Source of the DNA: Gemmatimonadota bacterium
GTDB lineage: Bacteria; Gemmatimonadota; Gemmatimonadetes; Gemmatimonadales; GWC2-71-9
NCBI GenBank assembly: GCA_039588935.1
Contig: JBDGYW010000001.1
Coordinates: 13,659-77,658 of the forward strand
Direction of reading: 5' to 3'
DNA length: 64,000 bases
The notes beneath the pieces were generated by a model. That model was not told where the DNA came from. It saw only the letters and a list, made by a program, of their open reading frames with translations, and did no database searches. Both the position numbers and the translations under genes were made by a program. Below, piece by piece: positions 1 to 64,000 of the stretch. Positions within the stretch are counted from its first letter, which is position 1; every line of letters starts with the position of its first letter.

Positions 1-527
1 GCAAACCAGTCCAGATGCTCACGGAAGGGGGCAACCGTCCATTCGATCTGGCGACCGCTTTTGCCGCGGTAATTGAGAAGTCCCGTCCGCACACCCTCGC
101 GCACCGCCCGCTTCGTGAGCCGACAGACGTCGCCAACCCGGAAGCCACGCATGCAGATCATCATGAGCGCTGCTGCTTCTGCTTCCTTGAAGGGAAGTTC
201 GTCGACGGCTGCGATCACGCCGTCCCACTCATCGAGGGTCAGCGGGCGCTTCTCGTGTATCCGCTCCGGTGGCGGGAGCTTCAGGTCATCGAGCGTCTCG
301 AGCAGCGAGGTGTCTTTCGTGTACTTGGCCCAGGCCCGGAGTGCCGCAAGATTCGTGCGCTTGGTCTTTGGCGCGAGCCCGTCGCGGACGAGGCGGCCGG
401 TGAGGCCGCGCCGGTCGGCGAGGCAGTGCGCGACATTGTGTGCGTAGAGTTCCGCCGTCCCCTCCGTTCGGCCGCGGCCGATGAGCCAATCTGAAAACCG
501 CTGGATCTGCGCTTGTTTGGAGGGCAT
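1..527 (-). CDS. int: Tyrosine recombinase / phage integrase, N-terminal ~175 aa (3' end runs off the window)
   Basis: Absent from the ORF track because it has no stop in the window. ATG at 527-525. My translation is MPSKQAQIQRFSDWLIGRGRTEGTAELYAHNVAHCL...LTLDEWDGVIAAV...ALMMICMRGFRVGDVCRL, which gives a SAM-like N-domain followed by the first catalytic Arg box of phage integrases. Confidence 0.8.
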   Translation of the reverse strand, partial: MPSKQAQIQRFSDWLIGRGRTEGTAELYAHNVAHCLADRRGLTGRLVRDGLAPKTKRTNLAALRAWAKYTKDTSLLETLDDLKLPPPERIHEKRPLTLDEWDGVIAAVDELPFKEAEAAALMMICMRGFRVGDVCRLTKRAVREGVRTGLLNYRGKSGRQIEWTVAPFREHLDWF

Positions 528-544
528 CTGAGGATAAATATTGC

Positions 545-557
545 TTTAGATTCGCAA
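545..557. promoter_or_regulatory. 13-bp dyad copy TTTAGATTCGCAA
   Basis: Intergenic. Lies 17 nt upstream of the integrase ATG (opposite strand) and 6 nt upstream of the -35 of the candidate sRNA promoter. Confidence 0.7.
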
Positions 558-562
558 ACTGG

Positions 563-591
563 TTGACGAAAGGCAAGCCGAACCCTAGGAT
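563..591 (+). promoter_or_regulatory. Candidate sigma70-type promoter TTGACG-N17-TAGGAT
   Basis: -35 at 563-568, 17-nt spacer, -10 at 586-591. Divergent from int. A terminator lies about 60 nt downstream of the predicted transcription start. Confidence 0.35.
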
Positions 592-597
592 GTAGCT

Positions 598-684
598 GCA
601 GAACCCTTCGGGAACTCGGATCGTCCTCCTTGCTCCCACCCCGCTTGCGCCCCTGCTTCTTCGCCGTCGTAGGGGCGTTTTTTT
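598..684 (+). ncRNA. Candidate ~85-nt sRNA carrying an anti-RBS box UCGUCCUCCU
   Basis: Bounded by the promoter-like element (563-591) and the intrinsic terminator (648-684). No ORF. 621-630 TCGTCCTCCT is the exact complement of the AGGAGGACGA cassette found upstream of at least 14 genes here. Confidence 0.3.
648..684 (+). terminator. Rho-independent terminator (orphan, no upstream CDS)
   Basis: Stem CGCCCCT (648-654) pairs with AGGGGCG (671-677), 16-nt loop, followed by T7 (678-684). Confidence 0.55.
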
Positions 685-893
685 GCCTTGAAGTCGGCGG
701 CGCTCTTGGGTAGCCTCAATCTGCCGGGCCGATTGGGCGAGGGTTATCATCTTGACCATGAACGCCGAAAGGCATTTCCCTCCCCGCCACTTGCCCGGCA
801 TTGACAACCAGCTCTCCATTTGCCGAACAAAGGCAAAGGGCCCACCGCGAGCCTGAACGTTACAACGCGCGCAGTAGATCGCGAATCGCGGTA

Positions 894-934
894 GGGGACG
901 CCGGCACGTACAAGCAATCACGCACGGCGTCCCC
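894..934 (+). other. Strong hairpin in the int-tRNA spacer
   Basis: GGGGACGCCG (894-903) pairs with CGGCGTCCCC (925-934), a perfect 10-bp stem with a 21-nt loop. No T-run follows. Confidence 0.5.
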
Positions 935-941
935 GCCTTGA

Positions 942-1016
942 TGCGGTGAGGGACGATCCCCAGCTTGGGCTCATAACCCAATGCCCCTTCAGGTTTGACT
1001 CCTGGCGCCGCTACCA
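942..1016 (+). tRNA. tRNA-like element, anticodon CAU, encoded CCA, no canonical D-arm (pseudo- or non-canonical tRNA)
   Basis: Anticodon arm is TTGGG-CTCATAA-CCCAA, with the three G:C pairs next to the loop typical of initiator tRNA. T-arm is TCAGG-TTTGACT-CCTGG. Acceptor TGCGGTG/CGCCGCT pairs at 6 of 7 positions, then A-CCA. The D region is only 14 nt with no 4-bp stem, and the variable region is 7 nt. Confidence 0.35.
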
Positions 1017-1052
1017 AGACCGCGGCCTCTCGGTGGGGGCCTACACGCACCA

Positions 1053-1126
1053 TTCGACTTAGCTCAGCCTGGTAGAGCTCCGAACTAACACTTCGGTGGT
1101 CGAGAGTTCAATTCTCTCAGTCAAAA
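1053..1126 (+). tRNA. tRNA, anticodon AAC (Val by the code)
   Basis: Hand-folded cloverleaf. Acceptor TTCGACT/AGTCAAA pairs at 6 of 7 positions (C3:A70 mismatch). D-arm GCTC-AGCCTGGTA-GAGC. Anticodon arm CCGAA-CTAACAC-TTCGG with U33 and A37. T-arm GAGAG-TTCAATT-CTCTC. 74 nt, CCA not encoded. Confidence 0.75.
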
Positions 1127-1155
1127 CCGCCCCCACCACTCGGCCGCGGTTTTTC
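1125..1155 (+). terminator. Weak terminator-like hairpin after the tRNA
   Basis: AACCGC (1125-1130) pairs with GCGGTT (1146-1151), followed by TTTT. Short stem that overlaps the tRNA 3' end. Confidence 0.3.
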
Positions 1156-1168
1156 TGTTAGGCTCCCC

Positions 1169-1390
1169 GTGATGCGACTGATCGACGCCAACACGGGTTA
1201 CGAGCCTAAAGCAGGCGAGACCTTCAAAAACGTCCTCGGCTACGTGACGATCCTGAAGGTGCGCGAGGGCATCTTCTCGGCCAAGGTGCTGGTCTCGATC
1301 AATGGCGATGACCCGCAGTGGTGGCCGCTCACCGTGCGCTACCTACACCCCGGCTTCCCGTTTCAGAAGGTCGGCTTCCTCAACAGCTAA
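1169..1390 (+). CDS. Hypothetical protein (73 aa)
   Basis: ORF track. GTG 1169 or ATG 1172 start. First ORF after the tRNA and convergent with 1387..2091(-). No domain recognised. Confidence 0.5.
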   Translation: MMRLIDANTGYEPKAGETFKNVLGYVTILKVREGIFSAKVLVSINGDDPQWWPLTVRYLHPGFPFQKVGFLNS

Positions 1391-2091
1391 AGCTCGACGA
1401 CCGCGGCGGAGCCGATGATCCGGTAGGGCCGCCCGCGTGCCTGGCAGAACCTCTTGAAGACATGGTGGGGCAAAGCGTTCTGATTCCACTCGTCCGGCCA
1501 ATCCCAGTCATCGCAGATGATGAGGCCGTGCTCGACCAGGTGGTTGGCGGCGAACTCGAGCTCCCACCTCATATTCGCCGCGCCGTGGTCGGAATCGTGA
1601 ATGAAGAGATCCCACGGCCCAGTTAGAGCCGCAAGTTCTGGGAGCACCTTCTTGCTCTCGCCGGCCAGGAAGGTGAATCGGTCAAAGCCATTGAAGCCCA
1701 GGGTGTCGCGGATGGCATCCATGGCCTGCTTCTGGCTGTAGTGCCTCGGGTCGCAGCTATACAGTGCGCCGTGTCCATTCCGATCGAGCGCGCGAAGGAC
1801 CAGGGACGCGCCCACACCGAAGCGCGTCCCTGTCTCGATGACCTTCTCGGGCCGGAGGATGCGGCAGATCGCATAGACGTAGTCCTGGTAGAGCAACGGC
1901 CCGTGGCTGTGCAGTCGCTTGTGGTCCGGGATCGCCTTGGCCTCGGCGAGAATCGGGCCCGGGTCGACATTGTGGCGGACGGCTAGGTCGCGAACGTAAT
2001 CCCAGTCACGCATCCGGCGAGAATAGCGCACCTTCGAGCGGTGAGGCCTGATGCAGATCGCGAGTCGGTTCGCAAGGAAAATCAGTTGCAT
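1387..2091 (-). CDS. Class I SAM-dependent methyltransferase (CmcI / O-MTase-like)
   Basis: ORF track 1387..2181 trimmed to ATG 2091 (ATG 2013 also possible) so the DnaA-box spacer stays non-coding. Motif I VIETGTRFGVGAS, then LFIHDSDHGAANMRWELE, as in Methyltransf_24/CmcI-type enzymes. Confidence 0.7.
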   Translation of the reverse strand: MQLIFLANRLAICIRPHRSKVRYSRRMRDWDYVRDLAVRHNVDPGPILAEAKAIPDHKRLHSHGPLLYQDYVYAICRILRPEKVIETGTRFGVGASLVLRALDRNGHGALYSCDPRHYSQKQAMDAIRDTLGFNGFDRFTFLAGESKKVLPELAALTGPWDLFIHDSDHGAANMRWELEFAANHLVEHGLIICDDWDWPDEWNQNALPHHVFKRFCQARGRPYRIIGSAAVVEL

Positions 2092-2126
2092 CTCCCACCA
2101 CCTGGTCGTGGAATTTTTCACCAAAG

Positions 2127-2146
2127 TTATCCACAGGTTATCCACA
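2127..2146 (+). promoter_or_regulatory. Two tandem perfect DnaA boxes TTATCCACA
   Basis: 2127-2135 and 2138-2146, 11 bp start to start. Flanked by GGAATTTTT repeats at 2110 and 2164, in the divergent MTase/XRE spacer. Confidence 0.6.
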
Positions 2147-2234
2147 CGGAATTTCGCGCACTTGGAATTTTTTCCCTCCACGTCGGCAGATAACTTGACC
2201 GGCCGTCACGAACCGTGTGAGATTACTATCCGTC

Positions 2235-2489
2235 ATGGAGGACGAGCCGTTGACCCAAGAGGAAGCTGCCCGCCTGCTCCGCGCTGAGCGGAAGCGAGCG
2301 AACCTCACACAGGACGAGATGGCGAAGGCCCTCGGCATCGGCCAGAGCCACTACAGCCTGCTGGAGCGCGGCAAGAGGCGCTACACCGTCGTCTACCTGA
2401 TGAGGGCGAAACGGAGACTTGGCGTCAGCTACGAATCTCTGCTGGGAGAGACCGAGGGGGACGAACAGAAATGCCACGCAGACGGGTAG
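2235..2489 (+). CDS. XRE / Cro-CI family helix-turn-helix regulator
   Basis: ORF track 2217..2489 with the start moved to ATG 2235 (MEDEPL). LTQDEMAKALGIGQSHYSLLERGKR is a canonical HTH_3 motif. Confidence 0.8.
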   Translation: MEDEPLTQEEAARLLRAERKRANLTQDEMAKALGIGQSHYSLLERGKRRYTVVYLMRAKRRLGVSYESLLGETEGDEQKCHADG

Positions 2490-3643
2490 CGGTCCGGCCG
2501 GACAAGCTGTCGCACACGAAGATCACGCCGCGGCTGATGGAGTGGGGCCCCTGGGAGATGATGTCTCCGACCGCGCGCTGTCTATGGATAGGGCTCTACG
2601 CTAGCCCAGAGGCGCGCAGCGTCGCTCCAGGCCTCTGGAGGGGCGGTGTCGCAGTGATGGCCGAGTCCTCGTGCCTGGGAGTCACGGACACACAGAACGC
2701 ACTGAGCGAGCTGAAGGAGCGAGGCGTCCTTCTCTTCGATCCGGCGACCCGCGTCGCCATCTTCACGAGGCTTCCGGACCGTGCAATGCGCCCCGCAAAC
2801 GGCCGCTGCATCGTCCGCTACTACAAGCGATGGGCGGAGCTGCCGGATTGCCTGTTGGTGGATGCCTGGATTCATCTGCTGCTCTGGCTCTGTCACCCCA
2901 TGACGGGGGACCATGAGAAGCACTGGGACAGCACTTTTGGGGACGCGACAGGTGTAATGTCCAGCACAATCCCGATTTTCCCAATTGAAGGCGTCATTAC
3001 GAACTCCGAAAAACCTGTTGTTCTGGCCAGCACAAATGGTCATGACGAAGCCTCCCGTGGAGAACCTGAGGACAAGGTAGCACAAACATCAATGTTTCAG
3101 CAAGGATCCGATACGGTATCCGAGACTGTTGAGGATACCCTACTTATTACTTATAGCTTGTCCGGAGTAAGAGAAGGGGGTGTGGGGGAAGAGAGGACCC
3201 GGGGGCCAGCCAACGGGGCGGACTTCCTGGAGGGGCGCAGGCGGAAACCGCGGCGAAAGCCAGAGCGCCCCTTCGCCATCAAGGACCTCTTCGCGGCGCT
3301 GCGCGAGACCTCGGCCGGGCGGGTCGCAACGACGCCATGGGACGTGAGGATGGCGAAGCCCCTATGGGACGTCATCGAGGCTTGTGGCCAAGCTGAAGTA
3401 ACACTTGAGGACGTGCGGCTGGCCGGCGACTGGCTCGCGGCCGGCGGTCTCGGCTATCGCGATGACCTCGGCATCCCCTGGATCGCGAAGACTGGCGAGC
3501 TCCTCAACGCCGTCGCGAAGGCGCGGCTCTGGGGTGAGGCCGGCCGCGGAAAAGTTGAGAGTCACAAGAAGGGTTCTGGGCGAGGGGTGACGGCCCGCGA
3601 TCTTGCGGACCGAGCCGCCTCACTCGAGGCTGACGGACAGTAG
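2471..3643 (+). CDS. Hypothetical 390-aa protein; possible replication initiator/organiser (inference only)
   Basis: ORF track. GAGGGGGA RBS. Overlaps the XRE gene end. Winged-helix-like segment NALSELKERGVLLFDPATRVAIF. Sits next to the DnaA boxes. Confidence 0.65.
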   Translation: MPRRRVAVRPDKLSHTKITPRLMEWGPWEMMSPTARCLWIGLYASPEARSVAPGLWRGGVAVMAESSCLGVTDTQNALSELKERGVLLFDPATRVAIFTRLPDRAMRPANGRCIVRYYKRWAELPDCLLVDAWIHLLLWLCHPMTGDHEKHWDSTFGDATGVMSSTIPIFPIEGVITNSEKPVVLASTNGHDEASRGEPEDKVAQTSMFQQGSDTVSETVEDTLLITYSLSGVREGGVGEERTRGPANGADFLEGRRRKPRRKPERPFAIKDLFAALRETSAGRVATTPWDVRMAKPLWDVIEACGQAEVTLEDVRLAGDWLAAGGLGYRDDLGIPWIAKTGELLNAVAKARLWGEAGRGKVESHKKGSGRGVTARDLADRAASLEADGQ

Positions 3644-3657
3644 GAGGACGACGGGGC

Positions 3658-3825
3658 ATGATCTGGCACGATGGACCACGGTGTCCGCACTGCGGGCGAA
3701 GGTTTTGGACGGAGGCCGCGCTGTGGAAGCATTACGAGCGCGGATGTCGGAAGACACCAAAACAGAAGTGGGAGAAGCCGAAGGGCCCGCTGTCGCTCTA
3801 CCCTAACAATCGGCGATGTAGTTAG
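3658..3825 (+). CDS. Small zinc-finger protein (55 aa)
   Basis: Below the ORF-track size cutoff. TAGGAGGACGA cassette followed by ATG 3658. My translation is MIWHDGPRCPHCGRRFWTEAALWKHYERGCRK.... It fills the 3644-3834 gap. Confidence 0.55.
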   Translation: MIWHDGPRCPHCGRRFWTEAALWKHYERGCRKTPKQKWEKPKGPLSLYPNNRRCS

Positions 3826-3834
3826 GAGGACGAC

Positions 3835-4074
3835 ATGCGGGAACGAATAGGACGATCGGGATTGCGGCGCGCTGAGCTGGAGCAAGAGTGCGCGATGATT
3901 GGAAGCGCCCTTGGCGACGTACTCAAGGCAAGAACACCTGGCGCTGGGTTCGCGCTTCTTCTTTTCGACTTTGGCGAAAAAGGGAACATTGCCTACGTCT
4001 CGAATGCGAACCGCGAGGACATGATAGAGGCGCTGGGTGAGTTGTTGGGGAATCTGAAGGCGGAGACACGGTAG
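3835..4074 (+). CDS. Hypothetical protein (79 aa)
   Basis: ORF track. TTAGGAGGACGAC-ATG cassette. ORFan. Confidence 0.65.
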   Translation: MRERIGRSGLRRAELEQECAMIGSALGDVLKARTPGAGFALLLFDFGEKGNIAYVSNANREDMIEALGELLGNLKAETR

Positions 4075-4084
4075 GAGGAGGAGG

Positions 4085-4546
4085 ATGGAGGAAAAACCGA
4101 CCGATGCCGCGATCCTGAAAGAGCTTGCGATAAGGATTCGACAACGACTCGACGAGGTTGATGCGGCCGATCGTCGTGCCGAACGGGCGGAGGCCCAGCT
4201 CGAAGGATTCCATGACGCCCTCGCTGCTATTGCCCAGCACGGGCCACAGCCGAGATGCCAGTGTGGATGCAATGAGGTTGGCAACGAATGTGATGCGGAT
4301 TGTGCGGCCCAGATGGTCGGTTTTGCCATGACGGCACTCAGTAAAACTGACTGGAAGGGCGCCGCTGAGCGTCGTGACGAGTGGGAGCGCGGTATCATGG
4401 AACAGCTAAAGAAGCTGTTCGCAGAGGCCGGTGTGAAGATTCTCGTTGGCCCGCGAGCCCCACTTCAAAACCAGATGGAAGGCCGGCTTCAGAGCGAGGA
4501 CGTGAAGCTCTACTTCCGCCTTGAGTTTTCCAGGCGCGGATTCTAG
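4085..4546 (+). CDS. Hypothetical protein (153 aa)
   Basis: ORF track. TAGGAGGAGGAGG-ATG. Cys cluster CQCGCNEVGNECDADC. Confidence 0.7.
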   Translation: MEEKPTDAAILKELAIRIRQRLDEVDAADRRAERAEAQLEGFHDALAAIAQHGPQPRCQCGCNEVGNECDADCAAQMVGFAMTALSKTDWKGAAERRDEWERGIMEQLKKLFAEAGVKILVGPRAPLQNQMEGRLQSEDVKLYFRLEFSRRGF

Positions 4547-4559
4547 GAAGAAGGACGAG

Positions 4560-4889
4560 ATGAAAGAAAGACACACCTCACCGGAGCTGCTTCAGAGGCT
4601 AAACGCCGCGACAAGGGCTGCTGCAGACAAATTGGGCGACGACTGCGGTGCGGTCATCGTTGTCGGAGTAATGCGCGATCCGGACGGTGTCGCATTCCCA
4701 ATCAAGGATCTTTGGAACTCCGCCTTTACCGACGAGAACATCCGTGACATCTACCCGTTGGTTGGCGAGGTATTCAAGCGGTGGATTGCTGGGCAAGCGA
4801 AGGGTGAGCGTGGCGACGAATGCCCCGACTGCATCAATGCCATCAACAGCGGCGAATTGCTATGCAAGCGCCACCTGGATGAGTACTGA
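4560..4889 (+). CDS. Hypothetical protein (109 aa)
   Basis: ORF track 4521..4889 trimmed to ATG 4560 behind GAAGGACGAG. C-terminal CPDC...CKRH. Confidence 0.65.
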   Translation: MKERHTSPELLQRLNAATRAAADKLGDDCGAVIVVGVMRDPDGVAFPIKDLWNSAFTDENIRDIYPLVGEVFKRWIAGQAKGERGDECPDCINAINSGELLCKRHLDEY

Positions 4890-4890
4890 G

Positions 4891-4910
4891 AACAAACAGC
4901 TCTTTATCAT
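4891..4910 (+). promoter_or_regulatory. Early intercistronic motif copy AACAAACAGCTCTTTATCAT
   Basis: Starts right after stop TGA 4887-4889 and ends 1 nt before ATG 4912. Confidence 0.6.
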
Positions 4911-4911
4911 C

Positions 4912-5337
4912 ATGGCTACCAAGTACCCAACCCCATCACGGCAGCGACCAGACGTTTTCAACGTGTGCGTGAAATGCCTCTTCTCGATTCCGAGTACAGA
5001 ACCGATCGGCTTCGAGTTTCTATTTGGTGAGCACTGGGTTACCTGCCACGCCAGCGACAAGGACTGCTTAGACCGTCAGGATAAGTGCAGGGATCGCCAC
5101 AGGCGCGAGATAGCTCATCGCATGAAGTTTCTAGCCGGAGGTCACTTGGTGGTGATACGCGATCTGCTAGGCCACCACTTCGACACCTATGGGAACTACT
5201 ACCTGAAAGTCGAGGAGGGCGCGGACCCGCTTCAGCGAGCCGAACAGTTCATTCGCGCTCAGGATGAGACGTGGGGTTCTCTCGCGGGGAAGTGCGTTCT
5301 CATCGTCGAAGAGATCCTCTCGGACGGCGCTAGCTAA
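4912..5337 (+). CDS. Hypothetical protein (141 aa)
   Basis: ORF track 4687..5337 trimmed to ATG 4912, which directly follows the early motif. No SD. Confidence 0.6.
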   Translation: MATKYPTPSRQRPDVFNVCVKCLFSIPSTEPIGFEFLFGEHWVTCHASDKDCLDRQDKCRDRHRREIAHRMKFLAGGHLVVIRDLLGHHFDTYGNYYLKVEEGADPLQRAEQFIRAQDETWGSLAGKCVLIVEEILSDGAS

Positions 5338-5355
5338 ACCACAGTTTGTTATCAA
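5335..5355 (+). promoter_or_regulatory. Early intercistronic motif copy TAAACCACAGTTTGTTATCAA
   Basis: Begins with stop TAA 5335-5337. Followed by the GGAGGACGA RBS. Confidence 0.65.
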
Positions 5356-5368
5356 CGGAGGACGACAA

Positions 5369-5608
5369 ATGTCACAGCCAATGGATGAGCAAGAGGTGAG
5401 GCGCCGTCGTCAGCACGCCACCGCGGGCGCTCATATAGCTCAAGCTGTTGAGCATCTTGCGCGTGCCCAGGAAGCAGTGGCGGATCTTTGGGCCGGGGGC
5501 CATGCGATTAGCAGCTACTACCTCGACCAGCTCAGCCGCGCGGCGAACGCGCACCTACAGATTGCGGCTCACGGAGACGAGTTAGGAGGACGAGATGGCC
5601 AAGATTGA
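5369..5608 (+). CDS. Hypothetical protein (79 aa)
   Basis: ORF track 5264..5608 trimmed to ATG 5369 behind GGAGGACGA (5357-5365). Confidence 0.65.
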   Translation: MSQPMDEQEVRRRRQHATAGAHIAQAVEHLARAQEAVADLWAGGHAISSYYLDQLSRAANAHLQIAAHGDELGGRDGQD

Positions 5609-5873
5609 CCCCATACCATTCGCGCAGCACCTCGTCGGATACGCCTGCGGCGTGATGCGCGCAATCACCGAGGCGCTCGAGAGTGCCCAGACCAACGAGG
5701 CATACAGCTGCGAGCAGTTCGAGAAGGCTCGCGATTTCATCGATGAGTTTCTCGTGCAGCACAAGACGGAGAACTCCTCAGGGGAGCCCGTGGGGTACGG
5801 TCCGCTTCGATGTGGCGAGTGCCTCGCATGTCGAAAGAATGAACCGTGCTTTGATCCGCCGACGGCTCTTTGA
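5595..5873 (+). CDS. Hypothetical protein (92 aa)
   Basis: ORF track. GGAGGACGA at 5585-5593. Overlaps the previous gene end. Confidence 0.7.
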   Translation: MAKIDPIPFAQHLVGYACGVMRAITEALESAQTNEAYSCEQFEKARDFIDEFLVQHKTENSSGEPVGYGPLRCGECLACRKNEPCFDPPTAL

Positions 5874-5874
5874 G

Positions 5875-5896
5875 AACAAACAACGCTTTATTATCA
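5875..5896 (+). promoter_or_regulatory. Early intercistronic motif copy AACAAACAACGCTTTATTATCA
   Basis: Follows stop TGA 5871-5873 and precedes GGAGGACGA 5898-5906. Confidence 0.65.
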
Positions 5897-5907
5897 CGGA
5901 GGACGAT

Positions 5908-6336
5908 GTGACGGACGTAGAGCGAGAATGGGCGAAAACGATCATCGACGGAGATAGGCTGGCGCTGTGGGCGCTAGATAGCTGCGATGAGTTCGACACC
6001 GACATGTTCGGCGACGAACTTGAATGGCTCAGGTTTCGCTTTGGGGAAACGTGGTACGTCTGGAATCCAGATGACGACTGGGACGGCGAGGGTGTCGCTG
6101 TGGCTATGCTGATGGTGAAGGCGGTCGAGAACTCTCGCGCCGCCGCCGAAGCCGAAATCGAACACCATGTCAGGAAGCGGGTTGAGTTAACGCAGGCGGT
6201 GCGTCCGGCGGTTGAGTGGATGGAATGGTGGCTAGATCAGCAGGAGTGCGAGTGCGAGGGCATCGGCCATAATTGCGGGCGGGATGGCCGCCAGCGCGAA
6301 TACCGGGTGGCACGCGCCGCGCTAGACGGACGCTGA
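5908..6336 (+). CDS. Hypothetical protein (142 aa)
   Basis: ORF track 5683..6336 trimmed to the in-frame GTG 5908 behind GGAGGACGA. Acidic, Trp-rich ORFan. Confidence 0.65.
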   Translation: MTDVEREWAKTIIDGDRLALWALDSCDEFDTDMFGDELEWLRFRFGETWYVWNPDDDWDGEGVAVAMLMVKAVENSRAAAEAEIEHHVRKRVELTQAVRPAVEWMEWWLDQQECECEGIGHNCGRDGRQREYRVARAALDGR

Positions 6337-6349
6337 GTAGGAGGACGAG

Positions 6350-6751
6350 GTGGCTGAATCGAGTGACGAGGTTGCTGAGTGTGCAGGCTGTGGTGGTGAA
6401 GTCCCCTTCATTGACGCAATCGCCGAGAACAACCAGCAGTGGTGTAGTTACATCTGCATCGCGCGCGACGTTTCCACGAAGGCGATCGAACGCGCAGCAG
6501 AGAAGCCAACCCGACTTCGCAAGGGTTGGAGGAGCACCGCGATCGCCTACATTGAGGTCGTCGCGGACGCGGAGACGATCGGTGCGTTCCGCGACTGGAT
6601 GCGAGCGGAGAAGATAACGTTCTACCACAGCTGCTCGCCTTACAACCCCCTGGCCCACAGTGGCTACTTCCGTGAAGCGGAAGCGAAGCGCATCGAGGCG
6701 TGGCTGGGTGCCCACGTCGAGCAGACGTGGCCGCAAGCCGGCCGCGTCTGA
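6350..6751 (+). CDS. Hypothetical protein (133 aa)
   Basis: ORF track. GTG behind GGAGGACGA 6340-6348. N-terminal CAGCGG...C zinc-ribbon-like. Confidence 0.7.
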   Translation: MAESSDEVAECAGCGGEVPFIDAIAENNQQWCSYICIARDVSTKAIERAAEKPTRLRKGWRSTAIAYIEVVADAETIGAFRDWMRAEKITFYHSCSPYNPLAHSGYFREAEAKRIEAWLGAHVEQTWPQAGRV

Positions 6752-6752
6752 G

Positions 6753-6775
6753 AATAAACGACGGGTTTGTTATCA
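6753..6775 (+). promoter_or_regulatory. Early intercistronic motif copy AATAAACGACGGGTTTGTTATCA
   Basis: Follows stop TGA 6749-6751. Together with the stop it forms the imperfect dyad TGAGAATAAAC / GTTTGTTATCA. Confidence 0.65.
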
Positions 6776-6819
6776 GAGGAGGACGGGATGAGTGAGGTCG
6801 ATGAACAGCGAGAGGGGGA

Positions 6820-7086
6820 TTGACGGTGCAGCAAAGAACCAGGTGCCGCGAAATCCTATCGACGCACGCCGGTGCTGTCGAGTGTCGCCGCAACCGCGAC
6901 ACCGGGACCGTAATTACCCTCTATCGAGCCAGTGAGGCGGGCTTGGACGATGATCCATGGACGCCGTGGGCGACCGTTTGTGAGGATCATGGATCTATCG
7001 TGCTTCACCGGACACGAGCGGATGGCCGTTCCGCGATCGCACACCCGGATTGGTGTCGCGAGTGTGCCGAGCTGTACGGGCGGTGA
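6820..7086 (+). CDS. Hypothetical protein (88 aa)
   Basis: ORF track. TTG start behind GAGAGGGGGA (GTG 6826 is an alternative). Start uncertain. Confidence 0.5.
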   Translation: MTVQQRTRCREILSTHAGAVECRRNRDTGTVITLYRASEAGLDDDPWTPWATVCEDHGSIVLHRTRADGRSAIAHPDWCRECAELYGR

Positions 7087-7087
7087 G

Positions 7088-7110
7088 AATAAACGACGGT
7101 TTGTTATCAA
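7088..7110 (+). promoter_or_regulatory. Early intercistronic motif copy AATAAACGACGGTTTGTTATCAA
   Basis: Follows stop TGA 7084-7086. Confidence 0.65.
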
Positions 7111-7128
7111 CGAAAGGAAGGGAAAGAC

Positions 7129-7368
7129 ATGATCTTTAGAGTCGAAAACAAGTGGAGCGGTGCGAGGCTCGTCGAGGCGCATGCCCTGGACGAAGCGATC
7201 TCGAAGGCACGCGACGCAGAGATCGGCGAGTTCAAAACCTCCTACGCGGAGAACGCGATCCCAGGCAAGAACCTCGAGCCGAAGGATCTAGAAGAGGCAC
7301 TGGTAGACTTTCGGCCCGATCTCGAACCATTTCGGGCAGAACTTGTCGCGCAGGAGGTGCTCCGCTAG
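7129..7368 (+). CDS. Hypothetical protein (79 aa)
   Basis: ORF track. GGAAGGGAAAG RBS-like. Codons 3-7 carry a 13-bp dyad copy. Confidence 0.65.
   Translation: MIFRVENKWSGARLVEAHALDEAISKARDAEIGEFKTSYAENAIPGKNLEPKDLEEALVDFRPDLEPFRAELVAQEVLR
7135..7147. repeat. 13-bp dyad copy TTTAGAGTCGAAA
   Basis: Within codons 3-7 of CDS 7129..7368. Confidence 0.55.
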
Positions 7369-7391
7369 CTAAACGACGGGCGTGTTATCAG
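7369..7391 (+). promoter_or_regulatory. Early intercistronic motif copy CTAAACGACGGGCGTGTTATCAG
   Basis: Follows stop TAG 7366-7368. Confidence 0.6.
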
Positions 7392-7401
7392 TGAGGGAGA
7401 C

Positions 7402-7659
7402 ATGCCAGAGACTAAATCCGACGCCACCCAGCCGCTAAAGGCGTGGGCAGTACAGCACGACTCGCACGGGATCTGCGTTGACACGCTCTGTTTTCTGCAG
7501 GAGGGCGACAAACCTGAAGGCGACCTCGCGTGGGTGCGCCTCCCCTGGTTGGATGAGCCGGAGGGCGACGAGAGTCGGTGTTTCGAATGCCGGAGCACCA
7601 ACCTAGAGTTTGAGGAACGGGTCACATGTCGCACATGCGGCAAGGTCAGCCCGTACTAG
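7402..7659 (+). CDS. Hypothetical protein (85 aa), C-terminal zinc ribbon
   Basis: ORF track. GAGGGAGA RBS. CFECRS...CRTCG. Confidence 0.65.
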   Translation: MPETKSDATQPLKAWAVQHDSHGICVDTLCFLQEGDKPEGDLAWVRLPWLDEPEGDESRCFECRSTNLEFEERVTCRTCGKVSPY

Positions 7660-7668
7660 GAGGATGAC

Positions 7669-7962
7669 ATGTACGGGAAAACGGTGAGGAAAAGGGTCCG
7701 CGCGGTACTGGAGGAGACAACTCGCGCGGAGGCTCACGTTGAGGTGGACGTGCCGGTCTATGTCTGCCAAGCCTGCGAAGAGCAGGCGGAGGCGGAGGTT
7801 ACCTCGATGCGACGCCAGGCCGCAGACGAACAGCTCTACGTGAGCGGATGGAAAAAACCGGAGGGGTGGATTGACACGGTGGTGTCGGACGATAAGTCAC
7901 TTTGCCTCTGTGGGGGCTGTCTCTCGATTGCGCTTGCAGCCGTGAGCCTGGAGCTGGAATAG
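7669..7962 (+). CDS. Hypothetical protein (97 aa)
   Basis: ORF track. TAGGAGGATGAC-ATG. CQAC...CLCGGC. Confidence 0.65.
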   Translation: MYGKTVRKRVRAVLEETTRAEAHVEVDVPVYVCQACEEQAEAEVTSMRRQAADEQLYVSGWKKPEGWIDTVVSDDKSLCLCGGCLSIALAAVSLELE

Positions 7963-7971
7963 GAGAACTGG

Positions 7972-8478
7972 ATGAGCACCAAAGAACACCCATACCGGAA
8001 GATCGCCAGACAGGGGGTGAAGTACCGAGATGGTGAGGGGTGGATCGACTCGGGAAGTGGGAGGCTTCTCTGCCCGGGCAACTCTCGGCTTGTGACTCTC
8101 AATCTGAAACTTGGCGGTGTTGTCAACCACTGCGTGCCTATGCGAGATCTGCTCCACATCTTCCAGATATACGCCCTGCCTCCGCCCGGGTGGGAACCAC
8201 CACCGGCTCCCCCAGTCGACGCCTGCGAGGGTGAGATTGCGATTCAATCCGACGCGACAAACACGATCGTCTTTAGCCGATCCGTTCGCGGGCTTGTCGA
8301 CGATTATTGGTCGCGTCTCACGCGCGATGAAGTCCCAATCACGCTTCTACGCCCGCTTAGCTTTTGGCCAAGTGACTCGATCCGCCTCATCGGCCTCGGA
8401 GCACGCGACGGCACTGAGGTGGAACTGCACGGTTGCTTTGACCCCATCCCACCGCGCACAGGCGTGGGCTGGAGCTAA
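7972..8478 (+). CDS. Hypothetical protein (168 aa)
   Basis: ORF track. TAGGAGAACTGG-ATG. ORFan. Confidence 0.7.
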   Translation: MSTKEHPYRKIARQGVKYRDGEGWIDSGSGRLLCPGNSRLVTLNLKLGGVVNHCVPMRDLLHIFQIYALPPPGWEPPPAPPVDACEGEIAIQSDATNTIVFSRSVRGLVDDYWSRLTRDEVPITLLRPLSFWPSDSIRLIGLGARDGTEVELHGCFDPIPPRTGVGWS

Positions 8479-8500
8479 CTAAATACGAGTTTGTTATCAA
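8479..8500 (+). promoter_or_regulatory. Early intercistronic motif copy CTAAATACGAGTTTGTTATCAA
   Basis: Follows stop TAA 8476-8478. Part of the 225-bp duplicated segment. Confidence 0.65.
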
Positions 8501-8506
8501 CGGGGG

Positions 8507-8519
8507 TTGAGACTCTAAA
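8507..8519. promoter_or_regulatory. 13-bp dyad copy TTGAGACTCTAAA
   Basis: Intergenic. Fused to the AAAGGAGG RBS of 8530. Confidence 0.65.
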
Positions 8520-8529
8520 GGAGGTTGGC

Positions 8530-8742
8530 GTGAACGGAGCAATGGAACTGTTTTTCCGCGAGCTGGTAGACGAGTATGGCTCGGAGGGGGTGGCTCGCGT
8601 CCTACTCGAGCGTCTCTACAAAAATTGCCAGGAACAGTGGCCACTCAATACGACGTGGGCCGCCAGTGACGAGGGGATAATGACTCATGTTCGTGGGTGG
8701 CTACGCGAAGCAGCGCAGCGACGAACAGGGGCGGCCGGATGA
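8530..8742 (+). CDS. Hypothetical protein (70 aa), short paralog of the N-terminus of 11284..11880
   Basis: ORF track 8491..8742 trimmed to GTG 8530 behind GGAGG. NGAMELFFRELV...QEQWPLN..WAASDEGIMTHVRGWL is shared with 11284. Confidence 0.7.
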   Translation: MNGAMELFFRELVDEYGSEGVARVLLERLYKNCQEQWPLNTTWAASDEGIMTHVRGWLREAAQRRTGAAG

Positions 8743-8918
8743 CGGCACGCAAGACATTCCGCGGCGAGAAGCGGGCGACGAAGGCCGAACTTAAGAAGGA
8801 AGCACGGGAGATCGCGAAGTTCGTCGAGATGTTGTTGCAATTCTCGCACGAAGGCCGCTTCCGTATTCTCCGCGCGCTGTCGGCCTACTTTCGCAACTAC
8901 AACGGAGACGTGAAATAG
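8739..8918 (+). CDS. Hypothetical basic protein (59 aa)
   Basis: ORF track 8697..8918 trimmed to ATG 8739 (ATGA overlap with the previous stop). Confidence 0.55.
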   Translation: MTARKTFRGEKRATKAELKKEAREIAKFVEMLLQFSHEGRFRILRALSAYFRNYNGDVK

Positions 8919-8927
8919 GAGGACGAC

Positions 8928-9527
8928 GTGAGTTACGAACACTGCGAGAAACACGACGAGGATGCGACCAACGGCTGCATGGCGTGTGAGAAGGAGCGGG
9001 TTGCAGCGCTGACGGACGCTGATGTCATCAGCGAACTCTCCGCCATGGCCAGTGGCAACTATCGCCGGACGCCAGAGGAACCGATGTTTGTCCGCGCCAA
9101 CGAAATTCGGAAGCGCTTGAGCAAGGGGCTTGAGGAAAGCGTGGGTGAGTCGTGCGTCGAGTCGCTACGAAGAATGGCGAAGCAGGCGCGCGACAACCTC
9201 ACCGACAGGGAGCGCGAGATCCTCGACAAGCACTTTACACCTCCGCGTCGAGCGGACTCCACGGCCGCATTGCGCACGGAATTAGGGGAGGGGAAGTACA
9301 CCAGGTGGATGGCGCGGCTTTCGGACGGCGAACTCGTCGGCTTGCTATGGTTGGTCGGGGAGTACGCGGCGAGATCCGACTCCCAGGAGCACGACATCGC
9401 AAAGTTTGATCACCCAGGGGACCGCCGGAAGTATGGCGCGTTGAATGGCATCGCTGCCTTCAAGCGCAAGCCGATGAGCCTCGATCTGGTTCGTCTCTTC
9501 ATGCGCAACTGCGTGAATGGAGAGTAG
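8928..9527 (+). CDS. Hypothetical protein (199 aa)
   Basis: ORF track. GTG behind GGAGGACGA 8918-8926. Confidence 0.7.
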   Translation: MSYEHCEKHDEDATNGCMACEKERVAALTDADVISELSAMASGNYRRTPEEPMFVRANEIRKRLSKGLEESVGESCVESLRRMAKQARDNLTDREREILDKHFTPPRRADSTAALRTELGEGKYTRWMARLSDGELVGLLWLVGEYAARSDSQEHDIAKFDHPGDRRKYGALNGIAAFKRKPMSLDLVRLFMRNCVNGE

Positions 9528-9536
9528 AAGGACGTC

Positions 9537-9647
9537 ATGGAAAATGTCTATATCGCGATAGTCGTCGGCACGACCACGCTCCTGGGCGCGCTCATCGGCG
9601 TTCTCGGCGGGCACTTAGCCTCGCGGCGTCGGGACCGTGGAGACTGA
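9537..9647 (+). CDS. Small single-pass membrane peptide (36 aa)
   Basis: Below the ORF-track cutoff. ATG 9537 lies 10 nt after the previous stop. MENVYIAIVVGTTTLLGALIGVLGGHLASRRRDRGD gives a TM helix plus a basic tail. Confidence 0.4.
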   Translation: MENVYIAIVVGTTTLLGALIGVLGGHLASRRRDRGD

Positions 9648-9651
9648 GAGC

Positions 9652-9671
9652 AAAACATGAAGTTATCTTCA
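9652..9671 (+). promoter_or_regulatory. Degenerate early motif copy AAAACATGAAGTTATCTTCA
   Basis: AAAAC-N5-GTTATC upstream of the GGAGG RBS of 9683. Weaker match than the others. Confidence 0.35.
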
Positions 9672-9682
9672 CGGAGGTCACG

Positions 9683-9913
9683 ATGAAGATCCGCATAGTC
9701 AAGCCATCGCAGCGACTGCTCGACTACATCGGGTCGCTTGTGTCGCTCGAGGAACGGCGAACAATCACCGACGATGAACTGCTCAGGCGAGACCGCGCGT
9801 CCGACGACCTGTGGAACGACCTCTCGGACGAGGAACAGGAAGAGGTTCGATCTGGAACGGTGTCCGAAGCGGAAGCCGAGGGTCTCCTGGCCGCACTGAA
9901 GCGTCGACCTTGA
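9683..9913 (+). CDS. Hypothetical acidic protein (76 aa)
   Basis: ORF track. ACGGAGGTCACG-ATG. Confidence 0.65.
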   Translation: MKIRIVKPSQRLLDYIGSLVSLEERRTITDDELLRRDRASDDLWNDLSDEEQEEVRSGTVSEAEAEGLLAALKRRP

Positions 9914-9914
9914 G

Positions 9915-9937
9915 ACTAAACACCAATTTATTATCAG
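9915..9937 (+). promoter_or_regulatory. Early intercistronic motif copy ACTAAACACCAATTTATTATCAG
   Basis: Follows stop TGA 9911-9913. Confidence 0.6.
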
Positions 9938-9946
9938 GAGGCCGAG

Positions 9947-10411
9947 GTGAAGGAGATCATGAAAAAATCAACGCCACTGACGGTCTACGACTGGGTGGCC
10001 TGTGTCGCTCGAATCGTGCCTGAGGCAACCTTTTCAGCCGGGACTCGCATCAGGGACAATAAGCACCGCGTTGTCGTCGAAACTCCATGGATGAACCTGG
10101 AGTGCGTAGTAGAGGAGGATAAGGCGGAGGCTGTTCGCGATCACTTATACACGAAGCGCCCATGTATCGCATGTGAAGGAAAGGGATATGTGGGAACCGC
10201 ACGGGCTCGATGTGCGCACTGCAATGGGGCAGATCTTGAGAGTCGCAATCGCGAGAGCGAGTGCGGCGATGAGCCGGAGTTCGCGATTTGCAGTCAATGC
10301 GGGCTCGCCATCGTGCTTGCAGCCAAGGAGAGCGGGCGACTGGTCAAACACGAGGACCCGTGTTCGCGAAAGCCCTGCCTGGGCATGGCCTCAACGGGTT
10401 CGCCGAAGTAG
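9947..10411 (+). CDS. Cys-rich protein (154 aa) with DnaJ-type CxxCxGxG-like fingers
   Basis: ORF track. GTG 9947 (ATG 9959 is an alternative). CIACEGKGYV, CAHCNG, CSQCG. Confidence 0.65.
   Translation: MKEIMKKSTPLTVYDWVACVARIVPEATFSAGTRIRDNKHRVVVETPWMNLECVVEEDKAEAVRDHLYTKRPCIACEGKGYVGTARARCAHCNGADLESRNRESECGDEPEFAICSQCGLAIVLAAKESGRLVKHEDPCSRKPCLGMASTGSPK
10236..10248. repeat. 13-bp dyad copy TTGAGAGTCGCAA
   Basis: Inside CDS 9947..10411, read as cTT GAG AGT CGC AAt (LESRN). Confidence 0.7.
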
Positions 10412-10423
10412 GAGGACGACGGC

Positions 10424-10609
10424 ATGGACTGTTTGCTAACTTTGGACGAGTTTGTGGAGGAATTCGTCAGGGAAATGACTCGTGACGCAGATGCTTTCAA
10501 GTTGCACACAGAGGGACAGACGATGGCGCCAGGACGGATGTGCGTCGACGAATGGCATCGCCTGTATGTCGCCTTCCTGGACCAGCGTGGCGACGGTGTG
10601 CGCAACTAG
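10424..10609 (+). CDS. Hypothetical protein (61 aa)
   Basis: ORF track. GGAGGACGA at 10411-10419. Confidence 0.6.
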   Translation: MDCLLTLDEFVEEFVREMTRDADAFKLHTEGQTMAPGRMCVDEWHRLYVAFLDQRGDGVRN

Positions 10610-10618
10610 GAGGACAAC

Positions 10619-11236
10619 ATGGCACAACTAGACCAGGCATGGCCGGAGCCGAAGGAACGCCCAATTTTGTTCAGCGGACCGATGGTGCTGGCGATCCTTG
10701 CGGGCAAGAAGACGCAAACGCGGCGGGTGATTAAACCGTCGTGGTCACGATGTCTCGACTTGGACGATCCGGACGACCGCGAGAAAGCGCGGCTGGGTTG
10801 TCCACACGGCACATCTCGGGATCGGTTGTGGGTCCGTGAGACATTCTACTGCGACGACTACCGCTACCCGAACGCTCCACCAGGAGAACTCTTACAGCTG
10901 ATGGAGTATCGAGCTGACCATGATTGTCGGACGTGGGAGGCGGGTTGTCCATGCTGCGATGAGGAGGGGCGCGCGTCTTGGAGGCCGTCTATTCATATGC
11001 CCCGATGGGCCTCGCGGATCACACTTGAAGTGATCGCTGTGAGGGTTGAGCGAGTGCAGTCGATCAGCGAGCAAGGCGTGCTCGCCGAGGGCATCGAGCC
11101 CGCGATCGTTGCCGGTGCGGCCTGGCACTGGCGACCGTTCCAGCACCTCTGGGACTCGATAAACGCCAAGCGCGGATACCCGTGGGCGGAAAACCCGTGG
11201 GTCTGGGTCGTCGAATTCAAGGTCCAGCGAAACTAA
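10619..11236 (+). CDS. ASCH/PUA-like domain protein (205 aa)
   Basis: ORF track. TAGGAGGACAAC-ATG. The N-terminus PILFSGPMVLAILAGKKTQTRRV is typical of ASCH-type phage proteins. Confidence 0.65.
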   Translation: MAQLDQAWPEPKERPILFSGPMVLAILAGKKTQTRRVIKPSWSRCLDLDDPDDREKARLGCPHGTSRDRLWVRETFYCDDYRYPNAPPGELLQLMEYRADHDCRTWEAGCPCCDEEGRASWRPSIHMPRWASRITLEVIAVRVERVQSISEQGVLAEGIEPAIVAGAAWHWRPFQHLWDSINAKRGYPWAENPWVWVVEFKVQRN

Positions 11237-11254
11237 ACCACGGTTTGTTATCAG
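11233..11254 (+). promoter_or_regulatory. Early intercistronic motif copy CTAAACCACGGTTTGTTATCAG
   Basis: Overlaps stop TAA 11234-11236. Part of the 225-bp duplicated segment. Confidence 0.65.
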
Positions 11255-11260
11255 TTGGGA

Positions 11261-11273
11261 TTGAGACTCTAAA
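11261..11273. promoter_or_regulatory. 13-bp dyad copy TTGAGACTCTAAA
   Basis: Intergenic. Fused to the GGAGGACGA RBS (11274-11282) of 11284. Confidence 0.65.
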
Positions 11274-11283
11274 GGAGGACGAG

Positions 11284-11880
11284 ATGAATGGAGCAATGGA
11301 ACTATTTTTTCGCGAGCTAGTAGGCGAGTACGGCCCGGAGAGGGTAGCCCGTGTTTTACTCGAGCGCCTTTACAGGAATTGCCAGGAACAGTGGCCGCTC
11401 AATGCAACCTGGGCCGCCAGCGACGAGGGAATAATGACCCACGTTCGTGGCTGGCTATCCGAGGGCGACAGACCTGAGCGAGTGGGATGCCCCGGAGCCA
11501 CCCACGGGCAGAACAGAGGTGCGGACTGCGACGCGGGCAGCGGACCCGCACCTCAGCCGCCCGTCATCTTGTTCCATCCTGCAGGCAAGAAGCTGGTCAT
11601 CGACCACTCGACGCACCCAATCACGCTCCTCGGTGAGGATGCGTTGGGTGGCGAAGTCCAGCCAATCGTCAACATGCGGCCAATCAACAAGTATGGCCGC
11701 GTCGTCGAATCGCACATTGTTCTCATTCCGAACGCATCGTCGCTGCAGCTCTCATGGCACCCGGCTTACGTGTGGCCGGGAAACACGGTGTACATACCAA
11801 GTGACGGCATGGACATGGTGACCGTGGTGATGGATCGAGACGGGCGCATGCTTTCGACTGTCACGCGCGACTTTCAATAG
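11284..11880 (+). CDS. Hypothetical protein (198 aa), long paralog of 8530..8742
   Basis: ORF track 11182..11880 trimmed to ATG 11284 behind GGAGGACGA. The first ~58 aa are shared with 8530, followed by a unique C-terminal ~140 aa. Confidence 0.75.
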   Translation: MNGAMELFFRELVGEYGPERVARVLLERLYRNCQEQWPLNATWAASDEGIMTHVRGWLSEGDRPERVGCPGATHGQNRGADCDAGSGPAPQPPVILFHPAGKKLVIDHSTHPITLLGEDALGGEVQPIVNMRPINKYGRVVESHIVLIPNASSLQLSWHPAYVWPGNTVYIPSDGMDMVTVVMDRDGRMLSTVTRDFQ

Positions 11881-11889
11881 GAGAGGCTG

Positions 11890-12312
11890 ATGTCTACAGC
11901 GTGTTCATGTGTGGCCATCTCTGGAGAAGAAGGCTACGATCACTGGGGCGAGGAACTGTGCATCGCCGGCACCGAGCGCCAGTGTGTTGAGTGCAATCGC
12001 CAGATTGATCTCGGCGAAGAGTACGAGTACAGCTGGGGGGCGAGGCTCGACGATAACGAGGAGGTCGAGGAGTTCAACTCGTTCATTACCTGCGTTGACT
12101 GCACGTCGATGCGTCAGGCGTTCTTTTGCGAGAGCTGGTACGTGGGTAGAACCTGGGATGACCTGGAGGAGCACCTGGCCGAGGTCGTGCAGTACGGCGA
12201 CGGCGTGTCGAGCGAGTGCATGGCACAGCTGACGAAGTCCGCACGCGATGACGTGTGCGACATCGTCGAGAAACTCTGGAAGGAGTGGGACGATGATGAG
12301 GAGGCCGCATGA
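11890..12312 (+). CDS. Hypothetical Cys-rich acidic protein (140 aa)
   Basis: ORF track. TAGGAGAGGCTG-ATG. Confidence 0.7.
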   Translation: MSTACSCVAISGEEGYDHWGEELCIAGTERQCVECNRQIDLGEEYEYSWGARLDDNEEVEEFNSFITCVDCTSMRQAFFCESWYVGRTWDDLEEHLAEVVQYGDGVSSECMAQLTKSARDDVCDIVEKLWKEWDDDEEAA

Positions 12313-12569
12313 CCTGCACGCCATTCAAGAACAAGGACGGCAAGGTGATAGCGATCGTCTGCACGCGCGGTGACCGCGGACGCCGGTGCCGCGTGCCTGG
12401 CTGCGACCGCCGCGCGACCAAGCAGTGCGACTACCCGGTTACGAGTCACAAGTCGGGCACCTGCGATATGTACCTGTGCGATGCCCATGCGACCACGAAG
12501 GGCCCAGATTTGGACCACTGCCCGGCGCATGCCAGGGTCCACCAGCAGCAGGAGCTGTTTGCGCCATGA
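12309..12569 (+). CDS. Cys/His-rich small protein (86 aa)
   Basis: ORF track. ATGA overlap with the previous stop. CRVPGCDRRATKQCDY...CDMYLCDAH...CPAH. Confidence 0.7.
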   Translation: MTCTPFKNKDGKVIAIVCTRGDRGRRCRVPGCDRRATKQCDYPVTSHKSGTCDMYLCDAHATTKGPDLDHCPAHARVHQQQELFAP

Positions 12570-12778
12570 AACCGCCTAGAGACATTCAATTAGTCGTCAT
12601 GGGGATACTCGTGATTCTGATAGCCGTTTTCGTGATCGCCTACTCGACCTTCATCTGGAAGAAGCCACTCTGGGCGCGGATGCTTGTGTCTGGTGGCTAT
12701 GGACTATGGGTCTACATCGGGACGTTGTTTTTGCGCGAGGGGCTGCGAAGTGCGGAGGGATGGCATGAAAAAAAGTGA
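12566..12778 (+). CDS. Small membrane protein (70 aa, 2 TM)
   Basis: ORF track 12386..12778 trimmed to ATG 12566 (ATGA overlap). LVVMGILVILIAVFVIAY and GGYGLWVYIGTLFL. Confidence 0.6.
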   Translation: MKPPRDIQLVVMGILVILIAVFVIAYSTFIWKKPLWARMLVSGGYGLWVYIGTLFLREGLRSAEGWHEKK

Positions 12779-13226
12779 AATATCAAAAGTGCTCACAATG
12801 CTACTGGGTGCCTACCCGAACGCCAATGTCACCGAGGAGACGATCGTCGTCTACGAGACCATGTTGTCGGACCTTCCCTCGAATGACGTGGTGCAGATCG
12901 TCTTGGAGCACATCGCGAGCAGTAAGTGGTTCCCGGCGATCGCTGAGATCCGGGAGAAGGTCTTCGACAAACAGCTCGACTTGCCACCTGCCGAGGCAGT
13001 GCTGGCGTGGCTGAGTGATGGGTCAGTCCCAGAGGGCTCGATTCCTCGAGAGGCCGTGAGGCTTTGCGGCGGCTACCATTCCTACCGACACAGTACGAAG
13101 CCGGAGATCTGGCGCGCCGAGTTTCGCGCTACCTACGAAAAATTGCGCAAACGCGAGCGCGCGAAGCTATCGGATGCCGGCCTGAGGACTCTTGTCGAGT
13201 CGTCCTTCAGGGTGCTCAGTGGGTAG
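12765..13226 (+). CDS. G39P-like replicative-helicase loader/inhibitor
   Basis: ORF track 12684..13226 trimmed to ATG 12765. ISKVLTMLLGAYPNANVTEETIVVYETMLSDLP...KWFPAIAEIRE matches the pattern of the loader-and-inhibitor-of-G40P family. Confidence 0.6.
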   Translation: MKKSEISKVLTMLLGAYPNANVTEETIVVYETMLSDLPSNDVVQIVLEHIASSKWFPAIAEIREKVFDKQLDLPPAEAVLAWLSDGSVPEGSIPREAVRLCGGYHSYRHSTKPEIWRAEFRATYEKLRKRERAKLSDAGLRTLVESSFRVLSG

Positions 13227-13449
13227 ACGTCGACACAAGGAGTCGAAGATCCCATGCCACTGTTCGCGTTGCGGGTGTCGCATGGAGATCGAGGCGTGGC
13301 TGCTATCGGCCGCACGCGGATGGAACCAGAATTGGAAGCGCCGTGAGGAAATCACGGCTGATGACATCGCGCTTTGCGAGAAATGCCAGAAGGCCCTCGC
13401 CGAACCACCACATGAACAGCAGGCGCTGTTCAGGAAGGCAGGAGAATGA
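13219..13449 (+). CDS. Small zinc-ribbon-like protein (start uncertain)
   Basis: ORF track 13192..13449. GTG 13219 overlaps the previous TAG. CHCSRCGC...CEKC. Confidence 0.45.
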   Translation: MGRRRHKESKIPCHCSRCGCRMEIEAWLLSAARGWNQNWKRREEITADDIALCEKCQKALAEPPHEQQALFRKAGE

Positions 13450-13793
13450 GTTTTCGCTGTGAATGCTGCGGCGAGCCGCAGGCACCAAGAAAGCGACCGA
13501 ATCGAGTCGTGGTTGAGACTCGCAAGGTGTTCGAGGGTCACGGCTACGATCGAAAGATGCGAACGGAGATTGCCAAGGAGGAAGACCGCTGCGATGTCTG
13601 TGCGGTCGGCACCATCGCGGTCGGCCAAGGCGGTGAGGAGCAAGCATTCAAATCTGGCCTGGTGACGCTTGGCGACCGGATGCAGAATGGCGTGTTCGAC
13701 GCGGTCATGGATCCGGAGATCTTCACCTTCAAGGGACAGGAGGGGCCCGTTGTCGGCTCGCAAGGGACAAAGCTCGTGCCGAGTGAGTCCTAG
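13446..13793 (+). CDS. Hypothetical protein (115 aa)
   Basis: ORF track. ATGA overlap. CECCG...CDVC. Confidence 0.65.
   Translation: MSFRCECCGEPQAPRKRPNRVVVETRKVFEGHGYDRKMRTEIAKEEDRCDVCAVGTIAVGQGGEEQAFKSGLVTLGDRMQNGVFDAVMDPEIFTFKGQEGPVVGSQGTKLVPSES
13513..13525. repeat. 13-bp dyad copy TTGAGACTCGCAA
   Basis: Inside CDS 13446..13793, read as gTT GAG ACT CGC AAg (VETRK). Confidence 0.7.
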
Positions 13794-13806
13794 GAAGCGC
13801 CGGCCC

Positions 13807-13962
13807 GTGATCGACGAGGCTGACGAATTCCTCGGCAAGGTGTGGTGGAGTCCCGCCATCGACCATCGCTTCTGTAAGCGCTGCAAGCCGCATGCGATGG
13901 AGTTGGCCTCGATCGTCGGGCGGGCAATCGCTCTCATTGAGGGCCTGCGAGGTGTGCGATGA
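13807..13962 (+). CDS. Hypothetical small protein (51 aa, start uncertain)
   Basis: ORF track 13669..13962 trimmed to GTG 13807, after the stop of 13446..13793. CKRCKPH. Confidence 0.4.
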   Translation: MIDEADEFLGKVWWSPAIDHRFCKRCKPHAMELASIVGRAIALIEGLRGVR

Positions 13963-14657
13963 GTGACGAGAAAGCACTGGCGGAGCGCGTGGAGCGCGAG
14001 TATATCGAATGGCGCCGTGCAAACAACGCCTATCAGGCCGAGTTGGCAAGGGGCTTCAACGTCGTAGAGCGCGGTAAGGATGAGAAGCGCGCCCGAGATG
14101 TTTACGGACTAACCTCATTCGACGCCGCGCCCGAACTCGCCCGAGCCTACCTCGACCTGTACGAGGAAAGCATCAAGCTCAAATGTTGGCAGGACGGCCC
14201 AGCGACGCATAGGCTGATACGCCAAGAACGCGACTCCCTCCGCGAGCAGCTCGACGCGAAGCAGAAGGTGATCAACGCCAAGAACCGCGACCTCGACTAC
14301 AAGCTAGAGCAGCTCGCCACCGCCCGCGCCAAGGTCGAGCGCCTGGAGGCAGATGTCACCATGCGCATGGACAACCTCGATTCGCTCACACGCCACTGGG
14401 ATCAGCTTGAGAGCAAGTGGGCGCGCGAAAACGAGCGCCTGCGCGGGGCGTTGGAGGAAGGGTGCCATCGCGTCTCGCGTTACGTTTGCGTCGAAGACGA
14501 GGTGGACGAAACGCGCGTATGGCAAGGCGCATCGGAGGGTGACCGAGAGGCGTCGGAGCTCGAAACGCTGGAAGCAAAGGCCGATTGCTGGCCTGTCGGC
14601 TCCGTGATCGTGGCCTACGAACCAGACACCCGCGCCGCGCTCGGTGGGGAGGGGTAA
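13959..14657 (+). CDS. Coiled-coil protein (232 aa)
   Basis: ORF track. ATGA overlap. Long heptad-like stretch REQLDAKQKVINAKNRDLDYKLEQLATARAKVERLEADV. Confidence 0.7.
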   Translation: MSDEKALAERVEREYIEWRRANNAYQAELARGFNVVERGKDEKRARDVYGLTSFDAAPELARAYLDLYEESIKLKCWQDGPATHRLIRQERDSLREQLDAKQKVINAKNRDLDYKLEQLATARAKVERLEADVTMRMDNLDSLTRHWDQLESKWARENERLRGALEEGCHRVSRYVCVEDEVDETRVWQGASEGDREASELETLEAKADCWPVGSVIVAYEPDTRAALGGEG

Positions 14658-15403
14658 TGGTTGTGAGTCTCAAGACCTGCCAGGTCAACTGCTGCATGAA
14701 CGCGCCGCGCGTGGAGTTGGCGGTTGGCCCTGGCCTTGTGCTCGACGTCTGCCGAAAGTGCGCGACCGACGAGACCGCGAAGGCCTTCGAGTCGGGACAG
14801 AACATTGGGCTCTACACCTACAACGGGAAGCGTGTTGTGCTCCCGTGCGAGGGCGATCCGCCCGTACCGCGCGAGGTCGCCTTCGAGATGGGCATCCCGC
14901 GTTGGTGCGAGGCGCCCCCGACGTGGTCGGCCTACATGCTGCCCTGCTATCTCTGCCAGGAGGAGTTCGCGCACGACCCGACCGGCCGGCTGGGCCGTAG
15001 GTCGATCCTCTGCGCCGAGTGCGGCCAGCAGGAGGAGGCGCCCGCGATCACGCCGCCGATCACCGAGGAGCAGGCCGCGGCAGAGGCTCACGAGTACGCA
15101 AGTACGCAAGTACGCGAGTACGCAAGTACGCGAGAGGAGGAGTCCGTGAGCGCGAAGGACGACGTCGGTAATTTCGATCAGCACAAGCCGCCATGGGGTG
15201 AGAAGAAGCCGCTCTGGGAGCAGCTCGAGGACCCTCGGCACCGTCAGGCCGCGAAGGAGGCCTACGACGAACGCGCCGCGATCATGGAGCACGACGGCGA
15301 GCAGCCGAAGCTGGTCGCCGAAGATGAGGCCTACAGGGAGGTCGCCGACAAGGCGGTAGACGCCAAACTCGTAACACATGAGCAGCTCGGGCTGTTCGGC
15401 TAG
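14657..15403 (+). CDS. Hypothetical protein (248 aa) with an internal 8-bp tandem repeat
   Basis: ORF track 14585..15403 trimmed to ATG 14657 (TAATG overlap). Cys-rich N-half and acidic C-half. Confidence 0.7.
   Translation: MVVSLKTCQVNCCMNAPRVELAVGPGLVLDVCRKCATDETAKAFESGQNIGLYTYNGKRVVLPCEGDPPVPREVAFEMGIPRWCEAPPTWSAYMLPCYLCQEEFAHDPTGRLGRRSILCAECGQQEEAPAITPPITEEQAAAEAHEYASTQVREYASTREEESVSAKDDVGNFDQHKPPWGEKKPLWEQLEDPRHRQAAKEAYDERAAIMEHDGEQPKLVAEDEAYREVADKAVDAKLVTHEQLGLFG
14661..14673. repeat. 13-bp dyad variant TTGTGAGTCTCAA
   Basis: Codons 2-6 of CDS 14657..15403. Two deviations from the consensus. Confidence 0.45.
15092..15131 (+). repeat. Five tandem copies of the 8-mer RAGTACGC
   Basis: GAGTACGC AAGTACGC AAGTACGC GAGTACGC AAGTACGC inside CDS 14657..15403, encoding EYASTQVREYASTR. 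Confidence 0.85.
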
Positions 15404-15411
15404 GAGAAAAC

Positions 15412-15873
15412 ATGAGGATCATCGGGTACATCATCGGATTTCTGTGGTGCCTGCCACACACTCTGTTCGCGCTGTTGGTCATGCTCTGGTACCGGCCGCA
15501 CGGCATCCGCTGGAGTGACGGGTGCATCGAGTTCATTGCGGGTCGCAAGCGAGACAAGGACGGCAACGACCGCACGCGCATCTGGGGGAAATTTGCAGCG
15601 CAGTCATTCGCCTGTCCGGTGATCGGCTACGCCACGGAGGCCGACCGGGCGAATCCGGTCTACCGACGTCATGAGCGAACCCACACGCTCCAGGGCATGG
15701 TGCTAGGTCTCTTGTTCGGACCCATCTACGGCATCATCTGGGCGGCCATCGCCATCTTCGCGATGCCCGACGAGCCGACCCATTGGCCTGGGTGGAGACG
15801 CTCCTACTACGAGATCCCGTTCGAGCGGCAAGCGCGGCGGCGCGGCGATGACATTACGGCCTGGGGGACATAG
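15412..15873 (+). CDS. Integral membrane protein (153 aa)
   Basis: ORF track. TAGGAGAAAAC-ATG. Hydrophobic segments IIGYIIGFLWCLPHTLFALLVMLW and GMVLGLLFGPIYGIIWAAIAIFA. Confidence 0.7.
   Translation: MRIIGYIIGFLWCLPHTLFALLVMLWYRPHGIRWSDGCIEFIAGRKRDKDGNDRTRIWGKFAAQSFACPVIGYATEADRANPVYRRHERTHTLQGMVLGLLFGPIYGIIWAAIAIFAMPDEPTHWPGWRRSYYEIPFERQARRRGDDITAWGT
15536..15548. repeat. 13-bp dyad copy TTGCGGGTCGCAA
   Basis: Inside CDS 15412..15873, read as aTT GCG GGT CGC AAg (IAGRK). Confidence 0.6.
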
Positions 15874-16293
15874 GTGAGCGCAGTCGGCGAGCTGCTACGC
15901 GACGGGCGCCGGTGTGACCGCGGAGGGAAACTCTGGAAGGAGTTCCTTGCATTCCATGACGAGAACCCGTGGGTCTACACGCGACTCAAGCAGATTGTTC
16001 AGCAACTCCGCGAGAAGGGCTTCAAGCGCTACTCGACCAGGACCCTCATCGCAGTGCTGCGTTTCGAGTGGGATCTGCAGACGACGGGCGAGGACGTCAA
16101 GCTCGAGGGTGAGCTGCGGAAGGTGAAGCTGAATGATCACCACACGGCCTACTACGCCCGCATGCTCATCGAGGAACGGCCGGAGCTATGGGAGTTCTTC
16201 GAGCTGCGATCGGCCGAGGGGGATCCTGAAGACCCAGACATTCCCGAGGTGCTGCAGGCCGTATGGGACGGACGGCAGCGCGCACTTTTCTAG
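15874..16293 (+). CDS. Hypothetical protein (139 aa)
   Basis: ORF track. GTG immediately after the previous TAG. Confidence 0.65.
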   Translation: MSAVGELLRDGRRCDRGGKLWKEFLAFHDENPWVYTRLKQIVQQLREKGFKRYSTRTLIAVLRFEWDLQTTGEDVKLEGELRKVKLNDHHTAYYARMLIEERPELWEFFELRSAEGDPEDPDIPEVLQAVWDGRQRALF

Positions 16294-16309
16294 AACGGAG
16301 GACGAGAGA

Positions 16310-16750
16310 ATGCCAGGAGTAAACCCAAAAACTGGCCGACCAGGGCCAGCGCCAAATCCACCGCGCGATGGAGACAAAATCCAGGCGCGACAACGGATCA
16401 ACGTCGAAGTCAAGGGGGGAAGGCGACCGCACCCCAACGAACTTCCATGTGCCGACTGTGGACATGTTTGGTCGCCCGGCGAGCGCCGGCACGAATATGA
16501 CCACCACCTCGGATACTCACCCGAGCACCACTATGACGTGCAGTCCGTCTGCACGCTGTGCCATGCCAAAAGGGACAGTGGGAAGAAGGCGCAAACCCAC
16601 TGCGTTCATGGGCACGAGTTCACAGATGAGAACACCAAGTACAGGGCAAACGGAACCCGTGAGTGCATAGCGTGCCGAAGGAGAATAGACAGGGACCGGC
16701 GCGACGCGGCGTGGTGGCGGGAGTACAGAAGGAGGCGTCAAAATGGGTGA
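16310..16750 (+). CDS. HNH endonuclease-like protein
   Basis: ORF track 16133..16750 trimmed to ATG 16310 behind GGAGGACGA 16297-16305. CADCGH...HEYDHHLGY...VCTLCHAKRD plus a second Cys/His cluster. Confidence 0.65.
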   Translation: MPGVNPKTGRPGPAPNPPRDGDKIQARQRINVEVKGGRRPHPNELPCADCGHVWSPGERRHEYDHHLGYSPEHHYDVQSVCTLCHAKRDSGKKAQTHCVHGHEFTDENTKYRANGTRECIACRRRIDRDRRDAAWWREYRRRRQNG

Positions 16751-17546
16751 GAACAGCAATATTCCATGGACCGACGACACGTTTAACACGCACTGGGGAT
16801 GCACGAAGGTAGCCCCGGAATGTCAAAACTGCTACGCCGAGAAGGTGGGCAAGCGGTTCGGGACGTCATGGGGACCGAAGGCCTTCCGCCGCTTCTTCGG
16901 CGACAAGCACTGGAACGAGCCGCGTAAGTGGCAGCGTAGGGCCGAGAAGGAGGGTCGCCGACGCCGCGTCTTCTGCGGCTCGATGTGTGACGTCTTCGAG
17001 GGCCGCGACGACCTGAACGAGCACCGCGAGCGGCTCTGGACGTTGATCGAAGAGACGCCAAACCTAGACTGGCTCCTGCTCACGAAGAGGCCAGAGAACA
17101 TGCAGGCGATGCTGCCCGGCTCCTGGCTGGAGTACCCGCGCTACAACGTCTGGCTTGGCACCACGTCCGGAACGCAGAAGTCTGCAGACAAGAACATCCC
17201 GCATCTCTTGAACACGCCGGCCCTCGTCCACTTCGTCAGTTGCGAGCCGATTCTCGAACCAGTCAACTTCGAGGCTTACTTCGCGAGGGCCGAGGAGTTG
17301 ATCAAGCCGCACTACCCCTGGGTCATCGTCGGCGATGAGTCCGGCTACCACCGCCGGCCGGCGAAGATCGAGTGGGTGCGAGACATCCAAAAGCAGTGCG
17401 AGCAGGCCGGTGTGCCGTTCTTCTTCAAGCAATTCCACCGCCCGTCGATCATGCGCGGCGACCGCGACCTCGGAAACGTGATCAAGGTCGAGTGCCCAGA
17501 CCTGGACGGCAAGGCCTATCGAGAGTTCCCGCACGTCGTCGTCTGA
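16743..17546 (+). CDS. DUF5131 (phage Gp37/Gp68) family protein
   Basis: ORF track. NIPWTDDTFNTHWGCTKVAPECQNCYAEK carries the family-typical IxWTD...GC-x6-C-xx-CYA three-Cys N-terminus. Confidence 0.8.
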   Translation: MGENSNIPWTDDTFNTHWGCTKVAPECQNCYAEKVGKRFGTSWGPKAFRRFFGDKHWNEPRKWQRRAEKEGRRRRVFCGSMCDVFEGRDDLNEHRERLWTLIEETPNLDWLLLTKRPENMQAMLPGSWLEYPRYNVWLGTTSGTQKSADKNIPHLLNTPALVHFVSCEPILEPVNFEAYFARAEELIKPHYPWVIVGDESGYHRRPAKIEWVRDIQKQCEQAGVPFFFKQFHRPSIMRGDRDLGNVIKVECPDLDGKAYREFPHVVV

Positions 17547-18025
17547 TGGCCAGTCGGACCAAAGACCACTGGACGACGCCCGGGGTCGTCGTCGAGCTGC
17601 TCCACAAGTTCTGGGACGGCCCGCCGTTCCTGGACCCCTGCTCGAACCCGCGCTCGATCGTCGGCGCGAAGGTGGAGTGGTACGGGCCACCGCATGGCAA
17701 GGACGGCCTGGTCCTGCCCTGGACAGTGGGCGGTCTCGTCTACTGGAATCCGCCCTACTCCGACAAACCGAGCTGGGCGCGACGAGCCACTGAGCAGTTC
17801 ATCTACGCGAAGGTTGAGTCCATCGGACTGATCCCCGCGGACACCGATACCGACTGGTTCTTCCGCTACTGCTGGACCGCGCCCAGGCGCTCCTTCTGGA
17901 AAGGGCGTCTAAAATTTGGTGGTGATACGTCCTATGGTGCGAGATTTCCAAGCGTTTTGGTCTACCACGGGCGCCGCGTCTCCAGGTTCAACTCCTACTT
18001 TTGGAAGCTAGGCCACTGTTGCTAG
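17546..18025 (+). CDS. Phage-type DNA N6-adenine methyltransferase
   Basis: ORF track 17372..18025 trimmed to ATG 17546 (TGATG overlap). DHWTTP..., LDPCSN, catalytic NPPYS motif. Confidence 0.8.
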   Translation: MASRTKDHWTTPGVVVELLHKFWDGPPFLDPCSNPRSIVGAKVEWYGPPHGKDGLVLPWTVGGLVYWNPPYSDKPSWARRATEQFIYAKVESIGLIPADTDTDWFFRYCWTAPRRSFWKGRLKFGGDTSYGARFPSVLVYHGRRVSRFNSYFWKLGHCC

Positions 18026-18104
18026 GGCTTTGAATTTTGGTGTGGATCCGCTAACCTAGCGGACAACGCCCTGCCACAGAGGCTCTCCGGCTGCTGGTGC
18101 GGGC

Positions 18105-18767
18105 ATGGGGAGCACCAGCATGGCCAAGCGGACTGCCTCGAGCAAGCTATCCCGCAAAGTTGCGAGTCGCAAGAGCCGGAAGAAGCGGAACCTCAAGAAG
18201 CGCTCCAACCCGTCGGCGGTAGCCAAAGAGGCTGACGGCATTATCTCTCACACCTGGGCGGAGCTCGCCACCATGGCGCTTCCCGGACTCGGTGGTTATG
18301 CTGGCGGTCGTGCAGCCGGGTGGCTTACCTACCGCGTTCTGAAAAAGCGATCGCCGAGACTCGCCAAACACGCCGGACCACTCGGATCTGTGGCCTTCGC
18401 GATCGGCGCCTCCTACGCAACCCGTCGATTCGAGTCGCTGCAGAAGTACGACCTGCCGATCATCGTCGGCGCCTGGATCGCCGCGCTCCAAAGTGGTCTC
18501 CAGACCTACGCTCCAGCCATGTCCTGGGTTCTCGGCGACTGGAACATGACCGAGTTCCTCGCGCCGGCCAAGGCCGCAGCGAGAGCGAACGCCGCACAAG
18601 TCGAGCAGCTCGAGGGCTACGACCAGGCCTACGCGGAAGCCTTCGAGAGCGCGCCCGCGGCAGAGCCGCTGCCGGCAACCAGCGGCGAGGACACCTTCGA
18701 CGACATCCCTGGTCTCAATGACGAGGGGGTGAGGACGGGGATCTTTGCCGGCGGGCTGTCGAACTAG
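18105..18767 (+). CDS. Basic-hydrophobic-acidic protein (220 aa), short paralog of 48682..50211
   Basis: ORF track (ATG 18120 behind GGGAG is an alternative start). K/R-rich N-terminus, hydrophobic core, and a C-terminal TGIFAGG shared with the 509-aa basic protein. Confidence 0.7.
   Translation: MGSTSMAKRTASSKLSRKVASRKSRKKRNLKKRSNPSAVAKEADGIISHTWAELATMALPGLGGYAGGRAAGWLTYRVLKKRSPRLAKHAGPLGSVAFAIGASYATRRFESLQKYDLPIIVGAWIAALQSGLQTYAPAMSWVLGDWNMTEFLAPAKAAARANAAQVEQLEGYDQAYAEAFESAPAAEPLPATSGEDTFDDIPGLNDEGVRTGIFAGGLSN
18160..18172. repeat. 13-bp dyad, perfect palindrome TTGCGAGTCGCAA
   Basis: Inside the 5' part of CDS 18105..18767, read as gTT GCG AGT CGC AAg (VASRK). Confidence 0.75.
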
Positions 18768-18787
18768 CGGCCTCCCTTCCCGACTTC

Positions 18788-18800
18788 TTTAAAGCCGCAA
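18788..18800. promoter_or_regulatory. 13-bp dyad copy TTTAAAGCCGCAA
   Basis: Intergenic. Fused to the GGGAGGAG RBS of 18814. Confidence 0.6.
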
Positions 18801-18813
18801 GGGAGGAGAGCCG

Positions 18814-20076
18814 ATGGCCAACCTGTTCACGAATCTTGCCGTGCCGGCCGGCGACGGCGTGGGCGCGTCTGTAGACACGCGGGCCTACGGTCGCAAGCGG
18901 ACTATCACAATCCAAGGGAATTTTGTCGCGACGCTAACGATCGAGTTCTCGCAGGACAACACCAACTTCTTTCCGCTGATGAGCTTTACTAATGCCGGCC
19001 GAAAGACGGTTGACATCGCAGCTGCGTACATGCGCGTTCGCAGATCAGGTACGGTCGGCGGCACAGCAAACGTCGATGTCGGCTCCGACGATTCCGGTGG
19101 CGAGTACGTTGCTCTCCCGGTTCCGGCCAACGATGGCGCCGGCGCAGCCGTAGACGTGCTTGCCTTCGGCACGTTCAACACGGTAGTGGCATCGGGGACG
19201 TTCACCGGAACGATCACCATCGAGATCAGCGAGGACAATACCGTCTGGGCTCAGAAGATGTCGTTCAATGGCCCGGTCTCCTGGGCCTCGATGGAGTTCG
19301 TGGCGCGCTACATGAGGGTGCGCCGTGTTGGGACTGATCCCCTCCTCCTCGGCACAGGAACCGTTTTCGTCGGCGCTATCAACGACGACAAGGTCGCTGC
19401 CGCACTCGGTTGGCTCGCAGCAACCGACGAAAAGGACAGCGCCTACAACGCGGTCCTGAACGACCTCGTTCAGTGTGACACGAGCGGTGGCGCGTTCAAC
19501 GTCACGCTGCCCCTGGCCGCTGCTTCGGCCGTGGTGACGCCGACGCGCACCTATGGCGGCCACATAGCCGTCAAGGTGACAACGGGCACCAATGTTGTCA
19601 ACGTCGTCCGGTCCGGTGCAGACACCATCGACGGTGCAACCAGCGTGAGCATCCCGGAGGATGGCTGCGTCATCTTCGTATCTGATGGGGTAAGCGCCTG
19701 GCGCATGGTCGCGATCAACCGCGAGACCATGCTCAACCAGGCCAATAACTATAGCGGCGACCAGGGAAGCGGCCCGATCGATCTGGTTGACGAGAACAAC
19801 TTCGCCACCCCTTGCGTTCAGGGTAACTACTTCCGCCTCACGGCCACCGGCAGCCACACGATGGCGGCGCCGACTGGCCCGACCGCCGGCCATACGTACA
19901 TGTGGCGCTTCGTTAGCTCGGGGGCCGGCCGCGTGATCACCTTTCCAGGGGCATTCAAGTTCCCGAATGGAGCTGGTTTCACAACGGGTAGCGGTGGGGC
20001 TGGCAGCGTTGACATCGTTACCGCTGCCTATAACGGGACCAACTTCGACTGCGTCGGGCAGCCGAATATGTCGTAG
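18814..20076 (+). CDS. Fibre/adhesin family member A (420 aa): tandem N-terminal beta-domains plus a fibre-like C-terminus
   Basis: ORF track. N-terminus MANLFTNLAVPAGDGVGA. Two ~90-aa repeats, each ending in YMRVRR.G. The C-terminal part (CDTSGGAFNVTLP...) resembles phage tail-fibre distal domains. Confidence 0.8.
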   Translation: MANLFTNLAVPAGDGVGASVDTRAYGRKRTITIQGNFVATLTIEFSQDNTNFFPLMSFTNAGRKTVDIAAAYMRVRRSGTVGGTANVDVGSDDSGGEYVALPVPANDGAGAAVDVLAFGTFNTVVASGTFTGTITIEISEDNTVWAQKMSFNGPVSWASMEFVARYMRVRRVGTDPLLLGTGTVFVGAINDDKVAAALGWLAATDEKDSAYNAVLNDLVQCDTSGGAFNVTLPLAAASAVVTPTRTYGGHIAVKVTTGTNVVNVVRSGADTIDGATSVSIPEDGCVIFVSDGVSAWRMVAINRETMLNQANNYSGDQGSGPIDLVDENNFATPCVQGNYFRLTATGSHTMAAPTGPTAGHTYMWRFVSSGAGRVITFPGAFKFPNGAGFTTGSGGAGSVDIVTAAYNGTNFDCVGQPNMS

Positions 20077-20089
20077 TCGAGACTCGCAA
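20077..20089. promoter_or_regulatory. 13-bp dyad copy TCGAGACTCGCAA
   Basis: Starts 1 nt after stop TAG 20074-20076 and ends exactly at GTG 20090. No SD in between. Confidence 0.7.
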
Positions 20090-22096
20090 GTGTTTCTAAA
20101 CCCAGTTTGTCATTGGGCAGGTAGACAGGCTCCGTGCCAGGGCGATCTACTCACCCTCGATTACACCAACGGGCCACCGGTGCAGGTCTTTCCAGCAACG
20201 GCGGCTGCAATGGCGACGCAGCTCGGAATCCCGGCCGCGACCCCGTCGCACATTTGGAACTTTGAGGAGACGAGTGGGGACGCTCTCGATCTGGTCGGAT
20301 CCGTTGATCTGACGCCCAATGGCTATGGTGCGGTGCCGATTTTGCGCAACAGGAATGCGTCTGGGTTCGGCAACGGCGCCGGCATTCTCACGGGCAATAA
20401 GCGCGCAATCGAGATGCAGGCGAATACCAACCAGCGCTGGGAGGCCGGCAGCAACAACGACCTCGATCAGGGTTTGAACGACAGCTTCGCGTTCATCGTC
20501 GTGGTGCGTGCCGCCTGGGAAAACCAGGGCGAGTGGCAAATCTTCTCCAAGCACACCGGGGGCGCTAACCCGGGCTACCTCCTTGGACTTGGTACCGCTG
20601 GTCAGTTCTTCTGGAGGCTTTGGGGTGCGGCAGGTAGCGCGAACTCCAACACCCTCTCGCTGCACGGCCGAGGTGCCTGGCACTGCCTGATCATCAGCGT
20701 CAATCGCACCACGGACCAGATGTACATCCGTAGTAGCTACAGGGGCTACGACGTGGATGCTATTGGAGCGGTCACGTCTCCGTCGAATGCGACGACCTTT
20801 CGAGTCGGCGGTGGTCCAGCAAGCGGCGGCTCTCTGGCGAGTACCCGATGCCAGATTGCCTACTGCGCGGAATTCGAGGGGGCTGCGGCCGAGGCGCTCG
20901 GCGATGGCTCTGCGGCGATGGCCGCCCTCTGGACGCACGACGACGATCCGAACGGCAAGATCTCTAGCCTTGAGGTCATCAACAACGGCGTCATGTCGAT
21001 CATCGACGAGCAGGCGGACATCGGGGTCCGGATCCACGACTGGCACGTGAAGAGTTTCCCGTACGGTTACCACAGCCCCTTCCTGCACGGTGGAAAACTG
21101 GGCCTCTTCGTTCCGTATCTCGACACCACGCAGCACATCGTCAACACCGACCGCTTCACACAGCCTACTTGGACCAAGGTCAACATCGCCACTACCGCGT
21201 CCATCACACTCATGGACGACTCACCGCGCGACTGGAAGGAGGCCGAGCAGGTCAGCGCGACGGCGGATAACGGCTATCTCTACGACCAATTCAACTCGGT
21301 GGCCGGTCGTCTTTACTGCCTGTCGATTTTCGTCAAGAGGCACTCCACGCAGGGCAGCGACGTGGCTGGTCGGCTTATTTTCTGGAACGCTAGCGCCGCC
21401 GGGGAACGTGCCGGGCAAGATTTTCTAGCTACCGATCAGTGGAAGGAGATCCGCATCGTGACCACCGCCGCGGTTGGTCAGATCTCAAGCCAGCTTCGCG
21501 TACGCATAGACACGAACGGTGAAAAAATCTCCCTATCACGCTGCACGGCGACTGACAACACAAACTACCCGCAGGGTTGCTACGCTGGTGGCAGCGTAGC
21601 AACCCTCAACGGCTACCAGTTCGATGGTCTGATGCCATCGACGGAGGAGTGGTTCCACAGCGACGAGGGCGAGGTCTACATTCTGTTTGGCACCGTGACG
21701 AACGTCCAGGAGTACGTCGCCCAGCCGTTCAATGTGCGAGGAACCGCCAACAACAAGGACCGCCACTACGGAGTGATCAACACGAGTGAGCAGATCGGCT
21801 ACGTCATCTATGATGATGTTCCGGCGGTTGTTGCAAACTACTACACTGCCGCGGTCCCGGATCTCTCGGCCAGGCATGTGCTTCGCTACCAGTGGGATGC
21901 CGGGAGCGCCAGCCTCGGTGGCTTCCATGCGAGAACGATTCTCGACGGCGTGATCACGAATGGACCAGCCGTCGGCTGGACTCCCGACGGGAATGAGCTG
22001 GACCACTTCTATGTGGGCATGAGCTATGTCTACACCACACCGCTCGGAGGCTTCATCGCCGGTATCTGTGTCTATTCGACGCCGCAGCCCTTATGA
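20090..22096 (+). CDS. LamG/concanavalin-A-like lectin domain protein with a C-terminal CBM-like domain (668 aa)
   Basis: ORF track 19967..22096 trimmed to the in-frame GTG 20090, after the stop of 18814..20076 (ATG 20210 is an alternative). FAFIVVVRAAW...WQIFSK...GYLLGL...FFWRLWG...WHCLIISVN is a LamG-type signature. Confidence 0.7.
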   Translation: MFLNPVCHWAGRQAPCQGDLLTLDYTNGPPVQVFPATAAAMATQLGIPAATPSHIWNFEETSGDALDLVGSVDLTPNGYGAVPILRNRNASGFGNGAGILTGNKRAIEMQANTNQRWEAGSNNDLDQGLNDSFAFIVVVRAAWENQGEWQIFSKHTGGANPGYLLGLGTAGQFFWRLWGAAGSANSNTLSLHGRGAWHCLIISVNRTTDQMYIRSSYRGYDVDAIGAVTSPSNATTFRVGGGPASGGSLASTRCQIAYCAEFEGAAAEALGDGSAAMAALWTHDDDPNGKISSLEVINNGVMSIIDEQADIGVRIHDWHVKSFPYGYHSPFLHGGKLGLFVPYLDTTQHIVNTDRFTQPTWTKVNIATTASITLMDDSPRDWKEAEQVSATADNGYLYDQFNSVAGRLYCLSIFVKRHSTQGSDVAGRLIFWNASAAGERAGQDFLATDQWKEIRIVTTAAVGQISSQLRVRIDTNGEKISLSRCTATDNTNYPQGCYAGGSVATLNGYQFDGLMPSTEEWFHSDEGEVYILFGTVTNVQEYVAQPFNVRGTANNKDRHYGVINTSEQIGYVIYDDVPAVVANYYTAAVPDLSARHVLRYQWDAGSASLGGFHARTILDGVITNGPAVGWTPDGNELDHFYVGMSYVYTTPLGGFIAGICVYSTPQPL

Positions 22097-22109
22097 TCTA
22101 ACCAGGCTC

Positions 22110-22122
22110 TTTAGAGCCACAA
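22110..22122. promoter_or_regulatory. 13-bp dyad copy TTTAGAGCCACAA
   Basis: Intergenic. Embedded in the palindrome GGCTCTTTAGAGCC, 2 nt upstream of the GGAGGA RBS of 22136. Confidence 0.65.
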
Positions 22123-22135
22123 TCGGAGGAACCCA

Positions 22136-23518
22136 ATGGCAAATCTATTTTACAGTCTCGCCGTTCCTGCCGCCGATGGCGTAGGAGCCGGAACGAGCGT
22201 TTCAGCGGCCGGAAACAAGAAAACCATTTCCGTGACCGGCACCTGGGTCGGCACGATCACTGTCGAGGTGAGCATCGACGGTACCAACTACTTTCCCCTG
22301 AAGAGTTACACTCACCCGGACGAGATTACGGTGGATGCTCCGTGCGCAAATATGCGTGTTAGAAGATCCGGAACCCTGAGCGGCACCCCGGCCGTGGGGG
22401 TCTCCGCCGAAGACGACGGGACCGAGAGCAACACGCTGAACATGCCGGTTGCAGACGGGGTCGGAACGGCTATGGACGTCAGCGATTGGGGCAACACGGT
22501 TGGCCTGCTCTTGACTGGCACCTGGACCGGGACGGTGACGATCGAAATCAGCGAGGACGGCACGAGCTGGGCGCAGATCAAGAGTTTCACCGCGAATGAC
22601 TACGTGGTGATGACCTTCATCGCGAGGCGGATGCGCGTCCGTCGTTCGGGCAACAGCACCGGAACTCCGCAGGTGGACATTGCCGCTGGAAACGACGCGG
22701 ACACGCTCGTGAACATCTTCGGCGATGGCTCGGACGGCGACGTCACGCTCGGAAGCAACACCACGCTGACGCGCGATATGTACTACAACTCGCTGAGCAT
22801 GGCCGGCTACGACCTCACGACCGCTGGCTATCGGGTCTTTGTCAAGGAGTCTCTGCTCATCCCGGCGCTCTCGAGTATCCACAACTCGGGCGCTAGCGGC
22901 GTCGCTGACGCGGCCGGGGCTGCGGTCTCGGCCGCGATGCTCGGTGGCTCTGGTGCGGGTGGTGCAGGTCAGACAGGCGCTGGATCGGCCGGCGGTGCGA
23001 TCGCACAGTGCATTGGCGGCGCGGGCGGTGCAGGTGGCGCGGGCGGCGGCGGTGCCCAGGCTGGAGGCGCGGCCGGCGCCAAGACGGCGCCAACCGCCAC
23101 GGAGCCGCTCCCCCGTGCCCTTCCAGTCATTGCTCTCGGTCAGTACTTCACACCCGGTTCCAATCCCGACGTGCTCAAGGGTGGTACCGGAGGCGGCGGG
23201 GGTGGTGGTGACGGTGCGGCCGACGAAGGCGGCGGCGGCGGAAGCGGCGGCGGCGTCGTACTGGTCGCTGCCAACCGTATCGAGATCGCCGCGACTGGTT
23301 CAATCCAGTCGCGTGGTGGCAATGGCGCGGCTGGTACCGCGACGGGCTGTGGCGGCGGCGGTGGTGGTGGTGGCGGCAGCGTAATAGTCGTCTACCGCGC
23401 GCTTCAGAACGCCGGCTCGATCAACGCAACCGCCGGAAGTGGCGGAGCAAGCGGCGGCGGAACCGGAGCACAGGGTGCCTCAGGCAGCGACGGGAACATC
23501 TATCAGAATCAGGTCTAG
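22136..23518 (+). CDS. Fibre/adhesin family member B (460 aa) with a glycine-rich C-terminal domain
   Basis: ORF track. MANLFYSLAVPAADGVGA, two N-terminal repeats, then GDGSDGDVTL...YYNSL and long GGxGG tracts (glycine-rich beta-helix-like). Confidence 0.85.
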   Translation: MANLFYSLAVPAADGVGAGTSVSAAGNKKTISVTGTWVGTITVEVSIDGTNYFPLKSYTHPDEITVDAPCANMRVRRSGTLSGTPAVGVSAEDDGTESNTLNMPVADGVGTAMDVSDWGNTVGLLLTGTWTGTVTIEISEDGTSWAQIKSFTANDYVVMTFIARRMRVRRSGNSTGTPQVDIAAGNDADTLVNIFGDGSDGDVTLGSNTTLTRDMYYNSLSMAGYDLTTAGYRVFVKESLLIPALSSIHNSGASGVADAAGAAVSAAMLGGSGAGGAGQTGAGSAGGAIAQCIGGAGGAGGAGGGGAQAGGAAGAKTAPTATEPLPRALPVIALGQYFTPGSNPDVLKGGTGGGGGGGDGAADEGGGGGSGGGVVLVAANRIEIAATGSIQSRGGNGAAGTATGCGGGGGGGGGSVIVVYRALQNAGSINATAGSGGASGGGTGAQGASGSDGNIYQNQV

Positions 23519-23548
23519 CGACCCACCCTATCGACAGCAACCTGGCTC

Positions 23549-23561
23549 TTTAGAGCCACAA
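23549..23561. promoter_or_regulatory. 13-bp dyad copy TTTAGAGCCACAA
   Basis: Intergenic. Same GGCTCTTTAGAGCCACAA context as at 22110, upstream of 23576. Confidence 0.65.
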
Positions 23562-23575
23562 CCGGAGGAACAATA

Positions 23576-24958
23576 ATGGCAAATCTCTTCTATAGTCTCG
23601 CCGTTCCTGCCGCCGATGGCACGGGGGCCTGGACCAATGTCGCAGCGTCCGGAACGAAGAAGACCATCAACGTTCAGGGAACCTGGGTCGGCACGATTAC
23701 CGTCGAGGTGACCAACGACGCTGGCACCGGCTACCACGCTCTCAAGTCCTTTACTTCGCCTGGTGAAGTGACGCTCGATGCGCCATGTCAGTCCATGCGC
23801 GTTCGTCGCAGCGGGACCGTCAGCGGCACGCCGACTGTCGGTGTGTCCGCCGAGGACGATGGCACGGAAGTCGCGAACCTGCCGGTATCGGCCGGTGATG
23901 GTGTCGGCGCTGGTGTCGATGTCTCCGACTACGGCAACACAATGTCGATCCTGATCGCCGGCACCTGGACGGGAGTCGTTACGATCGAGATCAGCGAGGA
24001 TGGCACCAACTGGGCGCAGATCAAGAGTTTCACCGCGAATGACTACGTGGTGATGACCTTCATCGCGAGGCAGATGCGCGTTCGGCGTTCGGGCAATAGC
24101 GGTGGGACTCCCAATGTGGACGTCGCCGCTGGCAACGACGCCGACACGCTGGTGAACCTGTTCGGTGACGGCTCGGACGGTGACGTGACGCTGGGCGCGC
24201 CAACCACGCTGACCCGCGACATGTACTACAACTCGCTAAACACGGGGGCCTTCGCCCTCAACTGCGCGGGCTACAGGGTCTTCGTCAAGGAAACCCTGAC
24301 TGTCGCAGCGGGCGGATCGATTCACCGCAACGGCAACGCGGCTGCGGCCGAAGTTGCTGGCGCTGCCCTGGCCGCGGCCATGCTTGGCAACTCGGGCGCT
24401 GGCGGAACGGGCGTGAGCGGCAACGGCGCGGCCGGTGGCGCGATTGCCCAGTGCATCGGTGGTGCCGGTGGCGCTGGCGGTACTGGAAACGGTGGGGCGA
24501 CTACGTCTGGCGCTGCTGGGGCTGCGACTGTCCCGACCGCGACAGAGCCGCTCCCACGCGCTCTGCCCGTGATGCTGCTCGGCCAGTACTTCACGCCTGG
24601 CGCTGCGCCTGACGTCCTGAAGGGCGGCTGCGGCGGCGGTAGCGGCGGTGGTGACGGCGCTGCCAACGAAGGCGGTGGCGGTGGCGGTGGCGGTGGCGTT
24701 GTTTTGATCGCGGCCAATAAGATCGACATCGTCGCAACCGGCTCGATCTCTGCGCAAGGCGGCGCCGGCGCTGCCGGAACCGCGGCCAACTGCGGCGGTG
24801 GTGGTGGCGGCGGCGGCGGTGGCATCATCCTCGTCTACCGCGCTCTACAGAACGCGGGTACCATCACGGTGGCTGGTGGCGCTCTCGGTGCTGGCGTATC
24901 CAACGGAACGGACGGAACTGCCGGCGCTGTCGGCGACATCTACCAGAACCAGGTCTAG
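23576..24958 (+). CDS. Fibre/adhesin family member C (460 aa), tandem duplicate of B
   Basis: ORF track. Collinear with 22136..23518 over the full length and contains a 62-bp run identical to B. Confidence 0.85.
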   Translation: MANLFYSLAVPAADGTGAWTNVAASGTKKTINVQGTWVGTITVEVTNDAGTGYHALKSFTSPGEVTLDAPCQSMRVRRSGTVSGTPTVGVSAEDDGTEVANLPVSAGDGVGAGVDVSDYGNTMSILIAGTWTGVVTIEISEDGTNWAQIKSFTANDYVVMTFIARQMRVRRSGNSGGTPNVDVAAGNDADTLVNLFGDGSDGDVTLGAPTTLTRDMYYNSLNTGAFALNCAGYRVFVKETLTVAAGGSIHRNGNAAAAEVAGAALAAAMLGNSGAGGTGVSGNGAAGGAIAQCIGGAGGAGGTGNGGATTSGAAGAATVPTATEPLPRALPVMLLGQYFTPGAAPDVLKGGCGGGSGGGDGAANEGGGGGGGGGVVLIAANKIDIVATGSISAQGGAGAAGTAANCGGGGGGGGGGIILVYRALQNAGTITVAGGALGAGVSNGTDGTAGAVGDIYQNQV

Positions 24959-24982
24959 CAACCCACGCGACGGAGACGGGCG

Positions 24983-25216
24983 ATGAGCTACGTACCAACC
25001 GGCTTCAACCTTCAAGAGGAGACCGAGATTCTCACTGGTCAGCGGACCGCGAAGGACAAGCTGGACGAGATCATCGCACGTCTAAAGGCCGAGGAGAGGC
25101 AGCGCCGATGGACCTTGATTGTCGGGTCCATCGGCGTCCTCTTCGCCGCGATCAAGCTTGGGGTGCTCGTCATTCCGAGTGTGCGCGTGCGCAGCCGGAA
25201 GCTCGGCAGGCTCTAG
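24983..25216 (+). CDS. Small single-pass membrane protein (77 aa)
   Basis: ORF track. TM segment WTLIVGSIGVLFAAIKLGVLVIP followed by a basic tail. A holin-like role is speculation. Confidence 0.6.
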   Translation: MSYVPTGFNLQEETEILTGQRTAKDKLDEIIARLKAEERQRRWTLIVGSIGVLFAAIKLGVLVIPSVRVRSRKLGRL

Positions 25217-25218
25217 CT

Positions 25219-25446
25219 GTGATCAGCGTACCGAAGGGCGACAGCCCGACGCGCAAGGGCACCTGGTGGCCGCTCGGCCACAATAACGGCCGCTCAGCCA
25301 GCTTCTGCTGCCCGAGCTGCGGTCTGATGGGCGTACTCACTGAACACGAGATCGGCGATCGCGGCTCCGTGACACCAAGCGTGGTCTGTCCAGCCGATGA
25401 CTGCGACTTCCACGACTACATCTGCCTCGAGGACTGGGCTGCCTAG
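25219..25446 (+). CDS. Hypothetical Cys-rich protein (75 aa)
   Basis: ORF track 25108..25446 trimmed to GTG 25219, after the previous stop. CCPSCG...CPADDC. Confidence 0.5.
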   Translation: MISVPKGDSPTRKGTWWPLGHNNGRSASFCCPSCGLMGVLTEHEIGDRGSVTPSVVCPADDCDFHDYICLEDWAA

Positions 25447-25733
25447 TACAGCTCGCCCTTCAGCGCAGCTGCGGCCCACGGCAGAATGGTCGATGGGTGC
25501 TTCGTGAGGACATGCCGCTTGATCCGCGCCGCGGCCTCGACGAGGTGATCACCGCAGAACTGCACGGTGAACGGCTCCCCCTCCTTCTCGCCCTCTTCGA
25601 TCAGCGCTTCACAGACCTTGCAGTGGTGCATGAGCGCGCCGTTTTTGTGGCAGCCCTTCTTGAAGCAGGGGCCGTGGTGCGCCTTGGTGTCCGCGCGCTT
25701 GGGTTTGCCCTTCAGGGCCCGGGGCTTGCTCAC
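25443..25733 (-). CDS. Hypothetical Cys/His-rich protein (96 aa); last gene of the leftward array
   Basis: ORF track. GTG start 25733. Its stop shares the CTAG tetranucleotide with the stop of 25219..25446(+). Confidence 0.6.
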   Translation of the reverse strand: MSKPRALKGKPKRADTKAHHGPCFKKGCHKNGALMHHCKVCEALIEEGEKEGEPFTVQFCGDHLVEAAARIKRHVLTKHPSTILPWAAAALKGELY

Positions 25734-26389
25734 TGGCCATTCCTCCGCTTGAGACTCGAAAGTAGCAGGCCAGCCTGAAAGGGGCCGGCTGCGTGGTCCT
25801 GGACCTTGTCCGGCGCCTGGAAGTGGAGCACGATAGTTGTTTGCCTTCTCCCCGTGCCTTTCGTGACCACGCCCAGGACATCAGAGCGGACGACGAGGTC
25901 GTCCTTCTTCGGTTTGTATCTCGCACAGTCCACTAGGAACTCCGCAACCTGTTTCGGATCCTCCACGCGGGCACACTGGAACTCGAAGGCCTGGATGTCG
26001 AAGTCCGCGTACTTCATCTCGATGACGGCCTCGATCATCGCCTTCTGGAAGTCCTCGACGGTCTTGGGTTTGAGCTTCTCGACTGTGGGGAGCTCGACCA
26101 GGCGCGCCTCGCACGGCTCGAACCAGCCCGACTGCGGGTCGGTGTAGCGATTGCACTGGATTGCGTTGCCATTGAGGTAGCTGTGTCCGAGCACGTTGCC
26201 GGTCTTCCTGGCAACGATCTCCACGGACAGGTCGCCAGGCTTCGCGTAGACCCACGACGGCATGTCGGTCCGCATGTGCGGCTGCTCGCCCAGGCACGAC
26301 CTGGAGACCGCATGCTCAGTTGCGACCCGCAAGACCTGGCCACCGCGGCAATGGGTGCAACCGAACTTCTTCTCGAGGGAGAGTTTCAC
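25730..26389 (-). CDS. Hypothetical protein (219 aa)
   Basis: ORF track. GTG start. GTGA overlap with the downstream gene. Confidence 0.7.
   Translation of the reverse strand: MKLSLEKKFGCTHCRGGQVLRVATEHAVSRSCLGEQPHMRTDMPSWVYAKPGDLSVEIVARKTGNVLGHSYLNGNAIQCNRYTDPQSGWFEPCEARLVELPTVEKLKPKTVEDFQKAMIEAVIEMKYADFDIQAFEFQCARVEDPKQVAEFLVDCARYKPKKDDLVVRSDVLGVVTKGTGRRQTTIVLHFQAPDKVQDHAAGPFQAGLLLSSLKRRNGQ
25749..25761. repeat. 13-bp dyad copy TTGAGACTCGAAA
   Basis: In the last codons of 25730..26389, 16 nt upstream of the start of 25443..25733. Confidence 0.55.
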
Positions 26390-26401
26390 GTTGACGACTC
26401 C

Positions 26402-26653
26402 TTAGCTTGGCTCGCTTCGCTCGGCCTTGGAGGCCGCTTCCAGTATCTCATGTCCATAGGCAGGCGCCAGCTCAACGCCACGTAGAAGGATGCTCCACCT
26501 CTCGTCGTCGGTAGCGAGTTCGTTCATCGCCATGACCGCACTGCGAACGCAGCCTTCGCAGAACCCGAGTCGGAGTAGGCCCCCGATTGTCACCCCCAAA
26601 TACTCGTTGAGGGCGCGGAAGTCATCGGCGTGCTTCTCTTGGTCACTGCTCAT
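26402..26653 (-). CDS. Hypothetical protein (83 aa)
   Basis: ORF track 26402..26755 trimmed to ATG 26653 behind GGGAAGGAGA. Confidence 0.65.
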   Translation of the reverse strand: MSSDQEKHADDFRALNEYLGVTIGGLLRLGFCEGCVRSAVMAMNELATDDERWSILLRGVELAPAYGHEILEAASKAERSEPS

Positions 26654-26733
26654 AGCTGTCTCCTTCCCGCGGCCGAGACTAGCACGGCCGCCAGCACACG
26701 CGCGGCCGTGATGATGATGGCGGCCGTGGTCAT
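26650..26733 (-). CDS. Micro-ORF, hydrophobic peptide (27 aa)
   Basis: Tail of track ORF 26650..26865. MTTAAIIITAARVLAAVLVSAAGRRQL. ATGA-coupled to both neighbours. Confidence 0.35.
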   Translation of the reverse strand: MTTAAIIITAARVLAAVLVSAAGRRQL

Positions 26734-26810
26734 CGCCGCGAGCCGAGCACGCCAAGAAGAAACCCAGGCAGCACTGCGATTCCCGTGACGATCCAGGTGC
26801 CAGTGGTCAT
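26730..26810 (-). CDS. Micro-ORF, hydrophobic peptide (26 aa)
   Basis: Not in the ORF track. My translation is MTTGTWIVTGIAVLPGFLLGVLGSRR. ATGA-coupled to both neighbours. Confidence 0.35.
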   Translation of the reverse strand: MTTGTWIVTGIAVLPGFLLGVLGSRR

Positions 26811-27544
26811 ACCTTGATGCCCCCCTTGAGGGCGTTCCCGAGGATGCCGGCACCCAGCGCGCCAAGGCCGCTACCGATTGCGCTCACGGTGCCAGCACTC
26901 TTCGTGCGGCGCGCGAGCAGCCAGATCGCGGCAGCTAGCTCGGAAATACCAGCGACACCAGCGGTCGGCCCATAGTCTTCGGCGTCGGCTAGCATGTGCT
27001 CCGTCATTTTGCACAGGTGCTGGTCAACGCGCTCCTCCAGTTTGCCGAGGCGGATCTTCTCCAGCCTGAGCTGGTCGCAGCCGATGGCGACAGCGCGCAA
27101 ATGGTCACACACGGTCTGCTTCAGCGGAGGGTGATACGTCATCGGATCGCGCGCGGCGCTGTGGTCCCCTTGCGCCTCCAGCTTATCGGCGAGCTCCTCG
27201 AGGAACACGCGATCTTCACTCGGGTCTCCATCGAGGGGGTTGGAGTCGGCTTGCGACTCTGAACTCGGCTGCTCGCCCAGACCCTCGAAGTGCTGCTCGA
27301 CGATCGCAAGCATCTTGTCAGCCTCGGCGTAGTCGCTGGGCTTCTCGCTGCCGGGCAGGTCGGAAAACTTGGTCACCATCTGTCTACGCCAACGCACACA
27401 ACTTTCCGGTGCGATGGTCACGGCGCCATTGTCGTGGGTTTGAGAGCGCTCGCTCGAGAACATGTAGCGCATCCAGCCAGACCAGGCTTCGTGGGCATAG
27501 TCGGCCAGGGCGGTGCGGAGGTCTTGGTTTTTGAAATTAGGCAT
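26807..27544 (-). CDS. Hypothetical protein (245 aa) with a Gly-rich hydrophobic C-terminus
   Basis: ORF track. AGGAGAACCCTA-ATG-type RBS. C-terminal GISELAAAIWLLA...GSGLGALGAGILG. Confidence 0.7.
   Translation of the reverse strand: MPNFKNQDLRTALADYAHEAWSGWMRYMFSSERSQTHDNGAVTIAPESCVRWRRQMVTKFSDLPGSEKPSDYAEADKMLAIVEQHFEGLGEQPSSESQADSNPLDGDPSEDRVFLEELADKLEAQGDHSAARDPMTYHPPLKQTVCDHLRAVAIGCDQLRLEKIRLGKLEERVDQHLCKMTEHMLADAEDYGPTAGVAGISELAAAIWLLARRTKSAGTVSAIGSGLGALGAGILGNALKGGIKV
27251..27263. repeat. 13-bp dyad copy TTGCGACTCTGAA
   Basis: Inside CDS 26807..27544. Confidence 0.55.
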
Positions 27545-27569
27545 TAGGGTTCTCCTTTGTCGTGATTGG

Positions 27570-28001
27570 TTATTGAACGTTGCGTGCTATCAGGCCGCCG
27601 ATGCAGCGACGAACCATTTTTGCTTCCTCGGCTTTCTCTGCCGGCGACTTCCTCTCCCAGCGCTCCCGCGCCTCCTTTTGTTTCTGGAGCTGTTCGGCGT
27701 GGTAGGACTTGCAGGAATCACACTCCTCTTGGTAGTCGATGCGCAGCTCGCGCCGCGGCCGGGCGCAGTTGCAGCAGATGGCCGGTGGCGTTGGCAACCC
27801 GCGCTCGGCCAGGGCGCCCATGAGCATCGCTTCGATCTCGAGGCAACTCTCGTCGTCATCTCGCTCGTAGGCCCGTTCGTGCATGCGGACCAGCGGCAAG
27901 AAGAACGAAGTGCGGCGCAGACTTGCGAATCGCAACCGCAGGCGCTCGCTGACGCTCAGCGCGACGATGGTGGTGATGGCTGGGGTCAGTTCCTCGGACA
28001 T
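27570..28001 (-). CDS. Hypothetical protein (143 aa)
   Basis: ORF track 27570..28100 trimmed to ATG 28001 behind CAGGAGAAAG. CCNC...CDSC. Confidence 0.6.
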   Translation of the reverse strand: MSEELTPAITTIVALSVSERLRLRFASLRRTSFFLPLVRMHERAYERDDDESCLEIEAMLMGALAERGLPTPPAICCNCARPRRELRIDYQEECDSCKSYHAEQLQKQKEARERWERKSPAEKAEEAKMVRRCIGGLIARNVQ

Positions 28002-28300
28002 GGCTTTCTCCTGGCGTCGAATGCTGCGGTCTTCGCAGCCGTGCAATCTTCGCAGATCAACCCAGCGTCGTGGTCGTTTGTCCAGCCCGGAGGCATCCAC
28101 TCATTCCAGTCTGGGCCAGGCCAGAGGAACCCCCCGTCCAACCCCTCGGCCTGCTTCGCCTTCACATACTCGATCAGCACGTCGTGCGTGGGTCGCGGCG
28201 TCTCTTTGCCGCAGACGCCGCAGTCATGATAGCCGATGGTGACCCCCGAAGTGACCGTGTAGCTGACTTCGGTCGAGGTTTCTTCGAGCCGGTGCGCCAT
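27986..28300 (-). CDS. Hypothetical protein (104 aa)
   Basis: ORF track. CGVCG...CEDC. Confidence 0.65.
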   Translation of the reverse strand: MAHRLEETSTEVSYTVTSGVTIGYHDCGVCGKETPRPTHDVLIEYVKAKQAEGLDGGFLWPGPDWNEWMPPGWTNDHDAGLICEDCTAAKTAAFDARRKPCPRN

Positions 28301-28302
28301 CG

Positions 28303-28572
28303 CTAGACCCTCGGCGGCCAGGTCCAGTGCCCGCGCTTGAATTCGGACGAGAACGGCACATCGCGCATGTTGAACTCGCCGTCCTCGTAGAAAATGTGGA
28401 GCGAGACGGAGTAGTGCCGCTCATCCTCCTCTTTGTGACTGCCCTCCTCGACTCCGCGATCGAGATCAATGCGAACCTTGGTGATGATCGCGGCCTGCTG
28501 CGCGGGCGGGTAGCGTCCGTCCGCGTCGCCTAGATTGGTGTAGTGGACGATCCTTCCAACTGTCGGTTTCAT
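28303..28572 (-). CDS. Hypothetical protein (89 aa)
   Basis: ORF track 28303..28614 trimmed to ATG 28572 (ATGA overlap with the upstream stop). Confidence 0.65.
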   Translation of the reverse strand: MKPTVGRIVHYTNLGDADGRYPPAQQAAIITKVRIDLDRGVEEGSHKEEDERHYSVSLHIFYEDGEFNMRDVPFSSEFKRGHWTWPPRV

Positions 28573-28754
28573 GGCTGTCCTCTCTCTTCGAGTTTGCGCA
28601 CCTGACTGAGCCACCAGCGGGTGGCGTTGATCTTGGTCTCGACGAGCCTTCTACCGTCGTCGGTTATTTGGTGCGGTGGGTTCTCGTCTGCAAGCAGCTC
28701 CTTGAAGCGCTTGATGCTCTTCTCCATTTCGGCTTCTAGATCGCGGATTTTCAC
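28569..28754 (-). CDS. Hypothetical protein (61 aa)
   Basis: ORF track. GTG start. 4-nt overlap on both sides. Confidence 0.6.
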   Translation of the reverse strand: MKIRDLEAEMEKSIKRFKELLADENPPHQITDDGRRLVETKINATRWWLSQVRKLEERGQP

Positions 28755-29083
28755 GGCTTCGCTTCTCCCTTCAAGGCCTCAATGCGAGCGATCCAGCGCT
28801 CGGTTGCTTTGAGCGCCCTATTCAACACCTTCGCCTTGAAGGGGTTCCCCTCCAACTGGAGCAGCAGCTTGATGTCGGTGATTGAGGCTCTCATCTCCTT
28901 GACGAGCTCGTCGACTGGGAACGCGGGCAGCTCGGCCAGGTGCTCGGCCTCGGCGGCTTGCTTTGCGTGCCGGCGCATCGCCGCGTGTCGCTCCTCGCAC
29001 TCCGTGCACTCCCATGGAGGCTTCTCGTGGATGCAGATGCTCTGCAAGACCTGGACGGGCTCGACGCGCGGTTTGCCGCCCAT
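28751..29083 (-). CDS. Hypothetical protein (110 aa)
   Basis: ORF track. C-terminal segment (KATERWIARIEALKGE) similar to that of 28569..28754 (INATRWWLSQVRKLEE). Confidence 0.65.
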   Translation of the reverse strand: MGGKPRVEPVQVLQSICIHEKPPWECTECEERHAAMRRHAKQAAEAEHLAELPAFPVDELVKEMRASITDIKLLLQLEGNPFKAKVLNRALKATERWIARIEALKGEAKP

Positions 29084-29086
29084 GGC

Positions 29087-29548
29087 TTAGTCCTCTTGCG
29101 CTGCTTTCGAGTACCGGCCGCCGAAAACCGTGACTCGAATCGGCGCTGGCTGCCTGGGCTGGAAGAACGGATCGATGCGGACGTGCCACGGCCGTTCGGG
29201 CATAATCAGGATGGGCACGAATAGCTGGTGCCTGGACGCCGCGACCTCGATGGGGATCGGATCTGATGCGAACTGCTCGCCGACCACAATACTGACCAAT
29301 CCGTCGAAGAGGGCAGTTTCCTGGACGTAGATGCCCGTGAGAACGATCTTGCGCTCGGCAGGGACGTGGCCGTTCGGTTCGCAGACGCTGGTCTCGTGGC
29401 GCTTCCCCGTCTCGGCGCAACGTCGCACTCGAGCCTCGAATTCTTCGCCAGCGAACGCATAGGTCGCCAGGGACGCTCCGGGCCGGACGATCGGCGTGTC
29501 CCAGAAGGCGGTCGACCGAATCTTCCGTATAAAGTGCAGCTTCGGCAT
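29087..29548 (-). CDS. Hypothetical protein (153 aa)
   Basis: ORF track. Abuts its neighbours. Confidence 0.7.
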   Translation of the reverse strand: MPKLHFIRKIRSTAFWDTPIVRPGASLATYAFAGEEFEARVRRCAETGKRHETSVCEPNGHVPAERKIVLTGIYVQETALFDGLVSIVVGEQFASDPIPIEVAASRHQLFVPILIMPERPWHVRIDPFFQPRQPAPIRVTVFGGRYSKAAQED

Positions 29549-29551
29549 GGC

Positions 29552-29932
29552 TCAGCCCAGGGGCTCGAGGATGACGATCGCGCGGTAGCGCTGCTGGACG
29601 CGCACCCTTGCCCCGTTGTGGTTGCCGTGCTGGAGTGCCGGGTCCAAGCAGACGCGGTAGTTGATCGCCTGGAAGTTCAGGTAGGCGTCCACCTCGGTGT
29701 CCTTCTGGTCGAAGTGCTGCTGCGGCAGCTCGAACGTCGTCGCGAAGACGTGCTCGGCGCGCTCCAGGAGCGGTCCTGCGCCGCCCTGGAGCGCCTGGAT
29801 GCCTTCCTTGGCGTCTCTCAGGAGCGAGAGAGCGTCCTGGAGGGCGTTCTGGAGGCGCGTATCGGCCTCGGCCGCGGCGTTCTCCACGGCCTGGACGGCG
29901 ATCGCGGGGTCGAAGTTCTTCAGCTCGCACAT
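29552..29932 (-). CDS. Hypothetical protein (126 aa)
   Basis: ORF track. AAAGGAGAACCCG-ATG. First gene downstream of the 168-bp spacer 29933-30100. Confidence 0.7.
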   Translation of the reverse strand: MCELKNFDPAIAVQAVENAAAEADTRLQNALQDALSLLRDAKEGIQALQGGAGPLLERAEHVFATTFELPQQHFDQKDTEVDAYLNFQAINYRVCLDPALQHGNHNGARVRVQQRYRAIVILEPLG

Positions 29933-30085
29933 CGGGTTCTCCTTTAGATGGGTGCGCTCGCGCGCGGTGATGGGCTTCTCTCCCGGGGTTTTCGGCCGGT
30001 TTTATGCCGGCGCACGCCAATTTTGGCTCGAAACCCCCATTGAAACACGACGTAAGTACTTGAAATCATTAGGTTATGCGTGGGG

Positions 30086-30114
30086 TTTGATAACAAACTA
30101 CTATTTATTATCAA
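30086..30114. promoter_or_regulatory. Palindromic double copy of the early motif TTTGATAACAAAC-TACTA-TTTATTATCAA
   Basis: 11-bp arms match at 10 of 11 positions. It reads as an early motif on both strands, overlaps the stop codon of 30101..30427, and heads the only sizeable spacer inside the leftward array. Confidence 0.7.
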
Positions 30115-30427
30115 CGTGGTGAGCGCGCGATCGCGCCGAAATCGGCTCCAGAAGCACAGCCAGGGCGCGCAGCGGCGCGTCGCGCTCCACCCAGTCGGCC
30201 GCGGCGTCCAGGCGCGCCGGCTCCTCGTACCCGTGGTTCCACATGGTCCGGATGACGGTCTCCTGCCAGCAGTCAGGCTCCGCGGCGCCGGCCTCCCAGC
30301 GGCACACCTGTCCCTGGCTGGAGTGGACCATGAGGGCGAAGAAGCGCTGCGTGGCGCCGATCCGGCCGCGGAGCAGCCGCGTGATGCGCTGGATCGTCAT
30401 CCCGCCGCGGATGCGGGTCTCGGCCAC
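30101..30427 (-). CDS. XRE-family HTH regulator (108 aa)
   Basis: ORF track. MTIQRITRLLRGRIGATQRFFALMVHSSQGQVCRWEAG. Paralog of 30841..31149 (both end ...ALAVLL.P). Confidence 0.7.
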   Translation of the reverse strand: MAETRIRGGMTIQRITRLLRGRIGATQRFFALMVHSSQGQVCRWEAGAAEPDCWQETVIRTMWNHGYEEPARLDAAADWVERDAPLRALAVLLEPISARSRAHHVDNK

Positions 30428-30430
30428 GGC

Positions 30431-30844
30431 TCAGCCCCTCCTCCGATAGAGCTTCGAGCGGCCGTCCTGGGCGTCGAGAACCTCGACGAGGCCGTGATGA
30501 GCCATCGCGGCCAGACGCCGGCTTGCCGTCGAGATATGCGTTCCGGTCGCCGCGGCGACCTCGGTCGGACATTGAGGTCCCCTCGCGAGGCAGTCGAAGA
30601 CGTCCTCCCATCCGATTGGCCACCGTGCCGCGATCGCGTGCCACCCAGCCGAGAACGCGGCGACGACGTCCAGGAGCGCGTCGCGATAGCCCTCCGCGTA
30701 CTCGCTCACCGGATCTAGAGCCACCGCGCCAGCCCGGAACGCCGCCAGCTCCTCCTGGTTACGCTTCACCATGGCATGTCCGACGTCGCGGCCCGACCGC
30801 CTTTCTCCTTCGCGAACGCGCGGGAGTGTCCTATCGAGTTTCAT
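30431..30844 (-). CDS. Winged-helix (MarR/ArsR-like) regulator (137 aa)
   Basis: ORF track 30431..31018 trimmed to ATG 30844. CPTEVAAATGTHISTASRRLAAMAHHGLVEVLDAQDGRSKLY is a typical wHTH recognition helix plus wing. Confidence 0.65.
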   Translation of the reverse strand: MKLDRTLPRVREGERRSGRDVGHAMVKRNQEELAAFRAGAVALDPVSEYAEGYRDALLDVVAAFSAGWHAIAARWPIGWEDVFDCLARGPQCPTEVAAATGTHISTASRRLAAMAHHGLVEVLDAQDGRSKLYRRRG

Positions 30845-31149
30845 CGCGGCCCCCAATTCGAGGGCGCGAGCAGCACGGCCAGGGCCGCGTGGGGCTGCCC
30901 GGAGCGGACGAGCTCCTTGGCGACCTGCATGCGGTCTGGGTAGGTGACCAGGTTGCGGCTCGCAAGTCTGAGGGCGGCCGTCTGCCACTCGTCGGGGCGG
31001 CCGACGCCACGCTCCCACTTGCTGATCGTGACCCAGTGGGCATTCAGCATGCGGCCGAGCTGGCCCTGGGTGGCCTCGAGCGCGGTTCGAAGCCTCCTGA
31101 GGCGACGCCTGTTCATCGAATCGAGGTCTGTGTTCATGGATCGGGCCAT
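30841..31149 (-). CDS. XRE-family HTH regulator (102 aa)
   Basis: ORF track 30841..31293 trimmed to ATG 31149 behind AGGAGGGGGGA. LEATQGQLGRMLNAHWVTISKWERG. Confidence 0.75.
   Translation of the reverse strand: MARSMNTDLDSMNRRRLRRLRTALEATQGQLGRMLNAHWVTISKWERGVGRPDEWQTAALRLASRNLVTYPDRMQVAKELVRSGQPHAALAVLLAPSNWGPR
30953..30965. repeat. 13-bp dyad copy TTGCGGCTCGCAA
   Basis: Inside CDS 30841..31149 (coding strand CTT GCG AGC CGC AAC). Confidence 0.55.
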
Positions 31150-31153
31150 TTGT

Positions 31154-31372
31154 TCACCGATTCCCCCTCCTGTGCAGCCGCTTGGCGCGGATGACGAGAA
31201 CGTCGACCAGGTGCTGGCGTCCTGCCTGCTGAATGTCGTCGAGCTGGCGCCCGTCGAGCAGGTAGTAAAGTAGCGGGCCGTGAAGCGTCTCATACGTTTT
31301 GTCCGAGATGAGATCGGCAGCGCTGACCGTGAGGGTGCCCTCGCTGTCAGCGTCGGCGAAGACCTTGGTCAT
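31154..31372 (-). CDS. Hypothetical protein (72 aa)
   Basis: ORF track 31154..31531 trimmed to ATG 31372 (ATGA overlap with the upstream stop). Confidence 0.55.
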   Translation of the reverse strand: MTKVFADADSEGTLTVSAADLISDKTYETLHGPLLYYLLDGRQLDDIQQAGRQHLVDVLVIRAKRLHRRGNR

Positions 31373-31617
31373 ACGCCCTCCTTTCGCGCAGCATCCCAGC
31401 CAGCGTCGTAGCCGCGGTCGTACGCCTCCTGCACGGGCGACTTGAGACCCTCGACGCTGTCCATGTAGCAGCCGACGCAGGCCGTCCTGGTCATCGGCTG
31501 CTTGATGCGTCGCCACATCGCGTGGCCGCACTCAAGAACGTGAAGGATTAGCGTTCCTCCGCGCGGGCCGCTGAAGGTGCGCGCCTCAACGACGTCTCGC
31601 ATGGGGGTCTCGCTCAC
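31369..31617 (-). CDS. Hypothetical protein (82 aa)
   Basis: ORF track 31369..31998 trimmed to GTG 31617 (GTGA overlap; ATG 31602 is an alternative). CGH...CVGC. Confidence 0.5.
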   Translation of the reverse strand: MSETPMRDVVEARTFSGPRGGTLILHVLECGHAMWRRIKQPMTRTACVGCYMDSVEGLKSPVQEAYDRGYDAGWDAARKEGV

Positions 31618-31823
31618 AGCTCCGATCCGTGCTTTTGGGCGTAGTCGTCTGCCGCCTTGCAGCACACCGGACAGAGCCAGTTCCCGCACGGCTGTCGCTC
31701 CCAGCCAATGAACTGCGCCTCGACCAGTGTGATGCCGCCCTCCTCGTTGCCGGCGACGATCGCCTGCGACCGCTTGCACTCGGCGCAGACCACGTACTCT
31801 CCTGCCTTGTCGTCCATCGTCAT
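31614..31823 (-). CDS. Zinc-ribbon protein (69 aa)
   Basis: ORF track 31614..32030 trimmed to ATG 31823 (ATGA overlap). CAEC...CPVCC. Confidence 0.6.
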   Translation of the reverse strand: MTMDDKAGEYVVCAECKRSQAIVAGNEEGGITLVEAQFIGWERQPCGNWLCPVCCKAADDYAQKHGSEL

Positions 31824-32128
31824 CTCCACAGCGCCTGGCAGTCGGGGTGGTGGAAGGTTCGCTTGCCCTCTTCCCATGCGACTTTGAGATCGCGAGCGAC
31901 CATGCCGTAGACCGCGAGCCAAAGACTGCCTTCGCCGGCATCGAGTTCTCTGCACTTGCAGTTGAACCGCGGCGCCATGAGGCTGGCCATCTTCGCAATC
32001 GTGGCGAGAAGATTCGCTCGGTTCGGACACAACTTCTTTCGACCGAACGGCTCGATAATCACGTAGCTCCCGTCGTCGTAGGCGATGATGCCATCGCAGA
32101 TTGTCGTCTCCGTGTGTTCGTCACCCAT
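31820..32128 (-). CDS. Hypothetical protein (102 aa)
   Basis: ORF track. Confidence 0.65.
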   Translation of the reverse strand: MGDEHTETTICDGIIAYDDGSYVIIEPFGRKKLCPNRANLLATIAKMASLMAPRFNCKCRELDAGEGSLWLAVYGMVARDLKVAWEEGKRTFHHPDCQALWR

Positions 32129-32549
32129 TGTGCCAACCTGCCAAGAATCGCTCCCACCAGGGCTGGTTCGACTTCGCCTCGGCCTGGTTGAGCGACGTCG
32201 TTAGACTCGCAACCATCGACCTGAGTTCCCGGATGATCTCGAGGTGCTCGTTGATCACCTCGCGGGACTCATCGAGCTCGTCGCGTAGAGCGGCTGTTGG
32301 GTCATTCACCAGCTGCTCGAACAGACGAACCAGGTCTCCCTCCGGCTGCTTGTCCTCGATCGCAACGCGGAGAGCCCACAGCTCGTAGCCATCGAGCGAC
32401 TCGACGTAGTCGATCTGCTCTTGGAAATGTCCGTTGATGACGCGCTCGATCTTGTCGATCCGCGTCCGCAGCCTGTTCTCTTGCCGCTCGAACGTTCCAA
32501 GATCCTCCTTGGCCTTCTTCAGTTCCTGCTCCAGTGCCCTCACCATCAC
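32121..32549 (-). CDS. Coiled-coil protein (142 aa)
   Basis: ORF track. MMVRALEQELKKAKEDLGTFERQENRLRTRIDKIERV. Confidence 0.7.
   Translation of the reverse strand: MMVRALEQELKKAKEDLGTFERQENRLRTRIDKIERVINGHFQEQIDYVESLDGYELWALRVAIEDKQPEGDLVRLFEQLVNDPTAALRDELDESREVINEHLEIIRELRSMVASLTTSLNQAEAKSNQPWWERFLAGWHNG
32200..32212. repeat. 13-bp dyad variant GTTAGACTCGCAA
   Basis: Inside CDS 32121..32549. Confidence 0.5.
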
Positions 32550-32845
32550 TGTCCCCCTCTCGCTTCGCGCTCTTCCGCCTCGTGAGGCAGCCCGTTCTGG
32601 TTGAGGTACTCCTCCAGCGCGTCGGCCGTGGTTTCCTTCTCGTACATGTCGAGATGGTCGCGCCCCTCGTCGTCGAGGGCCCAGCGGCCCTCTTCCACGG
32701 TCAGCTCTCCGTAGAAGTGTGTGTCCTCTTGGCCGTTCTTTCGCGACTCCTCGACGTGGACCATGTCGTCGGTGTAGTAAGTGATCGCGAAGTCAACACC
32801 ATCGGCGGTGAAGTGCCAGGTGGTCTTTCGTCGGTAGGCCGCCAT
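32546..32845 (-). CDS. Hypothetical acidic protein (99 aa)
   Basis: ORF track. ATGA overlap. Confidence 0.7.
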   Translation of the reverse strand: MAAYRRKTTWHFTADGVDFAITYYTDDMVHVEESRKNGQEDTHFYGELTVEEGRWALDDEGRDHLDMYEKETTADALEEYLNQNGLPHEAEEREARGGQ

Positions 32846-33168
32846 TACATCTTCTCCACGATCAGTTTGACGAGCTCATCCAGCGTTCCGACGAACGCCG
32901 CCTTTCTGTCCGGGCCAATGGAGGGCTCCGCGAGTAGCTGTTCGCGTAGTTTTCCAGCTGTCTTGCACAGATTCTCGTCGCTCAGTTTTCCGAAGCCAGG
33001 GTGGATCCCTTGCTGCTTGAGAGTCGCAACAATTCCGTCGTACTGGTCCTTGACGAGGCGAACCAACTCCTTTCTGGTCACCCCGTACTCGATGTAGGAA
33101 CCGATACAGGTGCCCAGCATCATTCCGACGATGTGCGGGCCGAAGTTCTTCTCGTCCGATTTGCCCAT
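32845..33168 (-). CDS. Hypothetical protein (107 aa; longer forms up to 33309 possible)
   Basis: ORF track 32845..33309. I prefer ATG 33168 behind AAGGAGATACAAG. The in-frame upstream ATGs 33240 and 33309 lack an RBS. Confidence 0.55.
   Translation of the reverse strand: MGKSDEKNFGPHIVGMMLGTCIGSYIEYGVTRKELVRLVKDQYDGIVATLKQQGIHPGFGKLSDENLCKTAGKLREQLLAEPSIGPDRKAAFVGTLDELVKLIVEKM
33017..33029. repeat. 13-bp dyad copy TTGAGAGTCGCAA
   Basis: Inside CDS 32845..33168 (coding strand GTT GCG ACT CTC AAG). Confidence 0.7.
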
Positions 33169-33269
33169 CTTGTATCTCCTTGTCGTAAATTCGTCCTCGG
33201 TCATCGGACAACGCATGCAATGGCCGGTAGCGCCGAACATGTGGTAGTCCAAACAGAGGAACTGGATCT

Positions 33270-33437
33270 TCAGTCGCGGTGAACCGTCTTGCCGATCGCC
33301 TGCTGCCATGCTCTCAGTCCTCCTTGCAGGTTGTCGCAGCAGTCGAAATCATGGCAGCGGTGGCAGTTCTGGACGCCCTGTCGCACACAGAGAAACTTCA
33401 CGACGATGGCTTCCAGAACTGCCTGCAGCCAGCTCAT
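33270..33437 (-). CDS. Small Cys/His-rich protein (55 aa)
   Basis: ORF track 33270..33605 trimmed to ATG 33437, 2 nt after the upstream stop. CVRQGVQNCHRCHDFDCC. Confidence 0.45.
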   Translation of the reverse strand: MSWLQAVLEAIVVKFLCVRQGVQNCHRCHDFDCCDNLQGGLRAWQQAIGKTVHRD

Positions 33438-33439
33438 CC

Positions 33440-33823
33440 CTAGCTCGTGATCTTCTCGAGCTTTCGCCCGTTGTTCTTGTCCTCGACGATCTTGACGCCG
33501 GGCACGAAGGTGAGCGCCTCGGCGACCTGGTCGTCTTGCTGGGTCGTGACCTGCACGATGCAGCCGACGCGCTCGATGTACATCGCCTTGGTCGACTTCA
33601 TCCACCTCTCGCGCCTCGACGAAGCCTTACAGAGCAATTGGAACATGTCGGTGTTTCCAACCGCCTTGATGTCGGGCACTTGGTCCCTCGCGTGCGCCTG
33701 GGTGCTGCTGTCGAGCGTCTTGGCGTGTTCGACGTCCTCGGCGCTCGCGAGCCGCTCGGCTTTCATGTGAGCCGCGCTGGCTTCTCGATCGTAGACTGGT
33801 TTTCCATTGTTCTCGTCACCCAT
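33440..33823 (-). CDS. Hypothetical protein (127 aa)
   Basis: ORF track 33440..33907 trimmed to ATG 33823 behind GAAAGGAACATC. Confidence 0.65.
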   Translation of the reverse strand: MGDENNGKPVYDREASAAHMKAERLASAEDVEHAKTLDSSTQAHARDQVPDIKAVGNTDMFQLLCKASSRRERWMKSTKAMYIERVGCIVQVTTQQDDQVAEALTFVPGVKIVEDKNNGRKLEKITS

Positions 33824-33845
33824 GATGTTCCTTTCGGTTGTGGTT

Positions 33846-34085
33846 CTAAACTGCGTCGTAGGTGTGGTGGCACCGCGGGCAGCACCGTCGAGTGAGGGTT
33901 GACTCATCAGGATTTGGACAGCGCTTCCTCAGTTCCCGGATCGCGCGGTCGGCCGTGTCGAGCGACATCGCGAACGGCTCCGCGCAGTCCGGCTCCTTGA
34001 CCAGCGCGCAAAAAGCTGACTCGAAGCAACGTTCCCAGAAGGCCCTTTCGGCGGGGGTTAGGCAGAGTGGCTTCCGGTCGGCCAT
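33846..34085 (-). CDS. Hypothetical Cys-rich protein (79 aa)
   Basis: ORF track. Confidence 0.6.
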   Translation of the reverse strand: MADRKPLCLTPAERAFWERCFESAFCALVKEPDCAEPFAMSLDTADRAIRELRKRCPNPDESTLTRRCCPRCHHTYDAV

Positions 34086-34288
34086 CAGCTCACTTCCTTG
34101 ATGTCAACGGTTATCGAGACCGCGACTTTGCGCGCACCCTCGCTGCAGATGCCGGGGTCGGTGAAGACAACACTCGATGGATCGAACTCGACGCCGGCAG
34201 ACTTCGCGCCGTCGATCACCTTGTCGGTTGTGTCTTCGGAGACGGGCACGTAGCCAGTGGCCCTGAATGTTCGTCGCTTGAAGCCCAT
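34085..34288 (-). CDS. Hypothetical protein (67 aa)
   Basis: ORF track. 1-nt overlaps on both sides. Confidence 0.6.
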   Translation of the reverse strand: MGFKRRTFRATGYVPVSEDTTDKVIDGAKSAGVEFDPSSVVFTDPGICSEGARKVAVSITVDIKEVS

Positions 34289-34911
34289 CAGTCTTCTCCT
34301 CGCTCCAACTCGTCCAGGTACGCATCGTCCAGGCCCTCGCCGCCGATGCTGGATTCCGACAGGAAGCTCCGCTCCTCGCCGTCCTGGAGCGAGTCGAGCT
34401 GGGAGTTATCGGGGGCATCGAGCCGCGGCCTGGGCGGTTCGCGCATCTCGCCCTGGATCTGCGGGGCCTGCGGCGCTTGCAGTGCGAGCTGGTGACCCTT
34501 CTTCTTGAGACCCTTGATCTCCTCCAGGGTCGGCAGGTCGGCCGGGTCGGGCAGCGCCAGGAGCATCTCGTCCTCCGCGCGCAGGCCCAGGCGCTGGTCT
34601 CGGGCATCGGCCGCGGCCGAGAGTTTCAGCCGCATGTCCGCGAAGTCCGGTATGTCCAGATCTTCGGCGGCCGGATGGTCGACCACGCGAGCGCCGAGGC
34701 ATTCTGGGCAGGAGGTCCCGAGTGAGCCCGCGTAGATCGAGCCGGCGCCGCCGCACTCGGGGCAGGGCATCTTCATGGTTTTCAGGTAGGCCAGACGCTC
34801 CCAGATGGTCTGCGCCTCATGCAGGGCGCGTAGCCGATCATCGACGTCGTCGAGTTCGGAAAAATCGTCCTCGTCAGGGTCCTCCCCTGGGGTTCGGTAC
34901 GGATGGTCCAT
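34288..34911 (-). CDS. Acidic protein with a DnaJ-type zinc finger (207 aa)
   Basis: ORF track 34288..35115 trimmed to ATG 34911 behind GGAGGACGA (34913-34921). CPECGGAGS...CPECLGARV. Confidence 0.7.
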   Translation of the reverse strand: MDHPYRTPGEDPDEDDFSELDDVDDRLRALHEAQTIWERLAYLKTMKMPCPECGGAGSIYAGSLGTSCPECLGARVVDHPAAEDLDIPDFADMRLKLSAAADARDQRLGLRAEDEMLLALPDPADLPTLEEIKGLKKKGHQLALQAPQAPQIQGEMREPPRPRLDAPDNSQLDSLQDGEERSFLSESSIGGEGLDDAYLDELERGED

Positions 34912-35293
34912 GTCGTCCTCCTCTCGGCCGCGGCCGGTCAGGAATGTGAGGCGGGCGAGCCCGCCAGGGAACTGTACGCGCGACAGCATCGAGCGCACGT
35001 TGAATGTCGGTAGCTCGCTTATGGCAGACATCGATGTCCTCGGCCAGGACGGCGAGCTTGCCCTGGGACGCGGTGACGGCCACGCTGTTCTCTTCGACCG
35101 TCGTCTGCATGTCAATGTCGAGTAAGTCCTTTAGAGTCGCAACTTCAGCCTCGAGCCGCCTGGCCTTAGCCTTCAGCTCTCGGATCTCACCAGTGTTGTA
35201 GCCGATCGCATAGCCGAGAAAGACCACGCCAAGCACGTACCAGATCCAGAGCGGTCGAAGATCGCGAGGCGGCCGGCCGGCCCATTCATCCAT
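34874..35293 (-). CDS. Membrane-anchored coiled-coil protein (139 aa)
   Basis: ORF track 34874..35326 trimmed to ATG 35293, which overlaps the upstream stop. TM segment LWIWYVLGVVFLGYAIGY followed by ELKAKARRLEAEVATLKDLL. Confidence 0.6.
   Translation of the reverse strand: MDEWAGRPPRDLRPLWIWYVLGVVFLGYAIGYNTGEIRELKAKARRLEAEVATLKDLLDIDMQTTVEENSVAVTASQGKLAVLAEDIDVCHKRATDIQRALDAVARTVPWRARPPHIPDRPRPRGGRHGPSVPNPRGGP
35130..35142. repeat. 13-bp dyad copy TTTAGAGTCGCAA
   Basis: Inside CDS 34874..35293 (coding strand GTT GCG ACT CTA AAG). Confidence 0.7.
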
Positions 35294-36017
35294 CGATGAG
35301 CCCCGTATTCCGCTCGTCCCAGGCATGACGGTCTAACTCTGGCAAGAGGTCGCGGACGTCGGCGTCGGTGTCGATGTCGTTCGTCCAGTCGGAAATAACG
35401 GTCATCAGCTCCTCGGCGTACTCATGCAGGGTCGATGGCTTCAGGCCAAGGAACTGCATCCAGATCCAGAGCAAATTCCGAAGATGCCCAGCCTGCCCCC
35501 TGTCGAACTGAAGTTTTCGACACTCCACTCGCATGAGCAGCTCGGCCGTCGTGTTCACGGCCGCTCCGGCCATGGTGTAGGCGAATAGCTCTCCCGTGGC
35601 TCGGTTGAGGTCGTCCGTGCCGAAGAACATAACGTCTTCGTCGCAAGATAGGATGGTGTCCATCGCCGCGCGCGAGTAGACGACATCCCCAAGAAGGAAA
35701 ATGTTCCGGTGGGCACTCCAGTGCGGGTCGGTCCCGTGCATGCCGTCAAGGATGCAGGACCCGGCGTAGCGCAGCGTGAGTAGCTCGCAGCCGTACTCCT
35801 GTTCGACTAGCGTTGAGAAATCCGGCCAGCCCACGACAGTTGGCTCCATCGTCATCGACGTGGGTGCGTCGACGGGCATGTACCAGTGCGACCTGACAAG
35901 ACCGATCGTCCTGGCGAGGATCGGCTGGCCGCCAACGCGCAGGAGCTGCTTCCGGAACTTCAAGCCGGTCATGCGGGATTGCATCCCCTGCGCCATGATG
36001 AATATTCTGGTGCTCAT
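35286..36017 (-). CDS. Nucleotidyltransferase (NTP_transferase / MobA-like fold)
   Basis: ORF track. N-terminus IFIMAQGMQSRMTGLKFRKQLLRVGGQPILARTI matches the G-x-G-x-R...K signature of sugar-nucleotidyl/cytidylyl-transferases. Confidence 0.7.
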   Translation of the reverse strand: MSTRIFIMAQGMQSRMTGLKFRKQLLRVGGQPILARTIGLVRSHWYMPVDAPTSMTMEPTVVGWPDFSTLVEQEYGCELLTLRYAGSCILDGMHGTDPHWSAHRNIFLLGDVVYSRAAMDTILSCDEDVMFFGTDDLNRATGELFAYTMAGAAVNTTAELLMRVECRKLQFDRGQAGHLRNLLWIWMQFLGLKPSTLHEYAEELMTVISDWTNDIDTDADVRDLLPELDRHAWDERNTGLIDG

Positions 36018-36322
36018 GTCTTCAGGATCACCCCTCGCAGGTCTTCCTGCTTCGGAAGGAAGCCGCGCAGCCAGCCGAAGTAGAGAATGTTGGAGTGCGC
36101 ACCGAAGCAGCGCTGGCGTAGTCTCCGCTGGGCAGTATCGAAGTCGGGGCCGCGCTCCTTACTGAACAGGCACTGGCAAGTCCCCATGTTGATTTGGGTC
36201 ATTGGGTACTCGCTGCTGATGTCGGCTCGCTTCAAGAGTCCCGTCCGGATGTCGATGTGACCGACGAGGTAGGCCGTAGCCCTATTCTTCTTCAGTCGGA
36301 GTCTCGTCCACGTCTTCCTCAT
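36014..36322 (-). CDS. Hypothetical protein (102 aa)
   Basis: ORF track 36014..36355 trimmed to ATG 36322 behind GGAGGACGA (36325-36333). Overlaps the end of the upstream gene by 41 nt. Confidence 0.5.
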   Translation of the reverse strand: MRKTWTRLRLKKNRATAYLVGHIDIRTGLLKRADISSEYPMTQINMGTCQCLFSKERGPDFDTAQRRLRQRCFGAHSNILYFGWLRGFLPKQEDLRGVILKT

Positions 36323-36575
36323 CGTCGTCCTCCCCGATCGAGAAGTCCTCGGCATCCATCTCCTTCATGGCGTTCTGCGCCTTGGAGATCGCGATCGCCG
36401 CAGTGTGGCAGAAAAGGAATGACGTATCAATCTCATCGGCGCGCACCGCCCCATCTGCGTCCTCCTCGGGATCGCAGAAGTATGACTGCACTAGCTCGAT
36501 CGAGGCCCGCGCATCCCGCAGGTTCACGTCGGCCGCCACCAGCCGCGCCATGGCTTCATCCCGTTTGGTCGTCAT
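36282..36575 (-). CDS. Hypothetical acidic protein (97 aa)
   Basis: ORF track. TGATG overlap with the upstream gene. Confidence 0.6.
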   Translation of the reverse strand: MTTKRDEAMARLVAADVNLRDARASIELVQSYFCDPEEDADGAVRADEIDTSFLFCHTAAIAISKAQNAMKEMDAEDFSIGEDDDEEDVDETPTEEE

Positions 36576-36802
36576 CAGTTTTTCCTCACTATCTCTGCCT
36601 CAAGGCCCCGTGTGGTGAGTGTGATCTTCACGTCCGCGCGCGACCCGGAGGGTAATTCGACAGTTGTGAATCGCAATTGGCAGCTGGTGCTGACCAGCTT
36701 GCCCTTCTTGAGTTGCCCGCACTGCCGCCGCCGACGCACGAAACTCCCGTCCACGCGGGACTCGATCACGTGCGTCGGCGCACCGCAGCGCGGGCAGAGC
36801 AC
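36575..36802 (-). CDS. NrdR-like zinc-ribbon protein without an ATP-cone (75 aa)
   Basis: ORF track. MLCPRCGAPTHVIESRVDGSFVRRRRQC...CQLRFTTVE parallels the NrdR N-terminus (CPxC..T.V.DSR......RRRR.C..C..RFTT.E). Confidence 0.6.
   Translation of the reverse strand: MLCPRCGAPTHVIESRVDGSFVRRRRQCGQLKKGKLVSTSCQLRFTTVELPSGSRADVKITLTTRGLEAEIVRKN
36664..36676. repeat. 13-bp dyad variant TTGTGAATCGCAA
   Basis: Inside CDS 36575..36802. Confidence 0.45.
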
Positions 36803-37159
36803 CTACTTGCCCCGGTCCTTGTTCATCTCAGCCCAGACCTCGCCGGCCTCGAACTCAGCCCGCTCCTCGTCGGTCTGGACGTGCGTGAATTCCCCCGCAT
36901 CGGCCTTGGATTTCCGCAGCCGAACCAGGACGGGTCGATCGACGGCGACGATCTGAAACCGCTTGCCACAGCCGATGTCCTCCTCGTACTCATTGCCGAA
37001 CTCGTCCTTCTTCGGGACCTTGCGCTCACAGGCGAAAACCGGCTTCTGGTTGTCAGGAATCAGCAGGTAATCGAAGGCCGTCAGGTCGTTCGGCACACCG
37101 CAGTGGGGGCACTTGGCCTTCGCCCACCGCATCCACTTGGTCCACTTCTCGGGCATCAC
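36803..37159 (-). CDS. Hypothetical zinc-ribbon protein (118 aa)
   Basis: ORF track. CPHCG...C...CGKRF. Confidence 0.65.
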   Translation of the reverse strand: MMPEKWTKWMRWAKAKCPHCGVPNDLTAFDYLLIPDNQKPVFACERKVPKKDEFGNEYEEDIGCGKRFQIVAVDRPVLVRLRKSKADAGEFTHVQTDEERAEFEAGEVWAEMNKDRGK

Positions 37160-37485
37160 TGAGGCCTTTGCGGAATGTCCCCGGGGTGTGCGAGGGTGAT
37201 GTTGCTCTGCTCCTGCTCCTTCATGATCCGCTGGACCGCGTCGGCCTCGAAGAACATGGAGACGGCCAGCAGCTGCTCCTTGGGGAGTCGCTGAGCGATT
37301 TGCTGCGGCACATCGGCCGGCGCGCTCCAGGTCAGCATCTCGTAGAGACCATCGAAGCCCTTGACCCTGCGCACAGCTCCCGCGTTGGCGCCCATGCCGG
37401 GCTGGAAGATGATCTGCATCTCGACACCATCGCCACCTCCTTCATCGAGAAGATGGTCGAGGTAGGCCTTCATGGGTGTGCTCAT
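37156..37485 (-). CDS. Hypothetical protein (109 aa)
   Basis: ORF track. ATGA overlaps on both sides. Confidence 0.65.
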   Translation of the reverse strand: MSTPMKAYLDHLLDEGGGDGVEMQIIFQPGMGANAGAVRRVKGFDGLYEMLTWSAPADVPQQIAQRLPKEQLLAVSMFFEADAVQRIMKEQEQSNITLAHPGDIPQRPQ

Positions 37486-37631
37486 TTCCGGTTCTCCTTT
37501 CGTGGCCGCAGATAGCGCTCTAGCGCTCGACAGACGATCTTGGTTCGAGTGACCCCCTCGGCCTCGGCCTTGCGGCTCAGGCTGGCCCAGAGTTTCTCAG
37601 GTATCAGGATGTGTGTGTTGTGGAGTTTCAC
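37482..37631 (-). CDS. Ribbon-helix-helix (CopG/Arc-like) protein (49 aa)
   Basis: Below the ORF-track cutoff. GTG 37631 (GTGA overlap with the GT1 stop) and stop TGA overlapping the next ATG. My translation is MKLHNTHILIPEKLWASLSRKAEAEGVTRTKIVCRALERYLRPRKENRK, a typical RHH pattern. Confidence 0.65.
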   Translation of the reverse strand: MKLHNTHILIPEKLWASLSRKAEAEGVTRTKIVCRALERYLRPRKENRK

Positions 37632-38815
37632 AAAGCCTCCAAAAGGCGTCGAAATTCTGCTCCGATGCTCGCGTACGAGTACCGTTTCAGGAAGTCGGCC
37701 CTGGCCTGGCAGACCCGGTCGGCGCCCCAGGTCTCATCGGTCGGATCGCGACCGGCTCGGGACTCGAAGAGATGCCGCATCCGTGTCTGGAGCATGGCCA
37801 GGTCGGGCTCTAGCCAGTGCTGCGTAGCATCGACTCCCTTCGGTGCGATCGATTCGATCGCTTTGAGCTTCATGACCTGGCCGCCCATCGCGATCGTTTT
37901 GGCCGAGATCGACGCAGTCCAGATCGCAGGCGTTCGGAAGGTGCGAACCAGGTGCTTCTGTCCCTTGTAACTCGACAAAAACTCCACCTGGCCGCCCTCG
38001 CCAGGCGCGATCACAGGCGCCCCGAGCGCGCAGGCCTCGAAGGCCCCCAGGCCGAAGCCCTCCCCGCGGGTGGCGGTGACGTAGCAATCGCAGGCCTGGT
38101 GAAACTCCAGCAGCTCCGCCTCGGTCAGCCAGCTGTCATCGAAGCTGACCGCTGGGAACTCTCTCAGGTTGGTCCCGAGCTTTAGAGCCTCAAGCGTCGC
38201 CTTGTCCACCTGGTTGGTTTTCAGGTAGAGCTCGACGTTCTCGCGAATGGTGAACTCCGTCAGATAGGCCTTGAGCAGACCCAGTAGATTTTTCCGCTCG
38301 CCCCAGGCGCCGATAGAGTAGAAGGCATAGGGCTCATCGCTGCCGTAATTCCAATTACGGGTCTCGCCCCAGAGCGGCCCGATCGCGTGCGGCAGCACTT
38401 CGACCCGGACGTCCATGTCGGCCTCGACGGTCGCCGCCTTCGCATACGCGCTGGGCATAAGGACCAGGTCGAAGACCTCGCTGAGCGGTCCGGCGAGGGT
38501 AGTCGGCAATCGGCTCGTCTCCCAGGTGGTCACGCAGATCTTCGCGCGGCACTCTGGCATGTAGAGCTGGATGTCACGGACATCGGACGGCATCGCGTGG
38601 ACGATCCAGATGTCATCCGCGGTGTCCTTCGGCCAGCCCGGGGTTGTGATCGCAGCGAGCGGTTCGTAATGCGGCTCCAGGTCGTCGGTATCGCACTCGA
38701 ACATCGGGATGATCCGGAGATCGACCCCGGCCTCGAGAAGGGACATGCAGTAGTCCTGGGCGGCGCGGGCAACACCGTTCGGCTGTGCGAAGGGGCAGAG
38801 GTAGTTAACTTTCAC
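37628..38815 (-). CDS. GT-B fold glycosyltransferase (GT1/GT4-like)
   Basis: ORF track. CYVTATRGEGFGLGAFEACALGAPVIAPGEGGQVEF is the EX7E-type C-terminal sugar-donor motif. Confidence 0.8.
   Translation of the reverse strand: MKVNYLCPFAQPNGVARAAQDYCMSLLEAGVDLRIIPMFECDTDDLEPHYEPLAAITTPGWPKDTADDIWIVHAMPSDVRDIQLYMPECRAKICVTTWETSRLPTTLAGPLSEVFDLVLMPSAYAKAATVEADMDVRVEVLPHAIGPLWGETRNWNYGSDEPYAFYSIGAWGERKNLLGLLKAYLTEFTIRENVELYLKTNQVDKATLEALKLGTNLREFPAVSFDDSWLTEAELLEFHQACDCYVTATRGEGFGLGAFEACALGAPVIAPGEGGQVEFLSSYKGQKHLVRTFRTPAIWTASISAKTIAMGGQVMKLKAIESIAPKGVDATQHWLEPDLAMLQTRMRHLFESRAGRDPTDETWGADRVCQARADFLKRYSYASIGAEFRRLLEAL
38181..38193. repeat. 13-bp dyad copy TTTAGAGCCTCAA
   Basis: Inside the GT1 CDS (coding strand CTT GAG GCT CTA AAG). 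Confidence 0.5.
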
Positions 38816-39024
38816 TTGACTTTCCTGAGTGGCAGACCGAAGAAGTGTCTGGCGTTGCGTAGGCGTTTGCGCTGGGCGAGGTCTTCCCTGCGATACCTGT
38901 TCAGTGTTTCAAGAAGCGCGTCCGCTCGACGTCGCGCCTCATCGCGTTCTCGCCGAACCCGCGCATTGTCTCGGGTTAGTGTCTTGATCATCGCCTCGTA
39001 GACGCTTCCGAGCACCTTCGCCAT
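38812..39024 (-). CDS. Hypothetical basic coiled-coil protein (70 aa)
   Basis: ORF track 38812..39108 trimmed to ATG 39024 (overlaps the upstream stop). Confidence 0.55.
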   Translation of the reverse strand: MAKVLGSVYEAMIKTLTRDNARVRRERDEARRRADALLETLNRYRREDLAQRKRLRNARHFFGLPLRKVK

Positions 39025-39203
39025 CAGGCATCTCCAGCTTCCCGAGCGTGGGTGTCTTCGCTGGCTTGTGAATCTGAGTCGCAAACCGTACCAGTTTCGA
39101 GGTGGCACTCATCACAGTAATCGAACGGGCACAGGCAGTCCGGGGACATGCGCCGATAGCAGCGTTTGCAGCGCCGCCAGCGCTTCTTTTGCCGACTAGG
39201 CAT
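39024..39203 (-). CDS. Small Cys-rich protein (59 aa)
   Basis: ORF track 39024..39215 (ATG 39203 or 39215). CKRC...CLCPFDYCDEC. Confidence 0.45.
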   Translation of the reverse strand: MPSRQKKRWRRCKRCYRRMSPDCLCPFDYCDECHLETGTVCDSDSQASEDTHAREAGDA

Positions 39204-39789
39204 CCCCGCGTCCATCGATCATCGCGAGGACTTCCGCAACATCCCCCGTCAATTCCTCGGGTGACAGCGCGAAGGCCGAGACCCCAAGTGCAAGTAACTC
39301 GATGGCATCCTTCTTGGCGGGCGTGATCACCGTGTCATACCGCTTTAGAGCCGCAATTTCAGCGTTGTTTGGGGCCTTTGGCGCGGTGCCAGTGATTGCG
39401 ATGTTGCGCAGGCCTTCAGTCCAGTAGTGGCCGAGGGCGTAGCCAGGCTCGTAGACGATCTCGTCGGCGTTCTCGATCGGCGGTGCGTTGGCTGGCAGGA
39501 AGTTCCCACGTTTCATCTGCCGACCAGTCTCTATGCCGGCCGGACAGCAGACCACATTCAGAGGTCGCTCGCTGACCGGCACCTGCATGCAGTCGCTGAC
39601 GGCCTCCCAGTGTTTCCAGGCCGGGTCGTGGGTCTGGAAGTGGGCGAACCCAATCGGGATCAGTCGAACCTCGAAGCCGCGGCGGAAGGCCACCAGGTAC
39701 TCGTAGCTGAGATCTGGCCACCAGCGGTCCTGGCTTTGCGAGCGAGGGCCGATCAGGGCGAAGTAGCGAACCATCGCAGACATGTACAT
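39196..39789 (-). CDS. Hypothetical protein (197 aa)
   Basis: ORF track. Three candidate ATGs lie within the ATGTACAT palindrome. No domain recognised. Confidence 0.65.
   Translation of the reverse strand: MYMSAMVRYFALIGPRSQSQDRWWPDLSYEYLVAFRRGFEVRLIPIGFAHFQTHDPAWKHWEAVSDCMQVPVSERPLNVVCCPAGIETGRQMKRGNFLPANAPPIENADEIVYEPGYALGHYWTEGLRNIAITGTAPKAPNNAEIAALKRYDTVITPAKKDAIELLALGVSAFALSPEELTGDVAEVLAMIDGRGDA
39344..39356. repeat. 13-bp dyad copy TTTAGAGCCGCAA
   Basis: Inside CDS 39196..39789 (coding strand ATT GCG GCT CTA AAG). Confidence 0.6.
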
Positions 39790-39801
39790 AGTATGTACAT
39801 G
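39781..39801. promoter_or_regulatory. AT-rich palindrome CATGTACAT-AGT-ATGTACATG
   Basis: Perfect 9-bp inverted repeat (two copies of the self-complementary ATGTACAT) at the junction between the kinase-like gene and 39196..39789. Confidence 0.6.
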
Positions 39802-39817
39802 CTGCCGATCGACCGCG

Positions 39818-40504
39818 TCAACCCCTTTCGAGTCGAAACAGGCGCTTCACGATAGGTTTCGCGACCTTCTCATCGACCCGTTCCATCAGGATCTCCGTCT
39901 GTAGATCCATCGCTACGTCGCTCGGACTCCCCTGGTAGGGATCTCGCTTCCCGGAGGCGACGTCCCTGGCGTACTTGAGCATGCCGATCCCGATTCGGAT
40001 GGGGAAGCTGGCATCGACGAGCGTTGCGCTTCCGTCATCGCCGATGATGTAGGAGTCCGTCTTGAACTCGGGCATCTTCCAGCCGGCCTTCTCCATGGCC
40101 GGCGCCATCTCTTCATAGTGAAGCTCCTGAAGGCGCTTTGTGTCCGCCCAGCCGCCTGGCCGGCCGACTGGACAGGTTCTGACGATGACGAGCTCGTCGA
40201 GGTCCAGTTCAACCGGCTCGGAGACCGGAAGGCCGATGCTGAAGGCTTCCTCAAGCCACTCGAACTCGCGCTGGAACGTACCGCGGCTGTGGTCGTCCTG
40301 GTAGTGAGCGACCTTGTAGGCCAGCGATTGCGCGTCGCAAAACACGCTGCCGGTCATACCGCTGCCGACCCACTCCAGCGGCGGCTCGGCGCCTACATTG
40401 AGCGCACGCTGAACCTCATCCTGGAGGCGGTCGGTGCCGACGTGGTACCTGACGTCCTTTGGGATCTCGTCCCAGTTCTCGACGATGTCGAGGACCGTCG
40501 TCAT
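39818..40504 (-). CDS. Protein-kinase-like fold protein (tentative, 228 aa)
   Basis: ORF track. Gly-rich loop VGSGMTGSVF followed by AYKV (Lys). Later LVDASF is DFG-like. No clear HRD loop, so the call is weak. Confidence 0.45.
   Translation of the reverse strand: MTTVLDIVENWDEIPKDVRYHVGTDRLQDEVQRALNVGAEPPLEWVGSGMTGSVFCDAQSLAYKVAHYQDDHSRGTFQREFEWLEEAFSIGLPVSEPVELDLDELVIVRTCPVGRPGGWADTKRLQELHYEEMAPAMEKAGWKMPEFKTDSYIIGDDGSATLVDASFPIRIGIGMLKYARDVASGKRDPYQGSPSDVAMDLQTEILMERVDEKVAKPIVKRLFRLERG
40328..40340. repeat. 13-bp dyad copy TTGCGCGTCGCAA
   Basis: Inside CDS 39818..40504. Confidence 0.5.
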
Positions 40505-40896
40505 CAGCAGCGGCGCGGTTTCGGTGCTCCGAAGTCCTGGCCGAAGCAGGAGACCACCAGCGAGGTCTTTGGCAGAGCGAAGCCCATGCCGGCCCAGACG
40601 GCCGCCCAGAAGATGGACCGGTTGCGCTTGTAGCCGTGGTAGAGCATCGCGAGCGCCGTGAGGCGGCGCCCGAGCGGAGAGGTGAAGAACGCAATCAGCT
40701 CCTCACCCTCGTAGCCGAGACCGTCGAGGTCGCCGACCTTCATGAGCGTGTCCACGCCGCGCACCGGCTGCGGCTCGTACTCGAGGTCGAGGCCCAGGCC
40801 GGGCAAGTCCGCTCCGTACTCCTGCTCTGCCATGCGCTTCCAGGTCTCCCCGGAGTAGATGTTCATCTGCTGTGGTTTGGTGAGCATGCCTGCCAT
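40504..40896 (-). CDS. Hypothetical protein (130 aa) with a C-terminal hydrophobic segment
   Basis: ORF track. 1-nt overlap with the downstream gene. Confidence 0.65.
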   Translation of the reverse strand: MAGMLTKPQQMNIYSGETWKRMAEQEYGADLPGLGLDLEYEPQPVRGVDTLMKVGDLDGLGYEGEELIAFFTSPLGRRLTALAMLYHGYKRNRSIFWAAVWAGMGFALPKTSLVVSCFGQDFGAPKPRRC

Positions 40897-40911
40897 CGTA
40901 TCCTCCCAGGC

Positions 40912-41316
40912 TCAGCGGGAGCGCTTCTTGCGCTTGAGGCTCTTCTTGCCGGCCCTCTTCTCCATCGGCGTTCCGCGAGTCACTCTGATATTCTTGACCC
41001 CGCGCCCCTTGAACATCTTGCGAAGTTCCTCCGCCCTCTTCTTGCTGTAGACAATCCATCCCTTCCTATTGCCGTACGGCGTCGTGTAGGTGATGGACCA
41101 GGCCTGGCTTCTGCTTGTCTTCGCAGGAGCGGTCTTTTTTCGGCCAGGGTTTTTCCGCTTCTTCTTGCCGGTCAGCTTGATGGCCAGGAGGCCAATACCG
41201 ACAAGAACGACCATCGGGAGCCAGCCCTTCAGCTTCTCGCCGATGCTGACTGCGCCGGTTGGCAGCGGTGCGGTGAGTTCGGTGCCGCGGTAGGATCCTG
41301 TGCTGTGGTAACTCAT
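40912..41316 (-). CDS. Single-pass membrane protein with a K/R-rich C-domain (134 aa)
   Basis: ORF track 40912..41442 trimmed to ATG 41316 behind GGAGAAGCGCACC. TM segment WLPMVVLVGIGLLAI followed by KLTGKKKRKNPGRKK. Confidence 0.6.
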   Translation of the reverse strand: MSYHSTGSYRGTELTAPLPTGAVSIGEKLKGWLPMVVLVGIGLLAIKLTGKKKRKNPGRKKTAPAKTSRSQAWSITYTTPYGNRKGWIVYSKKRAEELRKMFKGRGVKNIRVTRGTPMEKRAGKKSLKRKKRSR

Positions 41317-41384
41317 GGTGCGCTTCTCCGAAAAGGCTTGGGGTCGATAGCTGGTCTTGGGTGGGAGCTCCGTGAAGTACGGAC

Positions 41385-41397
41385 TTGCGGGTCGCAA
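41385..41397. promoter_or_regulatory. 13-bp dyad copy TTGCGGGTCGCAA
   Basis: In the 122-nt spacer upstream of ATG 41316 (it would be coding only if the long form of the ORF were real). Confidence 0.55.
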
Positions 41398-41438
41398 CCT
41401 CGTCGCGTCCCAGGCGTAGCCCGCGTAGTGTCGACGCC

Positions 41439-41654
41439 TCACTTCTTCCGCCTCCGTCTGCGGAAGCCGAGGTACTCCTTGAAGCCGAAGAAGGTAAAGA
41501 GCGGGATGGCGACGGTCGCCACCTGGGCGGCCGTCTTCCAGAACGTGCTCTTCGAGGCCTCGTATTCCGCCAGGTCTACTTCGCGCTTCCGCAGTGCGAT
41601 GTACTCACTGCGGAATTCGTCCTCGGAGAGACCCTGTGCTATGTACCCCATCAT
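41439..41654 (-). CDS. C-terminally anchored small membrane protein (71 aa)
   Basis: ORF track. N-terminus MMGYIAQG. TM segment AAQVATVAIPLFTFFGF followed by RRRRRKK. Confidence 0.6.
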   Translation of the reverse strand: MMGYIAQGLSEDEFRSEYIALRKREVDLAEYEASKSTFWKTAAQVATVAIPLFTFFGFKEYLGFRRRRRKK

Positions 41655-41671
41655 GCCCCATCGGCTGGCGG

Positions 41672-42037
41672 CTAGACGTCAATCATCTGGTTCCGCTCGA
41701 CCCTGACATGGAGGCCGCAGCCATCCCAGGTGCAGCGGAATTCCTCGATGTTGATCTCGCCGCCGGTTCGGTCATTGCGCTGAAAGCGGATGGCCTTCAT
41801 CTTGTCGGTGATCCGCAGTGCATTGCTGCAGCGCGGACAGTAGAGGTGGAGAAACAGCTCCCCATCGGCGGCGTAGACATCTGGAGTGGTGATCCGGTCG
41901 CCGTAGCGGATGCGCGGATGGCCGATCGCCGTCTTCGTGAGGTCGACTTCGGCCGACACGCCCCTGGCTCCGCTGCCGGCAGGATCCGGAACGTCACCCT
42001 TGATCTCGTAAAGGTCTTCTGGTCGTGAATTGGTCAT
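41672..42037 (-). CDS. Hypothetical zinc-ribbon protein (121 aa)
   Basis: ORF track. CPRC...CTWDGC. Confidence 0.65.
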   Translation of the reverse strand: MTNSRPEDLYEIKGDVPDPAGSGARGVSAEVDLTKTAIGHPRIRYGDRITTPDVYAADGELFLHLYCPRCSNALRITDKMKAIRFQRNDRTGGEINIEEFRCTWDGCGLHVRVERNQMIDV

Positions 42038-42046
42038 GCGACCAGT

Positions 42047-42361
42047 CTACTTCTTTTTCTTGCCCTTGAGCACGACGGCGATGATGACGAGGCCGCCGCC
42101 GATGACGATGTAGGGCAGGTACTTCTCGACTGCCGAGGGAGGCCGGTAGGCGACGCCAGGCTGCTGGCCCTTCTGCGCCAGGCCGGCGCCGTAGGCTTTC
42201 GCGCCGCCCGTCAGAACGTCCTTGATGAAGCCGAAGACACCACTGTCTGTCTTCGGGGCCGGCGTAGCGGTTGCCGCTGGCTTCTTCTCTTCCGGCTTGG
42301 GCAGGTACTCATCCCAAAAGGCGCCGAGGCCATTGGTCGGGGTTCCGGTGAAGTAGGGCAT
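42047..42361 (-). CDS. C-terminally anchored membrane protein (104 aa)
   Basis: ORF track 42047..42637 trimmed to ATG 42361 behind AGGAGAACCC. TM segment YIVIGGGLVIIAVVL followed by KGKKKK. Confidence 0.65.
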   Translation of the reverse strand: MPYFTGTPTNGLGAFWDEYLPKPEEKKPAATATPAPKTDSGVFGFIKDVLTGGAKAYGAGLAQKGQQPGVAYRPPSAVEKYLPYIVIGGGLVIIAVVLKGKKKK

Positions 42362-42369
42362 GGGTTCTC

Positions 42370-42948
42370 CTATTTTGCTGCGGGCTTCTTGCGCCGCTTC
42401 TTCCAGATGATGAGCCCGGCCAGGGCAGCAGCACCCAGGCCTCCGAGAATGAGTAGTTTTCTGCGCTTGCGACTCGCAACTAGGGCTTGCTCCTGGGCGA
42501 TCTGCGCCTGTTCGGCCGCGCTGGCCTGGGCGGCGAGCTCCGCGATGACCTTGTCGATCTCGGAAAACGGGATCCCCTGCTTTCGACCGTCGATGCAGAC
42601 CTCGAGCGACTGGCCCGTGTAGCCTCGGTCGGCGCACAGCTTGGCGATGGCGAAGTCGTCGTAGGGCCTACCCGCTCCCACCCAGGAGATGCACTCCTTC
42701 CAGGCCTCCCCGCGGAAGGCGGAGCACTTCTTCCGCTCAGCGTCCGCAGGCGTCTCCCTAACGGTCACAGCGCCGTTGACCGGCCCGCACGGATTCTGCC
42801 CGTCAGCCCGCTTCCGGGCGCAGTAGCCTGCCTTACCGGCGGCTGGCGGGCACCAGACCTTGCCGGCCCCACAGAGTGTCGCGGCGATGCGCTCTGGGGT
42901 CATCACCGTGAATCCGGCTTTCGTTGCGCCTGTTCCCACGTATCCCAT
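42370..42948 (-). CDS. Cys-rich, C-terminally anchored membrane protein (192 aa)
   Basis: ORF track 42370..43128 trimmed to ATG 42948. N-terminus MGYVGTGA. 10 Cys. TM segment LLILGGLGAAALAGLIIW followed by KKRRKK. Confidence 0.7.
   Translation of the reverse strand: MGYVGTGATKAGFTVMTPERIAATLCGAGKVWCPPAAGKAGYCARKRADGQNPCGPVNGAVTVRETPADAERKKCSAFRGEAWKECISWVGAGRPYDDFAIAKLCADRGYTGQSLEVCIDGRKQGIPFSEIDKVIAELAAQASAAEQAQIAQEQALVASRKRRKLLILGGLGAAALAGLIIWKKRRKKPAAK
42467..42479. repeat. 13-bp dyad, perfect palindrome TTGCGACTCGCAA
   Basis: Inside CDS 42370..42948 (coding strand GTT GCG AGT CGC AAG). Confidence 0.75.
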
Positions 42949-42950
42949 GA

Positions 42951-43538
42951 CTAGCTCCCCCAGATGGCGTAGGCCGCGGCGAGGGCCGCTGCGCCAATAA
43001 GCGCTATAGTGCCAACCCCCGTTTTCTTCTTCGGCGGTGCGGCCGGCTCGATTTCCGCCTCGTCGAGAAGCTCGTCGACGATCTCCTGCGGTGATTTTGC
43101 CCCGGCCCAGCTCTCGTCGGTCCACCACTGGCTGGCTCCCGCGCCTGATGGGTCGATGACCGGCTGCGGCGGAGGGGCCACGGGCGGAGGAGGCGGAGGG
43201 GAAGGCGCGGTCGTGAACCGCGGAGGCTGGCTGATTATCCTTGGCTCCTTGGTAACGAGCGGCTCCTTCGTCGGCCGGATCGGCGCCGCCTCGAGGACGG
43301 TGATTCCACCCTTGTCCCTGGACACCTCGGGCGAGGGGAAGAGCGTTCTCGTACCAGTCGGGAGCGGGGGGGGCTTCTCCAGCACGAGGGCGCCACCTCC
43401 ATAGATGGGTCGAGTGACCCTGGTCGGGGAGACGATCCTCGGGCTCTTCTTGACGACACGCCCAGTGAGTTCCGTTTCCTGCGCACCGGTCCCGAAGGTC
43501 CGCGACCGCGTGATAGCACCTGTTGCGACGTAGCCCAT
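42951..43538 (-). CDS. Pro-rich, C-terminally anchored membrane protein (195 aa)
   Basis: ORF track. N-terminus MGYVATGA. SPPPPPPVAPPPQP linker. TM segment VGTIALIGAAALAAAYAIW. Confidence 0.7.
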   Translation of the reverse strand: MGYVATGAITRSRTFGTGAQETELTGRVVKKSPRIVSPTRVTRPIYGGGALVLEKPPPLPTGTRTLFPSPEVSRDKGGITVLEAAPIRPTKEPLVTKEPRIISQPPRFTTAPSPPPPPPVAPPPQPVIDPSGAGASQWWTDESWAGAKSPQEIVDELLDEAEIEPAAPPKKKTGVGTIALIGAAALAAAYAIWGS

Positions 43539-43546
43539 GTCGGCTC

Positions 43547-44176
43547 CTAGGATTCGAGTTTCTTGGCTACCTTCTTGAGCAGCGGTGGTCCGAGGATGAA
43601 GACAGCGACAGCGACAGCGCCCCAGATGAGGAGCTTCTTCACGCCGCTACCAACGACATCAGTCGCCAGCGCGATTCCGCCGGCAATGTTCTCCGGCAGC
43701 TCCGCGACGGACTCGATGATCGCTTCGCGCGCCATCGTCCACTTCCCCTGGACCATGCCGGCAGCATTGCGAGCCATCGCGTATCGATTCGCAGTCTCCC
43801 AGAACTCCGTGTTCCAGGGATACTCTTCGTTCATCGCAGACTTGGCCGCGAGCAGCGCCGGTGCGGTCATTGGGTTTTGCCGCCAGAGCTTCACGAACGG
43901 CAGTTGAGACTCGAAAGCCATCCGCGCCGATTTATAGGAGTGGGTCTCGACAAACTTCTTTGGACAGTCGAGATTCCTGTCGAGCTGCATCTCACGAACG
44001 TTGCACGCGAGAGATGCGTAGTTCGAGGTCTGCGCAAGAAAGGCAGCTCCAAACATGTAGACATCCCGCCAGGTCGTCTTCGGGATCGCCTTCCCGCGTG
44101 GGCCGCGCGTGCCGCCGCGCAGTCCGACGTAGCGACGCTTCTCACGGAGGAAGACATCTAGTGCGTTGAAGGCCAT
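43547..44176 (-). CDS. C-terminally anchored membrane protein (209 aa)
   Basis: ORF track. TM segment LLIWGAVAVAVFILGPPLL followed by KKVAKK. Confidence 0.7.
   Translation of the reverse strand: MAFNALDVFLREKRRYVGLRGGTRGPRGKAIPKTTWRDVYMFGAAFLAQTSNYASLACNVREMQLDRNLDCPKKFVETHSYKSARMAFESQLPFVKLWRQNPMTAPALLAAKSAMNEEYPWNTEFWETANRYAMARNAAGMVQGKWTMAREAIIESVAELPENIAGGIALATDVVGSGVKKLLIWGAVAVAVFILGPPLLKKVAKKLES
43904..43916. repeat. 13-bp dyad copy TTGAGACTCGAAA
   Basis: Inside CDS 43547..44176. Confidence 0.55.
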
Positions 44177-44194
44177 CGCGATCCCCTTCCGGCG

Positions 44195-44812
44195 CTAGCG
44201 CGCCATCCTCCTGGCGAGAAAGAGCCCGATTGTGCCGGCGATGCCGATATTGCGGAGCTTCGGCTTGTTCGTGAACCAGCCGAAGGCCATGAGGGCCATG
44301 GCGCCGAAGTTGGCGATGTCGATAGCATCGACCGTCGAAACACCCTGCACGGCGAATAGCTCGCCACGCTCCGTCCACGCGCGGGTGTCGCGGCCCTTGT
44401 GGCTGGGGCGTCCGACACGCTCGACACCCTTGTCGATGATGCAGTTCGTGCCGAAGATGCGCCGGCCGTTCATCTCGATCTCGCAGAGGCCGGTCTCGGC
44501 GCCCTCGGGAACCACGACGGACGCCATGGTCGGGCCCATCATCTGCGGGTAGAGCCAACTCGTGCCCTGGAACTTGACGCGGACCTGGCCCTGGCCGAAG
44601 CCACCGAACGGCCCGGTCACGTTAACCACGTCCCCAACCCGCGTGTGCGTTGGGAAGATGCCGCCAGGCGTGGTCGGGCCCGGGGCGCCGGGGTGGGGCG
44701 CGATCGGACCGGGTAGGCCTCCAGGGAAGCCCGGCCAGCCGCCGGGCAGATTGAACTGGCCCAGCTCGGTGAGGAGACCACGTTCGCCGCGGCCGGTTTG
44801 CTTGTAGCTCAT
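44195..44812 (-). CDS. Gly/Pro-rich protein with an IPT/TIG-like beta domain and a C-terminal anchor (205 aa)
   Basis: ORF track 44195..44920 trimmed to ATG 44812 behind GGAGGAAAGCGGC (ATGA overlap). GDVVNVTGPFGGFGQGQVRVKFQG...VVVPEGAETGLCEIEMNG. Confidence 0.65.
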   Translation of the reverse strand: MSYKQTGRGERGLLTELGQFNLPGGWPGFPGGLPGPIAPHPGAPGPTTPGGIFPTHTRVGDVVNVTGPFGGFGQGQVRVKFQGTSWLYPQMMGPTMASVVVPEGAETGLCEIEMNGRRIFGTNCIIDKGVERVGRPSHKGRDTRAWTERGELFAVQGVSTVDAIDIANFGAMALMAFGWFTNKPKLRNIGIAGTIGLFLARRMAR

Positions 44813-45162
44813 GCCGCTTTCCTCCGCTTGCCGGCCTTGTAGCCGACGAGAAAGGTCAAGCCCAGAACCCCGGCAACGACGGTCGGCAGGAGCCATGGGT
44901 GCTGGCGCTGGTAGATCCAAATCTTGAGTGGCGTCACGGCGAACCGAAGGCCGATTCCCCTCTTGACAGCCGCGGTGCTCAGACCCACCGTAGTTCTACA
45001 CGGAGCCCCGGGTGCCTGGCCGCGCTCGACCTTTGCGAGTCGCAACACCTCGCAGGTGAACTGCGGGAGATAGGGATCGTCCAGGACGTTCTTGCCGACC
45101 TCCAGTGCCGAGGCTACCTTGCCCCAATCTGCTCCGAGTGCTTGACGTTTCCTGTAACTCAC
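44809..45162 (-). CDS. C-terminally anchored membrane protein (117 aa)
   Basis: ORF track 44809..45243 trimmed to GTG 45162 behind AGGGGGG. TM segment LLPTVVAGVLGLTFLVGY followed by KAGKRRK. Confidence 0.55.
   Translation of the reverse strand: MSYRKRQALGADWGKVASALEVGKNVLDDPYLPQFTCEVLRLAKVERGQAPGAPCRTTVGLSTAAVKRGIGLRFAVTPLKIWIYQRQHPWLLPTVVAGVLGLTFLVGYKAGKRRKAA
45033..45045. repeat. 13-bp dyad, perfect palindrome TTGCGAGTCGCAA
   Basis: Inside CDS 44809..45162. Confidence 0.75.
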
Positions 45163-45369
45163 AATGGACCCCCCTGAGTCGCCCGCTGGCCTGCCTCGCG
45201 AGGCTTGTCGGTCGGACTCTCCGGTTGTTTCCGACCGCGGCAATCACGCCGTGAGCTGGCGGAAAGGAGTAAGCGCCAGCTGGGACTCGTTTGGTTGGCT
45301 CTGCAGACCATGGGTTTTGATGCCCCCCTCATGACTAGGCCAGCGGGCCACGCAGAGGGGTCCGTTGTG

Positions 45370-45522
45370 TCAGTCGCCCTTGAGCGCGCTCCAGATGAGG
45401 ATGCCGACCGCTGCGTAGATCCCAAGCTTCATGATATTGGAGAAGTCGGGGACCGCCGCGAGCGGTGCTGGTTTCCTCTTCGGTGCGTAGAGAGACGCAC
45501 CGCTGCAACCCGCGCAGGGCAT
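45370..45522 (-). CDS. Small membrane peptide (50 aa)
   Basis: Not in the ORF track. ATG 45522 lies 2 nt after the upstream stop. My translation is MPCAGCSGASLYAPKRKPAPLAAVPDFSNIMKLGIYAAVGILIWSALKGD. Confidence 0.4.
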   Translation of the reverse strand: MPCAGCSGASLYAPKRKPAPLAAVPDFSNIMKLGIYAAVGILIWSALKGD

Positions 45523-45524
45523 CG

Positions 45525-45749
45525 CTAGCAGAGGCTCCCGTAGCCGCAGCTACTGAGGCTTCCGAGGCTGCCACCGCCGAGCGTGCCCAGGCCGTCGCTC
45601 GAGAGCGAGCCCAGGCCGCTCGGGGCCTGCTTGCCCGCCGCGGGTGCCGGAAGCTTCGCTGCAGCCTTCTTCTTGTGGACCAAGAAGTAGTAGCCGAGCG
45701 CGAGGCCGGCGAGGCCCAGACCGATCTTGGTTTTCTTGCTGAGTTTCAT
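45525..45749 (-). CDS. N-terminally anchored Gly/Ser-rich small protein (74 aa)
   Basis: Tail of track ORF 45525..46409. ATG 45749 behind CAGGGAGTCAGCA. MKLSKKTKIGLGLAGLALGYYFLV... Confidence 0.6.
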   Translation of the reverse strand: MKLSKKTKIGLGLAGLALGYYFLVHKKKAAAKLPAPAAGKQAPSGLGSLSSDGLGTLGGGSLGSLSSCGYGSLC

Positions 45750-45776
45750 TGCTGACTCCCTGTTGAGCTGACTCGC

Positions 45777-45789
45777 TTGCGACTCGCAG
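45777..45789. promoter_or_regulatory. 13-bp dyad copy TTGCGACTCGCAG
   Basis: Intergenic, between stop 45796 and start 45749. Confidence 0.6.
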
Positions 45790-45795
45790 GCGGTG

Positions 45796-46440
45796 CTACA
45801 TGTTGACGATGCGATAGCCGGGGAAGCCGACGACCAGTGTTCCCTGCGTGGTGGCCGGCGTCTCGACCGAAAAGAGGATCCGCTGATAGATCGGCGTGAA
45901 GTTGACGACGGTGTTCGGCGTCCAGAGCGTCGGCACCGGCAGTGGGATCGCATTGCCCGGCATCGACAGGAGCGGAGGCCGCTCGGAGTTCTGGAAGTTC
46001 CGCTGCGAACCGCCATCGCTGATCTCATAGGAGATCGCGATGATGTCCTCATCGAAGTCGACCGCGCCGTTGGCCTGGTCGGGCAGCGGCCAGCCGGCCC
46101 AGACCGGACGCCAGAAGCCCCAGTAGACACCGTTGGACGGAAGCGACGGATACCACATGCAGACCGGGTAGTGCGTCCCAATGAACGGACCATCCTGCGA
46201 GACCTGCATGGGGATCGGGTTCCCGCGGAGCCCATTCTGGGCGATGGCGAAGGTCTGCTCACCGCAGAGCATGTACTCGACCCGGCGACCCGGGATCTTG
46301 TCGATCTCGTCGGTGATGCTCTTGGGGCCCTTGCGAAGCTCCTCGACCTGTTTGGAGAGCTGGTCGACCTCGGCATTGAGGTTCGCGATGCTCTGCATCG
46401 CCTTACCAATTACTGCTCTTACGTATTCCTGTAGTCCCAT
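45796..46440 (-). CDS. Coiled-coil plus beta-rich protein, candidate capsid/vertex component (214 aa)
   Basis: ORF track 45796..46491 trimmed to ATG 46440, whose first 22 nt match the start of 50389..50850 (MGLQE.V). The C-terminal ~150 aa are beta-rich (ISYEISDGGSQRNFQN...). Confidence 0.65.
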   Translation of the reverse strand: MGLQEYVRAVIGKAMQSIANLNAEVDQLSKQVEELRKGPKSITDEIDKIPGRRVEYMLCGEQTFAIAQNGLRGNPIPMQVSQDGPFIGTHYPVCMWYPSLPSNGVYWGFWRPVWAGWPLPDQANGAVDFDEDIIAISYEISDGGSQRNFQNSERPPLLSMPGNAIPLPVPTLWTPNTVVNFTPIYQRILFSVETPATTQGTLVVGFPGYRIVNM

Positions 46441-46521
46441 TGGGGTACCCCTTGGTCGGGCTTGGGTTGGGGTGGCTTTTGCCCTCGGCATGGCAGGCCC
46501 GAGCTACCTGGCCGGATTCAG

Positions 46522-46534
46522 TTGAGAGTCGTAA
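46522..46534. promoter_or_regulatory. 13-bp dyad copy TTGAGAGTCGTAA
   Basis: Intergenic, 3 nt from the stop codon of 46538..47893. Confidence 0.6.
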
Positions 46535-46537
46535 GTG

Positions 46538-47893
46538 CTAGTCGCTTAACTCCAGAATCGTGCCGAACCGTTGGGCTCGGTAGTGAAGGTCAGAGGAAAG
46601 AAGTGCCAGGTTCGCTGCTGGCGTCCCGGAACCCTTACCCGTGTCGTAGGTGTCCAGCACGTTGGTGCCTTCGCGGATCAAGTAAAGAAACAGGCAGGTC
46701 GATGGCGTTGGGCTGGCCGGCGCGTTGATCACTGCGATCTCCGCAATCTTGTGCTTGTAGATCTCGCCGTTAGCGACCGCCATCGTCGCTGTAAATGGCG
46801 TCCAACTAGCGACGGCTGGCACGGGTGAGAAGTTGACCGGTGCCCAGGTGTAGTAGCCGGAGAAGTAGGCGTTCTCAGTGGACGCTGGATCGGCAAGCGG
46901 CATGACGTGGAGATGGACGCGAACAGCAGTCGTTGTCCTCCACTTGTGGGGAAGCTGGTAGACGTAGTGCAGGCTGTCGTCCTGGTCATGCCGAAAATGG
47001 AGCAGGAGGAGCGCCGTGTCGCGAAACACCTCTTGCGTCAGCGCCGCAGCGCGGTTGCCGATGTCGGGAGCGCCTATGAGGTCGTCCCAGCGGCCCTGCG
47101 TCTGGGCGATCCAATAGCCACCGTCCTGGGCGGCGATGATCTCGAGCCCATCTGGCGTGTACGGGCCGCCGAGTTTGGTGAGCGTGTAGAGGTCGTCCAT
47201 GGTGCGAACGTAAGCGACCGAGCCGTCCTTGAGAGGGTCGGAGTTTACGTTTCCAAGCGCAGTCACGTCCTCGACATTGATGAGCGTCTCTCCGTCGTTG
47301 CCGGACACGGGCGGGTTGACGGCCACGGTGTAGACAACAGGCGTGCCGCTGCTTCCACCGCTTCGTCTGACGCGCATGTACTGCGCGACGATCGATCTAC
47401 TGAAGTGCCCGGGCTCTGCGAAGCTCTCGATTTCCTGCCATGCCGTGTTGTCCTGGCTGATCTCAATATGGACCGTGCCCGCAGTCAGGGTGCCCCCAAT
47501 GACAACCGTATTGAAGGTGCCGAGGGCACTCACGTCGGAAGCTGCGCCCGCACCGTCTCCGGCGGGCACGACGAGCTGGGCATACTGAGTGCCGTCGTTC
47601 GTTGCACCTACATCCACGTTCGCAGTCAGGACCATGCCGGTGCCGGCGAGAAATCCAGAGATGCGAACGCGCATGTAGCGCGCAGCGAGCTCAAAGGTCT
47701 TCTGCCCTGGTTTCGAGAAGGTCCAGAGCGGTCGCCAGTTCGCGTTGTCCGGCGAGAATTCGATCGTGAGCGCGGGGCCGGAGAGGCCGCCGCCGATTGT
47801 AATCGTCTTGACGCGCCCCATAATGGACACATCAGTCGACGCACCGACGCCATCGGCGGCGGGTACGGCGAGGTTGACGAAAACGTTCGACAC
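46538..47893 (-). CDS. Fibre/adhesin family member D (451 aa)
   Basis: ORF track. GTG start. MSNVFVNLAVPAADGVGAS, the same two N-terminal repeats (YMRVRISG / YMRVRRSG), and a unique C-terminal ~250 aa. Confidence 0.85.
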   Translation of the reverse strand: MSNVFVNLAVPAADGVGASTDVSIMGRVKTITIGGGLSGPALTIEFSPDNANWRPLWTFSKPGQKTFELAARYMRVRISGFLAGTGMVLTANVDVGATNDGTQYAQLVVPAGDGAGAASDVSALGTFNTVVIGGTLTAGTVHIEISQDNTAWQEIESFAEPGHFSRSIVAQYMRVRRSGGSSGTPVVYTVAVNPPVSGNDGETLINVEDVTALGNVNSDPLKDGSVAYVRTMDDLYTLTKLGGPYTPDGLEIIAAQDGGYWIAQTQGRWDDLIGAPDIGNRAAALTQEVFRDTALLLLHFRHDQDDSLHYVYQLPHKWRTTTAVRVHLHVMPLADPASTENAYFSGYYTWAPVNFSPVPAVASWTPFTATMAVANGEIYKHKIAEIAVINAPASPTPSTCLFLYLIREGTNVLDTYDTGKGSGTPAANLALLSSDLHYRAQRFGTILELSD

Positions 47894-47906
47894 TTGCGAC
47901 TCTCAA
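47894..47906. promoter_or_regulatory. 13-bp dyad copy (minus-strand reading TTGAGAGTCGCAA)
   Basis: Ends exactly at GTG start 47893. No SD. Confidence 0.7.
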
Positions 47907-47947
47907 TATAAGAACGGCCGCCCCTCCACCAAGGGAGAGGCGGCCGT
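47905..47947 (-). terminator. Rho-independent terminator downstream of the candidate major capsid gene
   Basis: 14-bp stem 47914-47927 / 47934-47947 with 1 mismatch and a 6-nt loop. On the minus strand it is followed by TCTTATATT. Confidence 0.6.
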
Positions 47948-47987
47948 GCCAGTCAGGTGGAGTGAACTAGCTGACCGACAGCAAGCT

Positions 47988-48569
47988 CTACTGGACGTCT
48001 CGGGTCTGGAGGCCGTCGATCATGAACATGATGACCTTCTGGTCATCGGTCGCACCGCTGTTCAGGATCGTCAGCGCGTTCGTCGCCCCGATCGCGAAGA
48101 ACTCCATGTTCACGTTGAAGTTCTGGCGCACGGGCACGACGATGGGACGGGCCAGCTTGAGGATCGCCTCCTGGCTCGGTTCACCGAGGTTGAAGATCGA
48201 AGTCGCGCTGGTGCCGTCGAAGCCCCAGAGGCCGCCGCCCGTCGGTACGTACCAGATGGGCGCCTGGAACTGAGGCTTATCGCCCAAATTCAAGGTGAAG
48301 TACAGCTGCGAGGTGACCTGCACGTAGTTCTGGCGATGGTTGGTGCCCTCGAAGAAGAGGTAGCAACGTAGCGACAGAATCACATATGTTTGATCCGATG
48401 CCAACTGGCCAGCCACCTGCAGATTGGTGAGTGCTAGCGTCCCCACGTTGGCGTTGCCAAACAGTCGGGTGCTCGCACCGATCGCGGTTGCGGGGTTGCC
48501 AGTGGTGCGGACGAGGGTGTCCCAGAAGGGCTGGTGGCGGCGTTCGCGTACGCCATGAAGTCTCGGCAT
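47988..48569 (-). CDS. Candidate major capsid protein, small beta-rich (193 aa)
   Basis: ORF track. AGGAGAGAAAA-ATG RBS. Dyad copy upstream and a strong terminator downstream. Beta-strand-like alternating pattern (TYVILSLRCYLFF, LYFTLNL, FNVNMEFFAIG). The function is inferred. Confidence 0.6.
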   Translation of the reverse strand: MPRLHGVRERRHQPFWDTLVRTTGNPATAIGASTRLFGNANVGTLALTNLQVAGQLASDQTYVILSLRCYLFFEGTNHRQNYVQVTSQLYFTLNLGDKPQFQAPIWYVPTGGGLWGFDGTSATSIFNLGEPSQEAILKLARPIVVPVRQNFNVNMEFFAIGATNALTILNSGATDDQKVIMFMIDGLQTRDVQ

Positions 48570-48590
48570 TTTTCTCTCCTGTACGTAGTG

Positions 48591-48603
48591 TTTCGGCTCT
48601 AAA
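48591..48603. promoter_or_regulatory. 13-bp dyad copy (minus-strand reading TTTAGAGCCGAAA)
   Basis: Intergenic, 21 nt upstream of ATG 48569 and just upstream of its RBS. Confidence 0.6.
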
Positions 48604-48681
48604 GCCAGGTCGGGTGTCGTCCCGCCTTGGGTTGATGGCGTGAGGGAGTCGAAAGGGAGGAGTCAGGAGGGAAACGCGAGC

Positions 48682-50211
48682 CTAGAAGCCGCCCGCGAAG
48701 ATTCCGGTGTAGAGGTTGGCCATCTTGTCGTAGCCGGGGCCGACCTTCGGCACCTGGCGCACGAAGCTGCGAGAGGGCACCGGGGCGACCATCGCGCGAC
48801 GCGGGACGGCCTTGAGCATGGCGGGGTTCTGCGTGCCGATGCCGGTGCCGATGTTGGAGCCGCCGAGCGCTTCCTCGAAGCCCTCGCCCATCTCCTCCAT
48901 CATGCCGAGCTCCTCTTCGGCGCCCATGTCGATGTACTCGCCCATCTCCTCCTCGTAGCCGCCGACATCGATGTACTCGCCGACGTCCACGTACTCGCCC
49001 ATGGCCGAGTCGTAGATGCCCTCGTCACCGGACAGACCGATGGTGCCGAGCCAGTTCGCCGGCACGTACGAGGTGAGGACGATCTCGATGAAGTTCAGGC
49101 CGAGGCCCATGAGGACTTCCTGCCGGTACTTCCGCAGGAGTGCCACCTTCTTGGTGGCGAAGCTGCCCGCGAGCAGCATCAGGCCGGCGCCGGCCGGCGC
49201 CGCGTGCTGGCCGAGGCTCGAGAGTCCGGGGACCATCGGGAGGACTTTGCGAGCCACAACCCGGCCACCGTACATCGCCGCGGCGACGGGGATCGCCTTC
49301 TTGACGGCATCGACGACGCCACCCTGGACGTTCGCGCGCATCTTGTAGCGGCGCATGAAGGCCTTGGAGCCGGAGCTGCCGTGAGCCTTCTGGAACTTGA
49401 TGGTCTTGCGAGCGCGCTTCACGCTCTTGGAGACGCGGCGCTTGCCCTTCCACTTCCGGCTCTTGAACTTCCGCTTCAGGCTCTTGCGATGGGCCTTGCG
49501 GGTGCGACGCCAGGACTTGATCGCCTTGGTTCCGCCTTTCCGCTTTCGCTTGCGCCATCCCTTGAGGGCCGCACGCCGACGAGCGGCCTTGGTCGTCTTG
49601 CTCTTCTTCTTGGCCACAGTCTTCCTCCTGGTGGTCTTGGCGGCGGTCTTCCTCTTGGTTGTCTTCCGCCTGGTCGTGGTGGTCTTGCGGGCCCGCTTCT
49701 TCGCGGTGGCTTTCCGCTTCCGGGTCGCGGCGGCCTTCTTGGCGGCGGCGCTCCGCTTGCGAGCCTTCGTGGCCCGGGTCGCGGCGGCCTTCTTGGCGGC
49801 GCGCTTCCGCATGGCGGAGATGGCGCGCGGCGTCTTGGCCTTCTTGGCGGTCTTCCGCTTCTTGGCCGGCTTCCGCTTCTTGCCTCCCCAAGTCGCGCCC
49901 TTCGTGATGCGCGGCTTGTACTTGGCCTTCATCTTCACGCCGACCGGGTTTTTGCGACGAGCCTTCGCGAGACTCTTGAGCCGGGCCTTGCGAGCAGCGC
50001 CGTGCAGCTTGCTCAGCGGGGTCTTCCGCTTGGCCACTTTTCGTTTGGCCTTGGGCATTCGCTTCCCTCCTGGGTTCTTGACAGACTGAGGAACTCCCGG
50101 CGGTCGACCTTTCCTAACGGGCTTGCGTCGGCCCGAGGCAGCCTTCTGCTTCGGGATGTACCGTTTCGTCGATCGTCGCGTAGTTCGCGGGTTGACGTAG
50201 AAAAGGGGCAT
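48682..50211 (-). CDS. Hyper-basic protein (509 aa): ~300-aa K/R/A/T low-complexity region, hydrophobic core, acidic tract, C-terminal TGIFAGGF
   Basis: ORF track. Repeated KKAA.TRK.K motifs. The C-terminal ~200 aa are paralogous to 18105..18767. Confidence 0.75.
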   Translation of the reverse strand: MPLFYVNPRTTRRSTKRYIPKQKAASGRRKPVRKGRPPGVPQSVKNPGGKRMPKAKRKVAKRKTPLSKLHGAARKARLKSLAKARRKNPVGVKMKAKYKPRITKGATWGGKKRKPAKKRKTAKKAKTPRAISAMRKRAAKKAAATRATKARKRSAAAKKAAATRKRKATAKKRARKTTTTRRKTTKRKTAAKTTRRKTVAKKKSKTTKAARRRAALKGWRKRKRKGGTKAIKSWRRTRKAHRKSLKRKFKSRKWKGKRRVSKSVKRARKTIKFQKAHGSSGSKAFMRRYKMRANVQGGVVDAVKKAIPVAAAMYGGRVVARKVLPMVPGLSSLGQHAAPAGAGLMLLAGSFATKKVALLRKYRQEVLMGLGLNFIEIVLTSYVPANWLGTIGLSGDEGIYDSAMGEYVDVGEYIDVGGYEEEMGEYIDMGAEEELGMMEEMGEGFEEALGGSNIGTGIGTQNPAMLKAVPRRAMVAPVPSRSFVRQVPKVGPGYDKMANLYTGIFAGGF

Positions 50212-50327
50212 TCGATCCGACTTGCGTTAGGTTGTGTCGTCCGAGCCGGAGAGCCCCCTGACGAGTAGCCTCGATGATGCGGGAGAAAGTCGTGACCTGT
50301 CAAGGACTTCGGGCGCGCCCGGGCGAC

Positions 50328-50340
50328 TTGCGACTCTCAA
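50328..50340. promoter_or_regulatory. 13-bp dyad copy (minus-strand reading TTGAGAGTCGCAA)
   Basis: In the 177-nt spacer upstream of 48682..50211. On the minus strand a TTGACA hexamer (50303-50298) follows about 24 nt downstream. Confidence 0.65.
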
Positions 50341-50388
50341 CAGGGCCAGCGTGTAGGCCCCGGAGTGAAACACCAGTGCTAGCGGTTT

Positions 50389-50850
50389 TCAGCGTCCGCG
50401 GCGCCGCAAAAGAAGGTCGAGTTTTTCAGTGTTGGTCTGCTGCGACTGTTTGATCAGGCCCTGTTCGGTCCTCACATCCTTTATAAGGCCCTTCTGCTCG
50501 CCGATCTCACCGCGCAGTTCACTGATATCCCGGCGCGTCGTCTCATGACCGTTTTTGTCGTGTTGGATCATCACGTCGCGGAGCTGCGAGGTGGTCGGCC
50601 TGTCCGCGAGCATGCTCGAGAGCGCCCACAGCGCGCCTGACAGAATCACGAAGGCACCGAAGGTGATCGACACGACCCGCAAGATCGATGGCGGCTTCGG
50701 TGTGGTCTTATGCTCCACTTCCGTGATCCTGGCGTCCTGCTTGGAGAAGACCTCGCTGCCGTTCTCAAGCCGGACTCGGTGCTCCACTGCGGCGTCTCGT
50801 AGTTTTCTAACTGCGAGCTGCAAACCAGCCACGTCTTCCTGTAGTCCCAT
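50389..50850 (-). CDS. Coiled-coil single-pass membrane protein (153 aa)
   Basis: ORF track. N-terminus MGLQEDV. TM segment ILRVVSITFGAFVILSGALWALSSML. Confidence 0.7.
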   Translation of the reverse strand: MGLQEDVAGLQLAVRKLRDAAVEHRVRLENGSEVFSKQDARITEVEHKTTPKPPSILRVVSITFGAFVILSGALWALSSMLADRPTTSQLRDVMIQHDKNGHETTRRDISELRGEIGEQKGLIKDVRTEQGLIKQSQQTNTEKLDLLLRRRGR

Positions 50851-50856
50851 TGACGA

Positions 50857-51345
50857 TCATCCCACGAGGCCCTGCGGTTTCCAATCGAGTTCTCCACCCC
50901 AGATGATCGCTACGAGTTTCCGGCGGTTGCGAATGAGCAAGAGGGCCTTCCCCTGTGGGTGCCAGTACCACTTGCAGCCTGCCGCCGTCGCGTCAACGAG
51001 CTCCCCGTCTCCCCCCCGATACCCAAATCCGAGAGCCTTCTTATTCAGACCCACCAGCGTCGTGTTGTCGCAGATTCGTTTCGGAACCCGACGCTTGCGA
51101 GAGGTTTTCTGACCTACCAGCCCAACAACGACGCGCGGAAAGGACTCGATGTCATGCACGTAGTCGTGCGTGCCGTCCTTCCACTTGTCGCTGCGGTAGG
51201 TCACATAGACACAGGGCCCTGCGTAGTAGACAGAAGTAGGGATCGCGACGCTCGACGGGAGGCGTTTGGCGTCCTTCACGTCGTAGGCGTGGAAGTCCTC
51301 GAACAGCCTAATAGCCCTGCGAAAGCCTGGCGGGCAGCTGGGCAT
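50857..51345 (-). CDS. Hypothetical protein (162 aa)
   Basis: ORF track. YVTYRSDKWKDGTHDYVHD motif. No family assigned. Confidence 0.7.
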   Translation of the reverse strand: MPSCPPGFRRAIRLFEDFHAYDVKDAKRLPSSVAIPTSVYYAGPCVYVTYRSDKWKDGTHDYVHDIESFPRVVVGLVGQKTSRKRRVPKRICDNTTLVGLNKKALGFGYRGGDGELVDATAAGCKWYWHPQGKALLLIRNRRKLVAIIWGGELDWKPQGLVG

Positions 51346-51678
51346 CTACTTCTTGGCTTCCTCGCTGAACACGTACTTCCAGAGGAGGTAGCCGGCGATC
51401 CCGAGCATAAGCAATTCCTTGTTGCTGATGTCGAGGGTGATTCCCGCGAGCGGATTGCCGCTCTTGCGAGTCGCAATCGAGCCCCTTGGATAGAGTCCTT
51501 TTCCGATCAAGACAGCCCCCATGGGTAGCGGTTGTGCGGCGTCGTCGGGCGCAACGCCCAGTTTTCCTCCGCCGCGGATCTTCGGTTTCTTGGCGAACAC
51601 TCCGTCGCGCAGCTCTCCAGAGGCGCGATAGTAATCGTAGCCCTTGCCATTCCAAACGGAGTAGTCGGCCATGATCAT
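51346..51678 (-). CDS. C-terminally anchored membrane protein (110 aa)
   Basis: Tail of track ORF 51346..52449. ATG 51678 (ATGA overlap). TM segment LLMLGIAGYLLWKYVF. Confidence 0.65.
   Translation of the reverse strand: MIMADYSVWNGKGYDYYRASGELRDGVFAKKPKIRGGGKLGVAPDDAAQPLPMGAVLIGKGLYPRGSIATRKSGNPLAGITLDISNKELLMLGIAGYLLWKYVFSEEAKK
51464..51476. repeat. 13-bp dyad, perfect palindrome TTGCGAGTCGCAA
   Basis: Inside CDS 51346..51678 (coding strand ATT GCG ACT CGC AAG). Confidence 0.75.
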
Positions 51679-51908
51679 CTCCCGCCGATCGCGTCGACGA
51701 CGGTTCGGTCGAAGAAGGTCTTCCCGCGCTTGTCCTTGCGGATGAAGACCAGGTAGGCGCCGATCCCGAGGAACGCGAGCGGCAGCACCGACCCTGCGAG
51801 CTTCGCATCCCCGAACTGCATCATCGGCGGCTTCGTCGATGGCATTGGGTAGCCCTTCCAGTTGTACTCGTATTGGTAGGGCTGGGCTCCGTATCTGTAG
51901 TAGCGCAT
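51675..51908 (-). CDS. Tyr-rich single-pass membrane protein (77 aa)
   Basis: ORF track. MRYYRYGAQPYQYEYNWKGY. TM segment LAGSVLPLAFLGIGAYLVFI. Confidence 0.65.
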   Translation of the reverse strand: MRYYRYGAQPYQYEYNWKGYPMPSTKPPMMQFGDAKLAGSVLPLAFLGIGAYLVFIRKDKRGKTFFDRTVVDAIGGR

Positions 51909-51917
51909 CGCGCCCTC

Positions 51918-52823
51918 CTAGAAGATGCCCTTGAGGAGCTTGGGTGGCTTGAGCTTCTTGCCCTTCTTCTTGGACTCGTAGTAGTAGAGACCACCGACGA
52001 CCGCCAGGCCGATGCCGACCAGGGCGAGGTTGCTCTGCTGCACGCGCTGGAGCAGCGGCAAACCCGCGACGATCTGATCGCGGGGCGGGTTCACGACACC
52101 GCCGGTGCCAGACGGGGGCGCCTTCGGCGGAGGCGACGGGACCTTGGTCGCGACGTTGAGCTGGTTGGCCTGACTGTGGAGTTTCTCCATCGCGAGGTCG
52201 GCCGTCAGTGCCAAACCATCGACATCGGAGAAGGTCGGCGCGGGGATCTTTGCCAGGCACTTGTTCACGAGCGACAGCGTACCGGACCCGAGGCGCCCAT
52301 CCACCGCGATGCGAGACCAACCATAGGAGCTGGCAACCCGATTGGCCTGATTCTGCACGGCCTTGAAGAGGTTCGCGGTCTCGATCGTCATCGGCAGAAC
52401 GATGCCGCGAATCGGTTTGCAGTTGCCCTGCGGGTTCTTCGTGCTGCACCAGTTGGGCTGCAAGACGAGGCCCATCGAAGAGTAGCCCATGCCCATTGCT
52501 CCAGTCGGCGACGCGGAGTGGTTGCCTCGGTACAGCACGTCGCCATAGAGCTGCAGCCAGGTTTTGGATTTCCAGTTCGGACCGCTGAGTTCCCGCATCG
52601 CAGCGGCAGTGGCCTTGTCTACGAAACCGTCCTGGCGGTTTGGGTAGCCAAGCGTCGCCAGCTTGTGCTGAAGCGTCTCCACGATCATGATCGTCACCGG
52701 ATTGTAGACGTCCGTGGTGGCAGCCATCAGCCAGAGCTGCGGGACGGCCATCCCGGCATTCACGCGATCCATCCCCATTTCCATGGCGACGGTCACGGCA
52801 TCGTAGGTGTCATAGTCGGACAT
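51918..52823 (-). CDS. Membrane-anchored protein with two peptidoglycan-binding-like repeats (301 aa)
   Basis: ORF track 51918..52850 trimmed to ATG 52823 behind AAGGAG. LQHKLATLGYPNRQDGFVDKATAAAMREL resembles PG_binding_1. C-terminal TM segment ALVGIGLAVVGGLYYY followed by KKKGKK. Confidence 0.65.
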   Translation of the reverse strand: MSDYDTYDAVTVAMEMGMDRVNAGMAVPQLWLMAATTDVYNPVTIMIVETLQHKLATLGYPNRQDGFVDKATAAAMRELSGPNWKSKTWLQLYGDVLYRGNHSASPTGAMGMGYSSMGLVLQPNWCSTKNPQGNCKPIRGIVLPMTIETANLFKAVQNQANRVASSYGWSRIAVDGRLGSGTLSLVNKCLAKIPAPTFSDVDGLALTADLAMEKLHSQANQLNVATKVPSPPPKAPPSGTGGVVNPPRDQIVAGLPLLQRVQQSNLALVGIGLAVVGGLYYYESKKKGKKLKPPKLLKGIF

Positions 52824-52833
52824 CGATTGCTCC

Positions 52834-53823
52834 TTACTTGAGAGCCACAACCGCGATCAGGAGGACCGCTCCGCCTGCCACCAGGACTGGAACGAGCGGG
52901 AAGGGTTTCGCCGGGGCGGCATAGGCAGCACCGGGCTGGTCCGCACAGGCCGACGCGACCAGGTTTGCACCCTTCTGGCCAACCTCCGGCGGTGCGCCGG
53001 CTGCCGCGGCACCTCCGGAAGCAGCGAGCTGGCCCACCCTCGAGCCAGCGACATTGCAGGCCAGGCTACCGATCGAGCTGATGACCCCCTTGCCCCATTC
53101 GGCGGCCTTCATACCGGCAGGCGCCGCGGTCGCGGTCGCCTTGCTTACGCCCTTCGCAACCCAGGACAGCGGGTTGTACCAGGCGCCGAGTGCGCCCTGC
53201 ATGCCCTCCAGGACGACGATCTCGGAGGCCTCCCCGTAGGCGGCCAGGCCGAGCATCGACTTGACCTCGACACGGCCGGTCTGGCCGGCCCGGATGAACT
53301 CCTCAAGAAGGCCCATCGAGGTACTCGCGGCGATCGCCTGGTGGAGCGCGTGCTTCGGCGGCAAACCTTGTCGCTCGAACTTCCTACCCTGTGCGGCGAC
53401 GCGGCCCCAGAGCTTCGGATCGAGCTGATCGAAGACTGCCTTGAGGGCTGGCTTTCGCTCCTCGACTGGAAGCTGCCGGATGCTCGACATGATGCGGCTG
53501 GCCACCTGCTGTCCAAAGTTGGCGATCGGGTCCTTGCCCTGAACTGCGCCGGGCTCGTCGTCGCCCAGATACTTCGGGACCAGGACGTCGATGGATTTCC
53601 GCGGGTAGTACTTCGTGCGGTGAACCCCACGCCCGATCGGCTCCTGGCCAACGTAGTTCGGATAGGCGTAGCCCGGCTGCCACGGTGTCGGGATCGCTGG
53701 GTTGTCGATGCTCTTGCGACGCCGATACTTCGTGGTCGCCGTGCCGCGGCCAGGTGGCTCTGCCATCACATAGTCGGGAATAGCGTACTGCCCATCCCAC
53801 GGGTGCGGTTTGCGAAAGAACAT
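52834..53823 (-). CDS. C-terminally anchored protein with an N-terminal duplicated 28-aa motif (329 aa)
   Basis: ORF track. YAIPDYVMAEPPGRGTATTKYRRRKSID / YAYPNYVGQEPIGRGVHRTKYYPRKSID. TM segment LVPVLVAGGAVLLIAVVAL. Confidence 0.7.
   Translation of the reverse strand: MFFRKPHPWDGQYAIPDYVMAEPPGRGTATTKYRRRKSIDNPAIPTPWQPGYAYPNYVGQEPIGRGVHRTKYYPRKSIDVLVPKYLGDDEPGAVQGKDPIANFGQQVASRIMSSIRQLPVEERKPALKAVFDQLDPKLWGRVAAQGRKFERQGLPPKHALHQAIAASTSMGLLEEFIRAGQTGRVEVKSMLGLAAYGEASEIVVLEGMQGALGAWYNPLSWVAKGVSKATATAAPAGMKAAEWGKGVISSIGSLACNVAGSRVGQLAASGGAAAAGAPPEVGQKGANLVASACADQPGAAYAAPAKPFPLVPVLVAGGAVLLIAVVALK
52838..52850. promoter_or_regulatory. 13-bp dyad copy TTGAGAGCCACAA
   Basis: In the last codons of 52834..53823. 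On the minus strand it reads TTGTGGCTCTCAA-GT-AAGGAG, directly upstream of the RBS of 51918..52823. Confidence 0.6.
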
Positions 53824-53831
53824 GGATCCTC

Positions 53832-54362
53832 CTAGGCGACCGGCCAGACTTTGGCGGCCACGACGCGGCTGAGCATACGCTTGGTTCGACTGGCGGCGAC
53901 TGGATCGAGCGCGATCCAGCGATTGGTTTGTGGCTCTAAAGCCTCGGTGAAGACGTGCGAGAACTGGCGCTGCCCATGATGGAACATGTGCCGAAACGCA
54001 ACGGTGACGATTCGCGCCCGGCCGCCCCCCATGAGCACCATGGCCGTGAGCAGCGCGCAGGAATCATCGCAGTCGAGGGACGGCTTCTTGCCACTCACAA
54101 GTTCGCGAGCGACCACGTAGGGAGCCCTGACGAGCTCGACGGTCCTGGGGTCCCGCATGTAGCGGGTGTTGCCCAGGACGAAGTAGTAGTAGGCGAGGTA
54201 CTCGTCGAGGTAGGCCTTTCCCGGCAGACCCGCGACGATCTGCTCGAGGAAGAGACGCAGGTTATAGTCACGCTGCGAGGAGAGCGCAGCGTCGATGATC
54301 ACGCCGACTGTCTGTGGAGCACCGCGGTACGGAAACTTCAGTACTCGATCGTGGCCTCGCAA
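53832..54362 (-). CDS. Transglutaminase-like cysteine peptidase fold protein (176 aa)
   Basis: ORF track. Cys-His-Asp arrangement SLDCDDSCALLTAMV ... FSHVFTEA ... IALDP, as in the transglutaminase core. Confidence 0.65.
   Translation of the reverse strand: MRGHDRVLKFPYRGAPQTVGVIIDAALSSQRDYNLRLFLEQIVAGLPGKAYLDEYLAYYYFVLGNTRYMRDPRTVELVRAPYVVARELVSGKKPSLDCDDSCALLTAMVLMGGGRARIVTVAFRHMFHHGQRQFSHVFTEALEPQTNRWIALDPVAASRTKRMLSRVVAAKVWPVA
53928..53940. repeat. 13-bp dyad copy (minus-strand reading TTTAGAGCCACAA)
   Basis: Inside CDS 53832..54362. Confidence 0.6.
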
Positions 54363-54363
54363 C

Positions 54364-56070
54364 TCATGTTTCTTCTACCGGAGAGTCGTCGGGAGGGGTC
54401 TCGGGGTCGCCGAGGTCGTCGGGAAGGTCGTCGGTCAGATCGTCTGGAGCCTCTTCGTCTGGCTCCTCCGCTGGCTCTGGCTCCTCACTGATTTCGCCAG
54501 TGAGCAGGAACTCGGCGACCTGCCTGACCCAAACTCGACCGGGTACCGTCGCAAGCGGCGAGCCCGTCTGTATTTTAGCCATCTTACCAAGGAAGACGTC
54601 AACCCCGAGCCGACGCAGGCCGTCGAGAATGTCGTCCGGCAGCATGTTGCGTGCCGTAGCGGCAAAGACGGCAGGAGGCGTGTTATTTCGGATAGCTGTC
54701 TCCATGAAGGCCACGGCCTTGGCCATGTCCTCGTCGGAAACCTCAGGGATTTCGGGCTCGCCGGCCGCGCGGCGCGCCTCCCTCTCGGCCTGTTTGGCAG
54801 CCTGCTGCTCGCGCATCTTGTCCACCACGCCCTTGGGCATCTCGACGACCCGACCGTCCTGGAGGCGCACCTGCACGAGCTGCTCGTCCTCTTCCCCCTC
54901 CGCCCCTACTCCGGCCGCCGCCCCTGCGACGCGCCCGGCGATGGCTCCGGCAATCGGCGAGTTCGTGACCATTTCCAGTGCGCGCTCCCATCCGGCCTTG
55001 TCGCCGCCGCCGCTTGGCACCAGGGCCTCGAAGGCTTCCTTGACGGTCACGAGATTCTGGATCTGATCGATTGGCCCCTGCTCCTTTCGCGTGCGGAGCG
55101 CGACTGTCTCGGTCTCGGCCTTGTTGACCTCGCGCTCCAGACGCTTCTGGATGTCCCTTAGTCCATCGATCCGCATCTCGAATCCGTGCCGCTGGGAGTC
55201 CATCGCCTGCTGGTGCGCCGACTTCAGAGTATGAACTTCTCGCTGGCAGGCCGATCGGACCTCAGCGAGTTCTCGCTCAAAGCGAGCCTCATAGCGCTTC
55301 AGCTCCTCGAGGTGGAAGTCTTCACGCCGCGCCATCCTCGCCTCGTACTGCTGGCGGATCGCTTCCAAATTGTTGGAGTGCGTGGCTTCCTTGCTCTCCA
55401 TGATCCCGAACAGGCGCTCCTGGCCGGTGTTGTCGGGCTCCTTGTTGAGAGCCTCAACCAGGCGGTCGTCCTTGTCGGCCAGGCGCTCGCGGAGTGCCTT
55501 CATCTCCTCGCGCATCGGGGCGAGGATCAACTCCAACATCTCCAGGTCCTTACCTCCGCTATCGGCGCGGCTATCACGGAGTTGTCGCGCTTCTTCGCGG
55601 GATTCACGTACTTGCTGGGTCATGACGTTCATCGCCTGGCTCGCGAGGCCCTGATTCTCGCCGTTGCTGCTCGCCTGCTGCTCGTCTTCTTCGTCGTCGG
55701 CGTTGAGTAGGGAGTCCAGTTTTGGCGCTCCGGCAACGTCGAAGGTCCGACCCTCGATGTAGCCCCACCGACGTTTCTTGGTCTTCGGGTCCCTGCGGTA
55801 GCCCTCGACCCGAATCTGGAACTTGCCACCACCGTGTTCTTCCTTGATGCGATCGACGGTGACCGGTTCCTGGTAGGTTTCGAGTGCGCCGTCGACCTTC
55901 ACGCCGCGGTGTTTCGTCGGCGACAGGCGTGCGAGCCGCACCTTGATTTCGCCCGTGGCCCCGAACTGCTGGATCCACTCGTAGAGATCCTTGTCGGTTT
56001 CGCGCTGGATGTCACCGATCGGGTCATCCTTCGCGTCTGGTTCGTCAGTCTTTTGCGTCGTCGCTGCCAT
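54364..56070 (-). CDS. Large coiled-coil protein with an acidic C-terminus (568 aa), scaffold-like (inference)
   Basis: ORF track 54364..56112. ATG 56070 (MAATTQ) preferred. About 250 aa of heptad-like E/R/K/L sequence and a D/E/P-rich tail. Confidence 0.7.
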   Translation of the reverse strand: MAATTQKTDEPDAKDDPIGDIQRETDKDLYEWIQQFGATGEIKVRLARLSPTKHRGVKVDGALETYQEPVTVDRIKEEHGGGKFQIRVEGYRRDPKTKKRRWGYIEGRTFDVAGAPKLDSLLNADDEEDEQQASSNGENQGLASQAMNVMTQQVRESREEARQLRDSRADSGGKDLEMLELILAPMREEMKALRERLADKDDRLVEALNKEPDNTGQERLFGIMESKEATHSNNLEAIRQQYEARMARREDFHLEELKRYEARFERELAEVRSACQREVHTLKSAHQQAMDSQRHGFEMRIDGLRDIQKRLEREVNKAETETVALRTRKEQGPIDQIQNLVTVKEAFEALVPSGGGDKAGWERALEMVTNSPIAGAIAGRVAGAAAGVGAEGEEDEQLVQVRLQDGRVVEMPKGVVDKMREQQAAKQAEREARRAAGEPEIPEVSDEDMAKAVAFMETAIRNNTPPAVFAATARNMLPDDILDGLRRLGVDVFLGKMAKIQTGSPLATVPGRVWVRQVAEFLLTGEISEEPEPAEEPDEEAPDDLTDDLPDDLGDPETPPDDSPVEET

Positions 56071-56497
56071 CGGGCTCCTCCTCCTCCTCGTCCTCTTCTT
56101 CCACCAGAACATCGTCGACCATCTGGATCATGACGGCCGCCGAGTCACGGAAGGTCTGGATGAGCATCATCAGCTCTGGCTCGGGTGGATTCTCTGGGCT
56201 CGCACCCTTGGTCGCGTACTCGCAGAGCTGCATGCCGAGCGCAACCGTTGTTTGAATTCGGGCCGCGAGCCGTTGATGGATTCGATCATCGCTGCCGGTG
56301 ATCATCTCCGCGACTGCTCCCTCGCAGAGGTCTAGCCGCTCATTGACGTTCTTCTCCAGCTTGGCTTGGCTCTGCGCGAGCAGTTTCAGGAGCGGGTAGA
56401 CATTTCCGAGAAACTCGGCCTTCTGATCGATGATCGCGGCGTTACTCAGCCTGCTGATCGACGCATCGATCTCCGTCTGAATCGTCTCTGCTTTCAT
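56045..56497 (-). CDS. Hypothetical acidic helical protein (150 aa)
   Basis: Tail of track ORF 56045..56785. ATG 56497 behind GGAGGACGA (56503-56511). Confidence 0.65.
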   Translation of the reverse strand: MKAETIQTEIDASISRLSNAAIIDQKAEFLGNVYPLLKLLAQSQAKLEKNVNERLDLCEGAVAEMITGSDDRIHQRLAARIQTTVALGMQLCEYATKGASPENPPEPELMMLIQTFRDSAAVMIQMVDDVLVEEEDEEEEEPDGSDDAKD

Positions 56498-57011
56498 TCT
56501 CGTCGTCCTCCTCCTCGTCGTCGTCCAGGTCGAGGTCGTCGTCCAGGTCGGGCAAGTCCGTTGGACGTACGGGTCGGTGTTTCGGGTGCTGGGCGAAGTA
56601 CTTCTTGCGCCGCTTCTCCAGCTTGCGCAGCTCGCGCTTGGTGAACGGATCCCAGCGGTCACAGTCCAGGACTGGCGAATCTCCTGATAGCTCCAGGTAG
56701 ACGCCTGGCTGGATGATGCAGCAGCGGTGATGTTCTTGTGGCCGGTAGTCCTCGAGCCCGAGGGCCTCGAAGGTACCGCCCGCATTGCCGTGATCGAAGT
56801 GCGACATGACGTGTAGGTAGTAGCGGCAGTTTCGCTCGCAGGGGCAGTTCTGTGGGGTGTGGGGTGGCCCTGGCTCCGGCGGACTGATGAGGTTCACGGC
56901 CTCCGGCGTTGGGCCTCCGTCCGGCGCGGGCGGTCCCCAGGTCGCTGGCTCCCCCTCTTCGAGTGCTCCGGCAGGTCGAGCTACCCCATCAGGATCATCG
57001 TGTCCCTTCAT
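56442..57011 (-). CDS. First gene of the leftward array: Cys/His-rich N-half, basic then poly-acidic C-half (189 aa)
   Basis: ORF track 56442..57032 trimmed to ATG 57011 behind GGAAGGAGATCC. Overlaps the next gene by 56 nt. Confidence 0.6.
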   Translation of the reverse strand: MKGHDDPDGVARPAGALEEGEPATWGPPAPDGGPTPEAVNLISPPEPGPPHTPQNCPCERNCRYYLHVMSHFDHGNAGGTFEALGLEDYRPQEHHRCCIIQPGVYLELSGDSPVLDCDRWDPFTKRELRKLEKRRKKYFAQHPKHRPVRPTDLPDLDDDLDLDDDEEEDDENESRDDSDGDRCVDQQAE

Positions 57012-57047
57012 GGATCTCCTTCCGCCGGCCAATGTACACGACCTGAG

Positions 57048-57060
57048 TTCAGACTCGCAA
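57048..57060. promoter_or_regulatory. 13-bp dyad copy TTCAGACTCGCAA
   Basis: 37 nt upstream of ATG 57011 (opposite strand). Confidence 0.6.
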
Positions 57061-57066
57061 GCACCC

Positions 57067-57122
57067 CCCGCAGTTCAGCCGCACATTATCTGCAAAAGAT
57101 CCGCAGATCACCCGCAGTTCAG
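57067..57122 (+). repeat. 12-bp direct repeat CCCGCAGTTCAG x2 flanking the small palindrome ATCTGC-N9-GCAGAT
   Basis: Copies at 57067-57078 and 57111-57122. Confidence 0.7.
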
Positions 57123-57208
57123 ATGACAGTCGGGCGTCTCTGACTTTGAAGACGACCGAGGGATGCGTCTCGCGCCGTTCCTGCGGGCCGCAAGACGCAC
57201 CTCTCCCG

Positions 57209-57638
57209 CCCGGTTTTGAGCCGTCTTACCGGGGCCCGCAACCACCGGAATCCGCAGGGTCAGCGGCCAGGGCCCGCGGTCGCACCGGGGACACCCCCAC
57301 CGGGAGGCACAAAAACCGACATGTCGGATACGCTCGCCCGGTGGCCACCCGTAGCAAGAACTATGCCAGCCCGGTTTAGACTCGCAATCGCCCCACACCA
57401 GCCTACACTGGCCCCGGTTGAGGATTCGTCACTTCCCGGTGAGAATTCACCACAAATCCGGTGAAAAGTTGACACCTACAGGTAGGCGCCCGGTGATTAC
57501 GCGGGGTTACCCGGTTGGTCCCCGGATTGCACTACCCTTGGTTGGACCCATGTCCCACCTTTACCGACAGCTGGCCCCGGTGGCCAGTTCCCGCCCCCCG
57601 GTAACGCGCTGCGTTACCCCTGGTGTGGGCCCCGGTGC
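57209..57638 (+). repeat. Array of 12 same-orientation CCCGGT-type hexamers, preceded by 4 inverted copies
   Basis: Direct copies start at 57209, 57337, 57370, 57413, 57435, 57457 (TCCGGT), 57489, 57510, 57521 (CCCGGA), 57576, 57597 and 57631. Inverted ACCGGR copies start at 57228, 57244, 57284 and 57299. Confidence 0.8.
57375..57387. promoter_or_regulatory. 13-bp dyad copy TTTAGACTCGCAA
   Basis: Inside the non-coding control region, overlapping CCCGGT copy 57370. Confidence 0.6.
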
Positions 57639-57670
57639 AATGGGTGGGGAATTGTCCTGCATCCCCGGGC

Positions 57671-57782
57671 GCGCCCCATGCGCCCCACGACGCGCCCCGA
57701 CCGACCGCCCCCCCGCGGTCAGCGGTCGGGCCCCGCGCGCGTCGTGGGGCCTGTGGGGGGCCCCACGGGGGCCTGTGGGGGG
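57671..57782 (+). repeat. G/C-rich direct repeats: GCGCCCC x3 and GGGGCCTGTGGGGGG x2
   Basis: GCGCCCC at 57671, 57680 and 57692. GGGGCCTGTGGGGGG at 57746-57760 and 57768-57782. A partial inverted copy CCCCCACAGG lies near 57861. Confidence 0.75.
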
Positions 57783-57896
57783 CGCGTTGCCCCCTACCCC
57801 TACCGCGCAACTCGACGCGACGCGGCAACTGTAGGGGTTTGTCATACATGCCGCAACCGTCCCCCACAGGGGGGCGGCGATAGGAGGGTTCTGCAA

Positions 57897-58160
57897 ATGT
57901 CCGATACCAAGAAGTCCGATACCAAGAAGTCCGACAGCGAGACTACCCTGGCAAAGGCTCCCGCTCTGTTGTCAGAGGTACGCCCGGCCCGCGTGATTGC
58001 CGCGGACGCGGTTCTTTTCGCCCCGGTGGGGGACGGTTCCGTTTCCGTCGAAATCAGCGGTTCCGACCTGAAACGGCTGACGCTGCGCGCCCTGTCGGCC
58101 GAATTCGTGCGGCCCGGCGTTCGCGCCGCTGTCGAAGCCTGGAAGGCCTCCAAGAAGTAG
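57897..58160 (+). CDS. Hypothetical protein (87 aa) with an N-terminal SDTKK tandem repeat
   Basis: ORF track 57678..58160 trimmed to ATG 57897 behind TAGGAGGG. Followed by a strong terminator. Confidence 0.6.
   Translation: MSDTKKSDTKKSDSETTLAKAPALLSEVRPARVIAADAVLFAPVGDGSVSVEISGSDLKRLTLRALSAEFVRPGVRAAVEAWKASKK
57900..57929 (+). repeat. Perfect 15-bp tandem duplication TCCGATACCAAGAAG x2
   Basis: Codons 2-11 of CDS 57897..58160. A third partial copy follows. Confidence 0.85.
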
Positions 58161-58200
58161 GCGCGCCTACATAGCCCGCGACCGGCCCGCTCCCGCGACT

Positions 58201-58232
58201 GGCCCGCCCCTTACCGGGGGGCGGGCCTTTTT
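58201..58232 (+). terminator. Rho-independent terminator
   Basis: GGCCCGCCCC (58201-58210) pairs with GGGGCGGGCC (58218-58227), followed by TTTTT (58228-58232). Confidence 0.75.
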
Positions 58233-58339
58233 CGTGGGCTAACGCCGGGGCGCGCCCGGGAATTGCACCGGGGCGCCCCGGGGTTGGCCCACCCGTGCGC
58301 CTATGGGGGGCGCACAAACGGCCGTTGGAGGGTTCTATC

Positions 58340-58522
58340 ATGGCGAAACTGCCCAAGAAAACCACGGTTGCGCGGGCGATTCAGGACTTCTTCGGCTGCA
58401 ACCGGCGCGAGATTCTTGCGCTCACGCGCCGCGAACGGCTGGATTTGGCACGCGCCGCTGCCGAGGTGCGCGGCGAGCTGCTCAAGGACGCGGACGAGTA
58501 CCCCGTTGCCGACCCGGCGTAG
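58340..58522 (+). CDS. Hypothetical protein (60 aa)
   Basis: ORF track 58295..58522 trimmed to ATG 58340 behind GGAGGGTTCT, the same leader as 57897. Confidence 0.6.
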   Translation: MAKLPKKTTVARAIQDFFGCNRREILALTRRERLDLARAAAEVRGELLKDADEYPVADPA

Positions 58523-58534
58523 TACCATCTGCGC

Positions 58535-59476
58535 ATGGCACGCCGCGACGACGACCCCCGCGCTCACCTGAAACGCATCCAACGGCAGCTGGCGCGCGGC
58601 GGCCGTCCGAAACTCAAGCCAGCCAGCAAGCTGGCGCGTCTCTACGATGACTTGCGCGACCAGGCCGTCGCCGATTGGGCCGAGTCCCAACGGAAACGCG
58701 CCCTCGACGGCCTCGAGCCGGAAGCCCCGGCCGCTGTGCGCGAGCGCCAGGAGGTGGAGCGGATCTCCGCCTCCGACTTCCTGGACGTGCTCGCCGACCA
58801 GGGCGAGGCAATCTCCGGCGCGCTGACGTCGGCGATGCTCGATCCCGAGGTGGCGGAGCTCTATCGGCCATGGGTCGAAAACGCCGAACACCCGGTGCTC
58901 GCTTTCGAGGCAGTGATCAGCCAGCCATTCGAGGCCTGGACGGGCGACATCGTACTCGGCGATCCGCCCGACCCCAATCGGCTCAAAGCCTACCTCTTGC
59001 AGCACGCGATCGAGTTGCGCGCGACTCTCGAAGAACGGCCCGCGAAGGAACTCGCCGCGGAGCTGTCCGCGATCCTCGCTGAACCGGAGTACGAACCGAA
59101 GCGTGGGCCATCGATGCTTGCGCCTGGACAGTGGCGCGGGCTTCCGTCAGGCATCGGCAAAGATCCGGGAACCTACTCCGTTTTCCTCGCCCCCGATGAC
59201 AAGCGCTTTTGGGCCTACGCCAAGCGAGTCCGCTCACGTGAGCAACGCCGCGCTCGCGACCGCCAGAAGGTCTTCGACAAGGCACTCGCGGAAATCCGCT
59301 CGAAGGGGGGCGACGAGCGGCGCGCGATCTTCTGGGTGCGCGTCCACAACCGCATGATGCAGCTCGCCGACAGGCTCGCCCGCAAGCGGCGTAAGCACAA
59401 GCGGGAGTACTTCGGAGGCATGTCGCGCGCTGGGACCTATCACGCAGGTCATCGCCGCAAACGCAAGCGGCGCTAA
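58535..59476 (+). CDS. Hypothetical protein (313 aa) with a very basic C-terminus
   Basis: ORF track. The C-terminal 60 aa are rich in R/K (KRRKHKREY...HRRKRKRR). Confidence 0.7.
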   Translation: MARRDDDPRAHLKRIQRQLARGGRPKLKPASKLARLYDDLRDQAVADWAESQRKRALDGLEPEAPAAVRERQEVERISASDFLDVLADQGEAISGALTSAMLDPEVAELYRPWVENAEHPVLAFEAVISQPFEAWTGDIVLGDPPDPNRLKAYLLQHAIELRATLEERPAKELAAELSAILAEPEYEPKRGPSMLAPGQWRGLPSGIGKDPGTYSVFLAPDDKRFWAYAKRVRSREQRRARDRQKVFDKALAEIRSKGGDERRAIFWVRVHNRMMQLADRLARKRRKHKREYFGGMSRAGTYHAGHRRKRKRR

Positions 59477-59567
59477 CGTTCGGCCGTGGTGGGCAGAACG
59501 GGCCCGCGAGCGCAGTCTAGCTCCTACTGCGTTCGCGGGCTCACTTGTGTCGACCAAGGAGGACAAA

Positions 59568-60044
59568 ATGGCAGAAAATAGAGGCTGGAAGGTGATCGGC
59601 CGTGGGAAGAACGGCTGGCACGCGGACAACGGGACCACATCGCTATCCGGCGCCTACGCGGAGGGACGTGGCATCGAGCTGGCCGCGGAGGCCGCCGAGG
59701 GCGCGCTGGTCTACGACGCGAAGGACGCCGACGAGGGCCAGTTCATCAGACTGGTCATGGCCGGACCGATGTGCTGCTGCAAGCTCGATCCCGACAGCTA
59801 CGACAAGCTCGACGGCAAGACGCGCAAGGCAGCCTTGCGCATGGCCCCGCTCATGGAGGGGTCGTTCAAACAGTACGCGCTCATGGCACAGAACCCCAGG
59901 TTCGGTGGGCTCGACCAGGTCGGCGTGCATATCTACGAGGGTCTGCTTCGCCAGGTCGACGGCATGCGTATCGGTCACGTCAAGAACGGCGAGATCGTCT
60001 GGGAAGAGCCAGGGCCGGAAGCGCAGTTGGAGCTTCTGTCATGA
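59568..60044 (+). CDS. Hypothetical protein (158 aa)
   Basis: ORF track 59547..60044 trimmed to ATG 59568 behind AAGGAGGACAAA. Confidence 0.7.
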   Translation: MAENRGWKVIGRGKNGWHADNGTTSLSGAYAEGRGIELAAEAAEGALVYDAKDADEGQFIRLVMAGPMCCCKLDPDSYDKLDGKTRKAALRMAPLMEGSFKQYALMAQNPRFGGLDQVGVHIYEGLLRQVDGMRIGHVKNGEIVWEEPGPEAQLELLS

Positions 60045-60241
60045 AGATGCACCCGTCGATCACGAGCGAGCGCGTCATGTCGGCTGTGCGCGAGTCGATG
60101 TTCGACCTTGCCAACCCGGGCTTCTGCATCAATTGCGGCGCGGACGCGGATGGATGCGAGCCGGACATGCGCCGAGGCAAGTGCGATAGCTGCAATACCT
60201 ACAAGGTGTACGGCGCGGAAGAACTGCTGATCTACATCTAG
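60041..60241 (+). CDS. Small zinc-ribbon protein (66 aa)
   Basis: Tail of track ORF 59771..60241. ATG 60041 (ATGA overlap). CINCG...CDSC. Confidence 0.6.
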   Translation: MKMHPSITSERVMSAVRESMFDLANPGFCINCGADADGCEPDMRRGKCDSCNTYKVYGAEELLIYI

Positions 60242-60258
60242 ACCGGGGTTGCGGGCAC

Positions 60259-60271
60259 TTGTGGCTCGCAA
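60259..60271. promoter_or_regulatory. 13-bp dyad copy TTGTGGCTCGCAA
   Basis: Intergenic. Its right half begins the left arm of a 21-bp inverted repeat. Confidence 0.55.
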
Positions 60272-60360
60272 CTGCGCGCGGGGCCCAAACTGACGATAGG
60301 CGTTGTGCCTGTTCGCCAGAATTTAAAGTTGGAATGAGATTGGGCCCCGCGCGGAGTTGC
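60268..60360 (+). other. Long inverted repeat (21-bp arms, 1 mismatch, 51-nt loop)
   Basis: GCAACTGCGCGCGGGGCCCAA (60268-60288) pairs with TTGGGCCCCGCGCGGAGTTGC (60340-60360). Ends 3 nt before the AAGGAGGAC RBS region of 60379. Confidence 0.7.
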
Positions 60361-60378
60361 GAAATCAAGGAGGACACC

Positions 60379-60822
60379 ATGAGAGAGTATGAGATACACG
60401 GCCGAATCGGCTGCTGGGATGATTTGCGAGGCCTCGGGATTCACGCACTGACCGGCGAAGCGTGCGGCTGGAGCCTGCGATTGCTCTGCGACGTGACCGC
60501 GCGCGGAAAACAGGTGGTCGAACGCTTCCTCGGTGGGAACGTGACGATCGCGGCCGAAAGCAACTGGAACGGCGGATCGGACGGCGAGGAGCACGTCGGA
60601 AGCGTCATGCTGCCCTGCAGCATCCTGCCGGAGCTGGCTGCGTTTGCGCTCGCGTTCCGCGGGCCCCACGGAGTTGTGATCACCAAGGACGGCGATGCAG
60701 TCGAGTACACGGGGCACTGGGACCAGGAGTTCTACCCGATTCGCCGCATCGTCCGCTTACCCGAGAAGCCCGCGCAGCTTGGCGACCGCAATGAGCACGC
60801 CATGAGCGGCCGGGTAATCTGA
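60379..60822 (+). CDS. Hypothetical protein (147 aa)
   Basis: ORF track 60259..60822 trimmed to ATG 60379 behind AAGGAGGACACC. Confidence 0.7.
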   Translation: MREYEIHGRIGCWDDLRGLGIHALTGEACGWSLRLLCDVTARGKQVVERFLGGNVTIAAESNWNGGSDGEEHVGSVMLPCSILPELAAFALAFRGPHGVVITKDGDAVEYTGHWDQEFYPIRRIVRLPEKPAQLGDRNEHAMSGRVI

Positions 60823-61118
60823 TGCCCTGGATCATCGATCGCGACTACATCTCGTCCGGCGAAGATCGCGTTCCGTCCAAGAAGGGAACGAATGCCTTCG
60901 CCGTTGGCGTCTGTTCGCGCTCCTGGCTGAAGCTCACTTCCGAGCAACGCAAGAAGGCGACCGCGCGGTTCCGCATGCTCGATGACGACGGCAACGTCTA
61001 CTACGGTGGGCGCTGCACTGCCGACGTTGAGTTTCAGCCGCTCGACGACTTTGGCATGCCGAATGCCGGCTGCACGACGATCCAATTTCGCGAAAACGGA
61101 GAGTGGAGGACACTGTAA
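60822..61118 (+). CDS. Hypothetical protein (98 aa)
   Basis: ORF track. 1-nt overlap (TGATG). Confidence 0.65.
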   Translation: MPWIIDRDYISSGEDRVPSKKGTNAFAVGVCSRSWLKLTSEQRKKATARFRMLDDDGNVYYGGRCTADVEFQPLDDFGMPNAGCTTIQFRENGEWRTL

Positions 61119-61315
61119 TGAAACGCTACTGGATCCTGTGGACTTACATTGCCAACTACAATTCGATTCCGCTGACGGTGACTGCGGATTCACCAATGCG
61201 CGCCGCCGAAGTGGTCTTCGAGGGCTTCAGTGAGGAATTTCGCGAGAAGGCAACCCTTCACATCTTCGATCGCCCCCCCGCGATGACCATTCGCAAAGGA
61301 GTGACCAATGGCTAG
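61118..61315 (+). CDS. Hypothetical protein (65 aa)
   Basis: ORF track 61103..61315 trimmed to ATG 61118 (TAATG overlap). Confidence 0.6.
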   Translation: MKRYWILWTYIANYNSIPLTVTADSPMRAAEVVFEGFSEEFREKATLHIFDRPPAMTIRKGVTNG

Positions 61316-61496
61316 TCGCCAATTCGCACTCACAATCAAGCTGGGCAACGATGCGATGCGGACCCTGGAGGATGTTGCCGATGCGCTCGAAAGCGTTGCC
61401 AGAAGCCTCCGGGTCGGAACCTGCTACGGACAAACGCGCCCCATCCACGACATCAACGGCAATCGGGTCGGTGAGTGGAAGTGGCCGGAGAGGTAG
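61308..61496 (+). CDS. Hypothetical protein (62 aa)
   Basis: ORF track. Overlaps the previous gene end by 8 nt. Confidence 0.6.
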   Translation: MASRQFALTIKLGNDAMRTLEDVADALESVARSLRVGTCYGQTRPIHDINGNRVGEWKWPER

Positions 61497-61507
61497 GGTG
61501 ACATCCA

Positions 61508-61870
61508 ATGATCGAATATCCATACGGCGATGACGCCTGGGTCAAGTGCTCCTGCTGCGGAGCGCTGATCGAGAACGATCCCGACCACAACGTCTACCTG
61601 CACGAACCAGACGGCTCGCCCTACCCGAGCGATGACGGCTTTGGGATGTGCATCCCCTGCGGCGGCGATCCCAAGGCCGATCGCAGCGACACCTCCGAGG
61701 CGAATCTCAGAAAACGCCTCGGCTGGGGCATGCAGTGCTTCTACGACACGCGCATCGAGACGCTGGAGAAGAGTCTCAACGAGAAGAACGCTGCCAAGTT
61801 CAAGGCGATGCCCTATGGGGAGAAGGTCGCGTTCATCATGGCCGCGATCGAAGACGGGATCATGTTCTGA
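61508..61870 (+). CDS. Hypothetical protein (120 aa)
   Basis: ORF track. CSCCG...CIPCGG. Confidence 0.65.
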   Translation: MIEYPYGDDAWVKCSCCGALIENDPDHNVYLHEPDGSPYPSDDGFGMCIPCGGDPKADRSDTSEANLRKRLGWGMQCFYDTRIETLEKSLNEKNAAKFKAMPYGEKVAFIMAAIEDGIMF

Positions 61871-61880
61871 GGAGGATTCC

Positions 61881-62108
61881 ATGGCCGACGTCTACAAGCC
61901 CGAAGCGAGCTACGAATTCATGCGCGAGCTTGCCCTCGTTGCCAAAAACAACGGCGACGCCTACCGCGATGGAAAGAACGCGGAGCGCGCGGTAGAGGAG
62001 GCCTTCCGTGATTACCAGCATCGCAAACGCGAGCAGGAGCGGGAGGATCTTTCCCTCTGCAGGGATGCTCTCATTCGCGAACTGGCCGACTACTGGTCAG
62101 AGCACTAA
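61881..62108 (+). CDS. Hypothetical protein (75 aa)
   Basis: Tail of track ORF 61632..62108. ATG 61881 behind GAGGAGGATTCC. Confidence 0.65.
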   Translation: MADVYKPEASYEFMRELALVAKNNGDAYRDGKNAERAVEEAFRDYQHRKREQEREDLSLCRDALIRELADYWSEH

Positions 62109-62115
62109 CCGCGAC

Positions 62116-62128
62116 TTGCGAGTCGCAA
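62116..62128. promoter_or_regulatory. 13-bp dyad, perfect palindrome TTGCGAGTCGCAA
   Basis: Intergenic, 4 nt upstream of the GGAGGACGA RBS (62133-62141) of 62143. Confidence 0.75.
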
Positions 62129-62142
62129 TCAAGGAGGACGAG

Positions 62143-62421
62143 ATGGGATCGAAACCACGGGCCGCACCGGGCCTACCCGACAAAGTGCGCGAGAATCTGC
62201 CGACCTACGTGCAGCTGCTGCTTGACAACCTGGGCGAGGAGGATCTCGCCGAGGGGAATTTCGAGGCGGCCAACGATGAGGACGACGATGATGTCAGCTA
62301 TGGCTTCGCAGTCGGCTACATCAACTGCTGCGCGGACATCTGCGGCGTTGCCTTCAACGAGTTCGTCGAGCAGATCGCCGTCGAGGCTGAGTTAATCGAG
62401 AAGGGCGACGGCGATGGGTAG
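62143..62421 (+). CDS. Hypothetical acidic protein (92 aa)
   Basis: Tail of track ORF 62008..62421. ATG 62143 behind GGAGGACGA. Confidence 0.65.
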   Translation: MGSKPRAAPGLPDKVRENLPTYVQLLLDNLGEEDLAEGNFEAANDEDDDDVSYGFAVGYINCCADICGVAFNEFVEQIAVEAELIEKGDGDG

Positions 62422-62761
62422 GGGCGACTTCGACATCCCGGACGGTCTGTCGGATCGCGGACACAAAGCAGCCGAGCAGATCGTCGCGCTTGCCCGCAAT
62501 CACTTCGGGGCGGATTCGTCCGGCGGCGGATGCCGCGCGTTCTACACGCCGGCTGAGTGGCGCGAGCGGAGCGAGGAGTACGGACTGGAGAGCGAGCTTA
62601 TCGTCGTCCATGACGGCGGCGATCTCGCGCCGTTCTTCAACTACGACTATCTCGTCTACACGCTCATTGAGAAGATGGACGGCCGTCTTCGCGCCATCGA
62701 CTGCTACGCACAGAACTGCACTTGCTGGTACACGGCGATCTATAGGAGTAGCGATGCCTGA
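62414..62761 (+). CDS. Hypothetical protein (115 aa)
   Basis: ORF track. Overlaps the previous gene end by 8 nt. Confidence 0.65.
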   Translation: MGRGDFDIPDGLSDRGHKAAEQIVALARNHFGADSSGGGCRAFYTPAEWRERSEEYGLESELIVVHDGGDLAPFFNYDYLVYTLIEKMDGRLRAIDCYAQNCTCWYTAIYRSSDA

Positions 62762-62945
62762 TCTGAAGAAGTTGACCCAGGAGGAGTTCGACGCGCTGCT
62801 TGAGGAGATCGTGAGCGAAGAGGGCCACAACCTCCTGTCTGTCCCCGGCGTCTACGAGATTGTGGCGGAGCACTTCAACAACGAGGTGCTCCGAAAATGG
62901 GAGGACAGCCAGGAGGACGAGGAGGACGAGGATGGCGATTCCTGA
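62754..62945 (+). CDS. Hypothetical acidic protein (63 aa)
   Basis: Tail of track ORF 62490..62945. ATG 62754 behind TAGGAGTAGCG. Confidence 0.6.
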   Translation: MPDLKKLTQEEFDALLEEIVSEEGHNLLSVPGVYEIVAEHFNNEVLRKWEDSQEDEEDEDGDS

Positions 62946-63192
62946 ACACCACCGAACCAACTTCGGCACGCTACAGACGGCATTCGACTCGCGCGACGTC
63001 GTCCTGGTCGAGTGCACCTCCACAAAGACGGGGGAGCCGGTCTACATGCTCTGCATCGCCTATCGCGACGGTGATGATCGCTACGTGCTCCGTCCATTCG
63101 CAAAGCTGATGGAGGATCCGTTCGAGGAGGTGGATCCTCCGGGGCTCAATCAGCCGCGTGTTCCCGATCGCGCGCTCGGGGAATCGCCATGA
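62932..63192 (+). CDS. Hypothetical protein (86 aa)
   Basis: Tail of track ORF 62860..63192. ATG 62932. Confidence 0.6.
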   Translation: MAIPEHHRTNFGTLQTAFDSRDVVLVECTSTKTGEPVYMLCIAYRDGDDRYVLRPFAKLMEDPFEEVDPPGLNQPRVPDRALGESP

Positions 63193-63509
63193 AGTGCTCC
63201 GTCTGCGGCGGCGAGCTCCAGCTGCTCGGTCAACTCGGCCGCGTGAAGCATCTGCGCTGTCGCCAGTGCGGCGGCGAGTGCAGCTACGAGCCAGCGGACT
63301 ACTACTGCGAGGCGTGCGGAGAAGACAAGCAGGTTTTCCCGATCACCTTTCGCGGGCAGAATGGCGAGCTGAAGAAGCACTATGACCCGTTCGGCTGGAT
63401 CGAGGGCTGGTGCATCCACTGTGAACACACCGCATTGAAGCGCAAAGGCGCAAGCGAGGAGGAGGAATGTACGACTTCCAAGGACCGCAAGGGCGTCCCT
63501 GCGGCGTAG
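63189..63509 (+). CDS. Multi-zinc-ribbon protein (106 aa)
   Basis: ORF track. ATGA overlap. CSVCGG...CRQCGGEC...CEACG...CIHC. Confidence 0.65.
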   Translation: MKCSVCGGELQLLGQLGRVKHLRCRQCGGECSYEPADYYCEACGEDKQVFPITFRGQNGELKKHYDPFGWIEGWCIHCEHTALKRKGASEEEECTTSKDRKGVPAA

Positions 63510-64000
63510 AAGCGCGCGATCTGCGTCGCAATCTCACGATTCCGGTTGCGGCTGCCATCATCGCTTCCCGGTTTCGACCGCTATCCAAACCGGGAAAGAT
63601 GCCGGGATTTGCATGGGGAATCCCTGCATTTCAGTGTAAGCGAGGTGAGCAACTAGCGCAGGAACCGGGAACGGTGTGCCATGCCTGCTATGCGCGAATC
63701 GGATGGTACTGTGCGCGCAATGTCGCCAAGACCCAGTACGCTCGCATGGAGGGTCTCGCGCATCCCCGCTGGGCCGACGCGATGACTTACCTCATCAAGC
63801 ATTGCGTCGATGGCTGGTTTCGCTGGTTCGATAGCGGAGATCTGCAGTCCCTCGGGCACCTGGCGCAAGTCGTTCGCATCTGCGAGGACACGCCGAAGAT
63901 CCGACACTGGCTTCCCACCCACGAGCCGTACATGATTGGCGACTTCCTGGACCAGGGCGGCGAGTTCCCGCCGAACCTCTGCATCAGGATTTCTGCCGAC
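63468..64000 (+). CDS. GP88-family protein, N-terminal 177 aa (runs off the right edge)
   Basis: Absent from the ORF track because it has no stop in the window. ATG 63468 behind GAGGAGGAGGA. My translation contains ...IPAFQCKRGEQLAQEPGTVCHACYARIGWYCARNV...FRWFDSGDLQSLGHL...RHWLPTHEP, the pattern I associate with the phage gene-product-88 domain. Confidence 0.6.

Follow-up and report, generated by a model that had tools for sequence, protein, structure and literature searches.

Gene organization at the junction

The window analysed here is a stretch of 64,000 nt from a contig that forms a closed circle of about 80.5 kb. It was compared with two relatives, L009 and L010; all three are related, undescribed phages of about 80 kb. 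Phages of this ~80-kb group have hardly any recognisable genes. The features of the locus are listed in Table 1.

Table 1. Features at the junction and in the accessory early block (positions in the window).
Feature	Position	Strand	Basis
Accessory early block, ~24 ORFan genes, 8.2 kb	3658-11880	plus	No gene homolog in the L009 phage; both flanks syntenic
126-aa protein, first gene of the conserved dyad-headed operon	29552-29932	minus	49-54% identical in L009 and L010
Non-coding leader, ~150 nt, from the dyad to the 126-aa gene	29933-30086	minus	148-nt gap at the same place in L009
Second conserved block TAATGATTTC	30062-30071	minus	Alignment with L009
28-bp AT-rich dyad, conserved junction site	30087-30114	minus	Arm match 10/11; homologous elements in L009 and L010
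Inner 16-bp dyad ATAAA-TAGTAG-TTTGT	30093-30108	minus	Read from the sequence
X1, diverged X-family paralog: XRE HTH and C-terminal helical domain	30101-30427	minus	AF2, Foldseek
WH, ArsR/IclR-type winged helix	30431-30844	minus	Pfam gathering scores
X2, conserved X-family ortholog (GRMLNAHWVTISKWERG)	30841-31149	minus	Homologs in L009 and L010
72-aa ORF	31154-31372	minus	No homolog detected in L009 or L010
82-aa Cys/His-rich protein	31369-31617	minus	78% identical to L009 17364-17648

The X2 and WH genes overlap by ATGA, and WH and X1 are separated by 3 nt. Three start codons are candidates for X2 (31149, 31137 or 31116). The 72-aa ORF had been described as ATGA-coupled to the HTH genes; it is coupled in this way to the gene upstream of it (31369-31372) but lies 4 nt from X2. 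The 82-aa Cys/His-rich gene is the best-conserved small gene nearby and stands immediately 5' of the X gene in L009.

The original prediction described the leftward gene array as almost gap-free except for a 168-bp spacer. This did not hold, since other ORF-free gaps of 139-330 nt are present, and only between 25 and 35 kb is none larger than the 168-nt gap. The distance of the regulator cluster from the integrase, which had been regarded as unusual, has to be read on a circular genome of about 80.5 kb, where distances count both ways. The GC skew turns at about 25 kb and 57 kb. A replication origin at the junction was rejected, as these turning points follow gene direction.

X-family and winged-helix proteins

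The expected pair of paralogous XRE-type HTH genes was borne out. X1 and X2 are 34% identical over 71 aa (E=5e-11), and the ALAVLL.P ending is common to both. X2 is 52% identical to the L009 product of 17645-17926 and 51% identical to the C-terminal half of the L010 product of 10120-10758. The recognition helices of the X proteins in the three phages are near-identical (AHWVTISKWE, AHTVTVSKWE and VHWVTVSKWE), and the helix of X1 departs from the family consensus.

Individually, X2 scores below the Pfam cut-offs (HTH_31 22.7, cut-off 27; HTH_3 16.7, cut-off 23) and X1 matches HTH_3 at E=0.086. Among the 16 aligned X-family homologs, 15 matched HTH_3 at E<0.01, the best at 1.9e-9. The family profile gave P22 c2 as its best match (E=1.2e-7), and Aca3 was also matched. 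The AF2 model of X1 (pLDDT 86) is all-helical, with helices at residues 12-23, 27-33 and 38-45. All of its Foldseek matches were XRE HTH proteins, with HigA2, MbcA, NatR, P22 c2 and C-proteins at the top; their probabilities were 0.9-1.0, but the E values were 0.1-1 and the TM scores 0.4-0.5. By the model, Foldseek and the family profile, X1 has a five-helix HTH fold like that of solved repressors.

An Xre-type antitoxin of the HigA, MqsA or MbcA/NatR kind was rejected, as Pfam, NCBIfam and PADLOC found no RES, HigB or MqsR toxin among the neighbours and the structural likeness is confined to the HTH and weak overall. A word-indexed homolog search with X2 returned only the self-match. Chromosomal X-family homologs have another upstream dyad, ACTAAGC-N4-GCTTAGT, and are therefore uninformative on the specificity of the phage proteins.

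WH passed the Pfam gathering thresholds for HTH_IclR (36.2, cut-off 22) and HTH_20 (27.5, cut-off 27) at residues 81-122, and matched the ArsR-family PDB chain 2kko at E=4.6e-4. The winged helix covers residues ~80-135, behind a unique 80-aa N-terminus that has no matches. Protein P0003, which is 68% identical to WH, keeps this N-terminus and favours the 137-aa start. The gene between the two XRE genes had been called MarR/ArsR-like. Its winged helix is confirmed, but the MarR models reached 14-18 bits, below cut-off, and the ArsR NCBIfam model 22 against 55. Neither an IclR effector domain nor MarR dimer helices nor an ArsR metal site was found, and WH should be classed as a wHTH protein only. 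It is absent from L009 and L010 and hence lineage-specific. The sole WH homolog found lies on an unrelated phage contig, L006, which carries neither the early motif nor the 13-bp dyad. Scans of IMG/VR for close relatives with WH and with the glycosyltransferase gave no matches.

The copy of the 13-bp dyad that had been noticed inside X2 was located at 30953-30965; the X gene of L009 does not conserve it. This dyad is enriched in L009, L010 and the more distant L024, all three without WH. WH is thus unlikely to read the 13-bp dyad, because the dyad family occurs in phages that lack the protein.

The dyad at the junction and its conservation

The predicted palindrome was confirmed: its 11-nt arms (30087-30097 and 30104-30114) flank a 6-nt spacer. 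Its minus-strand sequence is TTGATAATAAA-TAGTAG-TTTGTTATCAA. The right arm, which is the left arm on the minus strand, coincides with the last four codons (VDNK) and the stop codon of X1. The inner 16-bp dyad is flanked exactly by a -35-like TTGATA and a -10-like TATCAA, and its half-site centres are 11 bp apart, compatible with an HTH dimer. An 11-bp spacing of half-site centres is the typical geometry of Cro/cI-type dimers, as in the 434 operator (ACAA-N6-TTGT). The invariance of the central TAGTAG is odd for an operator spacer without protein contact.

The -10-like TATCAA lacks the usual final T, and a consensus promoter scan did not call the junction site for this reason. No intrinsic terminator was found on the sense strand of the spacer, and the junction site has no U-tract. 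An IHF site was rejected, as the IHF TTR element does not follow TATCAA. A DnaA site was rejected as well; TATCAA is unlike TTATCCACA, and real DnaA boxes are present at 2127-2146.

Homologous elements are present at 18313-18340 in L009 and 11067-11094 in L010, with the invariant block TGAnAnnAAATAGTAGTTT. The dyad core is ACAAATAGTAGTTTGT in L009 and ATAAATAGTAGTTTTA in L010, and 16 of the 19 core columns are invariant across the three phages; the remaining spacer has diverged. The outermost pair changes from T..A in the window to G..C in L009 with symmetry preserved, and the arms of L010 are scarcely symmetric (3/11). The -35-like hexamers (TTGATA, GTGACA and TTGAAG) stand equally far from the core in each phage, and the offset from the -10-like to the -35-like element varies by phage (16, 15 and 14 nt).

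Each relative keeps a single X-family gene (X2 type), the core of the dyad and, downstream, the 126-aa operon. They have no WH and no intact X1; these two genes are additions in the window lineage. In the three related phages compared, the X-family gene lies 0.1-0.4 kb 5' of the site every time. The left arm of the dyad persists despite replacement of the upstream gene. In L009, the ORF upstream of the site encodes an unrelated Cys-rich protein, yet it ends in ...DNK-TAG-TAG. The L010 site is intergenic, 3' of a relic resembling the X C-terminus. These two cases point to selection on the DNA rather than on the protein.

The comparison identifies the dyad as a genuine cis element under selection at the boundary of an operon: the three phages share an unchanged core, with proteins that are only 47-65% identical. 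The position of the site and its partners are conserved along with it. The near-identical sibling L007 (99.3%) has no SNPs at 29031-33686, so microdiversity gives no selection signal. The more distant, glycosyltransferase-bearing L024, L025 and L048 showed no synteny here and no X gene, 126-aa gene or motif. The L011 sequence ends before the locus. Pattern scans for the full dyad in IMG/VR and for the 20-nt core in metagenome and genome collections gave just low-GC chance matches without protein similarity.

The leader and the 126-aa operon

Downstream of the dyad, a non-coding leader (148-168 nt) is conserved, as is the operon that runs from 29932 leftward to about 25443. The leader ends in the common ribosome-binding region CTAAAGGAG, which occurs only at 29939, 8515 and 11269. 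The block TAATGATTTC lies 26 nt 3' of TTTGT in the window and in L009 alike, and is missing from L010. The leader folds no better than shuffled sequences (z -1.2 and +1.3) and gave no Rfam match.

The 126-aa protein had no family match. Its AF2 model was poor (pLDDT 60) and unfit for structure search, and family profile scans of IMG/VR and metagenome contigs gave no matches. Searches with the genes of this operon against Pfam, PHROGs, NCBIfam and PADLOC yielded phrog_2293 alone, which has no assigned function.

Copies of the site in the accessory block

With up to 2 mismatches, TTGATAACAAA occurs 12 times against 3.27 expected, and none of 100 shuffles reached 12. The 11-mer has 4 exact and 4 one-mismatch copies; two of these form the junction dyad as its arms, and the rest lie between window positions 5.3 and 11.3 kb. 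All the other motif copies are inside the accessory block, at 5345, 5887, 6766, 7100, 8490, 9927 and 11244, each just 5' of an RBS. They occupy short intergenic junctions, overlap upstream stop codons and have the better-conserved half always in the sense orientation. The gene start follows 9-31 nt past the motif. The cassettes at 8490 and 11244 are duplicates.

The junction had been considered the only place where the early motif forms a near-perfect palindrome. It is not the only palindromic copy, since all early copies are imperfect dyads with an nTAAA-N6-TTTGT core, and 5870/5887 form a second pair, also with 17-nt spacing. In the 40.7 kb of the L009 phage sampled, about half its genome, the junction site seems to be the only intact copy. 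The genome comparison shows the early copies to be lineage-specific in origin.

By the same comparison, the junction site is the ancestral copy, because the dyad core, the X2-type gene and the 126-aa operon are conserved and the left arm survives replacement of the upstream gene. The "early motif" is better seen as copies of the junction site than vice versa.

Proposed regulation at the junction

Most probably the site is an ordinary point of transcription control, also copied ahead of newly acquired genes, and not a three-protein switch. In the preferred reading, with a probability of roughly 0.45, the dyad would be a promoter-with-operator cassette of PeSL-like layout that heads the 126-aa operon, is read by an X-family dimer and was copied into the accessory block. 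The -35-like TTGATA and -10-like TATCAA would form the promoter, with the inner dyad ATAAA-N6-TTTGT as the operator in its spacer. A bound X dimer would then set the amount of transcription that starts at or passes through the junction, and X2 is predicted to protect ATAAATAGTAGTTTGT. We infer promoter activity, the identity of the binding protein and the sign of regulation. Against this reading stand the missing final T and the shifting offset of the -10-like hexamer, the invariant TAGTAG and the scarcely symmetric L010 arms.

An X-family XRE dimer is the likeliest candidate reader of the inner 16-bp dyad, because X is encoded just upstream in three phages and its recognition helix is nearly unchanged, matching the invariant dyad core. 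Three other proteins are conserved to the same degree and are alternative readers: the early XRE protein (2250-2489), the 126-aa protein and the 82-aa Cys/His protein. The promoter 5' of this early XRE gene at 2250 has TTGACC, and TTGACA in L027, which indicates that the host RNA polymerase reads a standard -35. A phage RNA-polymerase promoter was rejected, because no ORF large enough for such an enzyme is present in the 80.5-kb circle.

Promoter-early stem-loops (PeSLs) have the order stop codon, AT-rich stretch, -35, stem-loop, -10, SD and start, and stand ahead of ORFans in plastic regions (PMC2839356). The same order is legible in 8 copies here. The PeSLs of the T4-type phages RB49 and phi1 (Arbiol et al. 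2010, PMC2839356) share the repeated intergenic layout, the ORFan-rich plastic early region and the duplicated cassettes. The present elements differ in their unrelated sequence, high-GC host and copy number (~8 against ~50). Their hexamers are only consensus-like, and their stem is A/T-rich instead of G/C-rich. In addition, one copy is conserved across relatives beside a regulator gene and is seemingly the source of the others.

The operators of Cro/cI in lambdoid phages (434, P22 c2) and of Aca-type autorepressors of anti-defence operons are alike in the XRE-type candidate reader and the one-turn half-site spacing. In contrast to those systems, no tandem operators and no divergent repressor pair are present here, and instead of preceding the regulator gene, the site lies at its 3' end. 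X also has an extra C-terminal helical domain that belongs to no Pfam family.

In four of the seven early copies, the SD starts 0-2 nt past TATCAA or TATCAG. A transcript start ~7 nt downstream would delete the SD, so these four copies must sit in longer transcripts, as operators or attenuators and not as productive promoters. This placement, over upstream stops in short junctions and with a fixed sense orientation, also fits a roadblock operator without promoter activity. A repressor at each copy would halt arriving polymerase in the manner of a stoperator, silence the accessory cassettes and keep the X1/WH/X2 transcript from running into the 126-aa operon. Repressors of Cluster A mycobacteriophages stop elongation at many such sites (PMC9283540). 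Their stoperators (L5, TipsytheTRex; PMC9283540) likewise are short intergenic copies in one orientation relative to transcription that overlap stop/start signals, and a phage HTH repressor would be the expected reader. However, stoperators are asymmetric 13-14-bp sites, monomer-bound and spread genome-wide. Here the site is a dyad, not strictly asymmetric, and its ~8 copies are limited to one block and the junction, and no immunity repressor was identified; the single intact L009 copy fits an ordinary operator/promoter better. We regard a roadblock alone as unlikely.

A promoter that depends on an activator is a less probable explanation. The dyad would be centred near -42, with AATGAT in TAATGATTTC as the -10, and X or another factor would turn on the 126-aa operon. 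The exact 26-nt distance from TTTGT in the window and L009 places the dyad centre ~42 nt 5' of an AATGAT-served start, and no -35-like hexamer lies at the proper distance from AATGAT. Phage late-gene regulators that adjoin their target promoter include lambda Q with pR' and Mu Mor and C. However, TAATGATTTC is missing in L010, AATGAT is a weak -10, and the geometry is impossible for the early copies with their nearby gene starts.

The dyad might instead act in RNA, as an A/U-rich hairpin with an AGUA loop that serves as a processing, stability or antitermination signal. Its folding energy is -9.5 kcal/mol (z -4.4) for the window and -10.2 kcal/mol (z -2.9) for L009, and the inner stem and loop AAAU-AGUA-GUUU is invariant in the three phages. 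At one outer pair U-A is replaced by G-C, and some copies tolerate G-U pairs, only on the sense strand. Any palindrome gives a hairpin automatically, however, and several early copies are unable to fold. The copy at 5345 has just 3-5 inner pairs and 5862-5902 folds at z -0.7, yet TTTGTTATCA is retained unchanged, which favours recognition of sequence over structure. No U-tract, Rfam match or RNA-binding partner was identified, and this explanation is very improbable.

We hold a similarly low opinion of the original prediction, in which the palindrome and the three-gene stack (X2-WH-X1) would make up a second bistable switch and the encoded proteins would read the early motif, the 13-bp dyad or both. 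All three genes adjoin the dyad and do encode HTH-type DNA-binding proteins, and WH, X1 and the multi-copy early motif are all lineage-specific, a co-occurrence based on two genomes. But X2, WH and X1 are co-directional and translationally coupled, with one dyad 3' of them and no opposite-strand gene, divergent promoter pair or antagonistic arrangement. The stack is not a conserved unit, and the L006 contig, the distribution of the 13-bp dyad and its unconserved copy in X2 also count against the switch. The junction dyad is better called a control node than a switch.

A recombination or homing boundary without regulatory role, made of cassette-exchange junctions or a homing-endonuclease target, is highly improbable: the copies border ORFan cassettes in a plastic block with duplicated cassettes, an HNH/AP2-like gene is inserted ~30 nt 3' of the L010 site and PeSLs mediate modular shuffling (PMC2839356), but a single copy is kept at a fixed functional position by the regulator gene in phages without accessory block or endonuclease, and recombination and regulatory uses are not mutually exclusive.

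Implications for the phage group

Under the promoter-with-operator reading, the X gene would have been duplicated in the window lineage, with X1 as the diverged copy, and a foreign winged-helix gene would have been inserted between the two X copies. Site copies placed at the cassette junctions of the 8.2-kb accessory block would bring the block genes under the same control. A tentative and rather doubtful extension is that an XRE regulator of a new virus family widened its regulon by operator spread from a single ancestral site at its own gene's 3' end. The promoter-operator-RBS cassette would have been copied onto each unit of an acquired 8-kb ORFan block, while the regulator was duplicated and gained a winged-helix partner simultaneously.

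A regulatory element tied to a partner protein gives an entry to the gene-expression programme of these ~80-kb phages, and a 28-bp site, a 90-100-aa protein and the operon downstream make a testable unit. The idea of a three-regulator switch is corrected, as just one regulator belongs to the conserved core. The direction of evolution, with a lone conserved site first and its multiplied copies in an accessory block later, bears on the origin of PeSL-like mobile cassettes. If the operator-spread reading is true, this would be a directly traceable case of accessory phage genes wired into an existing timing circuit.

Genome setting and the three DNA-binding genes

The window spans bases 13659-77658 of contig C1, the longest contig in an 8.8-Mb metagenome bin. 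At least the first 100 bases of this 80,611-bp contig are repeated at position 80497, so C1 closes into a circle of ~80.5 kb. It is a complete phage-like genome rather than an integrated prophage. Its larger proteins had almost no matches in Pfam or PHROGs. The integrase gene is adjoined by a tRNA-Val gene whose anticodon, AAC, is unusual among bacteria. Two perfect DnaA boxes, 2 nt apart, lie between the integrase start and the early XRE gene promoter, and one box is kept at the equivalent place in the related phage L009; the boxes may point to an origin, or to early transcription being controlled through DnaA.

The original prediction of two XRE-type paralogs (X1 and X2) with a winged-helix protein (WH) between them was borne out. 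X1 and X2 share 34% identity across 71 aa (E=5e-11). Singly, both score below the HTH_3 and HTH_31 cut-offs of Pfam; when the two were combined with their two phage orthologs in a profile, a family of proteins 88-130 aa long emerged, with an HTH_3 match in 15 of 16 members. The best solved relative of this X family is the DNA-binding domain of the P22 c2 repressor (E=1.2e-7). The AlphaFold model of X1 is all-helical (pLDDT 86), and all its neighbours in Foldseek are proteins of XRE type, though the scores are weak. The C-terminal half of the family, ending in an ALGVLL/ALAVLL helix, matched no Pfam family. WH passed the HTH_IclR and HTH_20 gathering scores at residues 81-122, and its first 80 residues had no matches. 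These 80 residues are conserved in a 68% identical homolog, which supports a WH of 137 aa that overlaps X2 by ATGA. None of the three genes has a toxin or defence partner next to it.

Homologs of the X family also occur on the chromosomes of three genomes of the host's order (G249, G176, and G300; loci L029, L030, and L031); they are 93-108 aa long and have a hydrophobic C-terminus that ends in ADK/ADKK. Each is followed by a conserved gene starting MPY...G(V/I)DH.GI.D.GN, and the pair looks like a two-gene cassette; an ACTAAGC-N4-GCTTAGT dyad lies upstream in two of the three cases.

Coordinates of the features in the window and in related phage contigs
Feature	Contig	Position	Strand	Sequence
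Junction site	Window	30087-30114	minus (coding)	TTGATAATAAA-TAGTAG-TTTGTTATCAA
Junction dyad arms	Window	30087-30097, 30104-30114		
Upstream of 126-aa operon	Window			gTTGATAATAAATAGTAGTTTGTTATCAA
Upstream of 126-aa operon	L009			gGTGACAACAAATAGTAGTTTGTATACAC
Upstream of 126-aa operon	L010			cTTGAAGATAAATAGTAGTTTTATGCATC
126-aa gene	Window	29552-29932	minus	
X1	Window	30101-30427	minus	
WH	Window	30431-30844	minus	
X2	Window	30841-31149	minus	
X-family gene	L009	17645-17926		
212-aa ORF	L010	10120-10758		
82-aa Cys/His-rich gene	Window	31369-31617		
82-aa Cys/His-rich gene	L009	17364-17648		
Endonuclease-type gene	L010	11119-11670		
Early block	Window	3658-11880		
Seven early motif copies	Window	5345-11254	plus	TTTRTTATCA
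Early cassettes	Window	8490-8530, 11244-11284		
Degenerate motif fragment	L027	2434-2460		GAGAACAAACAACGCT...
DnaA boxes	Window	2127-2146		TTATCCACA
DnaA box	L027	4753-4761		
tRNA-Val	Window	1053-1128		

The junction dyad and its copies

The near-palindromic double motif at the spacer edge was confirmed, with arms matching at 10 of 11 positions around a 6-nt spacer. The left arm encodes the final four codons (VDNK) of X1, and the first TAG is the X1 stop. The 11-mer of the arms (≤2 mismatches) occurs 12 times in the window against 3.3 expected, and no shuffle reached 12. The seven plus-strand copies are in sense orientation, each just upstream of an RBS, and all are preceded by nTAAA-N6, so that every copy is an imperfect dyad. 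The junction copy is the most symmetric, and not the only palindromic one as first proposed; the 17-nt spacing recurs in the pair at 5870/5887. Nor is the 168-bp spacer the sole gap in the leftward array, since the gene call shows others of 139-330 nt. At four early copies, the SD follows only 0-2 nt after the motif.

The two early cassettes are near-duplicates: the motif, then gagactCTAAAGGAGG, then genes both starting MNGAMELFFRELV. A leader-RBS string, CTAAAGGAG, is common to the junction and both cassettes and occurs nowhere else in the window. It looks as if the site was copied into these cassettes along with its leader end.

Related phages and conservation of the site

Syntenic contigs were reached via homologs of the neighbouring glycosyltransferase, 65% (L010) and 47% (L009) identical to that of the window. 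L009 was extended by walking (L026, L027) to 40.7 kb of a 78.6-kb record. A degenerate motif fragment adjoins the L009 integrase and is identical over 16 nt to the window copy at 5872-5887, which is not syntenic with it.

Between the virion module and the convergence point, the relatives keep the gene order of the window. In the region of interest, each carries a single X-family gene of X2 type, contained in L010 as the C-terminal half of a 212-aa ORF, and then a homolog of the 126-aa gene (49-54% identity). Both L009 and L010 lack WH, the 72-aa ORF, and an intact X1 there, which makes X2 the conserved member of the pair. X1 is a diverged duplicate, with the recognition helix SSQGQVCRWE versus AHWVTVSKWE in the family. 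WH is taken to be an acquired gene, because its only homolog found sits in L006, which comes from another phage and has nothing else in common with the window phage.

In the L010 ORF, the X-family domain is fused to a homolog of window gene 31820-32128, and this fusion protein is a cluster representative (P0126) in a large library. Directly upstream of the X gene in L009 lies the gene for an 82-aa Cys/His-rich protein, a candidate zinc-binding regulator, 78% identical to its window counterpart and far above its neighbours.

In the three-way alignment, TGAnAnnAAATAGTAGTTT was invariant at 16 of 19 columns, and the spacer around it was largely unalignable. We estimate, from base composition alone, a chance of roughly 1e-6 for a shared AT-rich 12-mer at one syntenic position in 62% GC DNA. 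The gene upstream of the site is X1 in the window and an unrelated Cys-rich 125-aa ORF ending ...GDNK-TAG-TAG in L009. The L010 site lies between genes, and the preceding open frame (...HTLAVLIAP...EDK*; E about 0.15-0.5 against the X-type C-terminus) may be a weak relic of that terminus. Since the upstream genes differ and yet the left arm is kept, the arm is conserved as DNA, whichever protein runs into it. The outermost pair changes symmetrically from T..A in the window to G..C in L009; arm symmetry is 10/11 in the window, 8/11 in L009, and 3/11 in L010. A second block, TAATGATTTC, follows TTTGT at a distance of exactly 26 nt in both the window and L009, whose leaders (168 and 148 nt) have similar RBS regions toward the gene. 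The overall verdict is that the site is a real and conserved regulatory node of a new phage group. In L010, a 183-aa HNH/AP2-like homing-endonuclease-type gene is inserted between the dyad and the 126-aa homolog, ~30 nt after the site.

Proposed function of the site

The site consists of a -35-like hexamer (TTGATA, GTGACA, TTGAAG), an inner dyad of exactly 16 bp, A(T/C)AAA-N6-TTTGT, and then TATCAA. This layout suggests a promoter that carries an operator in its spacer. Spaced 11 bp apart, the inner half-sites have the geometry of Cro/cI-type dimers. The X-family gene is the one DNA-binding gene that stays beside the site; its recognition helix barely changes, and the core is unchanged. Because of this geometry, adjacency, and near-constancy, the favoured reading is that X2-type dimers would read the inner dyad and that the site would be the control point heading the 126-aa operon. 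Against a promoter, the -10-like hexamer is missing its last T, and in the relatives its offset varies. Moreover, a start at the four early copies with an adjacent SD would lose that SD, so those copies must act inside longer transcripts, as stoperators also do (PMC9283540).

Promoter-early stem-loops (PeSLs) of T4-type phages comprise a stop codon in an AT-rich stretch, a -35, a stem-loop between the boxes, a -10, an SD, and a start, and stand ahead of ORFans in plastic regions (PMC2839356). The cassette described here agrees with that layout point for point (PMC2839356). Each part of the node would be of a known type: an XRE regulator, a dyad operator, and a PeSL-like cassette.

Other conserved proteins could also be the reader, namely the 126-aa protein, the 82-aa Cys/His protein, retained at high identity in L009, or the early XRE protein. 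Once transcribed into RNA, the dyad would fold into a hairpin; several copies, however, keep TTTGTTATCA and cannot form it, which favours sequence recognition. No intrinsic terminator, known RNA family, or structured leader was supported at the site. A phage RNA polymerase was excluded by ORF sizes.

The original prediction tied three stacked regulators to the early motif as a candidate genetic switch. In the comparison of two genomes, WH, X1, and the multi-copy motif are indeed all lineage-specific; however, X2, WH, and X1 are co-directional and coupled, with a single site downstream of all three, which is no switch architecture. A separate 13-bp dyad, TTGCGASTCGCAA, had been named as the alternative target of one of these proteins. 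With ≤1 mismatch it occurs 17 times in the window against 0.13 expected, and it is conserved and enriched in the relatives (9 copies in the L009 record, 4 in L010), with 4 copies of a variant-centre form, TTGCGACGCGCAA, in the distant L024. Since these three phages lack WH, and the dyad is absent from the WH-bearing L006, WH is unlikely to be its reader. The X gene of L009 has no equivalent of the dyad copy that lies within X2.

Probable direction of spread

In the L009 phage, the 40.7 kb sampled span the integrase and early XRE genes, all of the early array, the adhesins, and the leftward array. They contain no further intact motif copy, in the phage's own or the window version; the degenerate fragment is the sole addition. 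The early block of the window, ~24 consecutive small ORFs holding every early motif copy, has flanking genes syntenic with the L009 phage; its own ORFs have no homologs there, and it is an accessory, hyperplastic block. On both results, the junction site is the conserved copy, probably ancestral, and the early motif is its lineage-specific multiplication within the accessory block. The history of the site, from a single conserved copy to multiple ones in accessory DNA, is informative.
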